DNA of 32,000 nt from Erysipelothrix larvae (GTDB lineage: Bacteria > Bacillota_I > Bacilli_A > Erysipelotrichales > Erysipelotrichaceae), in the NCBI RefSeq assembly GCF_001545095.1, contig NZ_CP013213.1, positions 420,001 through 452,000 of the forward strand, read 5' to 3'. Below are positions 1-32,000 of the stretch, piece after piece. The notes beneath the pieces were generated by a model, which did no database searches, was not told the origin of the DNA, and saw only the letters and a list, made by a program, of their open reading frames with translations. Made by a program: the position numbers and the translations under genes. Within the stretch, counting starts at the first letter, position 1. Each line of letters starts with the position of its first letter.

Positions 1-992
1 TTGGAGAATTAGATAAAGTGCAAGAGATTGTGGGGCTTGAGAAATTGGATACCACAGGGGTAGAAGTGTTTCAAGATATGTTTAGAGGCATGACATCCAT
101 CAAACATTTGGATTTAAAAGGAATGAATACTGAACGTGGCATCAATATGATTGGGATGTTCAGTGGGATGAGCCAGCTTGAGTCACTGGATATCTCGCAG
201 TTTGACACGTCCAAATTGATGTATGCTCGAGGGTTATTTAGTGGGTTGAGTTCACTAAAATCCTTAGACTTATCAAATTTTGATACACAAAATCTTGTGG
301 ATGCACGGTTTATGTTTGAAGGGATGACATCACTTGTAGACCTGAAGATGATGCAAACAGATTTAAGAAATCTTGAATTTGGATATGAATTGTTGGTGGG
401 GGCACCATCGATTCAAAGCATTACGTTAACAGAAACATTCTCTTTTGGAAATGATCCCGATTTGTTTGCGTTACATGATATTATATCAAGTCCAATGTTT
501 GATGACACGCTGTATACAGGCCTGTGGCAAAACGTTGGCACTGGGACACTTGATAACCCATTAGGAGAATTTATCTTCAGCACCCATGATTTATTGGTGT
601 ACTACAACGGAATTGAAATGGCAGACACGTATGTCTGGCAACCCATTCTAAAATCTGAAGAAGAATCAGACATTGACCTTGATCTAGAGATTGAATCGGA
701 CATTGAGACTGAAAGCGATGAGGGGTCAAAAGAGACGGGGAATACACAGGACCCAGAATATGTTGAGAATGGTCCAGATGAAACGGGGCATGAAAACCCC
801 ATAGAGAAAAGTGAGGGTGAAGTGGAGGAAACTTCGTCACTACCACAGGATGAAAACATTGCGACGGATTCGCAAGAGTCTACCAAAAATCTACCAAAAG
901 CAGGAATATTGTCAGTGAGTTATCGAAGTGGATTTGCATCATGTTTTGTGGGATGTCTTGTATTGTTTCTGAATAAGAAATCAATCAAGTGA
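1..992 (+). CDS. BspA-type leucine-rich-repeat (DUF285-like) surface protein, 5'-truncated by the window edge, with an acidic stalk and an LPKAG cell-wall sorting signal
   Basis: The reading frame is open from base 3, so the true start is upstream of the window. Tandem ~23-aa repeats follow the pattern MF.G(M/L)..L..LD(L/I)S.FDT. A D/E/S-rich linker (ESDIDLDLEIESDIETESDEG) follows. The C-terminus is NLPKAG, then a hydrophobic stretch, then KKSIK, which is a sortase-type signal. Confidence 0.8.
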   Translation, partial: GELDKVQEIVGLEKLDTTGVEVFQDMFRGMTSIKHLDLKGMNTERGINMIGMFSGMSQLESLDISQFDTSKLMYARGLFSGLSSLKSLDLSNFDTQNLVDARFMFEGMTSLVDLKMMQTDLRNLEFGYELLVGAPSIQSITLTETFSFGNDPDLFALHDIISSPMFDDTLYTGLWQNVGTGTLDNPLGEFIFSTHDLLVYYNGIEMADTYVWQPILKSEEESDIDLDLEIESDIETESDEGSKETGNTQDPEYVENGPDETGHENPIEKSEGEVEETSSLPQDENIATDSQESTKNLPKAGILSVSYRSGFASCFVGCLVLFLNKKSIK

Positions 993-1061
993 TGCAAGTT
1001 TGTGAACGTTTCAAAAAAATTCACTGAAAAATGTTTCTATATCTTAGTGAGCATGTTTAAA

Positions 1062-1092
1062 TTAAGTGTGCAGGGTTACTCTGCACACTTAA
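1062..1092 (+). promoter_or_regulatory. Perfect 12-bp inverted repeat (hairpin, 7-nt loop) directly abutting the Shine-Dalgarno sequence of the first Mga-like regulator gene
   Basis: ttaagtgtgcag (1062-1073), loop ggttact, ctgcacacttaa (1081-1092). The sequence ctAAGGAGGaATG follows immediately. There is no T-tract after the stem, so it is not a canonical intrinsic terminator. Confidence 0.5.
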
Positions 1093-1102
1093 CTAAGGAG
1101 GA

Positions 1103-2611
1103 ATGATGGAAGCACTGTTTTACAAATTTATTTATGATAAACAAATTAAACGCGTGATTAAGATGTTGGATTATCTATATCAAGCGAAACACCATGTTAC
1201 ACTTACTGAAATTGCAGAGTTCTTAGGCGTTACACCCAAAACAATTTATGCAACAATCGACCTGTGCAATACACATTTGTCTGAAGAAGAGTGTGTTAGC
1301 ATTGTGGGTAAGGAAATTGTGTACAGTGGCGGGGTGAATGAGTCCATTGAGGGTTCATTGATTAAAGTTGCACAAAAATCAATTGAATTTCAAATATTAG
1401 AGTATGCTTTTACCAATCGTAGGCTAACCTCAAAAGAACTTGCAGATGAGTTATATATCTCAGACTCGATGTTACGATCACGCATTAAACATATTAATCA
1501 AGCGCTGGAGCCCTTTAATTGTATGTTGTCATCGTATACGGTTCAAATGTGTGGGGACGAAAAGAACATTCGATATTTCTACTATACGTATTACAATGAG
1601 ATTCAAGAACTTTTTATCTCAATCAATGGTGACAAATTACGCTATGTGAATGACTTAACACGAAAAGTCAATTCAGTGTATCAAAAAATCGACGCACCCA
1701 AGTTACATTTTAATGTCCAACAAATAGCACGATGGTATCTGTTGATTCGTGAACGCATTGTGTCGGGGAATTATATTGAACTGGATGGGTGGTTTATCGA
1801 CCAAATTACCAAACGATCGTCTTATGGAATCTTTCGCAGCATTTATGAGCCACAGATTAAAGAAGCGGTGGGGGGACTTTTCATACCAGAAGCAGAACTT
1901 GTCTGGGCATATGTGATTTGCTTTAGCGCAACGGTGTATACCGCAAAAGCCCTTGAAGATCCATCCGTGACTTTGTATTGTGATGAACAAGACAATTTAA
2001 CGCAAAAATATAAATTGGAAGGGTTCTTAGGTCATATTGTGCATGAGTTTGAGATTCCACCTGAGCATCATGATTTGTTTGTGAAAATTCATAAAGCATA
2101 CTTTATCAACATGTCGTTGCTTACACAGGTCACACCACTTTTTCAAATGGGGTCGCATAATGTACGAAATTATGCCACTAGTACCTTGATTGAGTTATAT
2201 GAGAAGTGGTATGAAATTTTGGAAGATAAACGCTTAAAGGATGTTGTACCAGTTATATATCAAGAAACACTGGCGTCTCAATGTGCATTATTGACCAGTC
2301 AACTCATCTTAGATCAAAAGCGTTACCTTAAACGGATCTTGTTTTCTTTTGAAGGGGAAGCAGGGGTTGCGGCTTATTTAGAAGCAACCGCTGAAAATAT
2401 TTTGCCAGACTATGTAGATCGCGTCTTTATGTACTCAGATGCCATCTCATCCTATGTGATTGAAGCCATGAAACCAGATTTAGTAGTATGTAATTATGCA
2501 GTACCCGAGATTATTGCGGATTATCATTACTTACGGATGTCTAACTTGCCAACACAACAAGAGTGGTCATTATTAAGGGATATGATCATGAAACTACCGC
2601 ATAAGTTTTAA
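1103..2611 (+). CDS. Mga-family (HTH_Mga/PRD-like) transcriptional regulator, paralog 1
   Basis: The ORF is ~500 aa. It has an N-terminal double wHTH-like region (VTLTEIAEFLGVTPKTIYATI; LTSKELADELYISDSMLRSRIKHIN) and the conserved block NIRYFYYTYY. Architecture and C-terminal block (SNLPTQQEWSLLRDMI) match the two other paralogs. AGGAGG lies at 1096-1101, so the real start may be the second ATG at 1106. Confidence 0.7.
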   Translation: MMEALFYKFIYDKQIKRVIKMLDYLYQAKHHVTLTEIAEFLGVTPKTIYATIDLCNTHLSEEECVSIVGKEIVYSGGVNESIEGSLIKVAQKSIEFQILEYAFTNRRLTSKELADELYISDSMLRSRIKHINQALEPFNCMLSSYTVQMCGDEKNIRYFYYTYYNEIQELFISINGDKLRYVNDLTRKVNSVYQKIDAPKLHFNVQQIARWYLLIRERIVSGNYIELDGWFIDQITKRSSYGIFRSIYEPQIKEAVGGLFIPEAELVWAYVICFSATVYTAKALEDPSVTLYCDEQDNLTQKYKLEGFLGHIVHEFEIPPEHHDLFVKIHKAYFINMSLLTQVTPLFQMGSHNVRNYATSTLIELYEKWYEILEDKRLKDVVPVIYQETLASQCALLTSQLILDQKRYLKRILFSFEGEAGVAAYLEATAENILPDYVDRVFMYSDAISSYVIEAMKPDLVVCNYAVPEIIADYHYLRMSNLPTQQEWSLLRDMIMKLPHKF

Positions 2612-2624
2612 AAAATAAAGAAAA

Positions 2625-2657
2625 AAGTCATTGATCGTGAACTACTTTCAATGACTT
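2625..2657. terminator. Hairpin between convergent genes, probably a bidirectional intrinsic terminator
   Basis: aagtcattga (2625-2634) pairs with tcaatgactt (2648-2657) across a 13-nt loop. An A-run lies upstream and ttattt lies downstream. It sits between the stops at 2611 (+) and 2661 (-). Confidence 0.45.
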
Positions 2658-2660
2658 ATT

Positions 2661-3182
2661 TCATGGGCGTAATGCTTGAAGCTTATTTCGTAAAAGAGGA
2701 TGTAGTGAATCGGGTTGCGTGTTTGTAATCGAACACACTTTAACGTGGGGGTAACGGTGGGGCCAATCAAGTTCATATGCATCCGACTTGAGTGAATCCG
2801 TCGCTTCATTATAGTAAAAGAGGGTGTTTTGATAGATAAACCCTTGGACTTCTTGATAGGTTTGTTCGTGGTAGGAATGACTTTGAACATCAAACTCTAA
2901 AAGATGACACACAACAAACGAAACATCGTGATCTGTGGGGATCGGTTGGCTGAGTTTGTGGTACAAGGCTGCATCAGAGAGTGTCAACAGATCATCAAGA
3001 ATTCCGATGATATTCCACAGCTTTTGACCCGACTCATCATATGAAAGGTAGGGGTGGGATTGAATTATATGACAACACTCGTTATACGTTAAGCGAAGGC
3101 TGATTTCATGATTCATGTAATCGTTAATGCTAAAGGATGACAGGGGGGTTAGGGCTTGATTTTCAGTGTGTGATTGTTTCAT
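2661..3182 (-). CDS. Hypothetical cytoplasmic protein (173 aa), no recognisable domain
   Basis: An ATG start is preceded by AAGGAG (reverse complement of 3189-3194) at about 7 nt spacing. There is no signal peptide or TM segment. No motif was recognised. Confidence 0.55.
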   Translation of the reverse strand: MKQSHTENQALTPLSSFSINDYMNHEISLRLTYNECCHIIQSHPYLSYDESGQKLWNIIGILDDLLTLSDAALYHKLSQPIPTDHDVSFVVCHLLEFDVQSHSYHEQTYQEVQGFIYQNTLFYYNEATDSLKSDAYELDWPHRYPHVKVCSITNTQPDSLHPLLRNKLQALRP

Positions 3183-3337
3183 ATTTACTCCTTAATGTAG
3201 GATGCGACGACATAAAAAGTTTCAATATCCCATCTTTATGAAAAGTATAACAAAGAATTGGGAATTTGATGGACTAAAATGTTTCTGTTGAGAACAAAAT
3301 AAAGCCAATCCTTTCACTTAGAAGTATAAAATTTATT

Positions 3338-3362
3338 ATAAGAAAACCAGCATACGCTGGTT
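3338..3362 (-). terminator. Intrinsic terminator of Mga-like paralog 2
   Basis: On the minus strand, aaccagc / gctggtt form a 7-bp stem with a 4-nt loop, followed by ttttctt. The stem overlaps the stop codon at 3361-3363. Confidence 0.6.
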
Positions 3363-4872
3363 AACTTGTAAATGTGGTCATATCCATAATGATGTTGCGT
3401 AAAGAGGTCCATTCCGCAAGATTTGGAATGTGAGACAACTTCACAACACGCGTACTCAGCTCCTCTTGATTTGGTAAACTATAATTCGAGACAATTAAGT
3501 TTGGGTTTAAGTGATCCAGTGTCACTTTAGTGATAGGCTCATCGATAATATAGCAAGAATCAATATTTTGAGGAATCATGAATTTCGTTTGTTGGATTAA
3601 GAAATCGTCATACCCTGATTCACCTTGGAAGGCAAAGAGTACTTTAAGGTTATGATGCTTCAAATGACTTTGCAGGGAGAAGTGCATGAGTGCAAGCCCC
3701 ACGGCAATGTCCTCCATGAAATAAAGCGGGAACAGATTTTGACCCTCTTTAGAATACAGATGTTGCATCCAAATCTTATAATATTCACCGATTGCTTCTT
3801 TCGCAAAGACTTTCACAACTTCGGTTGTTCTTTGAAATTGTGGCGATAGGAGTGTCAGTGTATCTAGGTTAATCAGATACGAGCGCATCTTGTTTAGAAG
3901 ATCGCCTTCCACTAAAGATGGACTGAACTCACTGCTTAAAAAGAGATTAATGCGTTCAAGAAGATCCAAGTCAACATAGCGGTGAAGAATGAACTCGCGA
4001 TTACACTGCTCACCTAAACTACAGGTTGGTTCACTGTAGGAAACACAGTCAAGGATTAAGACAAAGGCCCACATGACCTCATCATCACTGAGTTTTGTGA
4101 TTTGGAATACATTGCTGAATGCATTTCTAAATGCATTTGAGAAATCAGCATAATGGTACATCTTCAATATGCGATCACGGAATGTTTGATCTAGTTCAAC
4201 GTAATGCTTATACATGATTCGATTGCGGATAATCATGATCCACATCGTCGCTCTGAAGTGACTAATATGGATATTTGGTTTAATTAAGTCAATCGAACCT
4301 TCGATCAGTTCACGATAAGCAAGGGCATTGAGTTCAAAGTCCTTATCTACTGCAAAGAAATCATTAAATTCTTGATAGAACGAGAACAAGAAGTATCGAA
4401 TATCTGTTTCACTGCCTACAAAATCAAGGGGTGAAAACGAAATCGAAATATTGAAGTCCTCGAGTCCTACATTGATTTGTCTCAAAATACGTTTTAGAGA
4501 ATAGGTAGATAAATAAAGATCAGAAGCTAAACGCTCGAATGTTGTTTTCTTGTTGTTGAAGATACCATCTATAATACGATATACATCGGTTTCACGTGCA
4601 AGATCCATAATGACTGCAGGAATTGACACCCCTTCTGGATAGCTCAAGAAATATCCGTCTTTTCCTAAAGACTCAAGTTGGACGTGACAGGGGAGACTTG
4701 TATTAAATGCTCGTATATCAGCGCGTAATGTCGGAACTGAACAACCAATCACTTTTGAAAGATCAACAATACTCACAGTTGTTCTTACTTTACTGAGATA
4801 CTGAAGTGCTTGAACTTGTCTACAGAACTGTCTGTTTATGGATAACGACATAAATAACTGTTTTGAGTGCAT
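3361..4872 (-). CDS. Mga-family transcriptional regulator, paralog 2
   Basis: The ORF is 503 aa and is preceded by AGGAGG. It has an N-terminal HTH (VSIVDLSKVIGCSVPTLRADIRAF). It aligns by eye along its full length with 12353-13840, for example GYFLSYPEG(V/L)SIP, TDVY(R/K)IIDG(I/L)F, ESDIRYF and the C-terminal IPNLAEWT.LRN.I.D. Confidence 0.75.
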   Translation of the reverse strand: MHSKQLFMSLSINRQFCRQVQALQYLSKVRTTVSIVDLSKVIGCSVPTLRADIRAFNTSLPCHVQLESLGKDGYFLSYPEGVSIPAVIMDLARETDVYRIIDGIFNNKKTTFERLASDLYLSTYSLKRILRQINVGLEDFNISISFSPLDFVGSETDIRYFLFSFYQEFNDFFAVDKDFELNALAYRELIEGSIDLIKPNIHISHFRATMWIMIIRNRIMYKHYVELDQTFRDRILKMYHYADFSNAFRNAFSNVFQITKLSDDEVMWAFVLILDCVSYSEPTCSLGEQCNREFILHRYVDLDLLERINLFLSSEFSPSLVEGDLLNKMRSYLINLDTLTLLSPQFQRTTEVVKVFAKEAIGEYYKIWMQHLYSKEGQNLFPLYFMEDIAVGLALMHFSLQSHLKHHNLKVLFAFQGESGYDDFLIQQTKFMIPQNIDSCYIIDEPITKVTLDHLNPNLIVSNYSLPNQEELSTRVVKLSHIPNLAEWTSLRNIIMDMTTFTS

Positions 4873-5375
4873 AGATTATCCTCCTTTATTAAAAAATTTT
4901 ATACATGGTCTGTACAAAAAGATTGTAAAACTAATTGGATTGGAAAGAAAGGCACATTTTTTTCTTACTTACGAAAAAAAAGCGCCGTTCATGGTTCATA
5001 ACGATGAAATAGTCTGGTTTTTAACGTTAATATGTGATATTTTTTTCACACTTTTAAGAAAAAACAGGCATATCAAATGTAAAAAAAACCAACTAAAATG
5101 TACATTTTTGCTTAATTTCTTAGTAAAGAAAGGTCTTTTGAAAAGTGACGTTAAGAATAAAGAACTACGAAATTCAATCGCGAACATGAATCAATAATCA
5201 ATTTCTTTCTTGTACTAGAAAAGAAATTTCTAGAGGTGTAAACTACCCCGATTCTTGGTGAAATAACTGATAAAATTCACATATAAAGCGGTTTTGTGGG
5301 GTTGTTTGAAAAAAGAAACAGGGGTAGTGCTTGAGGTGAAATCCATGCCGATACCTATAAATCAATGAATATTTG

Positions 5376-5404
5376 TTGACAGAGGAAAAAATGTTGATTA
5401 CACT
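5376..5404 (+). promoter_or_regulatory. Sigma-A-type promoter candidate for the DUF4177 gene
   Basis: TTGACA (5376-5381), a 17-nt spacer, then TACACT (5399-5404). It lies about 50 nt upstream of the ATG at 5454. Confidence 0.45.
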
Positions 5405-5453
5405 ATTATGTCAGCAGCATGTGTAATCTGACAGTATCAAGGAGAAAATACAT

Positions 5454-5657
5454 ATGAAACAATTCGAATATAGAGTTGTATATTCTGATATTACAACCGA
5501 TCCTTCTTTAGTTTATGACCTAAATGAGATGGGGAAAGATGGATGGGAACTTGCTTCCATTAGCAATCATCCTCAAGTTGGGGGTGTTGAAAAGAATATA
5601 TTTGGAATCGCAAAGAAAAGCGTTCTTGTTTTCAAACGCGAGATTGTTGAACCATAA
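5454..5657 (+). CDS. Small DUF4177-like protein (67 aa)
   Basis: AAGGAG RBS at good spacing. The pattern M.Q(F/Y)EY.V..........LNE.G.DGWEL is the signature I associate with DUF4177. Confidence 0.65.
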   Translation: MKQFEYRVVYSDITTDPSLVYDLNEMGKDGWELASISNHPQVGGVEKNIFGIAKKSVLVFKREIVEP

Positions 5658-5676
5658 AATTATAAAAAAGTATATA

Positions 5677-5742
5677 AAAAGAGGCAGGATCACAGGTGGC
5701 ATAAACTATGTTTAAATTCCACTGTGAACACGCCTCTTTTTT
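5677..5742. terminator. Long imperfect stem-loop between convergent genes, a possible bidirectional terminator
   Basis: The outer stem is aaaagaggc (5677-5685) / gcctctttt (5732-5740). The inner stem is cacag(g)tgg / ccactgtg. T-runs follow on both strands. The structure abuts the EAL gene stop at 5741-5743. Confidence 0.4.
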
Positions 5743-6931
5743 ATTCGTCTGGATAGTGCTTCATAAAGTCGATTGCATCATCAAAATTAAGTGGCTTACT
5801 GAAGTAATACCCTTGGATAACATTACAGCTCTTATTTTTAAGCCAACTTACTTGGTGTTCAGTTTCGGCACCTTCCGCAACAATGTCAAGTCCTAACTCA
5901 TTTGCCATGGTAATGATACTGTTTAGGAAACGCTCATCCTTATTAATGTCGTCGATAAATGTTTTGTCTATTTTGAGAACATTGATATCCAGTTCGCGAA
6001 GGCGTAACATGGATGAATAGCCTCGACCATAATCGTCGATGTATGTTGTGATCCCTAACTCATTGAGTTCAGCAACACGTAATTTAAGCAAATCAATTGT
6101 ATCGTCAAATGTAGATTCAGTAATCTCAAAACCAAGTTGCTGAGGCGATACTTTATAAAATTCCAACAGTGTTGTGACATTGTGAATACAATCGGGATGT
6201 AAGACGTATTCATTGGGTGCATTGATTGACACAATGGGTTTGGAATAACCTTCTCGATTTAGTTTCTGAATAAACTCAAGGGCTTGTGTTAGAATCCAAC
6301 GTGTTAATGCGTTATAGTAGTCGGAGTTTTCTGCAATCTCGAAAATGAGTGGGGGTGGGATAAAGCCATACTCAGGATGAATCCAGCGTGTGAGAGCTTC
6401 AAATCCTACAATCTCATGGGAGTCTACATCAATTTGTGGTTGGAATACAACAAATAATTGATTTGAGAATCCTTGAACTGAAAGCAATCGTAAATCACGT
6501 TCAATCACTTGACGTCGTATGAGTTCTTGATGGATATCTTCGGTTACGATAATTTGTGATGTATCCGAAGCTTCTTTGAGTTGCATCGTGGTAACTTTAT
6601 AGGATTCAAACAGTGTATCAACACTGTCTACTTCTAAAATATCGGTAATATAAGTTGTTCTGAGTTCAAAGTTAAAGTCAACATCATTGATAACATCTTG
6701 AATTGATTTCAAGACTGCATCTTCATTTCGGTTGTGTGAAAGCATGAAGAATACATCATCTTGATAACGGTAGATTTCTTCACTCTCAGAATGTGTCTTC
6801 AAGATATCAACAAATCGTTTTAGGTTATCAATCAGCGTCTCATGTGTATTGAGAAGTTGCATCCGACGGAAGTTGGTGATCAAGAAAACTGAAACAGTCG
6901 TATGGGGGGTGCTATTGGTTTGTTGGAGCAT
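5741..6931 (-). CDS. c-di-GMP phosphodiesterase with an intact EAL domain preceded by a degenerate GGDEF-like domain
   Basis: EAL-domain motifs are all present: QPQID...GFEALTRW, SINAP, EITES, DDYGRGYSS, KIDKTFI, AEGAETEHQ, QGYYFSKP. The N-terminal ~130 aa resemble a GGDEF domain, but the signature is replaced (RYQDDVFFML in place of R.GGDEF). Confidence 0.85.
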   Translation of the reverse strand: MLQQTNSTPHTTVSVFLITNFRRMQLLNTHETLIDNLKRFVDILKTHSESEEIYRYQDDVFFMLSHNRNEDAVLKSIQDVINDVDFNFELRTTYITDILEVDSVDTLFESYKVTTMQLKEASDTSQIIVTEDIHQELIRRQVIERDLRLLSVQGFSNQLFVVFQPQIDVDSHEIVGFEALTRWIHPEYGFIPPPLIFEIAENSDYYNALTRWILTQALEFIQKLNREGYSKPIVSINAPNEYVLHPDCIHNVTTLLEFYKVSPQQLGFEITESTFDDTIDLLKLRVAELNELGITTYIDDYGRGYSSMLRLRELDINVLKIDKTFIDDINKDERFLNSIITMANELGLDIVAEGAETEHQVSWLKNKSCNVIQGYYFSKPLNFDDAIDFMKHYPDE

Positions 6932-7243
6932 ATCGTAATTTGAACGTTTTCTATTGGTTTGGTGGGGATAAGAGGGATTTTGGGTTCTAAGTTTGTGATT
7001 GTGTGTAGTGATAAGTCTTTTAGTGTTTGTGAATCGTTATCTTAGTAGAGGGCAGATACTCTTCGTGTTTTTTTTAATTTCGTATGCATGGTTTTTGTTG
7101 TCTGTATGTAGGGTTGGATGTATGTGCTTGAGGATAATGAGTAGGGGGTGTTGTCTCATTAAACGGTTTATTTTGTTATGGGTGTATAAGGTTACACATA
7201 ATTTAGTAGTGTGGAAAGAAATAATAATGGGGGGAAAACCAGT

Positions 7244-10200
7244 ATGAAGGATAAACGATTATCGAATGTGTTGGTATCATGTTTTATGTTTTTAATCATG
7301 GTTGCGTCGTCAATTTCTTTTTTTAATGTACGGGCAGAAGATGTTGTCTGTAGTGAATTATCGCCTGTGGAAGGGTTTGTGAAAAGAGAGACTTATGCGC
7401 GTTTTTTTGATGAAAACATGGAAGAATATGCGACGAAATATTTATTGGAGTTTTATGTACAGGGGCGTCTTAACACAACGCTTTCTCGTGTAGTTGAAGA
7501 TGGTAAACCGTATACGATTTTAGAGCGTGATTTACCCAAACATGAATCAAAGTGTTGGCGTGTTATTGAGGTGACACGTAATTTTGAAGCATCAGATGTC
7601 TATGGGTTGGGGAGTGTCTTAACCTACAGTCGTGATTTTAGGAATGTCTTAATACGTCTAGTTCCGTTTGATGAACCTGATCATATCGTGGAGCATCGTG
7701 TTGATTTTATGGTAGGACAGGATGTGTTTACATCAATTATGGTTCGTGATGGGAATGTTGTAAACATGCCAAAAGAGACACCACCTAAACCGAATTATAA
7801 ATTGCAGTTTAAGGGATGGTTTATTGATGAGGATCTTTTGATTCCTTTTGATAGTACTGAACCGATAATTGGTTATTTGAAGCTTTATGCAGGGTTCAAA
7901 AACACCTTCACAGTAACGTTTAAGGATGCTTCGGGTGAGGTTTATGATATACGTGAGGGTGAAATTGGTAGAGGGATTGATGCGCCGTCGCAAAACCCAA
8001 AATCGCTGGTTGAGGGTATGGATTTTCAATTTTGGATGAATGAAAGCGATCGCAGCGATGCTATGGTTGATTTCCCACTTGGAGTATATAAAGACATAAC
8101 CCTGATTCCTTATTTTAGTAATGAGAGTACTGTGAATTTTTATTCAAGTAATACGTTAATTGATTCTCAACACGTTAAAGTGGGTGAATCGATACAAAAC
8201 TTCCCAACGCCACAAAATGAAGGGTATCATTTTGAAGGGTGGGGGTTGAAGGCGGATGCTTCATGGGAAAATCAAGAAGATTTCTTTGATGTGACGACAC
8301 CGATAACCAGTCCAATACAGTTATTTGCGATATGGCGTCCCTTGATTGTTTCATATAGAGTTGATTACTATGTTGAGAAATTGAACTTTAAAGGGCGACC
8401 TGGGACTAATCTACATAATTATCAACATACTGCAAGCGTTAATATTGATGAATCAAACAGTAGTGTCTATGCAGGTACTGTAATCGATGGAGATCAACTT
8501 CGTGATTATGCAAATCAGTATTTTACCGATGCAACGAATGGTACACTTGGCACACATGACGTCAGCAGCTTGAATCTTGATTTGTTGTTTTCTGAGTTTA
8601 GTTTTGGTGCTTCTACTATCATCCAAGGGGATGGTTCATCCATCATCCAGGTATACTATACACGCATCCCATTAAGTGTTCGTTTTGATTTAGGATCGAG
8701 TTTTGAAGCAATTGAGATTAATGGGGAAGTCTATCATCAATCACAATCTGTTTATACTTTAATTGCGAAATATGGTCAAGATATCAGTGAACTCTTTCCA
8801 GGACAAAGTAATGTGTGGAATAAAGATGGGAATCAATTTGAATCGTGGTCCGTAGTTGGGACACAGAATGCTGTGGGTCAGGATGTTAAGGTTCTTGGTT
8901 CACCTTCAACGTTCCCCTATTGGTTGGTTCCTGTTAACTATGAAACCAATCGGTTAATCACATTAAAAGCAAATGTTGCTGTCAATAGCGAACAAGCCAG
9001 TCGTCATGTTTATGTGTCAGTCAGTGAACAACACTTAAAAAATGTGCCGATATCAGAAGTTTTTGAGTTGAGTCAAGTAGAAGGTCTTAAAGTGTTGGCA
9101 CCACACTTCATACGCCATGAAGGTGTTACTTATGAACATGTGGATAAATATGATGAAACATTTATTGTATCCAATGGATTGCAATCCAGTAGTGATGCAC
9201 TCCCAGTCATTAGCGGTCAAACCTTTCATTCCAGTCATATAGTGAACCATGTCGAAATGAAGCGTGTCTCTCAATTCATTTTTTACACGCGAGATGAAGT
9301 CGCGCTTCACTTTGATCCAATGCAAGGATCACTTGAGCCCGCTGAGAAGGTCATGGCTATCCCATCGGGTGATACGATATCACAGTGGCTTAAGGATCAT
9401 GAGATGGATCTTCCAGTGCCAAAGCATCCAAAAGAGAATCATCAGTTTTTAGGGTGGTATACGACCAATAATCCAAACAATGCGTTAGAATTTGATCCTC
9501 AAAGTAAGATGCCGACACAAAAGTGGACCGTGTTTGCCTTATATGAACCAAACGTGAATTCAGTTGAGATCTATTCCAGCACTCTTGATGGCAATTATAT
9601 AGACTTCCAATCCATTAATCATGGGGAGCCTGTGAAAGAGATTTCTAAGTTCAAGAAGGGGTATTATTATGATGGATTGGGGCAATTCATAGGATGGGGT
9701 GTCTATGCACCAGATTTGATTCAATATAACTTTAATGAAGCCGTATATAAAGATCTACAAATATATGGGATGTGGAAAAACAACGACTTTAGAATTACTT
9801 ATGACTTGGGGGATGGTTTAGGTATGGCTCCAGTCGATACGAATACCTATCAATTCAATGATCGTGTTTCTTTACCACAGAGATTGGATATTCGCAATTC
9901 TAAGGGTGATTGTTTAGTGGGTTGGGTTGATACGAAGTCCAATGAATTCTATGACCCGGATATACGTTATCGCATTCAATACGATACAATCTTTAAGGCA
10001 GTGTATCTTCCACAAAATTCTGATGTATCAACGGTAGAATATCATGAAAATAATGATTCAGAAGGACAGAGATTAACGTATGTCCTTTTGGTAAATGATG
10101 TGCTGAATCGAACGTTTGATAAGGGATACTTTGAAAGAGAAGGGTATGTTCAAATTGGGTGGTCTACTACCTCTAGTGGTCCTGTTGACATTGGTCTATA

Positions 10201-12304
10201 TGAAATAATCCAGTTGAATGATACAATCCGTAAGAACGACTTGGGAGATATAATATTATTTGCAGTGTGGGAGAAAATTCCTACCTATTCAATCACCTTT
10301 TTGATTGAAAAGACGGGTGGTGGGACGTTCATTAAGGATGAACAAAGTCTTGATACGATTCGTTTTGACGAAATCAAAATTGGTCAGAAGTTTAAAGATA
10401 TTGTGACTGAGTATCCTAAAGTACAGGCAGATGAGGATTATGTATTCTCACATTGGAGCTTTGATCAAGTAGAGGCCGAGCCGATGTATGTTCAACAAAA
10501 CCTTGTCGTTTATGCTCATTTTGTACAAACCAAGACGTTGGATTTAAGCTTAGTGACCCTGACGCCATCAACAAAGACATACAGTGAACAAGACCCAACT
10601 TATCAGGTTGAATGGCCCTTTGATGCACCACAGGAACATTTTGATTTTATCACCAATCGTGAAGCAGGTGAAACGGTACGCGAAACACCTTATGAAGTAA
10701 CACTCAGCATTCGACCAAAACCTCGATATGAACGATTTTATACAATGGTGAATGCCGTAGCACCAAGCACACTAAGTATTTTACCGTTAAATGTGAGTGT
10801 GAGTCCACAGGACAATGAGAAGACATATGGAATGGATGATCCAGAGATATTGAGTGCTGTATCTGTTGACTTTGAAGTGCTTGAGCATGCAATGGCTGAT
10901 TTTAAGAAACCTGAAGTTGTCTTCACGGTGGAGCGTGACATAGGAGAAAATGCGGGAGATTATGAAATCAACGTCCACCCAATCAGTGATCCAAATTATA
11001 CTTTCACAACCCATAAGGCAATCTTTAGGATTCACAAACAAACGACGCCTTTAGTCCTTGAAGCACCTAATCTATCAAAAATCTATGGAGATCCTGATCC
11101 GACTCAAACCGAACTAATAAAAGGTGTCACGGGTAAAAATCTTTCATTACGGGATACCTTTGAAGCACTGAAATTGAGTGTAAGTCGTGAGCCAGGAGAA
11201 GGGGCGAATGTTTATAAAACAACCGTGAATTTTGATCCAATTGTGTATGAAAATTATGCGAGTGTTGAAGTTGTAGATGGGACACTCACAATTGATAAAC
11301 GGAACATAACATTACATGTGGACAATCTCCCTCAAGGCGATACGGTATTGTATCAAGACAGCATATTACCGCCACTACGTGCAAGACTTGATCAAAACAC
11401 ACCTCTGGCATTCAATGATGAAGCCTTAAATTATGAAGTTTATCTTGTAGACTATGAGGGTTCATTTGACAAGATGACCTATGATATCAGTTGTCGGTTT
11501 GATCCTGAGGATTTAGTGAATCGAAATTATAATATTAAGGTGGTGAAGGGAACCTTAACCTTGCGTGAAAAACCTGTCGTTCCATCACCCCCTGAATCTT
11601 CAAAGGATCGTGAAGTTGGTCCAGAGAAAGTAAAACCACCTGTCCCAAATGTTCCAGAAACAGGTGAAGAAACAAACCAATCATCCAGCGAAAAAACTCC
11701 TGATTCTAAATCATATGAAACAACAAAAGAGCCGGATGTTCAAAAAGATGCTATAAGTCCTCCGGTGAATAAAGAGGCAGTGATTGAACACGGTAACAAA
11801 GGGGTAGTGATTGAACACGGTAACAAAGGGGAAGTGGTTGAACAAGGTAACAAAGATGCAGTGGTTGAACCTGGTAAAAAAGAAGAAGTGGTTGAACCTA
11901 GTAAAAAAGAGAATACGGTTCCCGTTGATCGTACCAGTGACCTCAATTTTACACAAAATACGACATGGTCGCTTGTGAATTTAGCGGTCGCACTGTGTAC
12001 TTTTATCTCAGCATGTCTTCTTGCACTAGGACTCATTAAACAAACAAAACTTAAGGGTGAATTGAGTGATGAAGACTCACCTACTATGTATTGGACCCAT
12101 GTCCGTACCTGGCAAATCTTATCAGTACTTGGTGGACTGAGTGCTGGAATTCTTTTTATCATCACACAAGATATGGTGGGTAAGATGGTATTGAGTGATC
12201 GATGGACCCCTTATATGGTAGCCTTATTGGGAATTCAAGGCGTATGTGGTTTAATTGGGTATCTAAAAAAGAAACGCGCACACGATTTGAATAACGAGAA
12301 ATAA
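7244..12304 (+). CDS. Giant (1686 aa) surface protein with a signal peptide, multiple Listeria-Bacteroides (Flg_new) repeats, MBG-type domains, a P/E/K-rich stalk with 9-aa tandem repeats, and a three-TM C-terminal anchor
   Basis: The ATG at 7244 is preceded by a GGGGGGA RBS. The signal peptide is MKDKRLSNVLVSCFMFLIMVASSISFFNVRAED. Flg_new-like units recur (F.GW...........(L/I)YA.W). MBG-like units are present (KTYGMDDPE, KIYGDPDPT, ...GDYEI...NYN...GTLTI). The C-terminus has three hydrophobic segments and no LPXTG. Confidence 0.85.
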   Translation: MKDKRLSNVLVSCFMFLIMVASSISFFNVRAEDVVCSELSPVEGFVKRETYARFFDENMEEYATKYLLEFYVQGRLNTTLSRVVEDGKPYTILERDLPKHESKCWRVIEVTRNFEASDVYGLGSVLTYSRDFRNVLIRLVPFDEPDHIVEHRVDFMVGQDVFTSIMVRDGNVVNMPKETPPKPNYKLQFKGWFIDEDLLIPFDSTEPIIGYLKLYAGFKNTFTVTFKDASGEVYDIREGEIGRGIDAPSQNPKSLVEGMDFQFWMNESDRSDAMVDFPLGVYKDITLIPYFSNESTVNFYSSNTLIDSQHVKVGESIQNFPTPQNEGYHFEGWGLKADASWENQEDFFDVTTPITSPIQLFAIWRPLIVSYRVDYYVEKLNFKGRPGTNLHNYQHTASVNIDESNSSVYAGTVIDGDQLRDYANQYFTDATNGTLGTHDVSSLNLDLLFSEFSFGASTIIQGDGSSIIQVYYTRIPLSVRFDLGSSFEAIEINGEVYHQSQSVYTLIAKYGQDISELFPGQSNVWNKDGNQFESWSVVGTQNAVGQDVKVLGSPSTFPYWLVPVNYETNRLITLKANVAVNSEQASRHVYVSVSEQHLKNVPISEVFELSQVEGLKVLAPHFIRHEGVTYEHVDKYDETFIVSNGLQSSSDALPVISGQTFHSSHIVNHVEMKRVSQFIFYTRDEVALHFDPMQGSLEPAEKVMAIPSGDTISQWLKDHEMDLPVPKHPKENHQFLGWYTTNNPNNALEFDPQSKMPTQKWTVFALYEPNVNSVEIYSSTLDGNYIDFQSINHGEPVKEISKFKKGYYYDGLGQFIGWGVYAPDLIQYNFNEAVYKDLQIYGMWKNNDFRITYDLGDGLGMAPVDTNTYQFNDRVSLPQRLDIRNSKGDCLVGWVDTKSNEFYDPDIRYRIQYDTIFKAVYLPQNSDVSTVEYHENNDSEGQRLTYVLLVNDVLNRTFDKGYFEREGYVQIGWSTTSSGPVDIGLYEIIQLNDTIRKNDLGDIILFAVWEKIPTYSITFLIEKTGGGTFIKDEQSLDTIRFDEIKIGQKFKDIVTEYPKVQADEDYVFSHWSFDQVEAEPMYVQQNLVVYAHFVQTKTLDLSLVTLTPSTKTYSEQDPTYQVEWPFDAPQEHFDFITNREAGETVRETPYEVTLSIRPKPRYERFYTMVNAVAPSTLSILPLNVSVSPQDNEKTYGMDDPEILSAVSVDFEVLEHAMADFKKPEVVFTVERDIGENAGDYEINVHPISDPNYTFTTHKAIFRIHKQTTPLVLEAPNLSKIYGDPDPTQTELIKGVTGKNLSLRDTFEALKLSVSREPGEGANVYKTTVNFDPIVYENYASVEVVDGTLTIDKRNITLHVDNLPQGDTVLYQDSILPPLRARLDQNTPLAFNDEALNYEVYLVDYEGSFDKMTYDISCRFDPEDLVNRNYNIKVVKGTLTLREKPVVPSPPESSKDREVGPEKVKPPVPNVPETGEETNQSSSEKTPDSKSYETTKEPDVQKDAISPPVNKEAVIEHGNKGVVIEHGNKGEVVEQGNKDAVVEPGKKEEVVEPSKKENTVPVDRTSDLNFTQNTTWSLVNLAVALCTFISACLLALGLIKQTKLKGELSDEDSPTMYWTHVRTWQILSVLGGLSAGILFIITQDMVGKMVLSDRWTPYMVALLGIQGVCGLIGYLKKKRAHDLNNEK
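11771..11905 (+). repeat. Five in-frame tandem copies of a 27-bp unit (9-aa repeat K-x-x-V-(I/V)-E-x-G-(N/K)) inside the giant surface protein gene
   Basis: Copies lie at 11771-11797, 11798-11824, 11825-11851, 11852-11878 and 11879-11905 (aaaggggtagtgattgaacacggtaac and variants). They translate as KEAVIEHGN KGVVIEHGN KGEVVEQGN KDAVVEPGK KEEVVEPSK. Confidence 0.9.
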
Positions 12305-12313
12305 AAAATAGTT

Positions 12314-12354
12314 AAAAAAAGAAAATGGCCGAAATTAAATTTGGCCATTTTTTT
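12314..12354. terminator. Bidirectional intrinsic terminator between the giant surface protein gene and Mga-like paralog 3
   Basis: aaaatggcc (12322-12330) pairs with ggccatttt (12343-12351). An A7 run lies upstream and a T7 run downstream. It sits exactly between the stops at 12304 (+) and 12353 (-). Confidence 0.7.
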
Positions 12355-13840
12355 AAGATTTATGCGTTGCGATATCAAGAATAAGATTACGCAAGTGCGT
12401 CCATTCCGCAAGATTGGGAATATAGGACAAGCGTACGACAGGACACGGGATATCTTCAGAATTGGGAATGTCATAATTCGCTACGACCAAATCAATCTGA
12501 TTGTCTTTGATTTTCTCAAAGGTAATGGGTTCATTGAAGATGTATTGTGGTTTTGTGGAATGTGGAATCATAAAATAGGTTGCTTGGATTAAGAAATCAT
12601 CATAACCCGGTTCTCCTTGAAAGGAGAATAAAATCTTCACTTCATTTTGTTTTAAATGACTCAACAAAGAGAAATGAAGCATAGCGAGTGCAGAGGCAAC
12701 ATCTTGAGTATTGGTGATTTCAAACACATCTTGAGCGTGTTTGGTTTTTAAATGTTCCATCCACGTTAAATAAAACTTGTTAATGGATTCTTTGGTAAAG
12801 ATTCGTGTTGCTAATGAGAGCTTTTGAAAAGAAGGGGAGATTTGCGATAAGGATCTAAGATTGATTAAGAACGAACGCATGTTTTCAATGTAGGCACTTG
12901 ACATTATTGATGCATCAAATTCTAAGGATAAAAAGTTATCGACGCGCTTTAAGAAGTCATCTGTTACTTCGCGGTGAAATACAAAGGTTTCATAATTCAA
13001 TTCACTATAGGAAACACAATGAAGCATGATTAAATAAAGCCATCGAATTTCATCTTCAGAAACATCATCCAGATTAAACTGATCTGAAAAAGCCTGTTGA
13101 ACACAGGTCTTGAATCCCTGATAATTATCCAAAGACTTGGATTCAATTGAATAGGGTGTTTTGATCGTTAAGGTGTTTTGAGTACTTAGGCGTTGTTTTA
13201 GAATCATAAACCACAAGGTTGTTCTAAAGTAATTGAGATGCAGCTTTTTACCATTATAATTGGATGCAGTTTCTAAAAGCAGTTGATAGGTTGGACTGTT
13301 TGTTTCATAGTCAGGATCGGTAACAGTTAGGTCGTTGAAGTCTGAATAAAAGGCATAGAAAAAGTAGCGAATATCCGATTCACCGCCTTTAAATTCTACA
13401 GTCGATGTGGACAGAGAAATATTAAATTGTTTCAATTCTTCATTAATATGGGATAAGGTGCGTTTTAGAGTAAAGGGTGAAATAAACAGGTTATAGGTTA
13501 GTTCATCAAAGGTATAAATTTCATTGTGAAAGAGCCCATCTATAATCTTATAAACATCAGTATTCTTTGCAAGTTCCATGGTAATTTTAGGGATTGAAAG
13601 TCCTTCAGGATAACTTAAAAAGTAACCGTTTTTCCCTAAGGATTCCACGCGCATATAGGGTGGGAGCTCTTCATTGAGTTCTCGAATGTCGGAACGAAGG
13701 GTTGGAATGGAACATTCAACGTGTTCTGCCAGTTCAATGATACTGACTGAAGAGTGCACTGAAGACAAGTAGTAAAGTACTTGGACTTTACGGCTGAATT
13801 GTTTGTTGTTGTTGAGCGCGTAGAATAAACGTTTAAACAT
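12353..13840 (-). CDS. Mga-family transcriptional regulator, paralog 3 (closest to paralog 2)
   Basis: The ORF is 495 aa and is preceded by AGGAGG. The HTH is VSIIELAEHVECSIPTLRSDIREL. By eye it is roughly half identical to 3361-4872. The two genes share a 17-nt identical DNA block, gtccattccgcaagatt (12399-12415 versus 3407-3423). Confidence 0.75.
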   Translation of the reverse strand: MFKRLFYALNNNKQFSRKVQVLYYLSSVHSSVSIIELAEHVECSIPTLRSDIRELNEELPPYMRVESLGKNGYFLSYPEGLSIPKITMELAKNTDVYKIIDGLFHNEIYTFDELTYNLFISPFTLKRTLSHINEELKQFNISLSTSTVEFKGGESDIRYFFYAFYSDFNDLTVTDPDYETNSPTYQLLLETASNYNGKKLHLNYFRTTLWFMILKQRLSTQNTLTIKTPYSIESKSLDNYQGFKTCVQQAFSDQFNLDDVSEDEIRWLYLIMLHCVSYSELNYETFVFHREVTDDFLKRVDNFLSLEFDASIMSSAYIENMRSFLINLRSLSQISPSFQKLSLATRIFTKESINKFYLTWMEHLKTKHAQDVFEITNTQDVASALAMLHFSLLSHLKQNEVKILFSFQGEPGYDDFLIQATYFMIPHSTKPQYIFNEPITFEKIKDNQIDLVVANYDIPNSEDIPCPVVRLSYIPNLAEWTHLRNLILDIATHKS

Positions 13841-14150
13841 TGATGGCCTCCTTAATCATAGCTGGTTTTTTGAGTGCTATTTTATGCTGTTGCACAAAAA
13901 AGAACCGAAGTCGTTTCATTTAACAATGAATTTTGTTTTAGCTGATTTATTGCTACCTATACTATATCTCAAAACGAATCGGTTATCATTAGACATAATT
14001 CTTTTTTATACCAAAAATTAATTTTATTTTCACAAGAACGCCTTATTCACCAAATCACCGGTGTTTTTTTATGAAAAACATGGGAAAGTCAATCTTCTGT
14101 GTCTATTTATTTGGTATAAGAACCAAAAACTCACACAGAAAGGAATTGAC

Positions 14151-16586
14151 ATGAAGAAACGATTCACAACAATGTTATTTCGAGGGCTACTGTGTTTCAT
14201 GATGGTGCTAACAAGTATCCCCTTTATTAATCCTCTAGATGTGGATGCCAGTTCGGTATCATCAAAAATCGATTACATGAACATCCACTATACGATGGGC
14301 TCATATAAGGGTCAACTGGGTCGCATCTATGTTGATAAACTTTTAGCTGTATGTATTGAACCAAGTACAGAGTTTATTGGGGGCGATTATGCGAAACACC
14401 CCATTAACAACAGTGGATTAAGTGAAACAAAACTAAAGAAGATTCGTCTGATTGATTACTATGGTAAACAGATGAACATGGCGGAGGATGACCATGTCTA
14501 TGCAACCGTACAATTGTATATTTGGGAAGTGATATCAGAGCGCATTGTATCGTCAATTAATGGAGACTTATCACTGATACACTATGAATCAATTAAAGAG
14601 CAAATCAATCGAAGCATTACGCGTCATGATATGATGCCTTCATTTCATAACAAAACATTCGAAGTTGAAGAAAACACGACCTTTGAACTGTTGGATACAA
14701 ACGCTGTGTTAAGTCAATTTGTTGTTACTTCGTCAAATCCAGAGGTTGCAACCCTGACGCAAAGCGGGAATAAGCTCATCATCAAGACACATAAAGAAGG
14801 AACCTTTGAACTAAAGGGGCAAAAAATCGATGCCAAGGATGTCGGTGACAGCTTTTCCTATTTAAAACCAGGACTTCAAACCTTAGCAACCCTAAAGTTG
14901 GATGATCCACTCAACCTTTTTGTATCCTTCACATCAACCACATCAAATGAATCCTTTGAGTTAACAAAACTGGATGATCAAGGAAATGTTGTGGAAGGGG
15001 CAGTGTTTGACATTGGGGGAATTAAATATACCACCAACAAAAACGGTAAAATTCTAATATCAGATCTCAAACCCCAGACCTTAACCTATCAAGAAACCTT
15101 TGTACCCGATCCTTTAATCGTGGATCATAAAACCTACGAAGTGAGCATTGAAAAAGGAAAGACAGCCCTTGTTTCTGTGGAAAATAAGACCGCAACTGGA
15201 AAAATCACGCTGAAAAAAACCACTGAAGATGGAAACGGTGTTGAAGGGGTACGCTTTGGAATTTATCGCAATCAAATTGAAATCATGCAAGTAATTACAA
15301 ATTCAAAAGGAGAAGCACAAAGCAGTGCTTTACCATTGGGTGAGTATGAAGTGATTGAATTAAGTGTTCCTGATTATCTCATCCTCGATCAAACACCACG
15401 AAAAGCAGTGCTTTCCTATAAAGACCAAGACACGCCCATTGTGTATGCGCACATCGATATCACCAATTTGTATCGACCGGTCGCAACAATCAGCACCTCA
15501 CGCATTCGTATCGATACTCAAAAGGCTGAGGATGGTTTGCTTGTTGAAGCTTGGTTTTCAAAAACCATGCATTATCACGATGCAGTCAATGACTTTAAAG
15601 AAACCACTGTACGGGTAGAAGTGGTGAATCAGACTTATCAATCCATAGTTTATTCCCAAGAGTACACGGTGCTAAGTTTACCTGATTTTGATGTTTATCA
15701 GCTTCCATCTCACATTCAAGGCATTGATGAATCGCATCACTATGAAGTGAGATTGTCGACTCAAGAAAGTCATAAAGTAACCCTTGAACACCCATCCATC
15801 AATACCTTAGGGGTTACTGCATCCCAACAATCCATGTTTGAAAACAGCCAAGATACCCCGACACTGTATGTTGAAGGGATTGTTCGTACAGAACGCTATC
15901 AAGGGCAAAGCATGCTGATGTATTTTGAGCGCTTTGAAATAACAGTTCCCCAAATGGATGCATTGATTGCAGGACGGGGATTTGCTTATGATGTCACAAC
16001 ATCGTATTCCAATGACCTAAACAAAACAACACAGGTTAGCCTTACCCTCATGGCGCATAATGAACTGGTGGATGGGGATTGGTATGCGCGCACGGCTTCG
16101 ATGGCGATGATTCCTTTAGAAAATAAAGGAACAATGCATCAGGTACCGCGTGTGTATGCCTATAAAGATATCAGTGGCGCACTTATTAATGAAACGACGT
16201 ATCAAACCCTGACACAACAACAAAAAGAACAATACCGGGATGGGGGTCATCAAATCTTGACACCCCTGTGGTCTTCTGACTTGGGAATTTATCATCTGAA
16301 ACTTGTATCAGATCCAATTGGGGTTCATGAAATTACAGTTACCTTTAGTGATCAAATCGAATTGTATGCGTATCTGTTTGGGTGGGAAAATGATGAAGGC
16401 CCTTCACCAACAATCAAATCAGACCAAGTGTTGGTATCTCCAATATACAGTGCTGATGCGAATCAAAATGGCACCCTTGATGTATGGGAAGACACACCGA
16501 TGCCAGACAATTGGGGGATCACGCAAAAGGATGGATCAAGGACCTTATCCATCGCCGAGAAACAGTTTTTAGACCTTAACAATTAA
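14151..16586 (+). CDS. Secreted 811-aa adhesin-like protein with a signal peptide, a possible thioester (TQXA-like) domain, two SpaA/Cna-B-type Ig-like domains and a ~350-aa C-terminal region of unknown fold; no sorting signal
   Basis: The ATG at 14151 is preceded by AAAGGA. The signal peptide is MKKRFTTMLFRGLLCFMMVLTSIPFINPLDVDA/SS. Possible thioester motifs are AVCIEP (Cys codon 14352-14354) and TVQLYIW (Gln codon 14511-14513). Cna-B/SpaA-like units are FELTKLDDQGNVVEGAVFDI... and GKITLKKTTEDGNGVEGVRFGIY...LPLGEYEVIELSVPDYLI. There is no LPXTG or C-terminal TM segment. Confidence 0.7.
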   Translation: MKKRFTTMLFRGLLCFMMVLTSIPFINPLDVDASSVSSKIDYMNIHYTMGSYKGQLGRIYVDKLLAVCIEPSTEFIGGDYAKHPINNSGLSETKLKKIRLIDYYGKQMNMAEDDHVYATVQLYIWEVISERIVSSINGDLSLIHYESIKEQINRSITRHDMMPSFHNKTFEVEENTTFELLDTNAVLSQFVVTSSNPEVATLTQSGNKLIIKTHKEGTFELKGQKIDAKDVGDSFSYLKPGLQTLATLKLDDPLNLFVSFTSTTSNESFELTKLDDQGNVVEGAVFDIGGIKYTTNKNGKILISDLKPQTLTYQETFVPDPLIVDHKTYEVSIEKGKTALVSVENKTATGKITLKKTTEDGNGVEGVRFGIYRNQIEIMQVITNSKGEAQSSALPLGEYEVIELSVPDYLILDQTPRKAVLSYKDQDTPIVYAHIDITNLYRPVATISTSRIRIDTQKAEDGLLVEAWFSKTMHYHDAVNDFKETTVRVEVVNQTYQSIVYSQEYTVLSLPDFDVYQLPSHIQGIDESHHYEVRLSTQESHKVTLEHPSINTLGVTASQQSMFENSQDTPTLYVEGIVRTERYQGQSMLMYFERFEITVPQMDALIAGRGFAYDVTTSYSNDLNKTTQVSLTLMAHNELVDGDWYARTASMAMIPLENKGTMHQVPRVYAYKDISGALINETTYQTLTQQQKEQYRDGGHQILTPLWSSDLGIYHLKLVSDPIGVHEITVTFSDQIELYAYLFGWENDEGPSPTIKSDQVLVSPIYSADANQNGTLDVWEDTPMPDNWGITQKDGSRTLSIAEKQFLDLNN

Positions 16587-16613
16587 TGAACTAAACAAAG
16601 GAAGCATAAACGT

Positions 16614-17060
16614 ATGAGAAAATACTTCATAACATTTCTAGTCTTTGGGTGTGGAATGGCGCTGTTTTTCATGCTGTATCAATACAATATGAAGTCAATT
16701 AAACGTGATGGGGTGATGGAAACTCTGGAAAGAACCAGTGAAGTTGCGTATATCAATGCTTTGGATGGATCATATCGAATCACCAAAGGATCCATGAATA
16801 TCACAAGTCAAGAAACCTATGAAACGATATTTAAAGAGATCTTTCTTAACGACTCCACGGTTAATCTTGATCAAGAACACGTCATCTTTGCCTTTGAGTA
16901 CTTAGTTGAACTTGAAGATGGCACAACACTGAATACCGCATTACCCCAACAATTCATTCACCAAGGTGGCGTTGTGAAGGGGATTCGAAATACAGTATGG
17001 GTAGATGGTCAAGATTATTCGGTACGCTATATCTTAGATATATCGAAAGGGCGTGAATAA
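16614..17060 (+). CDS. Small membrane-anchored protein (148 aa), a possible pilus assembly factor or minor pilin-like protein
   Basis: AAGGAAG RBS. An N-terminal TM helix (YFITFLVFGCGMALFFMLY) is followed by a ~120-aa soluble domain. The gene sits immediately upstream of, and is coupled to, the secretion ATPase gene. Confidence 0.5.
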   Translation: MRKYFITFLVFGCGMALFFMLYQYNMKSIKRDGVMETLERTSEVAYINALDGSYRITKGSMNITSQETYETIFKEIFLNDSTVNLDQEHVIFAFEYLVELEDGTTLNTALPQQFIHQGGVVKGIRNTVWVDGQDYSVRYILDISKGRE

Positions 17061-17063
17061 ATT

Positions 17064-18317
17064 TTGTTCAAAAGCAAATCAAACCATGAAACCATTCAAT
17101 CCAATGCCGACATCGGTGGCATGATGGCTGTGATTGAAGATTCCATTAACACAGATTATCCAGAACTATCTGTTAAAGCACTTTTTGATAAACAGGCAAG
17201 AGAAACCTTGCGCATCAACCTCATTAAGGATCATAAGGGTCGATTAAGTGAAGACGCATCCCACCGTATCTTATCCGAGATTGTTGGACTGGGCTTTTTT
17301 GAAGAACTTATCAAAGATGAATCCATTACAGATATTGGCTATAACGGAACGGATTTATGGGTCAAGACCAGTGATACAAAACGCCGCATGCATCACCCTG
17401 ATCTCAATGAAGCCTATATCCTAAAGATCATTCAACGGTTCTCAAATTATGTCCATCAAGAGTTTTCTGAGAAATCACCGATATTAAATGCCCAATTGGA
17501 TAACATACGCATTAATGCAATCCACCGCAAACTCTCACCAACAGGGACTACTATGTCCATGCGCCATGCCCGAAATCGCCTCGTATTAACACACGAAAAC
17601 TGGCACCAATTTGCCCATGATGCAGTGTTTGATCTACTGGATTTATGTCTAAAAATTGGCATCAACCTTGTGATTACAGGGGAAGTTGGAACGGGGAAAA
17701 CTGAACTTCAAAAGCTGTTGATTGGTTCAATTCCTGATGACTTTAAATTGATTATGGTAGAAGATACCTTGGAAACACATCTTAAGGATATTTATCCTGA
17801 TAAAGATATCTTGTCATGGCTTGTTGCACCAGGGTTTAGTCACACTCAGTTTATTAAAGAAGCCCTTCGAAATGACCCAGTCTATACAGTGTTATCCGAA
17901 GCACGCGATCACGCAATCTATGAAATCCATCAATCCGTGTTATCGGGACACAAGATACTATTAACGGCCCATTCCGTGAATGCTCGCGCATTTATCCCAC
18001 GCATGATTGGGATGACTAAACAAAAGTTTCACGTCGATGAAGCTTCCTTGAAACAAGAAATCCTGCGTTACTATGATTTTGGCATTCATTTGGATAAACG
18101 CACGGTGCATGGGAAAACCCTGCGATTCATTTCAGAAGTTGTGGAATATACCGATGCAGGACTTCAGACCTTGTATTCAAAGGATGTCACCATTGATCCA
18201 CAAACCCAACACCTCAGTGAAACCCAACAGTTTTATCCACTTTCAGATGCGATGGTTGATCGCTTATATAAATATGGTTATTCACCACAATGGAATGAGC
18301 GAATCAAAGAGAGGTGA
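17064..18317 (+). CDS. Type II/IV secretion-system ATPase of the CpaF/TadA (T2SSE) type
   Basis: Walker A is VITGEVGTGKTELQKLL, the Asp box is LIMVEDTLE, the Walker B-like motif is TVLSEARD and the His box is ILLTAHS. The N-terminal domain contains ITDIGYNGTDLWV. The start is uncertain: TTG at 17064, 3 nt after the upstream stop, or ATG at 17121. Confidence 0.85.
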   Translation: MFKSKSNHETIQSNADIGGMMAVIEDSINTDYPELSVKALFDKQARETLRINLIKDHKGRLSEDASHRILSEIVGLGFFEELIKDESITDIGYNGTDLWVKTSDTKRRMHHPDLNEAYILKIIQRFSNYVHQEFSEKSPILNAQLDNIRINAIHRKLSPTGTTMSMRHARNRLVLTHENWHQFAHDAVFDLLDLCLKIGINLVITGEVGTGKTELQKLLIGSIPDDFKLIMVEDTLETHLKDIYPDKDILSWLVAPGFSHTQFIKEALRNDPVYTVLSEARDHAIYEIHQSVLSGHKILLTAHSVNARAFIPRMIGMTKQKFHVDEASLKQEILRYYDFGIHLDKRTVHGKTLRFISEVVEYTDAGLQTLYSKDVTIDPQTQHLSETQQFYPLSDAMVDRLYKYGYSPQWNERIKER

Positions 18318-18323
18318 TGTTTG

Positions 18324-19127
18324 ATGAAACAGGTGATGAATATTGACCAACTCAATGCCATTCACATGAACTATGAAGCAAAACTCACACGGAAGCACAT
18401 CGCAAAGATGCTGATATTCCCCACACTGTATGTCCCAACTTTATTATTCACAATCTTCTTAAGGTGGTGGTTAATCCCAATTGGGTTACTTGCAGGATTA
18501 GTGTATGGGGGATTGGTGATGTTGCCTTTAATCATCACAGCAAACTACCAAAACAGAGCATTTAAAGAACGCAATCGATTTGTCAATAACTTAGCACAAA
18601 GCTTACATCGAAAAAATATCACGATCTTGGATGCACTGCGTGAAGTCTCAACCCATCGTTTAAAGGGAGAGTTAAAAAATGATGTGGATGTCTTGGCGTA
18701 TCATGTCGCCATACACGATACCAAAACACGTAAAAATGCGTATCAAGCGTTGATTCAGAAATATGAACACGATCGACTCTTTGTGCAATTTATTGAACAT
18801 GTAATAACGGTAGACTTGAACGGACTTGATTCACTACAACCCTTGAATGAAACAGCACAATCACACGACAAAGCTCTGTTATGGCAAGAACACTTTATTG
18901 ATTCAAAGAAGCAATCGCTCATTTATTTTATCACCAATAATGTACTGGCGTTTTGCTTGTGTGTGGCTGTTATTTGGCTGACGTGGGATAACTACATAGA
19001 ATGGTTTGTGAAAACACCAGTTGGGTGGGTGTTTGGCTCACTTTATCTTTGTTTGACCTTCTTTTATAACCATCGCTTTGTTGTTGATTACTTTGATGAA
19101 TCAATCATGGAGGTGAAGGTCAAGTGA
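18324..19127 (+). CDS. TadB-like inner-membrane platform protein (T2SSF-like topology)
   Basis: The ATG at 18324 is preceded by GAGGTG. Two N-terminal TM helices are followed by a ~130-aa helical cytoplasmic domain and two C-terminal TM helices. The gene lies directly downstream of the ATPase. The family call rests on topology and synteny, not on a motif match. Confidence 0.55.
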   Translation: MKQVMNIDQLNAIHMNYEAKLTRKHIAKMLIFPTLYVPTLLFTIFLRWWLIPIGLLAGLVYGGLVMLPLIITANYQNRAFKERNRFVNNLAQSLHRKNITILDALREVSTHRLKGELKNDVDVLAYHVAIHDTKTRKNAYQALIQKYEHDRLFVQFIEHVITVDLNGLDSLQPLNETAQSHDKALLWQEHFIDSKKQSLIYFITNNVLAFCLCVAVIWLTWDNYIEWFVKTPVGWVFGSLYLCLTFFYNHRFVVDYFDESIMEVKVK

Positions 19128-19861
19128 AACAATCGTTTGGGTTGTCGCTTTTACCCCAAGAGATCGTGCAAAAGAAACATGAAATGGGAACAACCTATCA
19201 TAAAATTGCATCGTGGAGTCTCAAAATGCACTGTGGTCTTGTGGGAATCTTAGTGTGTGCAGGATGGATCGCGGTTCAAACATCCATGAAAGGGGTCGCG
19301 TGTGGTCTTGTGTTATCAGTGGTATTATTGCGAGCCTTAATGCTCTTCAATGTGAGACAAGCGTACCAAGGGTTTCGAGACGCGCGCAATGTAGAGTTTC
19401 TCTATTTCTTCAGTCTTTTAGTTCCACACCTCTCACAAGCGGTTGGTGTAAAAACTGGATTGTATCGGATTCTCACAAAGCTTGAGATACGCCTTGAAGA
19501 TCAAAGCATCTTGAAACAAGGTGTGAATCGTTTGGTCATCCAGATGACCAATCACCCGGGAAATATTGAACCCTTCCTCGAGTTCGCCCGCCTTTGTTCA
19601 GGGACTGAACTTGCGGAAGATGTTGCGGTCGCGCTGTTTGACTTCCAACAAAACAGTGATGACCAAGAGGCCATAAATCGCCTTAAAGATAAAGTTAATA
19701 AAGCACTGGATAAGCGCATGGAGGATGTTGTAACGCGAAAGATATCACGATTCCGATGGTATTCATCGCGTGTGGTGATGTCAGTATTCGTCCTCATTCT
19801 TGGCATTTTAGGAACCTCCATTTGGGCAGAAATTATGCGTGCATTCAGTGTCATTAAATAG
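19124..19861 (+). CDS. TadC-like inner-membrane platform protein (T2SSF-like topology)
   Basis: The GTG start overlaps the upstream stop (GTGA), with GGAGG about 11 nt upstream. Two N-terminal TM helices are followed by a ~130-aa cytoplasmic domain and a C-terminal TM helix (VVMSVFVLILGILGTSIW). It is the second platform paralog, as in Tad loci. Confidence 0.55.
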   Translation: MKQSFGLSLLPQEIVQKKHEMGTTYHKIASWSLKMHCGLVGILVCAGWIAVQTSMKGVACGLVLSVVLLRALMLFNVRQAYQGFRDARNVEFLYFFSLLVPHLSQAVGVKTGLYRILTKLEIRLEDQSILKQGVNRLVIQMTNHPGNIEPFLEFARLCSGTELAEDVAVALFDFQQNSDDQEAINRLKDKVNKALDKRMEDVVTRKISRFRWYSSRVVMSVFVLILGILGTSIWAEIMRAFSVIK

Positions 19862-19871
19862 GAGGAACGCC

Positions 19872-20237
19872 ATGTTTAAAGCAGAAAAATCAGTCGTAGT
19901 TGATTTTCTTACGGTGTTTATATGGGGAATGATTACAATTTTTATGGTTGTATTTCTCATTGTGTTTAAACAAGTCTCCGACAATAATCACTTCAGTGCC
20001 TATGCCAGCAGTGTCATTTCACGCCATGGTGGCTTAACGCAAAAGGCTAAATCTGTCATTGACGCTTATAGTGAAAACCACTACAACGGTCGTTATTTTA
20101 TTGAAAGCGAGATTCAAGAGGCGCAACACTATGGAACACCGCTAACCTTTATCATCTCAAATAACACAAAGGTTTTGTATTTTGATATTCCCATACGCAT
20201 TCAGTTTAGTGGCTCTGCCACATCGAGGATTCGGTGA
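19872..20237 (+). CDS. Pseudopilin-like protein (121 aa; TadE/TadF-like size and topology) with N-terminal MFKAEK followed by a TM helix
   Basis: AGGAGG lies 8 nt upstream of the ATG at 19872; the track start at 19839 is an in-frame GTG within the preceding gene. The N-terminus is MFKAEKSVVVDFLTVFIWGMITIFMVVFLIVF, followed by a ~85-aa beta-rich domain. Confidence 0.6.
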   Translation: MFKAEKSVVVDFLTVFIWGMITIFMVVFLIVFKQVSDNNHFSAYASSVISRHGGLTQKAKSVIDAYSENHYNGRYFIESEIQEAQHYGTPLTFIISNNTKVLYFDIPIRIQFSGSATSRIR

Positions 20238-20377
20238 TGTTTAATGCAGAGAAACAAACAGCCTATGAGCTGGTCATGATTTTGTATTATGTGGGAATCT
20301 TTATTACCGTGATTACAGTTGTATGGGGTTTGTTTGACCAAACCATCATGATTGAACACCCATATCACTTATTTTAA
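20237..20377 (+). CDS. Unlisted 46-aa mini-pilin-like membrane protein (MFNAEK followed by a TM helix)
   Basis: This ORF is not in the supplied track because it is under 60 aa. Its ATG overlaps the upstream TGA (TGATG). The translation is MFNAEKQTAYELVMILYYVGIFITVITVVWGLFDQTIMIEHPYHLF, with a TAA stop at 20375-20377. It shares the F-x-AEK-plus-TM pattern with both neighbours. Confidence 0.55.
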   Translation: MFNAEKQTAYELVMILYYVGIFITVITVVWGLFDQTIMIEHPYHLF

Positions 20378-20382
20378 AAAAC

Positions 20383-20619
20383 ATGAAAGGAACCAATAAC
20401 CAAATGAACAAACAAACAGTAAATCAAAAATCAAACGAAATGAAGGGATGTTTCTATGCAGAAAAAGAACAAACGAACACATTAGTTGGGATTATCTTTA
20501 TTCTCGCGATCGCAGTTGGAGTCGGAACTATTTTTCTCTCATCGTTTCCAAAAATTGGTGATCAAGTTATTGAAACAGTTGAACGCCAATTTAACCGCAT
20601 TGAATCAGGCAATGACTAA
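20383..20619 (+). CDS. Flp-like prepilin candidate (78 aa) with a polar N/Q/K-rich leader ending in Gly, then CFYAEK and a TM helix
   Basis: MKGTNNQMNKQTVNQKSNEMKG / CFYAEKEQTNTLVGIIFILAIAVGVGTIFLSSF... The pattern G-XXXX-E resembles the Flp processing motif G/XXXXEY. The predicted mature size of ~56 aa is typical of Flp pilins. An alternative start is the ATG at 20440 (MKGCFYAEK). Confidence 0.55.
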   Translation: MKGTNNQMNKQTVNQKSNEMKGCFYAEKEQTNTLVGIIFILAIAVGVGTIFLSSFPKIGDQVIETVERQFNRIESGND

Positions 20620-21166
20620 CAGTGTCGCTTTAAAACTCAAGAAACGCTTGAGTCAATTGGTTTCAAATCCACGGCTTATTGATGACTTTAATATCTGTGT
20701 GGATTTGATGGTAGATGAAGGGTGTACAGTCCTACACCTCTTTGAATTGTTTCATGAGTTTGGCCATTATTGTAAGTGTATTGAACGAAACGGAACTGTG
20801 ACTCTGATTCAAGTGTCGCAGTTCATCTTTCTATTTAAAGACGATGCAATCACCCTAAACATCACCACACAACAATCCCAATCCTTCATTCTATGCACAC
20901 TTCCATTTGATGATCACCTATTAGAAAATCTACGCGCAGTATGTTATGAAGGGATGGTGTTTAGTCAAGCATGTATTCTCTACTGTTTTCCTTCCCTAAA
21001 AGCATGGGTCTTTAATGTGGTAAATGCGCCAAAATGGCCCTTTTATCGAAAAGGCAGTGATGCATATCTGTATCACAAGGGATTAAAGACACTAAAAGAT
21101 GCCCATCATTTTAATACCAATGCGCACCGCGAAACACTTAAAATAAGAGGTATGGATGGGTTATGA
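20612..21166 (+). CDS. Soluble Cys/His-rich 184-aa protein with an HExxH motif (HEFGH), last gene of the Tad-like operon
   Basis: The ATG at 20612 overlaps the preceding gene by 8 nt; the track TTG start at 20486 would run through the pilin gene. HEFGHYCKC is encoded at 20753-20767 onward. No TM segment or signal peptide is present. Confidence 0.5.
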   Translation: MTNSVALKLKKRLSQLVSNPRLIDDFNICVDLMVDEGCTVLHLFELFHEFGHYCKCIERNGTVTLIQVSQFIFLFKDDAITLNITTQQSQSFILCTLPFDDHLLENLRAVCYEGMVFSQACILYCFPSLKAWVFNVVNAPKWPFYRKGSDAYLYHKGLKTLKDAHHFNTNAHRETLKIRGMDGL

Positions 21167-21192
21167 TTGGTGATTTATTCATCAACTAATAC

Positions 21193-21221
21193 TTCAATAA
21201 TGCGTGAGAAACACGTATAAT
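21193..21221 (+). promoter_or_regulatory. Sigma-A-type promoter candidate upstream of the pentapeptide-repeat gene
   Basis: TTCAAT (21193-21198), a 17-nt spacer, then a perfect TATAAT (21216-21221). It lies ~30 nt upstream of the start codon region. Confidence 0.45.
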
Positions 21222-21253
21222 AAGTCTAGAGAAAAAGAGAGACAGTGGTGGAT

Positions 21254-21847
21254 ATGATTGTAATAGAGAATGAAACAATTTATCAAAAAGAAGCGTTAGA
21301 AGATACACATTATCGAAATTGCGAGATTCGTTTTGAAGACACAGAACACTTTATTCGAAATGTTGTCTTCGAACGGTGTACCTTTATCTATGGTGACAAG
21401 CACAAATGGGACATCCGAGACTGTACCTTTAAAAATTGTGATTTATCATTGGGAGGGTTTGAAGACAGTTATTTAATGAATGTTACCTTTGATTATTGCA
21501 AGTTGATGAGTTTTAGTCTGCATCAATGTTACCTGCATAACCTTTTGATCTCGAATTCAATGGGTCAATATTTTGGAATATCAGATTCTAAAATACGCAG
21601 TGCAACGTTTAAAAGCACACCGTTTCACACCGCGTCTTTCATGCATTTAGATCATAAAAACATGACGTTTCATGAGTGTCGTTTGGATGAATGTAACTTT
21701 GAGGAGACCCGCTTGAAGGGAATTGACCTTCGAAGTTGTGAGTTCAGCTATATTTTATATTCACCCCACTTGGTCAAAGGATTGAAGATTCGTTCGGATC
21801 AGGCAATCATCTTCGCAATCCAAATGGGCTTGGAAGTGGATTACTAA
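21254..21847 (+). CDS. Pentapeptide-repeat protein (197 aa)
   Basis: A quasi-periodic 5-residue pattern with a central F/L/C runs through most of the protein (CEIRFEDTEHFIRNVVFERCTFIYGD...DCTFKNCDLSLGGFEDSYLMNVTFDYCKLMSFSLHQCYLHNL; ECRLDECNFEETRLKGIDLRSCEF). The start could be GTG at 21245 or ATG at 21254. Confidence 0.7.
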   Translation: MIVIENETIYQKEALEDTHYRNCEIRFEDTEHFIRNVVFERCTFIYGDKHKWDIRDCTFKNCDLSLGGFEDSYLMNVTFDYCKLMSFSLHQCYLHNLLISNSMGQYFGISDSKIRSATFKSTPFHTASFMHLDHKNMTFHECRLDECNFEETRLKGIDLRSCEFSYILYSPHLVKGLKIRSDQAIIFAIQMGLEVDY

Positions 21848-21928
21848 CGACGATATCAATAAAGGCGTTCACATAAAAATAAATGGTACTTCTATGGGTT
21901 TCGTGCTAGAATAACATAGGTGATAAAT

Positions 21929-22969
21929 ATGAATTCTTTATTAAATTATGATTATGATGAAATGATTTCTTTTATGGAATCAAACAATGAAAAACCGTAT
22001 CGTGCGAAGCAAGTCTTTGAGTGGTTATACCGTAAACGCGTGGATTCAATCGACGCAATGACCAACCTCAGTAAAGATCTACGTCAACGCTTGAAGGAAT
22101 CAACCTATGTTGATTCTTTAGAAATGGTTACCAAACAAGAATCGAGCGATGGAACCATTAAGTTTCTGTTTCGATGTGCAGATGGTGCGTTGATTGAAAC
22201 GGTACTCATGGTTTCTGACTATGGCTATTCTGTATGTGTGACTTCACAAGTAGGCTGTAACATGGGATGTAAGTTCTGTGCTTCGGGTTTATTGAAAAAA
22301 GAACGCAACTTAAGTGCTGCGGAAATGGTAACCCAAGTCCTGTATGTTCAACGTGAAATTGATGCTCGTGAAAAACGTGTCAGCCATATTGTGGTAATGG
22401 GGATTGGCGAACCGATGGATAATTATGATAATGTGATGCGTTTTATCCGTACGGTGAACCATGACTTAGGCCTTGGGATTGGAGCACGTCATATCACTGT
22501 ATCAACCTGTGGTGTTGTACCGATGATCAAAAAGTTTGCGCAGGAAAAGACACAAGTGAATCTTGCGATATCACTTCATGCACCAAACAATGAATTACGT
22601 TCAGAAATTATGCCAATCAACCAACGATTCCCTATTGAGAAATTAATGGAAAGTTTGCATTATTATCTTGACTTAAACCATCGAAGATTAACCTTCGAAT
22701 ACATCTTGTTGGATGGTGTGAATGACCAAGTAGAACATGCACTTCAACTATCTAAGTTAATCAAAGGGATGAATGCATATGTCAATTTAATTCCGTACAA
22801 TCCTGTTTCAGAACATGGGTATAAACGGACGCCCATGAATCAAGCCATGGATTTTCTTGATGTCTTGATGAAACATGGCATTCAAGCAACCATTCGTCAA
22901 GAAAAAGGAACGAATATTGACGCTGCATGTGGGCAATTGCGCGCGAATAATCTTAAAAAAGCATCATAA
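21929..22969 (+). CDS. rlmN: 23S rRNA/tRNA (adenine-C2)-methyltransferase RlmN, a radical SAM enzyme
   Basis: AGGTGA RBS lies 5 nt before the ATG at 21929. The N-terminal motif PYRAKQVFEWLY is present. The radical-SAM cluster is GCNMGCKFCASG. The motifs MGIGEP, ISLHA, EY(I/V)LL.GVND and a C-terminal AACGQL with the second catalytic Cys are also present. Confidence 0.88.
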   Translation: MNSLLNYDYDEMISFMESNNEKPYRAKQVFEWLYRKRVDSIDAMTNLSKDLRQRLKESTYVDSLEMVTKQESSDGTIKFLFRCADGALIETVLMVSDYGYSVCVTSQVGCNMGCKFCASGLLKKERNLSAAEMVTQVLYVQREIDAREKRVSHIVVMGIGEPMDNYDNVMRFIRTVNHDLGLGIGARHITVSTCGVVPMIKKFAQEKTQVNLAISLHAPNNELRSEIMPINQRFPIEKLMESLHYYLDLNHRRLTFEYILLDGVNDQVEHALQLSKLIKGMNAYVNLIPYNPVSEHGYKRTPMNQAMDFLDVLMKHGIQATIRQEKGTNIDAACGQLRANNLKKAS

Positions 22970-23053
22970 ATAATTTATATTTTAATAAGATATTATCCCA
23001 ATAAAATATAAAATGCTTTTTAAATATAAAAGTTTTTTAGGGGAGGATGTACA

Positions 23054-23875
23054 GTGAGAAATCTTAACAATTATCATTGGCATGAGTTTTTGAATCTTAT
23101 CATTCCATTGTCAAATCGCGTTCACTTATCATCGTATGTTTCATTTAATCCGGTTAATGAATGTGAAGCAAAGCGCGTTCAAGAAATTCAGAGATCGTCA
23201 CTGTTGAAAAGTTTGGACGAATTACAAAATGTTGAGTCACATCCAAACCTTTGGCGATGGTATAAAGACAGCCCTGAAGCACTTGAACAGGATATACAAT
23301 TTCTTATGGATGAATTGAATGAATTGAATGATTCCTGTATGTCTGTAGTTAAGGACTTTTCAATTCACGATGTATTCAAAGAAACTGTTTTCGAAGATGC
23401 TTTGATTGATCATCGCATTGAACAAAACAACTATGTGAGTGAAAATCCAGTCTTTAGAAATTGTGTGTTTAATCTGGATGAATCGGTGATTGCAGATCTT
23501 TATTCCATGGACAATCCGTATGAAAGCATTGACATCAAAGGATGCGTGTTTGAAGACCCTGCATTTTTTATGAATGATACGTGTATTGCGGCAATTTGCT
23601 CGCATGAAGGGTACACAAATTTTATGCTTGAAGACGACGTTGTTTTAGCTCATTTAGCTCCAGATGGACACGATGATAATCCTGTAGAATTTGTAACGTT
23701 TTCTTTGCCCGATGATATGATGGAACTGCTTGTGGAAAAGAGTTTCAGCCAAACGTGGTCTGATCAAGAACAGTTAGAATTCGTGCTTGAACATGGAACA
23801 ATATGTGAGGATGGTTCAGGGAGTATCGCAATCCATATTGATGATTATAATGCACTTAATAAAAGTGAAAAATAG
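23054..23875 (+). CDS. Hypothetical acidic cytoplasmic protein (273 aa)
   Basis: A GTG start is preceded by GGGGAGGA. The protein is D/E-rich, with no TM segment or signal peptide. No domain was recognised. Confidence 0.5.
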   Translation: MRNLNNYHWHEFLNLIIPLSNRVHLSSYVSFNPVNECEAKRVQEIQRSSLLKSLDELQNVESHPNLWRWYKDSPEALEQDIQFLMDELNELNDSCMSVVKDFSIHDVFKETVFEDALIDHRIEQNNYVSENPVFRNCVFNLDESVIADLYSMDNPYESIDIKGCVFEDPAFFMNDTCIAAICSHEGYTNFMLEDDVVLAHLAPDGHDDNPVEFVTFSLPDDMMELLVEKSFSQTWSDQEQLEFVLEHGTICEDGSGSIAIHIDDYNALNKSEK

Positions 23876-23903
23876 CCTTTAAACAAAGGGTTTATGACAT
23901 ATT

Positions 23904-23929
23904 AAAAGCAACTCAATTGAGTTGCTTTT
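23904..23929. terminator. Bidirectional intrinsic terminator
   Basis: The perfect palindrome aaaagcaactc-aatt-gagttgctttt lies between the convergent stops at 23875 (+) and 23934 (-). Confidence 0.75.
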
Positions 23930-23933
23930 CAAG

Positions 23934-24758
23934 TTAATCTAAGGTGATTAGATTCAATATTTCAATCACCCATTGGCACAATGTTAAGCTTGCTTGGTTT
24001 GCGATTTGCACAACCTCTTGATGAGAATGTTTACCATCACGAAGCCCTGTTGCCATATTGGTGATAACTGAGATTCCTAAGGTTTTTATACCCAGATAAT
24101 TGGAGACAATTGTTTCAGGAACAGTCGACATTCCAATAGCGTCTGCGCCTAAACTTGCATACATCTTTATTTCTGCACGAGTTTCATAATATGGCCCTTG
24201 GAAAAAGGCGTAAACACCTTCTTTGTAGTCTATATTGAGTGCATGTGCGACATCCCGCGCATGCTGTCTAAAGGTTGAATTATAAGGGTCGCTCATATCT
24301 GGAAAACGTGGTCCAAAACGGTCATCGTTTGTGCCATGAAGCGGATTTGTGGAAACGCCATTAATGAAATCATCAATGAGCATCAAGTCACCGGGTTTAA
24401 GATTGGTATTAATCCCACCGCATGCATTTGTGACAATAAGATGTGTAACACCCAGTTGTCTCATGATGAAAATAGGGTACGTAACTTCTTTCATTTCAAA
24501 GCCTTCATAGAAATGGAAACGGCCTTGCATAATCATGAGGTTATAGTTTCCCAGTGCGCCAAATACGAGATTCCCTGCATGTCCCTCAAGCTGTGATTTT
24601 GGGAAGCAAGGGATGGTTTCATATGGGATGACAGTAGGGTCTTTGATGTGGTCTACTAGACTTCCCAAACCACTTCCTAAAATGATACCAACAGTTGGTT
24701 TTATTTTGATTTTTTCTTGAATATAGTGTACAGAATCCTGCACTTGATTATAGAACAT
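23934..24758 (-). CDS. punA: Purine nucleoside phosphorylase, trimeric PNP-I (inosine/guanosine) type
   Basis: The motifs IILGSGLG, GHAGNLVFG, MQGRFHFYEG, VTNACGG, GPRFPDMSDPY, GPYYETRAE, GADAIGMSTVPE and ITNMATG are present. AGGAGG lies upstream of the ATG at 24758; the track start at 24776 includes the RBS. Confidence 0.85.
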   Translation of the reverse strand: MFYNQVQDSVHYIQEKIKIKPTVGIILGSGLGSLVDHIKDPTVIPYETIPCFPKSQLEGHAGNLVFGALGNYNLMIMQGRFHFYEGFEMKEVTYPIFIMRQLGVTHLIVTNACGGINTNLKPGDLMLIDDFINGVSTNPLHGTNDDRFGPRFPDMSDPYNSTFRQHARDVAHALNIDYKEGVYAFFQGPYYETRAEIKMYASLGADAIGMSTVPETIVSNYLGIKTLGISVITNMATGLRDGKHSHQEVVQIANQASLTLCQWVIEILNLITLD

Positions 24759-24991
24759 ATTTTTTCCTCCTAGCACAATTATACTGTATAAAACGATTAA
24801 GGTATAGACGTTTTGTATGGGTTATATCGACGATTTTTAACTATATTTTTTTAAAAGTGAGCTCAAGAATAGCCTTTGTTGTGTTCATAATTTATGATTT
24901 TAAAAATGGGTTCCATTTTCATTTTTTTTATAAGAGTCCTTGATTTACGTGATTAATTTTGCAAGAATATAAACATTAAGAGGGAATAATT

Positions 24992-25780
24992 ATGGAAAAT
25001 ACGTTAAACTATTCTTCAATATCAAGGCATTCACTGATTGAGGGGACTGTTGATTGTGATCATATTCTAAATGTGTATGGTAAAGTATATGGGAATATTT
25101 TTTCCAAAAAACTTGTGCTGAATAATGCAATTGTCTATGGTGATATCAATGTTGAAGAGAACATAGAAATTATTAACAGTCATGTTTATGGCAGCATTAC
25201 CGCTAAAACTGTGACTTTTTCAGGTGTTTGTAGTGGCGATATTCATGCATCGCGTTTGGAATTCTTAGAAGATATGTGTTTAGTATATGGAAATATCTTT
25301 GTGGATTCTTGGCGTGTTCGACCTGATACAAAGCTGCGATTAAAGGGGAAACTTGCGGTTAGTGGAATTGTGAGACATTTTGCTTGGGATCAAGACGTTT
25401 TGTCAAAGGATACATTGGGTCGCGATAAGTCCATTGGAACACGTGTTAAAGAAACCGTTCAAGACATTGCGATCACGATATTAAACGATCGTGAGGAAGT
25501 GCAAGATGTTTCAAAACCAATCTTAACTGAAGCTAAAGAAGTAGAAGCGATTGCAGTTGAACCTGTATTGGAAGTGGATATCACAACACTTCAAAAGGAA
25601 ATCATGCGCGATGTGTCGGCTGCACTGGATCATGCAGATGCACTTGAAGAAAAAGCAGCATCAAACGATCCTGCTTTAAGTGATAAGAAACGGTATAATT
25701 TCTTGTCTAATCTTGCGATTGTACTCATTATCTTGATTACAGCGCTCTTATTGTACCTTGTATCACAAGGAATCATTTAG
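24992..25780 (+). CDS. Bactofilin-like (polymer-forming cytoskeletal, DUF583-type) protein with an acidic linker and a C-terminal TM tail anchor
   Basis: AAGAGGG RBS. The repetitive beta-helix-like pattern G.V.....L.V.G.V.G.I......L......V.GDI is present (GTVDCDHILNVYGKVYGNIFSKKLVLNNAIVYGDINVEENIEIINSHVYGSITAKTVTFSGVCSGDIHA). The C-terminus is a strongly hydrophobic segment, LSNLAIVLIILITALLLYLV. Confidence 0.65.
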   Translation: MENTLNYSSISRHSLIEGTVDCDHILNVYGKVYGNIFSKKLVLNNAIVYGDINVEENIEIINSHVYGSITAKTVTFSGVCSGDIHASRLEFLEDMCLVYGNIFVDSWRVRPDTKLRLKGKLAVSGIVRHFAWDQDVLSKDTLGRDKSIGTRVKETVQDIAITILNDREEVQDVSKPILTEAKEVEAIAVEPVLEVDITTLQKEIMRDVSAALDHADALEEKAASNDPALSDKKRYNFLSNLAIVLIILITALLLYLVSQGII

Positions 25781-27108
25781 TCTATATTTTCGTTGGTAAT
25801 GTTGATTTCTGTTTGGGTATAGTTTCCGGCTGTATCATAAATCATTACGGACCCATTCACTGCACCTGGGGGTAAATCAAAGATCAGAGTGTCCTCTGAT
25901 TCACTCAATTGTGCATTGGATATCGACTCACCAATGGTTAATGAAGAGTTATCGAGTGAAATACTGGATGTTTCTTCTACAAATGTAACATAAAGGTGAT
26001 TTGCATCAAAACTAATGTTTGAAATATGAGGTGCAACATAATCAAGTGATTGAATTTGGAAATCCTGTGTTTGGATTTCCTTTTTTGCGGACTCAATGAT
26101 CACTTCATAGGACCCATTTTCGTCAACTTGGACATTCGCAATGGACCCATCTGCATAATTTACAGGATAAATCGCTTGTGAGTCAGTGTTTTTGACATAG
26201 ATACTGCTTATTTTTGAGGCGTTTTTTATGTCAATGGATACCACAACGGGTTCATTTGTGGGTTCTTCTTTGAATGTGATACTTTTAATTGAAACAGGTG
26301 CGAATTGGTCGATTGCATTCAATGAACCAAAGGCAACGGGTGTAATCACCGCTACCGTTGCGATGGTTCGAATTGGAATCTGTGTTTCTTTGAAAAACTC
26401 ACTAATTCGTTGCCCAAGTGCTGTCGTACTTGTCGCAACATCAGGTATTGTAGACGACGCGACTTCTGTAACTTCTGGTGTTGAGATCTTAAGCGCATTG
26501 AACATTTCCATACCCAACTTGACTTGAAGAATTGGAAGAAACGTGTACAATGTATTTGGACTGATTTTCTTAAGCGTCAGTGTTTCTTGTAGATTCTTCT
26601 TTACAGTATTAATCCTACTTTTAACCGTACCCTCTGGAATGCGTAATTCATCCGCAATCTCACTGATGGATTGGTTATTGCAAAAGCGCATAATTGCGAC
26701 TTCTTTTTGACCGTTGGGTAAACTTTTGATTTCCGTGAGGATAATCTTTAGAATTTCTTGTGAATTATAGGCTTCATTGGGTAATGTCTTACTATCTGCG
26801 ATTTGCTCGGAATCTGTTTCATTGAAAAATGAGACATCAGTTTTCGAGCTGTTTTTTATTTCACGGATGGTACAATTTCGCGTAATGCGATCGAGCCATG
26901 TGTAAAATGCTTTTGGGACCTCAAGTTGATTGAGTTTTTCAAAAACGATAATAAATACGTTTTGAGCGATGTCTTTCGCAATCCCTTCGTCTTTAATCAT
27001 TTCATAAGCTTTATAATACACTCTGTTGTAACATTCATCATAAATGTCATCAAATGCAGAGAGATTACCATTTTGAAACTCAGTGATTGAACGTATGTCT
27101 AATGTCAT
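25777..27108 (-). CDS. ECF-type sigma-70 family factor (regions 2 and 4) fused to a ~270-aa C-terminal extension containing a weakly hydrophobic segment and Ig-like, beta-rich repeats
   Basis: Region 2 is FDDIYDECYNRVYYKAYEMI...AQNVFIIVFEKL. Region 4 is LPNGQKEVAIMRFCNNQSISEIADELRIPEGTVKSRINTVKKNL. Residues ~248-266 (TIATVAVITPVAFGSLNAI) are a possible TM segment. The remaining sequence is S/T/N/I-rich beta-type. Confidence 0.75.
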   Translation of the reverse strand: MTLDIRSITEFQNGNLSAFDDIYDECYNRVYYKAYEMIKDEGIAKDIAQNVFIIVFEKLNQLEVPKAFYTWLDRITRNCTIREIKNSSKTDVSFFNETDSEQIADSKTLPNEAYNSQEILKIILTEIKSLPNGQKEVAIMRFCNNQSISEIADELRIPEGTVKSRINTVKKNLQETLTLKKISPNTLYTFLPILQVKLGMEMFNALKISTPEVTEVASSTIPDVATSTTALGQRISEFFKETQIPIRTIATVAVITPVAFGSLNAIDQFAPVSIKSITFKEEPTNEPVVVSIDIKNASKISSIYVKNTDSQAIYPVNYADGSIANVQVDENGSYEVIIESAKKEIQTQDFQIQSLDYVAPHISNISFDANHLYVTFVEETSSISLDNSSLTIGESISNAQLSESEDTLIFDLPPGAVNGSVMIYDTAGNYTQTEINITNENID

Positions 27109-27111
27109 AAT

Positions 27112-29373
27112 CTATGCCCCTTTTTTATGTTTCTTCGAATGAAGAATGTCAGTGCGAATTGCGAATATTAAGAGTGCTGCGGCAACGAGAATCACCAATA
27201 CTTTCATCGCAATTTGCTGTGTTGTTTGTGAATTTTGAATGTGAATTAAGTCGTTGTTGATGGATTGGTCACTATTTTGACTGGTTGTGTCATATTTCGC
27301 GACAAGGACAATCGGTTCTTGAACGCGGTAAGTTTCGACATCAATGGGTGTGTCATCAATGAACCATCCGATAAATGCATAACCTTCATGTGGTGTGACA
27401 TACGGTCTTGAAGTCAAGAGATGATCTTTTGGATATAAAAACGTTTCATATTCAATAGTTCCATGCTCACCGCAGTCAAACGTCACACTGATGAGTTGAT
27501 TGGTTAACAGATTTGCATGTGACTCACCAACACTCAAGGATAAACCGCCAATGGTGTAAACTGCGTTAAGGGTTGTATCTTGTGTAAATTGGTAAGTGTT
27601 TAGATCAAGGAGTCGGTCTTCATAAGCCCACCCTTTAAATACAACAGACTCATCAATGACATCAACATTTGGGATTTGGGTTAGTGTTTCCCCTGAATAC
27701 AGTTCGTAGGTAGGCAAACTTGCGAGCTTTCCATGCATTCCGGGATCAAATGTGATGGTAATTAAGTGTCTTTGTGTCCATTGCGCGTACAGTGTTGTAT
27801 CTTGGATAATGCGTAATTGATCACTTAAACGATATTCTGTGCCACTGCCATCTTTGGCGGTGTTGAAGTGCGTCAAGGTTGAACCTTCAAGCTTCTGTAA
27901 GAAGGATTGAAGGGTAATTGTTTGCGCTTTATTAAGATTAAAGGTTGATACGTCAGTCTCAGAATTTGGATGATTCCAATAAATGGTCAGTTTAGCTGTT
28001 TGCGCGCTCCATTGTGCATATAACGTGGTCGGTGTGTTCAGTGAAATTTGCGCACCAGGCATATAGGATGTGCCACTGCCATCAGCTCGTGTATTCCAAC
28101 CCGTGAAGGTTAAGTTCCCATGTGTCATTTGCCCAGGTGGCTTAATGGATACAAGGGCACCACTCACAAATTGATTGGGTTCGATGGGTTGGTTTGACCC
28201 CCCATTTGCATCATAGGTTAATGCATATAAATCTTGAGCACTAATCATGATGTTATTGGAGGTTCCAGACCCCAAAGAGTAGCTCAGTATCCCATTATTT
28301 ACAGACGATTTAACGCGATAGGTTAATAGTACTGTGACCAATCTTCCCGCACTCAGTGGTCCTAAAGAAACGCTTTGTTTATTGGACGAAAGGGACACGC
28401 TGGTATCATTTGAACTCGCATTTAATAGCTCAAGTGCGTTATGAGTTGGGATCGTAATGACAGGATTGTTGTCACTTTGTGGGAGTCGAACATCTAATTT
28501 TACAGTGAATGAATTCGACGGATTCAAACTCAGGTTTTGAGACCATGTTGCGCCATTATCTGCTGAAGTATACGCATTGAGTGTGGGGTTTTGAGTGGGT
28601 GTTTTAATCATCGAAACACTTTGTGTGTTTGTCTTTGACGATGTTGCACCACTAAATCCCCAATAGACATTATCGCCATTAAAAATAGATTGATAATCTG
28701 ATAGTGAATGGATCTGTTGTCCAAATCCTTCCACAGTATAAATGAGTTGTTTTGTTTGTGCATTCCATCGCACATTCACTGTACGGGTTTTTCCATCCGC
28801 TAAAATGTTTGTTGGACTGAATTGAACGTTGTAATGATTGGTTGTTTTCTTTGAAGGAATGGTGATTGCAATGTGACCGGTTTTTGAACTGTTTACCGTG
28901 TTATTAACTGAGATATCCGATACACCAAAATCATGGATATCGGTATTGTTGTAGTGGGTGTCAAATTCGAGTGCCAAAGAGTTTTCAATGAAAGTTCCAG
29001 TGCTGCTGCATTGATAAACGCCAAGACATTCACCGCCATCACCCGTTGCATTTCTTCCCCGTCGGTCATTGTGTAAGATAAATGCAATCCCTTCACCACC
29101 ATCTGGTTGATTGCCTAAGTTCACTGCAAAAGATAAATCAAAATCAAAGTTTAAGTTGAGTGTCTCTGAAGCAAAAATGGCACCTGTTTGACTGGCTGTA
29201 TTGCTTGTAAGCGTAACTGTGTTACCGGCATTAAGACTCCTAAAAAAAGAATAATTGGTTCTTGAGTTACGACCAATATCCGCATGGATTGTGGCACCAT
29301 TTAAGATCAATAGTGCACAAGATATGCTCAAAATGAGGAGTATTTTTTTTGTTTTACATTCGTAATTTCTCAT
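27112..29373 (-). CDS. Surface protein (753 aa) with a signal peptide, a legume(L)-type lectin-like domain, a beta-rich middle region, Listeria-Bacteroides (Flg_new) repeats and a C-terminal TM anchor
   Basis: The signal peptide is KKILLILSISCALLILNGATIHA. The lectin-like block is ASQTGAIFASETLNLNFDFDLSFAVNLG...GGEGIAFILHN...NSLALEFDTHYN. Flg_new units are YALTYDANGG...FTGWNTRADGSGTSY...LYAQW, repeated. The C-terminus is VLVILVAAALLIFAI followed by HSKKHKKGA. Confidence 0.8.
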   Translation of the reverse strand: MRNYECKTKKILLILSISCALLILNGATIHADIGRNSRTNYSFFRSLNAGNTVTLTSNTASQTGAIFASETLNLNFDFDLSFAVNLGNQPDGGEGIAFILHNDRRGRNATGDGGECLGVYQCSSTGTFIENSLALEFDTHYNNTDIHDFGVSDISVNNTVNSSKTGHIAITIPSKKTTNHYNVQFSPTNILADGKTRTVNVRWNAQTKQLIYTVEGFGQQIHSLSDYQSIFNGDNVYWGFSGATSSKTNTQSVSMIKTPTQNPTLNAYTSADNGATWSQNLSLNPSNSFTVKLDVRLPQSDNNPVITIPTHNALELLNASSNDTSVSLSSNKQSVSLGPLSAGRLVTVLLTYRVKSSVNNGILSYSLGSGTSNNIMISAQDLYALTYDANGGSNQPIEPNQFVSGALVSIKPPGQMTHGNLTFTGWNTRADGSGTSYMPGAQISLNTPTTLYAQWSAQTAKLTIYWNHPNSETDVSTFNLNKAQTITLQSFLQKLEGSTLTHFNTAKDGSGTEYRLSDQLRIIQDTTLYAQWTQRHLITITFDPGMHGKLASLPTYELYSGETLTQIPNVDVIDESVVFKGWAYEDRLLDLNTYQFTQDTTLNAVYTIGGLSLSVGESHANLLTNQLISVTFDCGEHGTIEYETFLYPKDHLLTSRPYVTPHEGYAFIGWFIDDTPIDVETYRVQEPIVLVAKYDTTSQNSDQSINNDLIHIQNSQTTQQIAMKVLVILVAAALLIFAIRTDILHSKKHKKGA

Positions 29374-29769
29374 AATCTGCCTCCAATGTTAATTTAGCAT
29401 ATAAACTTTTCAAAAACAAATCTTCTTTGTTTTTGTGGAAAAATGCTTGATTTTTCTCTCTAGTAAACAAAGAGTCTTAAAAATAATTTTCAAATGTATG
29501 AAACAAATGCACTCGTTCACAAAATTAAAAAGATTTATTCTAACTTTACAAACAAATAAAGTGAAAATGACACTATTTTAAAAGCAGATATTTACATGTA
29601 TTCCCCCTCGATTCTTAATAAAAACACTGGAAATGGTGGTCATAATATGTGAATATCGTAGACTTTTGAAAAAAAACAAAAAAGTCACAAAAAAAATGAA
29701 CCTTTTGTGTCAAAAGTTGCTCTTATAGTGTGAAGGATCCATTTTCATGGGTGTTTGAAAGGAGAAATT

Positions 29770-32000
29770 ATGGAGAAAAAGAAAAAAGGCAAACGTAATT
29801 CGATTGTTTATTCAATACTAAAAAAACTTCAAGTTGTTTTAGTCGTGATGGCAATTGTCGTGACGTCGATGTATGCATCGGCATCGAATGCACTTGCAGC
29901 ACCGAATTCAAAAGCCGAAGAAGCTCCGCAATATGGGCAGTTATCTGCGGTTAAATTTACACAGATAACCTCAGGATATTTAGGAGGAATGGCACTTGAT
30001 TCAACGGGTGCTGTATGGTCTTGGGGGTACAATGCTGATGGAAACTCAGGATTTGGTCCAGATGTACCTGCGTATGCAGGAGGAATGAAACGAATTCCTT
30101 ATTTCGTTGATAACAACATCAATGTAATCCAAATAGACTCAGCGTACCATACAAGTTATGCACTTGATGATCAAGGGAATATGTATGCTTGGGGAAATGG
30201 TACACAAGGACAAATTGGGAATGGTGCCAATACAGGAACAAACCCTACACCAACCCGCGTGAACATTAACAAAAAAATTACAAAAATGTACGCTGGTCAC
30301 GGTGAAATCACAAACTCTGTGCTTGCACTCGACGTGGATGGCGATATTTGGGCATGGGGATATAACCCAGGTGGCAGAATCGGAGTTAGTGGTCCTGCTT
30401 ATTCAAATACTCCAAAGGTTATACAAGTACCTGGAGGCGTAAAATTTAAGGATATCGCAGTTGGATCAAGTGCATTTTTAGCTATCTCAACAGACGGTGA
30501 GCTTTATAGTTGGGGAAATGACACACATGGTGCTTTAGGCCGTGGTACTACCGCCGGAACTGTAACAACTCCAACATTAGTTCCACGTCCAGCAGGCATG
30601 GAAAAAGTTAAGCAAATTTCAATATGCTATAGCATGGTTGTGGCACTTGATGAAAAAAATCAAGTGTGGCAATGGGGTGCACTTTATGGTAGAGGTACAG
30701 CTACAGGTCATGTTGATAACACATCTACACCAATTCAACTTACAATCAGTGCAGCTGAAATCAGTGATTATGGCTATACTCCGATTCCAACTAAAGTTTT
30801 TGCTGGGGAAAGTGTAAGCTACTTTGTTGATCAATACGGTCGTCCATGGGCTTGGGGAGATGGACGGTATTTTGGCTTTGGTCGTGAAGGTGGTTATGAA
30901 GATGCAAATAGCCAATTAGTAAAAGAAGCTGAACAATGGCCAAAAGTTATTGGTGATGGGGACACTCAGATTTATGACAGACGTGACAAACTTCCAATGT
31001 ACTTAAGTGATCCAGCAAACCCTAGTGGGGTATCTCGTAATACGTATGGCGGATATAGTGGTATTAATGCATTACATCCAACAATTTACGATGAAAAATA
31101 CATGCTGAAAGATCAAAATGGAGAAATCCTTGACATAAACGGGACAATATTAAAATATCAATCGTCAAACGGAAGCGGACGTGTCCGTGGATTCTACTAT
31201 AAAGTTGATGCTTCAGGTACGATTACCAACGAAGTCGGACTTCCTGCGACAGATCCAGAAGAATCAATCTGGATTGACTTAGCACTTAAGGATATTCCTT
31301 CTGTTGTAAGTATCACGACATCACGTTCAAGCTATACATTGCTTGATAAAGATGGAAACATCTATAAGTGGGGAAATGATGGCTCTGGCTCAATTGCTTG
31401 GGGTTGGGATTATGATCCAAAATATGATCAAAACGGTAGTTTGGAGCGAGGTCTTTATGACCGTTACTCATATGAAGTTATTTATATGCGTGGCGCACCT
31501 ACAGTGGACCCAATAGACTTAGAAATAGAAAAACCGACCAGTAAAATTTACTTAACGGGAGCAGCTACTGATAAGGATACAATTGAGATTAAAGCAACGC
31601 TACCAGCTAGTTATACAAGCAATTCGATGAATATCATAATCACACCGCAATTAAACTACATGAAATATGTCATTATTCCTTATGATGAGTCAAATCCTGA
31701 TTTCAATGTAAAGAATATCGATGTTGATACATTTAATGCGTTGTATGCGAAGTCTGCTTATAAGAGCGGAACGCTCGTTGATACACCAATCAAGGCAGAC
31801 ACTGCAGAACAAGTCGTTACAAAAACAGTGGATGTCACTGAAAATTCACGCGTTATCGTAATGATTGAAGATGTCGCATATGGCCGTAAATTGAATACTG
31901 TTGCATCATACATCGCTACGAACTTCTATACACCAACCGATATTTTCCAAACAGGACTTGGTGATAAAGAAGATGGTACTTTTGAGGTGCTTTATGCAAA
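29770..32000 (+). CDS. Secreted RCC1-repeat (seven-bladed beta-propeller type) protein with additional C-terminal beta-rich domains; 3'-truncated by the window edge (absent from the ORF track because no stop is reached)
   Basis: AGGAG RBS lies at 29759-29763 and the ATG at 29770. The frame stays open to base 32000. The signal peptide is MEKKKKGKRNSIVYSILKKLQVVLVVMAIVVTSMYASASNALA/AP. RCC1-like blades are VWSWGYNADGNSGFG, MYAWGNGTQGQIGNG, IWAWGYNPGGRIGVS, LYSWGNDTHGALGRG, VWQWGALYGRGTATG, PWAWGDGRYFGFGRE and IYKWGNDGSGSIAWG. Confidence 0.8.
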   Translation, partial: MEKKKKGKRNSIVYSILKKLQVVLVVMAIVVTSMYASASNALAAPNSKAEEAPQYGQLSAVKFTQITSGYLGGMALDSTGAVWSWGYNADGNSGFGPDVPAYAGGMKRIPYFVDNNINVIQIDSAYHTSYALDDQGNMYAWGNGTQGQIGNGANTGTNPTPTRVNINKKITKMYAGHGEITNSVLALDVDGDIWAWGYNPGGRIGVSGPAYSNTPKVIQVPGGVKFKDIAVGSSAFLAISTDGELYSWGNDTHGALGRGTTAGTVTTPTLVPRPAGMEKVKQISICYSMVVALDEKNQVWQWGALYGRGTATGHVDNTSTPIQLTISAAEISDYGYTPIPTKVFAGESVSYFVDQYGRPWAWGDGRYFGFGREGGYEDANSQLVKEAEQWPKVIGDGDTQIYDRRDKLPMYLSDPANPSGVSRNTYGGYSGINALHPTIYDEKYMLKDQNGEILDINGTILKYQSSNGSGRVRGFYYKVDASGTITNEVGLPATDPEESIWIDLALKDIPSVVSITTSRSSYTLLDKDGNIYKWGNDGSGSIAWGWDYDPKYDQNGSLERGLYDRYSYEVIYMRGAPTVDPIDLEIEKPTSKIYLTGAATDKDTIEIKATLPASYTSNSMNIIITPQLNYMKYVIIPYDESNPDFNVKNIDVDTFNALYAKSAYKSGTLVDTPIKADTAEQVVTKTVDVTENSRVIVMIEDVAYGRKLNTVASYIATNFYTPTDIFQTGLGDKEDGTFEVLYA

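Follow-up and report, generated by a model that had tools for sequence, protein, structure and literature searches.

The question raised by this locus is which kind of machine is encoded by a tightly packed operon on the plus strand of the Erysipelothrix larvae chromosome, at positions 14151-21166 of the 32-kb stretch analysed here (the window). An initial annotation had described ten plus-strand open reading frames (ORFs) and had proposed a Tad/Flp-like operon of a distinct type. Reading of the ORFs and their junctions gives nine tightly coupled genes rather than ten, all of them intact. The range of junctions described earlier, from an 8-nt overlap to a 27-nt gap, was borne out: the 27-nt gap (16587-16613) separates the first gene, encoding an adhesin, from a homolog of pLS20 gene 36, 3-nt gaps lie upstream of 17064 and of 18321, and overlaps occur at 19124-19127 (GTGA), 20235-20239 (TGATG), and 20612-20619 (8 nt). 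The start of the sixth gene was corrected from 19839 to the ATG at 19872, ahead of which lies an AGGAGG ribosome-binding site, and that of the seventh gene to the ATG at 20237.

The gene order equals that of genes 34-41 of the Bacillus subtilis natto plasmid pLS20, namely the gene for the adhesin Tie, gene 36, gene 37 ("putative VirB11"), and genes 38-41. In the pLS20-family conjugation operon as published, these genes make up the 5' part (PMC8557374). Genes 34 and 36-40 of pLS20 have homologs in E. larvae with near-identical protein lengths (BLASTP E values down to 2e-88), the pairwise homology of the adhesin concerning its C-terminal part, and for gene 41 the likeness is weaker, with homology at the profile level. 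The same block is present in about 22 Bacillota loci or conjugative elements, and related blocks are found on plasmids of Bacillus anthracis (pXO2-size), Listeria, Enterococcus, and Paraclostridium. That the E. larvae locus corresponds to the block of pLS20 genes 34-41 is practically certain, and it is not a new type of locus, as the earlier proposal would have had it. Experiments have characterised the adhesin Tie (PMC8092201), whereas the published list gives gene 37 as "putative VirB11" and genes 36 and 38-41 as "Unknown" (PMC8557374), so that a characterised family exists for the gene order and the adhesin but not for the machine genes. In contrast to pLS20, the E. larvae copy is chromosomal, adjoins a gene for an EbpR/Mga-type regulator, and lacks the antitermination, surface-exclusion, type IV secretion system (T4SS; genes 46-54), relaxase, and VirD4 genes. 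What had been missed, and what is truly unusual, is that no T4SS accompanies this copy within the window.

The gene 37 homolog (17064..18317, plus strand; RefSeq start 17124) encodes a secretion ATPase of the TadA/CpaF/VirB11 superfamily (Pfam T2SSE, 1.5e-16; best PDB match CpaF, 9e-15) which is 40% identical to p37 of pLS20. The motifs GEVGTGKT, MVEDTLE, SEARD, and LLTAHS, which had been recognised before, all fall on invariant columns of a 26-sequence family alignment. The ATPase belongs to a Bacillota-specific clade outside VirB11 and outside proteobacterial CpaF, and it nests in neither the P-type VirB11 nor the ComGA clade. Its nominal top match among NCBIfam models is VirB11, with 84 bits and far below the 250-bit cutoff, and both BLAST and the comparison with PDB give stronger matches to CpaF. 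P-type VirB11 proteins (Agrobacterium VirB11, H. pylori HP0525) resemble it in superfamily and size, and in other loci its gene occurs in linkage with conjugation genes, but the E. larvae ATPase lies outside their clade, falls far below curated VirB11 cutoffs, and has T2SSF-like partner proteins, which to our knowledge are absent from VirB11 systems. Relatives within its own clade retain RcpC/CpaB (E 1e-10), a SAF domain, a ParA-like gene, DUF5411, and DUF4320.

The next two plus-strand genes encode a 268-aa homolog of the gene 38 product (18321..19127; BLASTP with p38, 1.5e-39) and a 245-aa homolog of the gene 39 product (19124..19861; BLASTP with p39, 2.5e-18), to which the layout of TadB and TadC had been attributed. 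The larger protein has a cytoplasmic helical bundle between transmembrane (TM) helices. When the two families were compared directly with profiles of proteobacterial TadB/TadC, the matches were not significant (E 0.16 for the gene 38 family and E 0.086 for the gene 39 family). In the case of gene 38, profile comparison with hhalign connects the family to an intermediate set (97.5%, E 5e-12), which includes an NCBI "type II secretion system F family protein" with a Pfam T2SSF match at E 3.8e-5, and connects this set to canonical TadB/TadC (96.6%, E 5e-10). The merged profile aligns with canonical TadB colinearly across 215 columns (96%, E 4.5e-9), and 69 gene 38 representatives alone give 56% and E 1e-4 in an unchanged register. 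The AF2 model of the cytoplasmic domain (pLDDT 80-90, obtained from a 2-sequence alignment) superposes on PilC (2whn, TM score 0.74) and EpsF (2vmb, TM score 0.72), and a Foldseek search with this domain returned the PilC N-domain, EpsF, and SpoIIIAB with probabilities of 0.94-0.99 and TM scores of 0.62-0.74, no match reaching E 0.001. For gene 39, the AF2 model had a pLDDT of 46; the family matches an intermediate TadC-like set (98%), the intermediates match canonical TadB/TadC (93%), and the merged profile matches TadC (64%, E 7e-5) and the gene 38 family (95.9%), the latter indicating paralogy. Natural fusions of the two proteins, 545-572 aa in length, also exist. The transitive profile matches, the fold of the domain, and the fusions support the 268-aa protein as a relative of TadB, and to this extent the proposed layout and a T2SSF-like fold stand; the 245-aa protein is its paralog and, with weaker support, is closer to TadC.

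Four further proteins could provide the subunits of a filament. The gene 36 homolog (16614..17060, plus strand) is a candidate minor pilin related to DUF5411, with an N-terminal hydrophobic helix and a domain of about 100 aa; it matches a Paraclostridium homolog (BLASTP 3e-8), 11 of the 12 family members match DUF5411, and the family is linked to homologs from distant loci (hhalign 95%). Similarly, the 121-aa gene 40 homolog (19872..20237, plus strand; BLASTP with p40, 2e-17) is a candidate minor pilin with the N-terminus MFKAEK, a TM helix, and a small beta-rich domain, and its family matches DUF4320 in 4 of 12 members and distant homologs with 96.6% (hhalign). It is followed on the plus strand by a single-helix protein of 46 aa (20237..20377; N-terminus MFNAEK; 6e-7 to its homolog in the homologous Erysipelothrix conjugative element L003), a candidate Flp-sized pilin, and by a 78-aa protein (20383..20619; 59 aa if started at ATG 20440), a candidate major pilin with the sequence FYAEKEQTNT, a TM helix, and an FPxIGD motif. 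These last two proteins are paralogs (hhalign 90.8%, E 1e-6). The 78-aa protein is 54% identical to its L003 homolog and is probably the ortholog of pLS20 gene 41, judging from profile matches to the gene 41 family (hhalign 82%, E 1e-5) and to distant small "MSEIKGQ" proteins (72%). The three small proteins share the N-terminal motif MFxAEK followed by a helix, the motif co-varying between lineages (MLD/MLE in pLS20-type loci), and there are weak family links among the small proteins. None of the small proteins matched the Pfam models Flp_Fap or TadE or carries a G/xxxxEY or KG/FTLxE processing site. The operon ends with a gene for a soluble 184-aa protein (20612..21166, plus strand), in which the HExxH motif described earlier was found as HEFGH. 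This protein had no match in Pfam, NCBIfam, or PDB, has one clear homolog (L003:13659-14231, 38% identical, HEFGH conserved), accompanies the module in the Erysipelothrix lineage alone, and is encoded by an extra gene with respect to pLS20.

Taken with the order ATPase - platform B - platform C, the single CpaF-like ATPase, the one-domain pair of T2SSF paralogs, the Flp-sized single-helix subunits beside larger pilin-like proteins, and the CpaB/RcpC kept by relatives within the ATPase clade, these data make it quite probable that the core of the block is a Tad-type (type IVc; Caulobacter Cpa, Aggregatibacter and Bifidobacterium Tad) filament machine. The Tad idea is thus supported at the level of deep homology, although the locus is not a novel family. 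The reduced gene content noted before is real: the locus has no TadZ/CpaE, CpaB, TadV/CpaA, secretin, or Flp G/xxxxEY motif, and neither TadZ/CpaE nor Peptidase_A24 was detected among the scanned window ORFs of at least 100 aa. Also different from Tad loci, the platform proteins are detectable only via intermediates and the block is obligately linked to a thioester adhesin. The location of the pilin genes downstream of the platform genes, which had been taken as atypical, is not unusual for Gram-positive Tad loci; in the Bifidobacterium tad locus the pilin genes lie downstream of tadC.

The adhesin gene (14151..16586, plus strand) encodes an 811-aa thioester adhesin of the Tie family with a Sec-type leader, a thioester domain (TED), SpaA/CnaB-type domains (Pfam SpaA, E 4e-20), and a conserved C-terminal domain of about 375 aa. 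The TED match is weak (Pfam E 0.01); Cys68, the thioester residue, occupies the aligned position of the functional Cys68 in pLS20 Tie, this Cys being invariant, and residues 284-788 match Tie (BLASTP E 4e-22). No LPXTG motif and no C-terminal TM segment were found in the adhesin, in agreement with its earlier description as a secreted Cna-B/thioester-like adhesin without a sorting signal, which is absent from Tie as well. Its TED and CnaB/SpaA-type domains and the adjoining EbpR-family regulator recall sortase-assembled Gram-positive pili and TIE adhesins (Ebp, Spa, BaTIE, SfbI), but the E. larvae locus has no LPXTG, sortase, pilin-motif, or E-box backbone subunits. Tie has no known anchor, is sortase-independent, occurs in the wall fraction as foci at the surface, and is important chiefly when mating takes place in liquid (PMC8092201, PMC11730352). 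An HMM of the C-terminal domain matches the extreme C-terminus of every module-linked adhesin, and in all pLS20-type loci, whether from Bacilli, Clostridia, or Erysipelotrichia, the machine is linked to an adhesin with this specific domain.

We lean slightly towards explaining the locus as a chromosomal copy, devoid of T4SS genes, of the block for recipient attachment that stands at the start of pLS20-family conjugation operons, consisting of a Sec-exported, sortase-independent adhesin and a minimal diverged Tad-type machine which displays it. This machine would comprise a hexameric TadA/CpaF-like ATPase, the TadB-like and TadC-like platform, and four pilin-like proteins, the DUF5411-like and DUF4320-like proteins being presumed minor pilins and the two Flp-sized proteins presumed fibre subunits. 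The platform, turned by the ATPase, would pull the helix-anchored subunits from the membrane, and their polymerisation would give a short pilus or pseudopilus across the thick wall. As the subunits begin with MFxAEK (MLD/MLE in pLS20-type loci) and have no leader ending in Gly, a prepilin peptidase may be unneeded. The adhesin might ride on the fibre, or be retained by it, via its C-terminal domain, whereby the thioester domain would be exposed for covalent attachment to a target surface. Taken by itself, display of the adhesin by the machine is a tentative proposition with nearly balanced prospects. The homologies, the synteny, and the lack of T4SS genes in the window are observations; that a filament forms, that the adhesin docks on it, that the pilins are leaderless, and how the operon is regulated are inferences. 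Gram-positive conjugative elements are said not to form conjugative pili (PMC8557374), and no filament has been reported for pLS20.

According to the default view of the literature, gene 37 would encode an energising protein of the VirB11 type, and the products of genes 36 and 38-41 would be additional membrane subunits of a Gram-positive T4SS channel. Loss of the T4SS from an integrated conjugative element would then have left the E. larvae locus as a remnant without function. VirB4, VirD4, VirB6, and relaxase genes were not found within the 32-kb window, and a T4SS is possibly encoded elsewhere in the genome. In about 20 loci, including L003, the block is followed by VirD4 and/or VirB4 within 2-5 kb, L003 (the closest relative) having TrbL-like, M23 peptidase, and ParB genes in addition, and because nearly all other loci show this physical linkage, the block may act within the T4SS. 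The nominal VirB11 match of the ATPase also fits this view, as do the higher GC content of the block relative to its flanks and the flat GC skew across it, which suggest acquired DNA. However, the nine genes are intact, translationally coupled, and equal in length to their L003 orthologs, and the segment retained extends exactly from the adhesin gene to the HExxH gene with clean borders, homology with L003 ending at 21073. Also, in a second lineage, Amphibacillus, the chromosomes retain a second copy of the block, and neither VirB4 nor VirD4 lies within 8 kb of it. Finally, T2SSF-like partners are a hallmark of type IV filaments and not of T4SS, and the VirB11 match is both far under its cutoff and weaker than those to CpaF. 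This default view is unlikely.

It is equally improbable that a pseudopilus acts as a piston or conduit which drives the adhesin, or another cargo, across the wall, as in type II secretion, the fibre itself not being the carrier and the adhesin being set free afterwards or kept in place by another component. Such export would draw on the same homologies to a type IV filament core. Tad and T2SS relatives in this superfamily do secrete proteins, and the adhesin, which has an ordinary Sec leader, does not have the make-up of a modular pilin. Against this, monoderms have no outer membrane to cross, co-inheritance of the adhesin C-terminal domain with the module fits stable docking better than transient export, and Tie is found in wall-associated foci (PMC11730352). 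An ordinary adhesive Tad pilus beside an unrelated adhesin gene, with its prepilin peptidase encoded elsewhere in the genome as tadV often is for Gram-positive Tad loci (Bifidobacterium), would agree with the short N-termini ending in Gly of some gene 36 and gene 40 homologs in other loci and with the canonical tad loci of Erysipelotrichales (PMC12786226), but is more improbable still given the linkage of adhesin and machine in every pLS20-type locus and the absence, from the pilin-like proteins of the window, of a Gly at -1 before the hydrophobic helix.

Divergent from the operon lies a gene for an AcpB/EbpR/MafR (Mga-like) transcriptional regulator (12353..13840, minus strand; NCBIfam NF053736, E 9e-55, above cutoff; Pfam Mga and HTH_Mga), which is a candidate regulator of the operon. 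It is missing from L003 and represents context outside the conserved module. The 310-bp region between the divergent genes (13841..14150) is the presumed promoter/operator region, in which a promoter scan gave only weak sigma-70-like matches, for example at 13990-14018, that were not above chance. The E. larvae module has lost, or never had, DNA-transfer genes, and since an EbpR/Mga-type regulator adjoins it, its most likely role is in adhesion or aggregation and not in conjugation.

The stretch is chromosomal, since its ATPase is 100% identical to AOC36_02040, which is encoded on a 2.49-Mb contig. The tight packing of plus-strand genes between 14151 and 21166 described in the initial annotation was borne out, with gaps of 27 nt at 16587–16613 and of 3 nt ahead of both 17064 and 18321, and with overlaps at 19124 (GTGA), 20235–20239 (TGATG), and 20612–20619 (8 nt), but its tally of ten genes was not, as nine genes were counted. 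Reading of the DNA places the start of the sixth gene at ATG 19872, with an AGGAGG site upstream, and that of the seventh gene at ATG 20237. All nine genes are intact and their lengths agree with those of their orthologs in L003, the homologous locus of an Erysipelothrix conjugative element. Promoter-like sites did not exceed chance frequency in a promoter scan of the window, no convincing terminator was found 3' of 21166 in a terminator scan, and the window gave no match in scans for Rfam families or tRNAs. A terminator-like hairpin (ACTCAAGAAACGCTTGAGT) with a poor T tail is located at 20635–20653, directly past the stop codon of the gene for a 78-aa protein and within the 5' end of the terminal gene, which encodes a HExxH protein. 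Altogether, what the initial annotation had observed was largely confirmed, and its interpretation of the operon as a Tad/Flp-like machine was supported in part.

When the ATPase was searched against plasmids by tblastn, 1579 records matched, including pLS20 of Bacillus subtilis natto. Annotated regions of pLS20 and of a Paraclostridium bifermentans plasmid show the same gene order and nearly the same sizes: a thioester-domain protein, small proteins, an ATPase of 402–406 aa, and proteins of 267–270 aa, 240–245 aa, 120 aa, and 47 aa. By BLASTP, residues 284–788 of the adhesin matched pLS20 Tie (E 4e-22), the 148-aa protein matched its Paraclostridium homolog (E 3e-8), and the ATPase, the 268-aa protein, the 245-aa protein, and the 121-aa protein matched pLS20 p37 (E 2e-88), p38 (E 1.5e-39), p39 (E 2.5e-18), and p40 (E 2e-17), respectively; homology to gene 41 was detected at the profile level only (82%). 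The window contains the collinear set of a Tie-type adhesin, gene 36, a T2SSE ATPase, and genes 38, 39, 40, and 41, which shows the locus to be a copy of this pLS20 block (genes 34–41) without a type IV secretion system (T4SS) in the window. A locus scan using one genome per species returned 34 loci, and about 22 of them carry the whole block in the same order, in genera that include Bacillus, Peribacillus, Niallia, Listeria, Enterococcus, Vagococcus, Paraclostridium, Terrisporobacter, Halolactibacillus, and others. Bacillus anthracis (pXO2-size), Listeria, and Enterococcus plasmids likewise bear this block. In pLS20, gene 34 encodes the adhesin Tie, gene 37 a putative VirB11, and genes 36 and 38–41 proteins of unknown function (Val-Calvo et al., 2021; PMC8557374). 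In the literature found to mid-2026, whose coverage is incomplete so that an earlier publication is possible, genes 36–41 of pLS20 are nowhere named a Tad or type IV pilus system.

The 268-aa protein (g38), the 245-aa protein (g39), and the small proteins had no Pfam or NCBIfam match as single sequences, and sequence-profile searches of the PDB with the g38 and g39 family alignments gave no relevant match. In 22-sequence alignments (A2 for g38 and A3 for g39), both families display a TM segment, a helical cytoplasmic domain of about 130 aa, and a second TM segment. A bridge to known families is provided by more distant loci of the same ATPase clade, on a Priestia plasmid (L025), in L027 and L029 (Holdemania), and in several Bacilli MAGs. 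One of their post-ATPase proteins bears the NCBI name 'type II secretion system F family protein' and matches Pfam T2SSF (E 3.8e-5), and these loci also encode RcpC/CpaB (E 1e-10), a SAF domain, a weak ParA-like protein, DUF5411, and DUF4320. With hhalign, the g38 family aligned to the intermediates at 97.5% (E 5e-12), or at 98.8% (E 5e-17) when 69 representatives were used, and the TadB-like intermediate set (A5) aligned to canonical proteobacterial TadB/TadC at 96.6% (E 5e-10). The merged g38 profile matched TadB over 215 colinear columns (96%, E 4.5e-9) and TadC at 37% (E 3.6e-4). The g39 family aligned to its own intermediates at 98.1% (E 1e-13), and these to TadB/TadC at 92.8% (E 4e-7); the merged g39 profile matched TadC at 64% (E 7e-5) and TadB at 15% (E 1.7e-3). 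Support for the link from g39 to Tad is weaker (64–79%). The two merged profiles matched each other (95.9%, E 5.4e-9). Without intermediates, hhalign comparisons with canonical TadB/TadC were not significant for either family (g38, E 0.16; g39, E 0.086).

AlphaFold models were obtained from 2-sequence alignments; a protein search with g38 gave 2 matches and the concatenated g38+g39 profile 1. The g39 model was unusable (pLDDT 46), and the g38 model had a pLDDT of 68 overall and of 80–90 at residues 80–190. No Foldseek match of the g38 model in the PDB reached E 0.001, and a probability of 0.9 or higher was attained only by the PilC N-terminal domain (2whn; TM 0.74, rmsd 3.0 Å), the EpsF cytoplasmic domain (2vmb; TM 0.72), and SpoIIIAB (6bs9). 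When 1.84 billion representatives were searched exhaustively with an HMM, only 89 relatives of g38 were recovered, five of which (P0147, P0193, P0194, P0198, and P0204) are natural g38–g39 fusions of 545–572 aa whose two-domain layout resembles that of PilC/GspF. We assign g38 with good confidence as a TadB-type T2SSF protein and g39 with moderate confidence as its TadC-type partner and paralog, and on these assignments two single-domain T2SSF platform proteins are encoded directly 3' of the ATPase, as in Tad loci. A more canonical Bacillota Tad-like locus is present on a Priestia koreensis plasmid (L025/L043) and comprises an Ig-like surface protein, DUF5411, SAF/RcpC, ParA-like, CpaF/VirB11, T2SSF, a second platform protein, and DUF4320. 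Homologs of this locus occur on pXO1-size plasmids, with matches on plasmids of Bacillus anthracis about 181 kb in size, and it is a useful evolutionary intermediate from classic Tad to the pLS20 block.

Searches with Pfam and family HMMs detected no VirD4, VirB4, VirB6-like protein, or relaxase in the 32-kb window. Elsewhere, VirD4 (with a pLS20_p028/VirB6-like protein) or VirB4 is encoded 2–5 kb downstream in most block-carrying loci, the exceptions being three loci that are truncated soon after the block and two Amphibacillus loci. This near-universal linkage keeps in play the main rival explanation, according to which the block genes are T4SS parts and the E. larvae copy is the relic of a conjugative element. 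The nearest relative, L003 from an uncultured Erysipelothrix (ATPase 62% identical), has TrbL-like, VirB4-like, and M23 peptidase genes after the homolog of the HExxH gene and ParB upstream, and none of these genes is found in the window. However, the T2SSF homology of the platform proteins and the intact, translationally coupled genes speak against a relic, as do the clean borders of the window copy, whose homology with L003 is confined by tblastx to the segment from 15027, inside the adhesin gene, through 21073. Also against it are the chromosomal core genes (36–40) of Amphibacillus marinus (L013, 1580–5121) and A. cookii (L024, 9582–13123), which have no VirB4 or VirD4 within 8 kb. Their neighbors are WXG100 and LXG-toxin-like (type VII secretion) genes, and in A. 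cookii a Tie-like adhesin is encoded 5.5 kb upstream with LXG-type genes between adhesin and core. That E. larvae and Amphibacillus have such natural T4SS-free copies is an argument for the block being able to function alone. We consider the relic explanation unlikely; if the Tad idea were wrong, the locus would be merely a relic of a conjugative element.

With a Pfam T2SSE match of 1.5e-16, the ATPase (17064–18317) is clearly a member of this superfamily, and the motifs listed in the initial annotation (GEVGTGKT, MVEDTLE, SEARD, and LLTAHS) are present on invariant columns of a 26-sequence family alignment. Its best relatives of solved structure in the PDB are CpaF (58 bits), followed by FlaI and VirB11 (45–47 bits). 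It scores below every NCBIfam cutoff, with 84 bits for VirB11 (TIGR02788; cutoff 250) and 82 bits, far below cutoff, for TadA, and belongs to a separate Bacillota clade. In a crude NJ tree, pLS20-type and Bacillota Tad-like proteins form one clade, outside proteobacterial CpaF and P-type VirB11, and BLAST scores were 78–92 bits to CpaF vs. 57–73 bits to VirB11. Judged by the tree, BLAST, and NCBIfam scores, the ATPase clusters with neither VirB11 nor ComGA; clustering with either would have spoken against the Tad-like interpretation. A P-type VirB11 system was rejected on the missed cutoff, the position outside the VirB11 clade, and the higher scores to CpaF, and a ComG-type competence pilus on a ComGA model score of 42 bits vs. 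a cutoff of 300 and the absence of a KGFTLxE prepilin motif.

The adhesin combines a thioester domain (TED, E 0.01) with a predicted reactive Cys, CnaB-type domains (SpaA, E 4e-20), and the Tie C-terminal domain, which are the features of the Tie family; its thioester Cys68 is invariant and aligned with Cys68 of Tie, a residue required for Tie function (Gago-Cordoba et al.; PMC8092201). A C-terminal domain of about 375 aa occupies the extreme C-terminus of every module-linked adhesin, in 25 of 25 pLS20-type loci and in the window (E 7e-130 with the domain HMM), and the N-terminal parts of these adhesins are variable, with sizes from 561 to 2095 aa. These data show an invariable association of the block with an adhesin that has a dedicated C-terminal domain. 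In Bacillus dicomae, three tandem Tie-type adhesin genes, each ending in the conserved C-terminal domain, were observed (L021, 27–8779); L021 and L026 lie on the same contig, on which the whole module with T4SS occurs in two separate copies. As claimed initially, the window adhesin lacks a sorting signal, its C-terminus (...EKQFLDLNN) having neither LPXTG nor a TM segment. With no LPXTG in the adhesin and no sortase among the scanned ORFs of the window, a sortase pilus was rejected. Tie is likewise sortase-independent, without LPXTG, lipobox, or wall-binding module, and its attachment was posed as an open question, the C-terminal region being suggested as responsible (PMC8092201). It is located in foci associated with the wall and causes clustering in liquid (PMC11730352).

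Turning to the small proteins, the homolog of gene 36 is a DUF5411 protein, with matches in 11 of 12 members of its family, and that of gene 40 is related to DUF4320, with matches in 4 of 12. Both have a pilin-like layout, with a hydrophobic helix near the N-terminus followed by a small domain, and both families reach the distant Tad-like loci with hhalign probabilities of 95–97%; hhalign comparisons of the two with proteobacterial TadE and with each other were not significant. The 46-aa and 78-aa proteins, each a single helix of Flp size, are paralogs of each other (90.8%). The larger of the two has a post-helix FPE/FPxIGD motif in common with pLS20 gene 41 (82%, E 1e-5) and is similar to the 'MSEIKGQLLGILLV' proteins from distant loci (72%). 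Three of the Erysipelothrix proteins start with MFKAEK, MFNAEK, and ..FYAEK, and the products of genes 40 and 41 of pLS20-type loci each start with MLD/MLE. Such a common N-terminal motif co-varying by lineage would be expected for subunits of one machine. No Flp G/xxxxEY or KGFTLxE site was found in the small-protein sequences, none of 35 small proteins matched Pfam Flp_Fap, no match to Pfam TadE was obtained, and no prepilin peptidase TadV/CpaA was detected in the window or in the parts of pLS20 examined. Together, the lack of a processing site, of Flp/TadE matches, and of a prepilin peptidase in the locus raises the possibility that the pilins are leaderless. The HExxH protein (20612–21166; L003 13659–14231) is small and soluble, has a conserved motif, HEFGH, and falls into no detectable family, and its gene accompanies the module only in Erysipelothrix. 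As pure speculation, it may process the lineage-specific MFxAEK N-termini.

The operon has a GC content of 0.40–0.42 (window 14000–21000) vs. 0.35–0.38 in the flanks, and its GC skew is flat (about 0) vs. mostly +0.1 to +0.2 in the flanks, which is compatible with horizontal acquisition. Three regulators of Mga/EbpR/MafR type are encoded within 14 kb (1103–2611 on the plus strand, 3361–4872 and 12353–13840 on the minus strand), interleaved with very large surface proteins, and the region has the appearance of a surface-protein and adhesion island. A 1697-aa surface protein (7211–12304, plus strand) contains Listeria-Bacteroides repeats (Flg_new), MBG domains, and a tail of tandem 'GNKG/D-VVE' repeats; at its end are several hydrophobic segments and no LPXTG signal. 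A 753-aa protein with a legume-lectin domain is encoded at 27112–29373 on the minus strand, and its repeats (about 27.8–28.2 kb) match those of the L003 adhesin (L003 8400–9100) with 50–56% identity (tblastx), suggesting that adhesin repeat modules may have been shared or shuffled. Further ORFs of the window encode an EAL protein, a pentapeptide protein, RlmN, a nucleoside phosphorylase, a bactofilin, and a sigma-factor fusion.

At the level of deep homology, these results support the view that a Tad-type ATPase and platform set, diverged and minimal, forms the core of the block, along with co-evolving pilin-like proteins. A TadZ/CpaE ParA-like protein and CpaB/RcpC are absent from the locus and present in the distant relatives L025, L027, and L029. 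The machine would build a short pilus or pseudopilus presenting the adhesin; the E. larvae copy probably serves adhesion, and a divergent EbpR-family regulator may control the operon. Tentatively, and at less than even odds, we propose that the pLS20-type block of 'VirB11 plus unknown genes' is a Tad-derived Gram-positive conjugative/adhesive pilus, with leaderless pilins and no need for a prepilin peptidase, that carries the covalently binding thioester adhesin through the wall and has been domesticated for non-conjugative adhesion in E. larvae, under an EbpR-type regulator, and in Amphibacillus. Consisting of a single ATPase, a pair of platform proteins, and three or four pilin-like proteins, and lacking a peptidase, TadZ, and CpaB, it would be the most reduced Tad-like system described. 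If this proposal is true, the anchoring of Tie would be explained and the view that conjugative pili are not formed by Gram-positive conjugative elements (PMC8557374) overturned. Two questions of Gram-positive conjugation become testable, namely how Tie is retained on the donor surface and how mating pairs form in liquid without a known conjugative pilus, and genes 37–41 as a minimal Tad-type machine are a concrete candidate for both.

Follow-up and report, generated by a model that had tools for sequence, protein, structure and literature searches.

Thioester adhesins bind their targets covalently; in the characterised relatives of the protein described here, the thioester reacts with an amine of the target to give a covalent link. 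Adhesins of the TIE type are named for their thioester, isopeptide and ester domains. The class II thioester domain (TED), which carries an inserted beta-sandwich, is known from the crystal structures of SaTIE, BaTIE and EfmTIE86 (PDB 6FX6, 6FWV, 6FWY; PMC6194298), proteins that also have a CnaB isopeptide stalk and are LPXTG, sortase-anchored. In TEDs, only the Cys and the bond-forming Gln are universally required, and this Gln is on a later strand, where it is marked by the weak motif ΦQζΦΦ; the Gln and Trp of another motif, TQXXΦW, adjoin the thioester bond and do not form it (Miller et al. 2018, PMC6194298).

Adhesins without a sortase signal are found in Gram-positive conjugation systems, and one of them, TIEpLS20 (the product of pLS20 gene 34), has been characterised experimentally (PMC8092201, PMC8557374, PMC11730352). 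pLS20 needs it in order to conjugate in liquid, and it does not depend on sortase (Gago-Córdoba 2021, PMC8092201). It is present in the cell-wall fraction and in surface foci, and drives clustering (PMC11730352). Its C-terminal region has been proposed to keep the protein on the cell surface. The pXO2-28-29-30 adhesins belong to the pXO2/pAW63-type plasmids. Proteins of both kinds have a signal peptide, a class II TED, a CnaB stalk and a homologous C-terminus of about 370 aa, without LPXTG, and their genes stand ahead of a gene-36 homolog, a CpaF/VirB11 ATPase, two membrane proteins, a DUF4320-like protein and small TM proteins.

These domains and this gene order recur at the locus described here, which lies within the window, as we call the whole 32-kb stretch of DNA that was analysed. 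Its first product is predicted to be a surface adhesin capable of covalent target binding; adhesins of this kind have been described from Gram-positive conjugative plasmids, pLS20 among them. A sequence-only reading of the window had suggested that such an adhesin, delivered or displayed by a Tad-like system, would be a new combination; it is not, as pLS20 gene 34 shares the architecture and likewise stands upstream of the corresponding ATPase and membrane-protein genes. What is unusual is that the adhesin and its ATPase-containing helper genes reside in a chromosome, without DNA-transfer machinery nearby.

Domains of the adhesin

The adhesin gene and the regions of its product are as follows.

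14151..16586, + strand: adhesin ORF (Tie-like), 811 aa, ATG at 14151, stop at 16586; signal peptide at residues 1-33
14250..14951, + strand: class II TED, residues 34-267, assigned by profile and fold match to 6FX6
14352-14354, + strand: codon of Cys68, in AVCIEP
14511-14513, + strand: codon of Gln121, in the auxiliary TQXXΦW motif with Trp125 (TVQLYIW)
14877-14879, + strand: codon of Gln243, the predicted bond-forming Gln, in GLQTLA
14952..15470, + strand: two CnaB/SpaA isopeptide-type stalk domains, residues 268-440 (PF17802, E 4e-20, two stretches)
15471..16586, + strand: C-terminal region (DUF8345 + PXO2_28_C), residues 441-811, common to TIEpLS20/pXO2-28 adhesins by Pfam annotation, alignment (A3) and tblastn

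The sequence GAAAGGA lies just 5' of the ATG, and the N-terminus is signal peptide-like (KKR, a hydrophobic core, VDA/SS). Cys68 is the single Cys of the mature protein. An LPXTG-like motif ([LIVFNS]PX[TSA][GNASD]) occurs nowhere in the adhesin, and a scan of the whole protein found no hydrophobic window outside residues 5-31, which belong to the signal peptide. The ORF, its signal peptide, the Cys-bearing N-terminal domain and the two SpaA/CnaB domains, with neither LPXTG nor membrane anchor, are thus real. The sequence-only reading had named the signal peptide, AVCIEP, TVQLYIW and the two SpaA/Cna-B-type domains, and had proposed a thioester-like, Cna-B-type adhesin lacking a sortase signal; a thioester-domain adhesin with a CnaB stalk and no such signal is borne out here by the TED profile and fold, PF17802 and the motif scan.

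The family profile matches the crystal structure of the S. aureus SaTIE-TED (6FX6) over the whole domain with E 7e-45, and the single adhesin sequence matches it with E 5.5e-13. In an AlphaFold (AF2) model (pLDDT 93.9, pTM 0.87), the class II fold, a TED head with an inserted beta-sandwich, is recovered. A Foldseek search with the model returned 6fx6 as the best match (E 2e-16, TM 0.69/0.71), with 6fwv and 6fwy next, so that the three leading hits are the solved class II TEDs. An HMM comparison, which had been suggested as a check, gave a Pfam TED match for 30 of the 32 family members; the adhesin of the window scores 19 bits by itself, under the gathering threshold of 22 bits. On these profile and fold comparisons the N-terminal domain is a class II TED. 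It is nearer to the SaTIE-type TEDs of enterococcal and clostridial plasmid adhesins than to the TIEpLS20/pXO2-28 type.

The bond-forming residues differ from those first proposed. Cys68 had been paired with Gln121, 53 residues away, a spacing that seemed short. In alignments to SaTIE-TED, Cys68 corresponds to Cys296, and Gln243 to the bond-forming Gln467; the context of Gln243, L-Q-T-L-A in a late beta-strand, fits the Φ-Q-ζ-Φ-Φ motif, whereas Gln121 falls in the auxiliary TQXXΦW motif. The internal thioester is accordingly predicted to be Cys68-Gln243, with a spacing of 175 residues, and this pairing removes the worry that Cys and Gln are too close. Since the TQXXΦW Gln adjoins the Cys in real TEDs, a test of the Cys68-Gln121 distance would seem to confirm the wrong pair.

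For column conservation, 146 representatives were drawn from the 2242 hits, no two of them from the same 50%-identity cluster. Of the 142 sequences that are not gapped at Cys68, 141 have C; Q stands at the Gln121 position in 144/146 and W at Trp125 in 143/146, a conservation indicating that the motifs are more than chance; the conservation of Cys and Gln among homologues had been named as a check. The Gln243 column is Q in 119/146. The non-Q sequences belong mostly to a subfamily represented by P0004, which reads QNQ, and most of these entries are probably explained by a one-residue alignment shift.

The nearest solved relative of the stalk is BaTIE (6FWV, E 6.5e-11). Lys273-Glu315-Asn345 and Lys356-Glu403-Asn439 line up with the BaTIE triads and, as read off this alignment, are predicted to be isopeptide triads. 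The two CnaB/SpaA domains, compared with three predicted in TIEpLS20/pXO2-28 adhesins, probably make a short, isopeptide-stabilised stalk.

The stalk leads not to the LPXTG motif of SaTIE, BaTIE and EfmTIE86 but to a PXO2_28_C-type C-terminus. The DUF8345/PXO2_28_C assignment rests on precomputed Pfam annotation of P0001, which is near-identical, and of P0002, the 'InlB B-repeat-containing protein' of Erysipelothrix anatis. Of the full-length relatives, P0002 is the nearest, with 36% identity across the entire query; unlike the adhesin here, it has an extra Flg_new repeat tail of about 470 aa and Glu in place of the TQXXΦW Gln. The C-terminal alignment (A3) gives 44% identity to E. anatis and 28% to B. 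velezensis Tie, a pLS20-family protein to which the adhesin aligns over its full length with E 4e-34. In tblastn against plasmids, the region finds matches (E 2e-27 to 3e-25) that carry names such as 'thioester domain-containing protein' and 'fusion protein (includes pXO2-28-29-30)'. Other searches were uninformative: AF2 with a two-sequence input gave pLDDT 34.6 and no usable fold, the C-terminal 368 aa had zero matches in a set of 5.8 billion proteins in which the adhesin itself was also missed, and profiles of the C-terminal region, p38 and p39 (see below) retrieved nothing meaningful from the PDB sequences. Judged by its homology, the stretch of about 370 residues is the signature of the TIEpLS20/pXO2-28 adhesin family, to which the protein here is only 23-28% identical. 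By analogy with pLS20, it would also serve for surface retention here.

The genes downstream of the adhesin

The adhesin gene is the first of a co-directional cluster with tight spacing. The cluster includes a T2SSE-family ATPase, in line with the earlier placing of the adhesin gene at the head of an operon. The remaining genes of what we call the module, and the regulator gene on its left, are listed below.

12353..13840, - strand: Mga-family regulator, divergent (PF05043 Mga, E 1e-19)
16614..17060, + strand: homolog of pLS20 gene 36 (blastp), 148 aa, N-terminal TM or signal segment
17064..18317, + strand: CpaF/VirB11-family secretion ATPase, counterpart of pLS20 gene 37 ('VirB11') (PF00437, E 1.5e-16)
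18321..19127, + strand: polytopic membrane protein p38, counterpart of pLS20 gene 38 (blastp, E 1e-34 to 3e-59)
19124..19861, + strand: polytopic membrane protein p39, counterpart of pLS20 gene 39 (blastp)
19872..20237, + strand: p40, counterpart of pLS20 gene 40, 121 aa, N-terminal TM helix and small domain
20234..20377, + strand: p41, small single-TM protein of 46-47 aa, counterpart of pLS20 gene 41 in position and size
20383..20619, + strand: small hydrophobic protein (78-aa ORF), kin to 47-51 aa tandem-copy proteins of the pLS20 family
20558..21166, + strand: last module gene, 202 aa (blastp, E 5e-18 to an E. anatis 186-aa protein)

The nine module ORFs are intact and their junctions tight or overlapping; in a promoter and terminator scan, promoters were at background and a convincing terminator was absent inside the cluster. 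The gene 36 homolog matches an E. anatis 142-aa protein (blastp, E 1e-17) and has counterparts in E. faecium and Listeria; its size and position agree with the gene table of PMC8557374, as do the sizes of the module genes with the pLS20 entries there. The ATPase, labelled tadA in RefSeq, is 33-46% identical to its plasmid and E. anatis counterparts. Homologs of p38, which is paralogous to p39 (hhalign 81.6%, E 1e-5), were found on 271 plasmids, 223 of them typed conjugative. The p40 protein matches its counterparts with E 1e-13 to 1e-25; 5 of 12 family members match PF14208 DUF4320, the name given by NCBI to the pXO2-like and E. faecium copies, and a literature search found no mention of DUF4320. 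For p41, blastp against its counterparts gave no significant match. The 78-aa protein matches a B. velezensis 50-aa protein (blastp, E 6e-4), and an internal ATG may be its true start. The last gene is also annotated in the sister strain, and its E. anatis homolog precedes T4SS channel genes in the E. anatis genome. Pfam at relaxed thresholds had no credible match for p36, p38, p39, p41 or the 78-aa protein.

Collinear homologs of the module are present in pLS20, pXO2, E. faecium, Listeria and Bacillus plasmids, E. anatis and metagenome contigs. Judged by homology and gene order, the adhesin gene and the eight next genes correspond collinearly to pLS20 genes 34 and 36-41 and beyond, and the module is the front, mating-pair-formation part of the pLS20/pXO2-type Gram-positive conjugation operons.

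The chromosomal setting and the alternative readings

The chromosome that carries the module is 2.5 Mb long, and Mga-type regulators and giant surface proteins are encoded around the module; the regulator at 12353..13840 is, by position only, a candidate module regulator. Unlike the TIEpLS20/pXO2 loci, the module has no VirD4, VirB4, VirB6 or hydrolase genes behind it. A tblastn search of the 32-kb window for VirB4, VirD4, VirB6-like, VirB2-like and ParA/B proteins found nothing, a hydrolase gene is likewise absent from the window, and the downstream neighbours are housekeeping genes (pentapeptide-repeat and RlmN). In E. anatis, the same eight genes follow the adhesin in the same order, but the locus runs on into VirB6-like, VirB4-like and M23 hydrolase genes and has ParA/ParB/SSB before it, indicating a complete conjugative element. 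In 12 related loci with flanking DNA, the module is followed by VirB2-like/VirD4/p028-family or VirB4 + M23 genes. The two clear exceptions have a degraded look: methylase/McrBC genes interrupt L020, and of the module Lactococcus L014 retains just the ATPase and p38. No nucleotide-level match of the locus to any plasmid was found, and profile scans of genome contigs with the Tie C-terminus (A3) and p40 (A4) gave pattern matches and zero confirmed relatives. The public sister-strain contig differs in the left-hand part of the window.

Two alternatives concern the way the adhesin works. The domain could have the TED fold and bind non-covalently, no thioester being made. The residues beside both conserved positions are off-consensus (AVC for A[YF]C, TVQ for ATQ): V-C-I-E has Val in place of the Y/F/L of [YFL]-C-Φ-ζ, and in V-Q-L-Y-I-W Val replaces the Thr of TQXXΦW. 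The score below the Pfam TED threshold points the same way. However, Cys68 and Gln243 are both present and aligned with the bonded SaTIE residues, and the positions flanking Cys68 and Gln121 vary within the family, and we consider a thioester-free domain very improbable. Alternatively, the downstream genes could build a true type IV filament of the Tad/Flp type that delivers the adhesin or displays it, for instance at its tip. As in Tad/Flp systems, an ATPase nearest CpaF, two paralogous polytopic membrane proteins and small hydrophobic proteins come in order, with the DUF4320-like single-TM protein after the membrane proteins; the small proteins form tandem repeats in related plasmids, and the adhesin has no other known anchor. 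Among solved structures, the ATPase scores 57.8 bits with CpaF, FlaI comes next, and VirB11 follows with 45 bits; in the plasmid-gene ranking, Gram-negative CpaF (about E 1e-17) stands above VirB11 (1e-9 to 1e-11), and the NCBIfam scores, 82 bits for the TadA family and 84 bits for VirB11, are both far under the cut-offs. The membrane proteins, by contrast, show no detectable homology to TadB/TadC: hhalign gave p38/p39 a probability of 0.7-6% with Tad alignments that were small (3-4 sequences), as against 96% for a TadB-TadC control, and Pfam T2SSF was matched by 2 of 13 family members, with E 0.07 only. Neither a prepilin peptidase (Peptidase_A24) nor a canonical Flp pilin (Flp_Fap) was found among the scanned window ORFs, which are those up to 29373 other than the 119-aa ORF 4838-5197. 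The small proteins begin M(S)FEANADR or MFNAEK, without a G/XXXXEY leader; their F-x-A-E N-termini were considered as prepilin-like (E at +5) and rejected, the pattern being lost in E. anatis and the Bacillus plasmids. In the literature, no link of pLS20 to a Tad-type pilus was found, and Gram-positive conjugation systems are described as apparently lacking pili or as not forming them (PMC8557374, PMC11730352). A true Tad/Flp filament is thus unlikely, and the label 'Tad-like' given to the module earlier is only partly supported, the ATPase being nearest CpaF and the two membrane proteins without detectable TadB/TadC homology.

The other two alternatives concern what the module is for at present. 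It could be a decaying remnant with no present function, left when an integrated conjugative element lost its T4SS core by deletion and kept its front end. The T4SS genes that follow the module in the 12 related loci are absent from the window, and both clear exceptions are the degraded-looking loci just mentioned. The two strains compared are 99.9% identical, so the intact ORFs are no proof of selection, and the module could be a recent relic. Even so, the nine ORFs show no disruption and abut tightly or overlap, the flanks are free of integrase, transposase or pseudogene fragments, the GC content of the module is not distinct, and the setting of adhesin genes and Mga regulators suits re-use; on balance we find a functionless remnant somewhat unlikely. 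The module could instead still act in DNA transfer as one part of a split conjugation system, its T4SS core being encoded in some other part of the 2.5-Mb chromosome; the inspection covered 32 kb of it and about 6.5 kb past the right window end in the sister strain, and conjugation is the family function in all characterised relatives. In every related locus examined, however, the core genes come straight after the module on the same strand, and here housekeeping genes take that place; a split system is very unlikely.

We therefore regard as likely that a pLS20-like module, headed by a TIE-type adhesin, lies in this chromosome without its DNA-transfer core, having been captured and used for adhesion. 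The gene would encode a secreted fibrillar adhesin of the TIE type, with a class II TED at the tip and a predicted internal Cys68-Gln243 thioester, against which Gln121 and Trp125 of the auxiliary motif would pack. Isopeptide bonds are probable in its short stalk of two CnaB/SpaA domains, and the C-terminal region of about 370 residues places it in a family whose members reach the cell-wall fraction without sortase. The adhesin presumably depends on the ATPase module. The most likely reading is that the module was captured from a conjugative element and serves now, or served until recently, in covalent cell-cell or cell-surface adhesion and aggregation, possibly under Mga-type control.

Implications for sortase-less adhesins

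How sortase-less conjugation adhesins are held on the surface is a question already raised for pLS20. One proposal, to which we give a small chance, is that the adhesin, the CpaF-like ATPase, the two membrane proteins and the DUF4320-like and small hydrophobic proteins form a self-contained display machine, independent of a DNA channel. If so, this machine would serve to export the sortase-less adhesin, to anchor it or to extend it, perhaps on a short filament related to Tad, and the 'VirB11' of pLS20/pXO2-type Gram-positive conjugation systems would be the motor of an adhesin-display apparatus and not a T4SS ATPase. This would account for Tie proteins staying on the cell without sortase, and in the present chromosome the apparatus would have been domesticated for adhesion.

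The locus provides a divergent member of the family from an Erysipelothrix-related chromosome and a natural 'minimal' adhesin/ATPase module apart from DNA-transfer genes. Should the module prove to be a relic, what remains is an annotation, which corrects the choice of the bond-forming Gln. If it works alone, it would be a clean system for the roles of the 'VirB11' ATPase and its membrane partners, and would also test the recruitment of conjugation adhesins for ordinary adhesion and aggregation.

The thioester domain and its predicted bond

The longest frame of the adhesin ORF opens at GTG 14061. ATG 14151, with GAAAGGA at the right spacing upstream, gives an 811-aa product with a typical signal peptide (MKKRF..., a hydrophobic core, VDA/SS), its only hydrophobic stretch. 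No LPXTG-like motif occurs anywhere in the 811 residues, and the mature protein has one cysteine, Cys68. Frame reading, Pfam and motif scan bear out the features listed in the sequence-only reading (signal peptide, thioester motifs, two SpaA/CnaB domains, neither LPXTG nor membrane anchor), and its observation of a thioester-like, CnaB-type, sortase-less adhesin in an operon is real.

The two SpaA/CnaB domains (PF17802, E 4e-20) are the sole Pfam matches above threshold. The N-terminal 264 residues, scanned alone, match the thioester domain (TED; PF08341, residues 68-131) below threshold, scoring 18.7 bits where the cut-off is 22. The Pfam TED is matched by 30 of 32 family members, the best at E 6e-12. 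A profile from four relatives, searched against 1.84 billion representative proteins, found 2242 matches at E <= 1e-3 and 1483 at E <= 1e-10. The two residues on which the thioester call had relied are kept in homologues: among 146 representatives, Cys68 is Cys in 141 of the 142 sequences with a residue there, Gln121 is Gln in 144 and Trp125 is Trp in 143, and the family consensus is A-[YF]-C-[ILV]-[EQD]-P-G ... Y-x-A-T-Q-x-[LM]-I-W-E. The one solved structure matched by a 32-sequence family profile is the TED of SaTIE from S. aureus (6FX6, E 7e-45, full domain), which the window sequence alone also matches (E 5.5e-13). An AlphaFold2 model of the domain (mean pLDDT 93.9, pTM 0.87) retrieves three class II TED crystal structures as its top three Foldseek hits in the PDB: 6fx6 (E 2e-16, TM 0.69/0.71), 6fwv and 6fwy. 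Profile and model together place the N-terminal domain among the class II TEDs.

Of the three TED motifs, [YFL]CΦζ contains the Cys of the bond; ΦQζΦΦ, a weak motif located on a late strand, contains its Gln; and TQXXΦW, located on helix α2, contributes a Gln and a Trp that pack against the bond and are inessential for forming it (Miller et al., 2018, PMC6194298). The bond of SaTIE is Cys296-Gln467 (PMC6194298). In the HMMER alignments, window Cys68 pairs with SaTIE chain residue 47 (Cys296) and Gln243, in GLQTLA, with chain residue 218 (Gln467). Gln121 therefore belongs to the auxiliary TQXXΦW motif, and the predicted thioester is Cys68-Gln243. The sequence-only reading was thus right in kind and wrong in pairing Cys68 with Gln121; its worry over short spacing falls away, since the predicted partners lie 175 residues apart, in the normal range. 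The proposed structural test, adjacency of Cys68 and Gln121, would succeed for the wrong reason. The Gln243 column holds Gln in 119 of 146 representatives; the rest come mostly from the subfamily of protein P0004, which reads QNQ there, so a one-residue alignment shift probably accounts for most of them. In the closest homolog, P0002 of E. anatis (L001 10001-13909), Glu replaces Gln in TQXXΦW (AAEELIW), and Cys and the late Gln are kept.

Relation to the conjugation adhesins

Among solved structures, BaTIE (6FWV, E 6.5e-11) comes closest to residues 268-443, and by alignment Lys273/Glu315/Asn345 and Lys356/Glu403/Asn439 would correspond to its isopeptide triads. DUF8345 and PXO2_28_C are precomputed Pfam matches on P0001, a near-identical protein, and on P0002. 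Searched against plasmids with tblastn, residues 332-788 match 'thioester domain-containing protein' genes of pLS20-family plasmids (E 2e-27) and 'fusion protein (includes pXO2-28-29-30)' of the B. cereus group (E 3e-25). Over its full length the C-terminal region can be aligned with B. velezensis Tie (28% identity; whole protein, E 4e-34); its AlphaFold2 model has no usable fold (pLDDT 34.6). TIEpLS20, the product of pLS20 gene 34, has a class II TED and CnaB domains without a sorting signal (Gago-Córdoba et al., 2021, PMC8092201). It works without host sortases, is required for pLS20 to conjugate efficiently in liquid, and forms a family with the pXO2-28-29-30 proteins (PMC8092201). Tie was found in 2024 in the cell-wall fraction and in surface foci, and drives cell clustering (PMC11730352). 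With its SaTIE-type TED, the window adhesin is a new and divergent addition to the TIEpLS20/pXO2-28 family.

In P0002 the PXO2_28_C region is followed by a further ~470 aa of Flg_new/InlB-B-repeat sequence. The metagenome protein P0003 (980 aa) joins a class II TED and CnaB adhesin, at its C-terminus and by way of a TM segment, to a sortase domain (PF04203), so that adhesin and sortase make up a single polypeptide. Genes for WxL-domain and WxL-interacting (cell-wall-binding) proteins adjoin Tie modules in a Listeria plasmid (L013 1554-3370) and a metagenome contig (L018 12766-16409).

The module and its plasmid counterparts

The order and sizes of the module genes follow those of pLS20 (gene table in PMC8557374), with additional 78-aa and 202-aa proteins; junctions are 3-27 nt or overlapping.

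Module genes and their pLS20 counterparts (pLS20; window)
Gene 34 (Tie): 768 aa; 811 aa
Gene 36: 126 aa; 148 aa
Gene 37 ('putative VirB11'): 402 aa; 417 aa
Gene 38: 268 aa; 268 aa
Gene 39: 243 aa; 245 aa
Gene 40: 120 aa; 121-132 aa
Gene 41: 47 aa; 47 aa

Collinear homologs were found by blastp in pLS20, pXO2, an E. faecium plasmid, a Listeria plasmid, B. velezensis pID-A02 and E. anatis, and collinearity extends to further plasmids and metagenome contigs. Homologs of p38, the gene 38 counterpart, occur in 271 plasmids (223 typed conjugative). An adhesin gene followed by these ATPase and membrane-protein genes is how a widespread type of Gram-positive conjugation operon normally begins, and the pairing of adhesin and ATPase machine without sortase, taken earlier for a new combination, is already in the literature for pLS20.

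Whether the machine is Tad-like, as the sequence-only reading had it, is a lead and not a result. The nearest solved structure to the ATPase is CpaF (57.8 bits, E 9e-15), followed by FlaI (47 bits) and VirB11 (45 bits); among its plasmid matches, Gram-negative CpaF genes outrank VirB11 genes, and RefSeq names the pLS20 copy tadA. The membrane proteins p38 (18321-19127) and p39 (19124-19861) are distant paralogs (hhalign 81.6%, E 1e-5), as are TadB and TadC of the Tad/Flp system. Matches of p40 relatives to DUF4320, and the tandem small-protein genes of related plasmids described below, also point towards Tad. However, against TadB/TadC alignments from four Tad loci on plasmids, p38 and p39 gave hhalign probabilities of 0.7-6% (TadB-TadC control, 96.4%), only 2 of 13 p38 relatives match Pfam T2SSF (E 0.07), and no prepilin peptidase or Flp-type leader was found among the module and window ORFs scanned. 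For Gram-positive conjugation systems of the pLS20 type, the literature treats the ATPase as VirB11 and describes pili as not formed or apparently lacking (PMC8557374, PMC11730352). The ~181-kb (pXO1-size) B. anthracis plasmids, like other large plasmids of the B. cereus group, encode a second and more distantly related member of the CpaF/VirB11 family, about 24% identical to the window ATPase.

In related plasmids a ~50-aa hydrophobic protein (47-51 aa in pLS20-family plasmids; N-terminus M(S)FEANADR or MLDQNADR, one TM helix, amphipathic tail) is encoded two or three times in tandem, and the 78-aa ORF of the window is related to it. Such tandem genes are reminiscent of those for major pilins, although the proteins have no leader peptide.

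Loci of the small hydrophobic protein
L002, 15918-17058, tandem copies
L006, 10935-11450, tandem copies
L012, 11108-11702, tandem copies
L015, 11132-11754, tandem copies
Window, 20383-20619, 78-aa relative

An orphan chromosomal copy

Downstream of the module, 12 related loci with sufficient flanking sequence have T4SS core genes on the same strand (VirB2-like, VirD4 and pLS20_p028-family genes, or VirB4-like and M23 hydrolase genes). The window module lies in a 2,495,108-bp chromosome, where a pentapeptide-repeat gene and rlmN come after it; tblastn with VirB4, VirD4, VirB6-like, VirB2-like, ParA and ParB proteins found no match or fragment in the 32-kb window. Given this housekeeping flank and lack of core matches, it is an orphan adhesin/ATPase module. 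The arrangement is identical in a sister-strain contig (Logan SRR6161627_191, L005); as the two strains are 99.9% identical, intact ORFs cannot separate a domesticated unit from a recent relic. That identity runs rightwards from window position 6946. To the left (window 1-6946, L005 1-2700) the sequences are unrelated: in place of the window's EAL-domain gene, L005 has an N_methyl pilin gene and genes for an MshEN+T2SSE ATPase and a T2SSE fragment of 92 aa; the junction looks like a strain-level replacement breakpoint.

Two other loci lack the T4SS core after the ATPase: Lactococcus pUCCL629A (L014 7663-12013), which keeps only the ATPase and p38, adjoining a BspA-type LRR surface protein, and L020 (1197-8080), broken by cytosine methylase and McrBC genes. 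Around the window module lies an apparent adhesion island (window 1-13840 and 27112-32000; L004 1-8814) that includes three Mga-family regulators as well as several surface proteins of very large size:
18-992, LRR/DUF285 protein
1103-2611, +, Mga-family regulator
3361-4872, -, Mga-family regulator
7211-12304, 1697-aa MBG_2/Flg_new surface protein
12353-13840, -, Mga-family regulator
27112-29373, -, lectin and Flg_new protein
running past the right end of the window, ORF of > 2900 aa

That the module is a self-contained adhesin-display machine seems to us improbable, and it is the most interesting possibility. The sortase-less Tie and the order of genes 36-41 were known from pLS20; what is added here is a divergent member whose adhesin/ATPase module is a chromosomal orphan.

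Follow-up and report, generated by a model that had tools for sequence, protein, structure and literature searches.

Three small membrane proteins sharing an [AG]-E-K motif, candidate pilin-like substrates of a Tad-like module in Erysipelothrix larvae

In a 32-kb stretch of Erysipelothrix larvae DNA (here termed the window; all positions are those of the whole stretch), three consecutive genes encode small membrane proteins of 121, 46, and 78 residues that share an F-x-A-E-K sequence ahead of a single membrane helix. On balance, we lean toward the explanation that these genes encode pilin-like substrates of a Tad-type assembly module of the type IV filament superfamily, a proposal that extends to a fibre, to the docking of an adhesin on it, and to a role for the motif. 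The pilin reading of the small proteins is plausible. Comparison with related loci indicates that the motif is conserved at the level of the protein, at a constant distance from the membrane helix rather than from the N-terminus or from a glycine.

The operon and its plasmid relatives

The three genes are part of a set, all on the forward strand, that encodes in order an adhesin, a pXO2-26-like protein, an ATPase, two polytopic membrane proteins, the three small proteins, and a protein with an HExxH motif. From 16614 to 21166 the genes overlap or stand tightly packed, so that this region constitutes one operon, followed in the window by genes for a pentapeptide-repeat protein and RlmN. A promoter scan of the region was uninformative, promoter-like sites being no commoner than in shuffled sequence, and a terminator scan returned no terminator-like site at any operon boundary. 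The secreted adhesin (14151..16586) opens with a signal peptide and carries SpaA and thioester-like domains, with a DUF8345/PXO2_28_C module at its C-terminus; an LPXTG sequence and a membrane helix at the C-terminus are both absent. Its pLS20 counterpart is the adhesin of gene 34, TIE (PMC8092201). The 148-residue bitopic protein that follows (16614..17060), the counterpart of pLS20 gene 36 and pXO2-26, has a basic N-terminus without the acidic motif, a single membrane helix, and an extracellular domain, and profile comparison detected no relation between its family and that of the 121-residue protein. The last gene (20609..21166) encodes a soluble protein of 185 residues with a conserved HEFGH (HExxH) motif, for which neither Pfam, NCBIfam, or the PDB nor a profile search of PDB sequences provided a match; this gene was seen solely where small subunits bear leaders (the window and loci L003 and L010).

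The ATPase (AOC36_02040, 17064..18317), of the CpaF/TadA/VirB11 secretion type and the counterpart of pLS20 gene 37, matches Pfam T2SSE at 1.5e-16, and its closest solved structure is that of CpaF (PDB, 9e-15). Its scores for the NCBIfam VirB11 (84 bits) and TadA (82 bits) families are about equal, both far under the cut-offs, and it falls under the cut-offs of every NCBIfam equivalog. Its sequence points to the PilB/TadA/CpaF family, whose presence is one mark of Tad-type assembly. A scan of a genome collection with the ATPase returned only an unrelated WOR-1 type II/IV locus.

The polytopic protein encoded next (268 residues, 18321..19127), the counterpart of pLS20 gene 38, contains one T2SSF domain of the PilC/GspF/TadB type. 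Pfam T2SSF is matched by 13 of the 66 homologues of this protein (best 2.1e-9), and a Foldseek search of the PDB with its AlphaFold2 model (pLDDT 95) placed domains of PilC, EpsF, OutF, and SpoIIIAB at the top, with probabilities of 0.98-1.0 and target-normalised TM-scores of 0.66-0.78. Alignment of the family with one PilC-like protein (L001) by hhalign reached a probability of only 32%. The second polytopic protein (19124..19861), the counterpart of pLS20 gene 39, has no T2SSF match of its own; hhalign relates the gene-39 family to the gene-38 family over 149 columns with a probability of 60% and an E-value of 8.4e-5, suggesting that the gene-39-type protein is probably a distant paralogue of the gene-38-type one. 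The two provide a T2SSF-fold platform in the form of a TadB/TadC-like pair, with the place of the second protein resting on that 60% profile-profile link. Profiles of both membrane proteins and of the 121-residue family gave no matches among PDB sequences, and when metagenomes and viruses were scanned with the family of the second membrane protein, none was returned either.

Homologous clusters are found in pLS20 (genes 34-41), in pXO2 (around pXO2-20 to -28), in pAW63/pBT9727, and in Listeria and Enterococcus plasmids. These clusters present the same order as in E. larvae, with an adhesin carrying a PXO2_28_C C-terminus, a pXO2-26-like protein, and a CpaF/VirB11-type ATPase, then two polytopic membrane proteins, a DUF4320-like protein of about 120 residues, and proteins of about 47 residues. 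This order is shared by loci L003, L005, L006, L009, L011, L013, L018, and L019, by pLS20 and pXO2, and by the Listeria and E. faecium plasmids. By homology and conserved order, the E. larvae module is assigned to the pLS20/pXO2 type. In the related loci that extend far enough, genes for VirB4, VirD4, and VirB6-like and VirB2-like proteins lie downstream. In contrast, the E. larvae module is chromosomal and stands alone, as no gene for VirB4, VirD4, a VirB6-like or VirB2-like protein, or a relaxase was found in the window. It differs from the plasmid clusters also in the N-terminal signature of its small proteins ([AG]EK instead of M-[LQ]-[DE]), in the leader borne by one of them, and in the extra HExxH protein that closes the operon.

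Literature on pLS20 gives genes 36 and 38-41 as unknown and holds that Gram-positive conjugation systems form no pili (PMC8557374). Without its adhesin, pLS20 does not conjugate efficiently in liquid; no sortase anchors this adhesin, and the means by which it is retained on the cell is left open there (PMC8092201). In the literature, no published pilus reading of this module and nothing on DUF4320 was found. A mutational study of lactococcal pUC11B concerns a different cluster.

The small proteins and their shared motif

The three reading frames and their N-termini are as the preliminary description had given them: MFKAEK in the protein of 121 residues, MFNAEK in that of 46, and an internal CFYAEK in that of 78. 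All three genes were also called, with identical lengths, in an independent Logan assembly (SRR6161627). In each protein a single 19-mer is strongly hydrophobic, with a mean Kyte-Doolittle value of 2.4-2.8.

The 121-residue protein (19872..20237; GGAGG 6 nucleotides upstream of the start), in which MFKAEK is followed by the membrane helix, is a divergent homologue of DUF4320/pXO2-21 proteins and of pLS20 gene 40. A single-sequence search with it found one relative only, and a profile search was needed to recover its family, which comprises at least 120 cluster representatives, pXO2-21 among them; a profile including the window's protein finds pXO2-21 at 4.8e-44. Weak, sub-threshold matches to DUF4320 (PF14208) occur in 33 of 69 homologues (best 1.4e-5), and the Pfam model does not match the window's protein itself. 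Several homologues are named DUF4320 by NCBI and UniRef, and UniRef gives the E. larvae protein that name as well. The AlphaFold2 model (pLDDT 87) consists of a helix of 45 residues (8-52), a second helix (57-71), and a three-stranded sheet. This layout of a long N-terminal helix and a small sheet may be likened to that of globular pilins; a Foldseek search of the PDB with this model gave no significant match. The protein is a candidate minor pilin-like subunit.

The 46-residue protein (20237..20377) consists of MFNAEK, five polar residues, and a membrane helix. Its ATG overlaps the TGA of the preceding gene, GAGG stands 8 nucleotides upstream, and the sole alternative in-frame start is indeed, as earlier described, a GTG one codon upstream (20234) that follows an in-frame TAG (20207). 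The reading frame has homologues in L003/L010, L005, and L018, and the gene occupies the position at which pXO2 and Enterococcus plasmids, behind their gene-40 homologue, encode a protein of 48 residues.

The 78-residue protein (20383..20619), a homologue of pLS20 gene 41, comprises a polar leader, the sequence CFYAEKEQTNT, a membrane helix, and an FPxIGD tail. Its start codon is uncertain, with ATG at 20383, 20404, or 20440. Gly22 immediately precedes CFYAEK and stands five residues ahead of the glutamate, exactly as first read in the window. An out-of-frame ATGTTT at 20448, one base upstream of the CFY codons, raised the question of whether this gene is a frameshifted form of a once-leaderless MFYAEK gene; this was rejected, as a homologous leader is found in L003, where a strong AGGAGG site precedes it, and the independent assembly has the same sequence. 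The protein is related to the proteins of about 47 residues that begin MLDQN[AT]DR (pLS20 gene 41), a type matched by the 46-residue protein as well, and it is a candidate major subunit. Two to three genes for the approximately 47-residue subunit stand in tandem in pLS20, L006, and L009, and an E. faecium plasmid (L017) has two.

A six-frame pattern search located the three motif copies, F-K-A-E-K (19875..19889), F-N-A-E-K (20240..20254), and the internal F-Y-A-E-K (20452..20466), all on the forward strand, and F.AEK occurs nowhere else in the six-frame translation of the window. Mononucleotide shuffles of the window contain a mean of 0.14 occurrences, and from amino-acid composition about 0.002 would be expected in 245 residues, compared with the three observed. 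The resemblance among the three N-termini that the preliminary description had pointed out is real, and [AG]-E-K is kept in four related lineages and across paralogues. Because the motif codons vary synonymously among the copies and their relatives (gca/gct/gcg, gaa/gag, aaa/aag, and ttt/ttc), the conservation is at the protein level.

The same alignments do not sustain a register of glycine at -1 and glutamate at +5 as a rule. The glutamate is residue 5 in the 121-residue protein of all four lineages and in the 46-residue protein of the window and of L003. Among homologues of the latter, those of L003 and L010 start at GTG and read MFSGEK, that of L018 reads MRAEK with the glutamate at +4, and that of L005 has an 18-residue leader without glycine and then an internal LQHAEK. 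In the leader-bearing homologue of L003 the glycine stands seven residues ahead of the glutamate, and in two paralogues of L005 serine replaces the glutamate. The motif is at no fixed distance from the N-terminus or from a glycine; what is constant, with or without a leader, is the distance of seven residues from the glutamate to the helix. Some 11 residues ahead of the hydrophobic helix form a polar stretch, and the glutamate is part of this stretch and not of the helix.

The motif is also confined to one small clade, and in most other lineages an M-[LQ]-[DE] start takes its place. M-[LQ]-[DE] begins the gene-40 homologue as well as the gene-41 homologue in the five other plasmid lineages in which both were read (pLS20, pXO2, Listeria, Paraclostridium, and E. 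faecium pZA1). In the E. larvae clade, [AG]EK replaces this start in all three proteins, a concerted difference between clades. The small proteins of E. faecium lineage L019 have no shared acidic N-terminus, and in L011 the motif is absent and no small genes follow immediately on the gene-40 homologue.

Alternative explanations

The pilin-like character attributed to the small proteins is borne out in part. It is consistent with their ATPase and PilC/GspF-fold neighbours, with the helix-plus-sheet model of the 121-residue protein, and with the tandem copies, but no match to Flp_Fap, Flp1_like, TadE, N_methyl, or Class_IIIsignal models (Pfam/NCBIfam, E up to 5) was obtained for the three proteins or for homologues from L003, pLS20, pXO2, and E. 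faecium, and the glutamate is not inside the helix, as glutamate 5 of a type IV pilin would be. Also counting against the proposal is the polar, charged character of the 10 to 11 N-terminal residues, unlike those of mature type IV pilins, which would be hard to fit in a filament core unless removed. So do the view in the pLS20 literature that such systems form no pili, the failure of the 121-residue model to match the PDB, the lack of a prepilin peptidase gene in the window and the related loci, the departures seen in L019 and L011, the missing T2SSF signal of the second platform protein, and the equal VirB11 and TadA scores of the ATPase, both far under their cut-offs.

The three may instead be ordinary small bitopic membrane proteins that do not polymerise, serving as accessory or stabilising subunits of an ATPase-membrane complex or of the relatives' type IV secretion channel, with the motif as a membrane-proximal contact site. 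This alternative, appreciable but clearly less probable than a pilin-like role, draws on the missing matches to pilin families and to pilin structures in the PDB, on the polar and charged N-termini, and on the lack of a peptidase gene, as well as on a literature in which the ATPase is taken for the type IV secretion component VirB11, and on the embedding of the module in a type IV secretion cluster in most relatives. It does not readily accommodate the T2SSF fold of the 268-residue protein, a partner that VirB11 systems lack, or a module that is intact in E. larvae without any type IV secretion gene. Moreover, multiplication of the approximately 47-residue gene in tandem suggests a bulk structural subunit, and the model of the 121-residue protein has a pilin-like helix-plus-sheet layout.

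A further alternative builds on the reading given in the preliminary description: an A24 peptidase encoded elsewhere in the host would cut the 78-residue protein, as a canonical class III (Flp-like) prepilin, behind Gly22, so that the glutamate becomes residue 5, and the other two would be leaderless mimics of the mature form with the initiator methionine at +1. Two observations of that description stand. Neither the window nor any of the 14 related loci for which gene calls or annotation exist contains an A24 prepilin peptidase gene, and the absence of a removable leader extends to most of the wider family, whose proteins start directly with methionine. The spacing of Gly22 in the window agrees with such cleavage, a glycine occurs 5-7 residues upstream of E/S-K in all leader-bearing 78-residue homologues, and, if the cut is assumed to fall one residue before the F/L position, the preceding residue is small in all three leader-bearing homologues (glycine in the window, alanine in L003 and L005). 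Prepilin peptidases can, in addition, serve several systems and be encoded elsewhere (PMC6668835). Nevertheless, the canonical class III reading is weak and this explanation improbable, given the departures from register in L003, L005, and L018, the serine paralogues, the position of the glutamate outside the hydrophobic segment, the dependence that mobile relatives would have on the peptidase of each new host, and the lack of a leader and of any glycine in most of the family. The 121- and 46-residue proteins have no leader, and in the 78-residue protein 11 mostly polar residues separate Gly22 from the helix.

Finally, a chance repeat or a nucleotide-level signal without a role in the protein, such as a translation-initiation context, is close to refuted: two of the three copies do stand at start codons and the DNA is A-rich, but the copies far exceed chance expectation, the motif is internal in the 78-residue protein, in the homologue of that protein in L003, and in the 46-residue protein's homologue in L005, and the residues are constant while the codons vary.

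A proposed fibre and its place among known systems

In the favored proposal, the CpaF/TadA-like ATPase would be the motor, working with two single-domain T2SSF-type platform proteins. The 121-, 46-, and 78-residue proteins would insert in the membrane with their short polar N-terminal tails in the cytoplasm, and the platform may lift these subunits out and stack them into a short fibre or pseudopilus across the thick cell wall. Such a fibre could carry or expose the co-encoded adhesin, which has no sortase signal, via the conserved C-terminal domain of the adhesin. The [AG]-E-K motif, seven residues ahead of the helix in all three proteins, may be a juxtamembrane recognition tag for the shared machinery; in this lineage it takes the place of the M-[LQ]-[DE] start of most relatives, and it is not the glutamate 5 of a mature N-terminus. 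In relatives, the module is part of type IV secretion clusters for conjugation like those of pLS20, pXO2, and pAW63, while that of E. larvae, a lone chromosomal module, was probably retained for adhesion. The analysis shows the order of the genes, their homologies, the folds, and the motif's conservation and spacing, and the formation of a fibre, the docking of the adhesin, and recognition through the motif are inferred.

With the Tad/Flp (type IVc) pilus (TadA/CpaF, TadB, TadC, Flp, TadE/TadF, and TadV), the module has in common its family of ATPase, two T2SSF-type platform proteins of a single domain each, tiny hydrophobic subunits that are at times tandem, and a helix-plus-sheet protein of about 120 residues in the position of a minor pilin. 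A TadV/A24 peptidase gene, a G/XXXXEY site, TadZ, and Pfam matches to Flp or TadE are missing from the module, and its acidic residue is placed in a polar tail ahead of the helix instead of at position 5 of a hydrophobic mature N-terminus. The Com pseudopilus of Firmicutes (ComGA-GG and ComC) is a wall-spanning type IV filament of monoderms with small pilin-like proteins, an ATPase, and a T2SSF platform, as is proposed here for the module. However, ComGB has two T2SSF domains, the ComG pilins bear canonical class III leaders cut by ComC, and the similarity is limited to a weak match of the ATPase (NCBIfam ComGA, 6e-11), the only component compared directly. Like the VirB2/TrbC conjugative pilins, the three are small hydrophobic proteins of a kind encoded in conjugation clusters. 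A separate VirB2-like gene, absent from the window, stands just downstream of the module in pXO2, E. faecium, L006, and L019; it encodes a different protein, with two membrane helices, whereas the three have one and no VirB2 match.

To our knowledge, the subunits of all known type IV filament systems are matured by a dedicated prepilin peptidase, and textbooks have Gram-positive conjugation working without pili. A broader possibility, which is advanced tentatively and with considerable doubt, is that the modules of pLS20, pXO2, pAW63, and the Listeria and Enterococcus plasmids belong to a widespread Gram-positive class of type IV filament machines whose fibre subunits carry no cleavable class III signal peptide when made and require no prepilin peptidase, that the fibre is the missing anchor of the sortase-independent thioester adhesin and in effect a conjugative pilus, and that in E. 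larvae it has been domesticated into an organelle of adhesion encoded on the chromosome.

The concerted N-terminal difference over three proteins of one lineage offers a ready mutation set. If the small proteins are fibre subunits, they would be an exception to the rule that a type IV pilin has a class III signal peptide with glutamate 5, and they would provide a concrete, testable answer to the question of what retains the pLS20 adhesin at the surface of the donor. In that case, a large family of conjugative plasmids from Bacillus, Listeria, Enterococcus, and clostridia would carry an unrecognised pilus-like organelle.

Three small proteins and a shared N-terminal core

The three consecutive small open reading frames and N-termini given in the preliminary description were borne out on the sequence. 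The 121-aa protein (19872-20237; MFKAEK) has GGAGG 6 nt upstream, the ATG of the 46-aa protein (20237-20377; MFNAEK) overlaps the TGA of the previous gene and lies 8 nt from GAGG, and the 78-aa protein (20383-20619) reads ...NEMKG-CFYAEK. All three genes are called identically in an independent assembly, and a single strong membrane helix is present in each protein. Across all six reading frames of the whole window, F-x-A-E-K appears at these three sites and nowhere else; the expectation by chance, from amino-acid composition, is about 0.002 in the 245 residues concerned. Within the 78-aa gene, an out-of-frame ATGTTT begins a 37-aa ORF (20448-20561) one base before the codons for C-F-Y. It resembles the remnant of a leaderless MF.AEK start but is probably coincidental, because the related contig L003 encodes a homologous leader behind a strong ribosome-binding site.

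The motif was compared in the four lineages closest to E. larvae (the window and the related loci L003/L010, L005 and L018; ATPases 58-65% identical). The 121-aa homologues begin MFKAEK in L003/L010, MLKAEK in L005 and MLKGEK in L018, and those of the 46-aa protein MFSGEK in L003/L010 (GTG start, AGGAGG 8 nt upstream), MRAEK in L018 and MPMIKRKRRVDNFIALQH-AEK in L005, where AGGAGG precedes the start. The 78-aa counterpart is MFKKLLKKLNGLVIRKKVQMEGVAV-FSAEK in L003/L010 (AGGAGG 6 nt before the ATG); L005 has two paralogues with ...LCLLSK and ...LLFLSK, and the L018 contig ends before this gene. This comparison reduces the conserved core to [AG]-E-K. Relatives differ in how far the core lies from the N-terminus and from any Gly, and its distance to the first membrane-helix residue is 7 in every case in all three proteins. 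Thus, of the motif and the preceding Gly proposed earlier, the core holds across four lineages and the Gly register does not. At L005 6418-7123, three small paralogues (67, 64 and 57 aa) bear long basic leaders, two of them without the motif Glu (…LCLLSKTNPVLG, …LLFLSKTNTLVG).

The motif is absent in relatives at or below 49% ATPase identity. Nearly all members of the 121-aa family (gene 40 in pLS20 numbering) begin M-[LQ]-[ED]-x-x-[IV]-M-E, without a leader, and in the same plasmids the gene-41 homologues share this M-[LQ]-[DE]-type beginning: MLDGAVM and MLDQNADR in pLS20, MLDSSIM and MLENNVFR in pXO2, MQEQSVM with MQENNVSR and MLDQNTDR in E. faecium pZA1, MLEGTTME (in the close homologue P0155; the annotated start in locus L016 is MELSKIF) and MLDQNTTR in Listeria, and MLEGSIM and MLDQNTDR in Paraclostridium. 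One signature is thus carried by all three proteins in the E. larvae clade and a different one in other lineages, a concerted difference that argues for a putative partner common to the proteins. In L019, one widespread E. faecium lineage, the small proteins start MNTIVGVG and MKSIGKIL (2329-2472 and 6374-6526) and the gene-40 homologue MGAEDEF, so that a shared acidic N-terminus is not universal in the family.

The 121-aa family has at least 120 cluster representatives, pXO2-21 among them. Several members are named DUF4320 by NCBI or UniRef, and 33 of 69 give sub-threshold DUF4320 matches. An AlphaFold2 model from the 69-sequence alignment (pLDDT 87) predicts a helix at 8-52, followed by a second helix (57-71) and a three-stranded sheet; the predicted shape is in outline a pilin-like lollipop, and Foldseek found no significant match to it in the PDB. 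Clear homologues of the 46-aa protein exist in L003, L005 and L018, and its position corresponds to that of the 48-aa protein that pXO2 and E. faecium encode after their gene-40 homologue. The 78-aa protein aligns with the ~47-aa gene-41 proteins (MLDQN[AT]DR, helix, FPE-type tail), of which pLS20, L006 and L009 carry two to three in tandem and the E. faecium plasmid L017 carries two. In the third pLS20 copy (9163-9336), absent from the record's gene table as shown, an ATA immediately behind a GGGGGTGAGGG site takes the place of the ATG (…RD-I-LDQNADR…), implying either a non-standard start codon or an upstream TTG start that adds a 10-residue leader.

A Tad-like module and adhesins with swapped N-terminal domains

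The genes at 16614-21166 are contiguous or overlapping, and that of a secreted adhesin (14151-16586; signal peptide, SpaA and thioester-like domains, C-terminal DUF8345/PXO2_28_C module) lies 27 nt upstream. After the adhesin come a 148-aa bitopic protein, a T2SSE-family ATPase (17064-18317; identical to AOC36_02040 of Erysipelothrix larvae), a pair of polytopic membrane proteins (268 and 245 aa), the small proteins described above and, last, a soluble 185-aa protein (20609-21166). The last shares invariant HEFGH, EGMxFSQ and WPFYRKGSDxYLY blocks with homologues in L003 and L010 (36-37% identity) and matches no family or solved structure. It was seen only in loci whose small subunits bear N-terminal leaders, and is therefore, as pure speculation, a candidate cytoplasmic leader-removing metalloprotease.

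The closest solved relative of the ATPase is CpaF; VirB11 and TadA models score it equally, both far below cut-off. Of the 85 relatives that full phmmer searching returned for the 268-aa protein, 66 were scanned against Pfam, and 13 of these matched T2SSF (best 2.1e-9). In the PDB, the AlphaFold2 model of the 268-aa protein (pLDDT 95, pTM 0.89) best matches cytoplasmic domains from PilC, EpsF, OutF and SpoIIIAB (probability 0.98-1.0; target-normalised TM-score 0.66-0.78; rmsd ~3 Å). The 245-aa protein has no T2SSF match of its own and is tied to the 268-aa protein by profile-profile comparison only (probability 60%, E 8.4e-5). An ATPase gene followed by two for T2SSF-like membrane proteins resembles the Tad or archaeal layout of the type IV filament superfamily, in which such an ATPase precedes paired single-domain T2SSF-like proteins; VirB11-containing type IV secretion systems are not so arranged (Denise et al. 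2019, PMC6668835).

Adhesins encoded ahead of the ATPase gene (14151-16586; L003 3772-7497; L006 5144-7495; L013 2832-5294; L019 1-1922) have a constant C-terminal DUF8345/PXO2_28_C domain, and none has an LPXTG motif. Their N-terminal adhesive domains are swapped among relatives (SpaA/thioester, TED_2, antigen I/II C2, Listeria-Bacteroides repeats, Flg_new). Because these swap while the C-terminus stays constant, the pattern suggests that the adhesin C-terminus may dock to the module.

Conjugative relatives and the E. larvae locus

ATPase homologues (36-65% identity) occur in the same gene order in the metagenomic contigs L003, L005, L006, L011, L013, L018 and L019, and also in 285 plasmid records, 224 typed as conjugative; plasmids with the module include pLS20, pXO2 and those of Listeria, Enterococcus and Paraclostridium. 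In pLS20, gene 34 encodes the TIE adhesin, needed for efficient conjugation in liquid and not sortase-anchored, its mode of retention on the cell being left open by the authors (PMC8092201). In another pLS20 paper, gene 37 is entered as "VirB11" and genes 36 and 38-41 as "Unknown", and its authors state that conjugative elements of Gram-positive bacteria form no pili (PMC8557374). The products of genes 40 and 41 are 120 and 47 aa. Literature searches found no published reading of the module as a pilus system.

Related loci that reach far enough beyond the module carry VirB6-like, VirB4, VirD4, VirB2-like and hydrolase genes downstream of it. In relatives, the VirB2-like gene is followed by one (pLS20 gene 46; L006 12410-13681; L008, which is pLS20, 10460-11917; L009 10390-11838) that encodes long, very regular charged tandem repeats (KKKKLELKLKQEEEE or AEAERARQAEEKARQEA) followed by a C-terminal membrane helix. 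In contrast to these pLS20-type clusters, the E. larvae window, which is chromosomal, has no such type IV secretion or hydrolase genes after the module; a pentapeptide-repeat protein (21245-21847) directly follows in their place, with an RlmN gene also downstream. The operon is flanked by three Mga/AcpB/EbpR-type regulators (1103-2611 (+), 3361-4872 (-), 12353-13840 (-)) and an EAL-domain protein (5741-6931 (-)), and the surroundings also include several surface proteins of very large size (7211-12304; 27112-29373; another starting at ~29770), so that the neighbourhood looks like a surface-protein island.

Candidate substrates of the module

The best-supported reading of the three small proteins is as pilin-like substrates of a Tad-type module, and the odds that they are filament or pseudopilus subunits are judged slightly better than even. 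The shared machinery would then recognise [AG]EK as a cytoplasmic tag close to the membrane, and the motif would not be the Glu5 of a mature N-terminus; the small proteins would form a fibre, to which the adhesin would be docked via its conserved C-terminal domain. The main rival, that they are non-polymerising accessory membrane subunits, is weakened because a T2SSF platform is present, the small genes occur in tandem copies and the module has survived where type IV secretion is lacking. Canonical class III processing, first proposed for the 78-aa protein (Gly at -1, Glu at +5), is a weak reading: relatives do not keep the Gly in register, the hydrophobic segment does not include the Glu, and no pilin family match or A24 peptidase gene was found at the locus, as had been noted of the peptidase, although such a peptidase may be encoded elsewhere (PMC6668835).

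The small proteins belong to a lineage-specific variant of a widespread gene set, functionally undescribed in the literature that could be searched. The system would be a new, Tad-like variant of type IV filament machinery, its locus devoid of a peptidase gene and its subunits atypical at the N-terminus.
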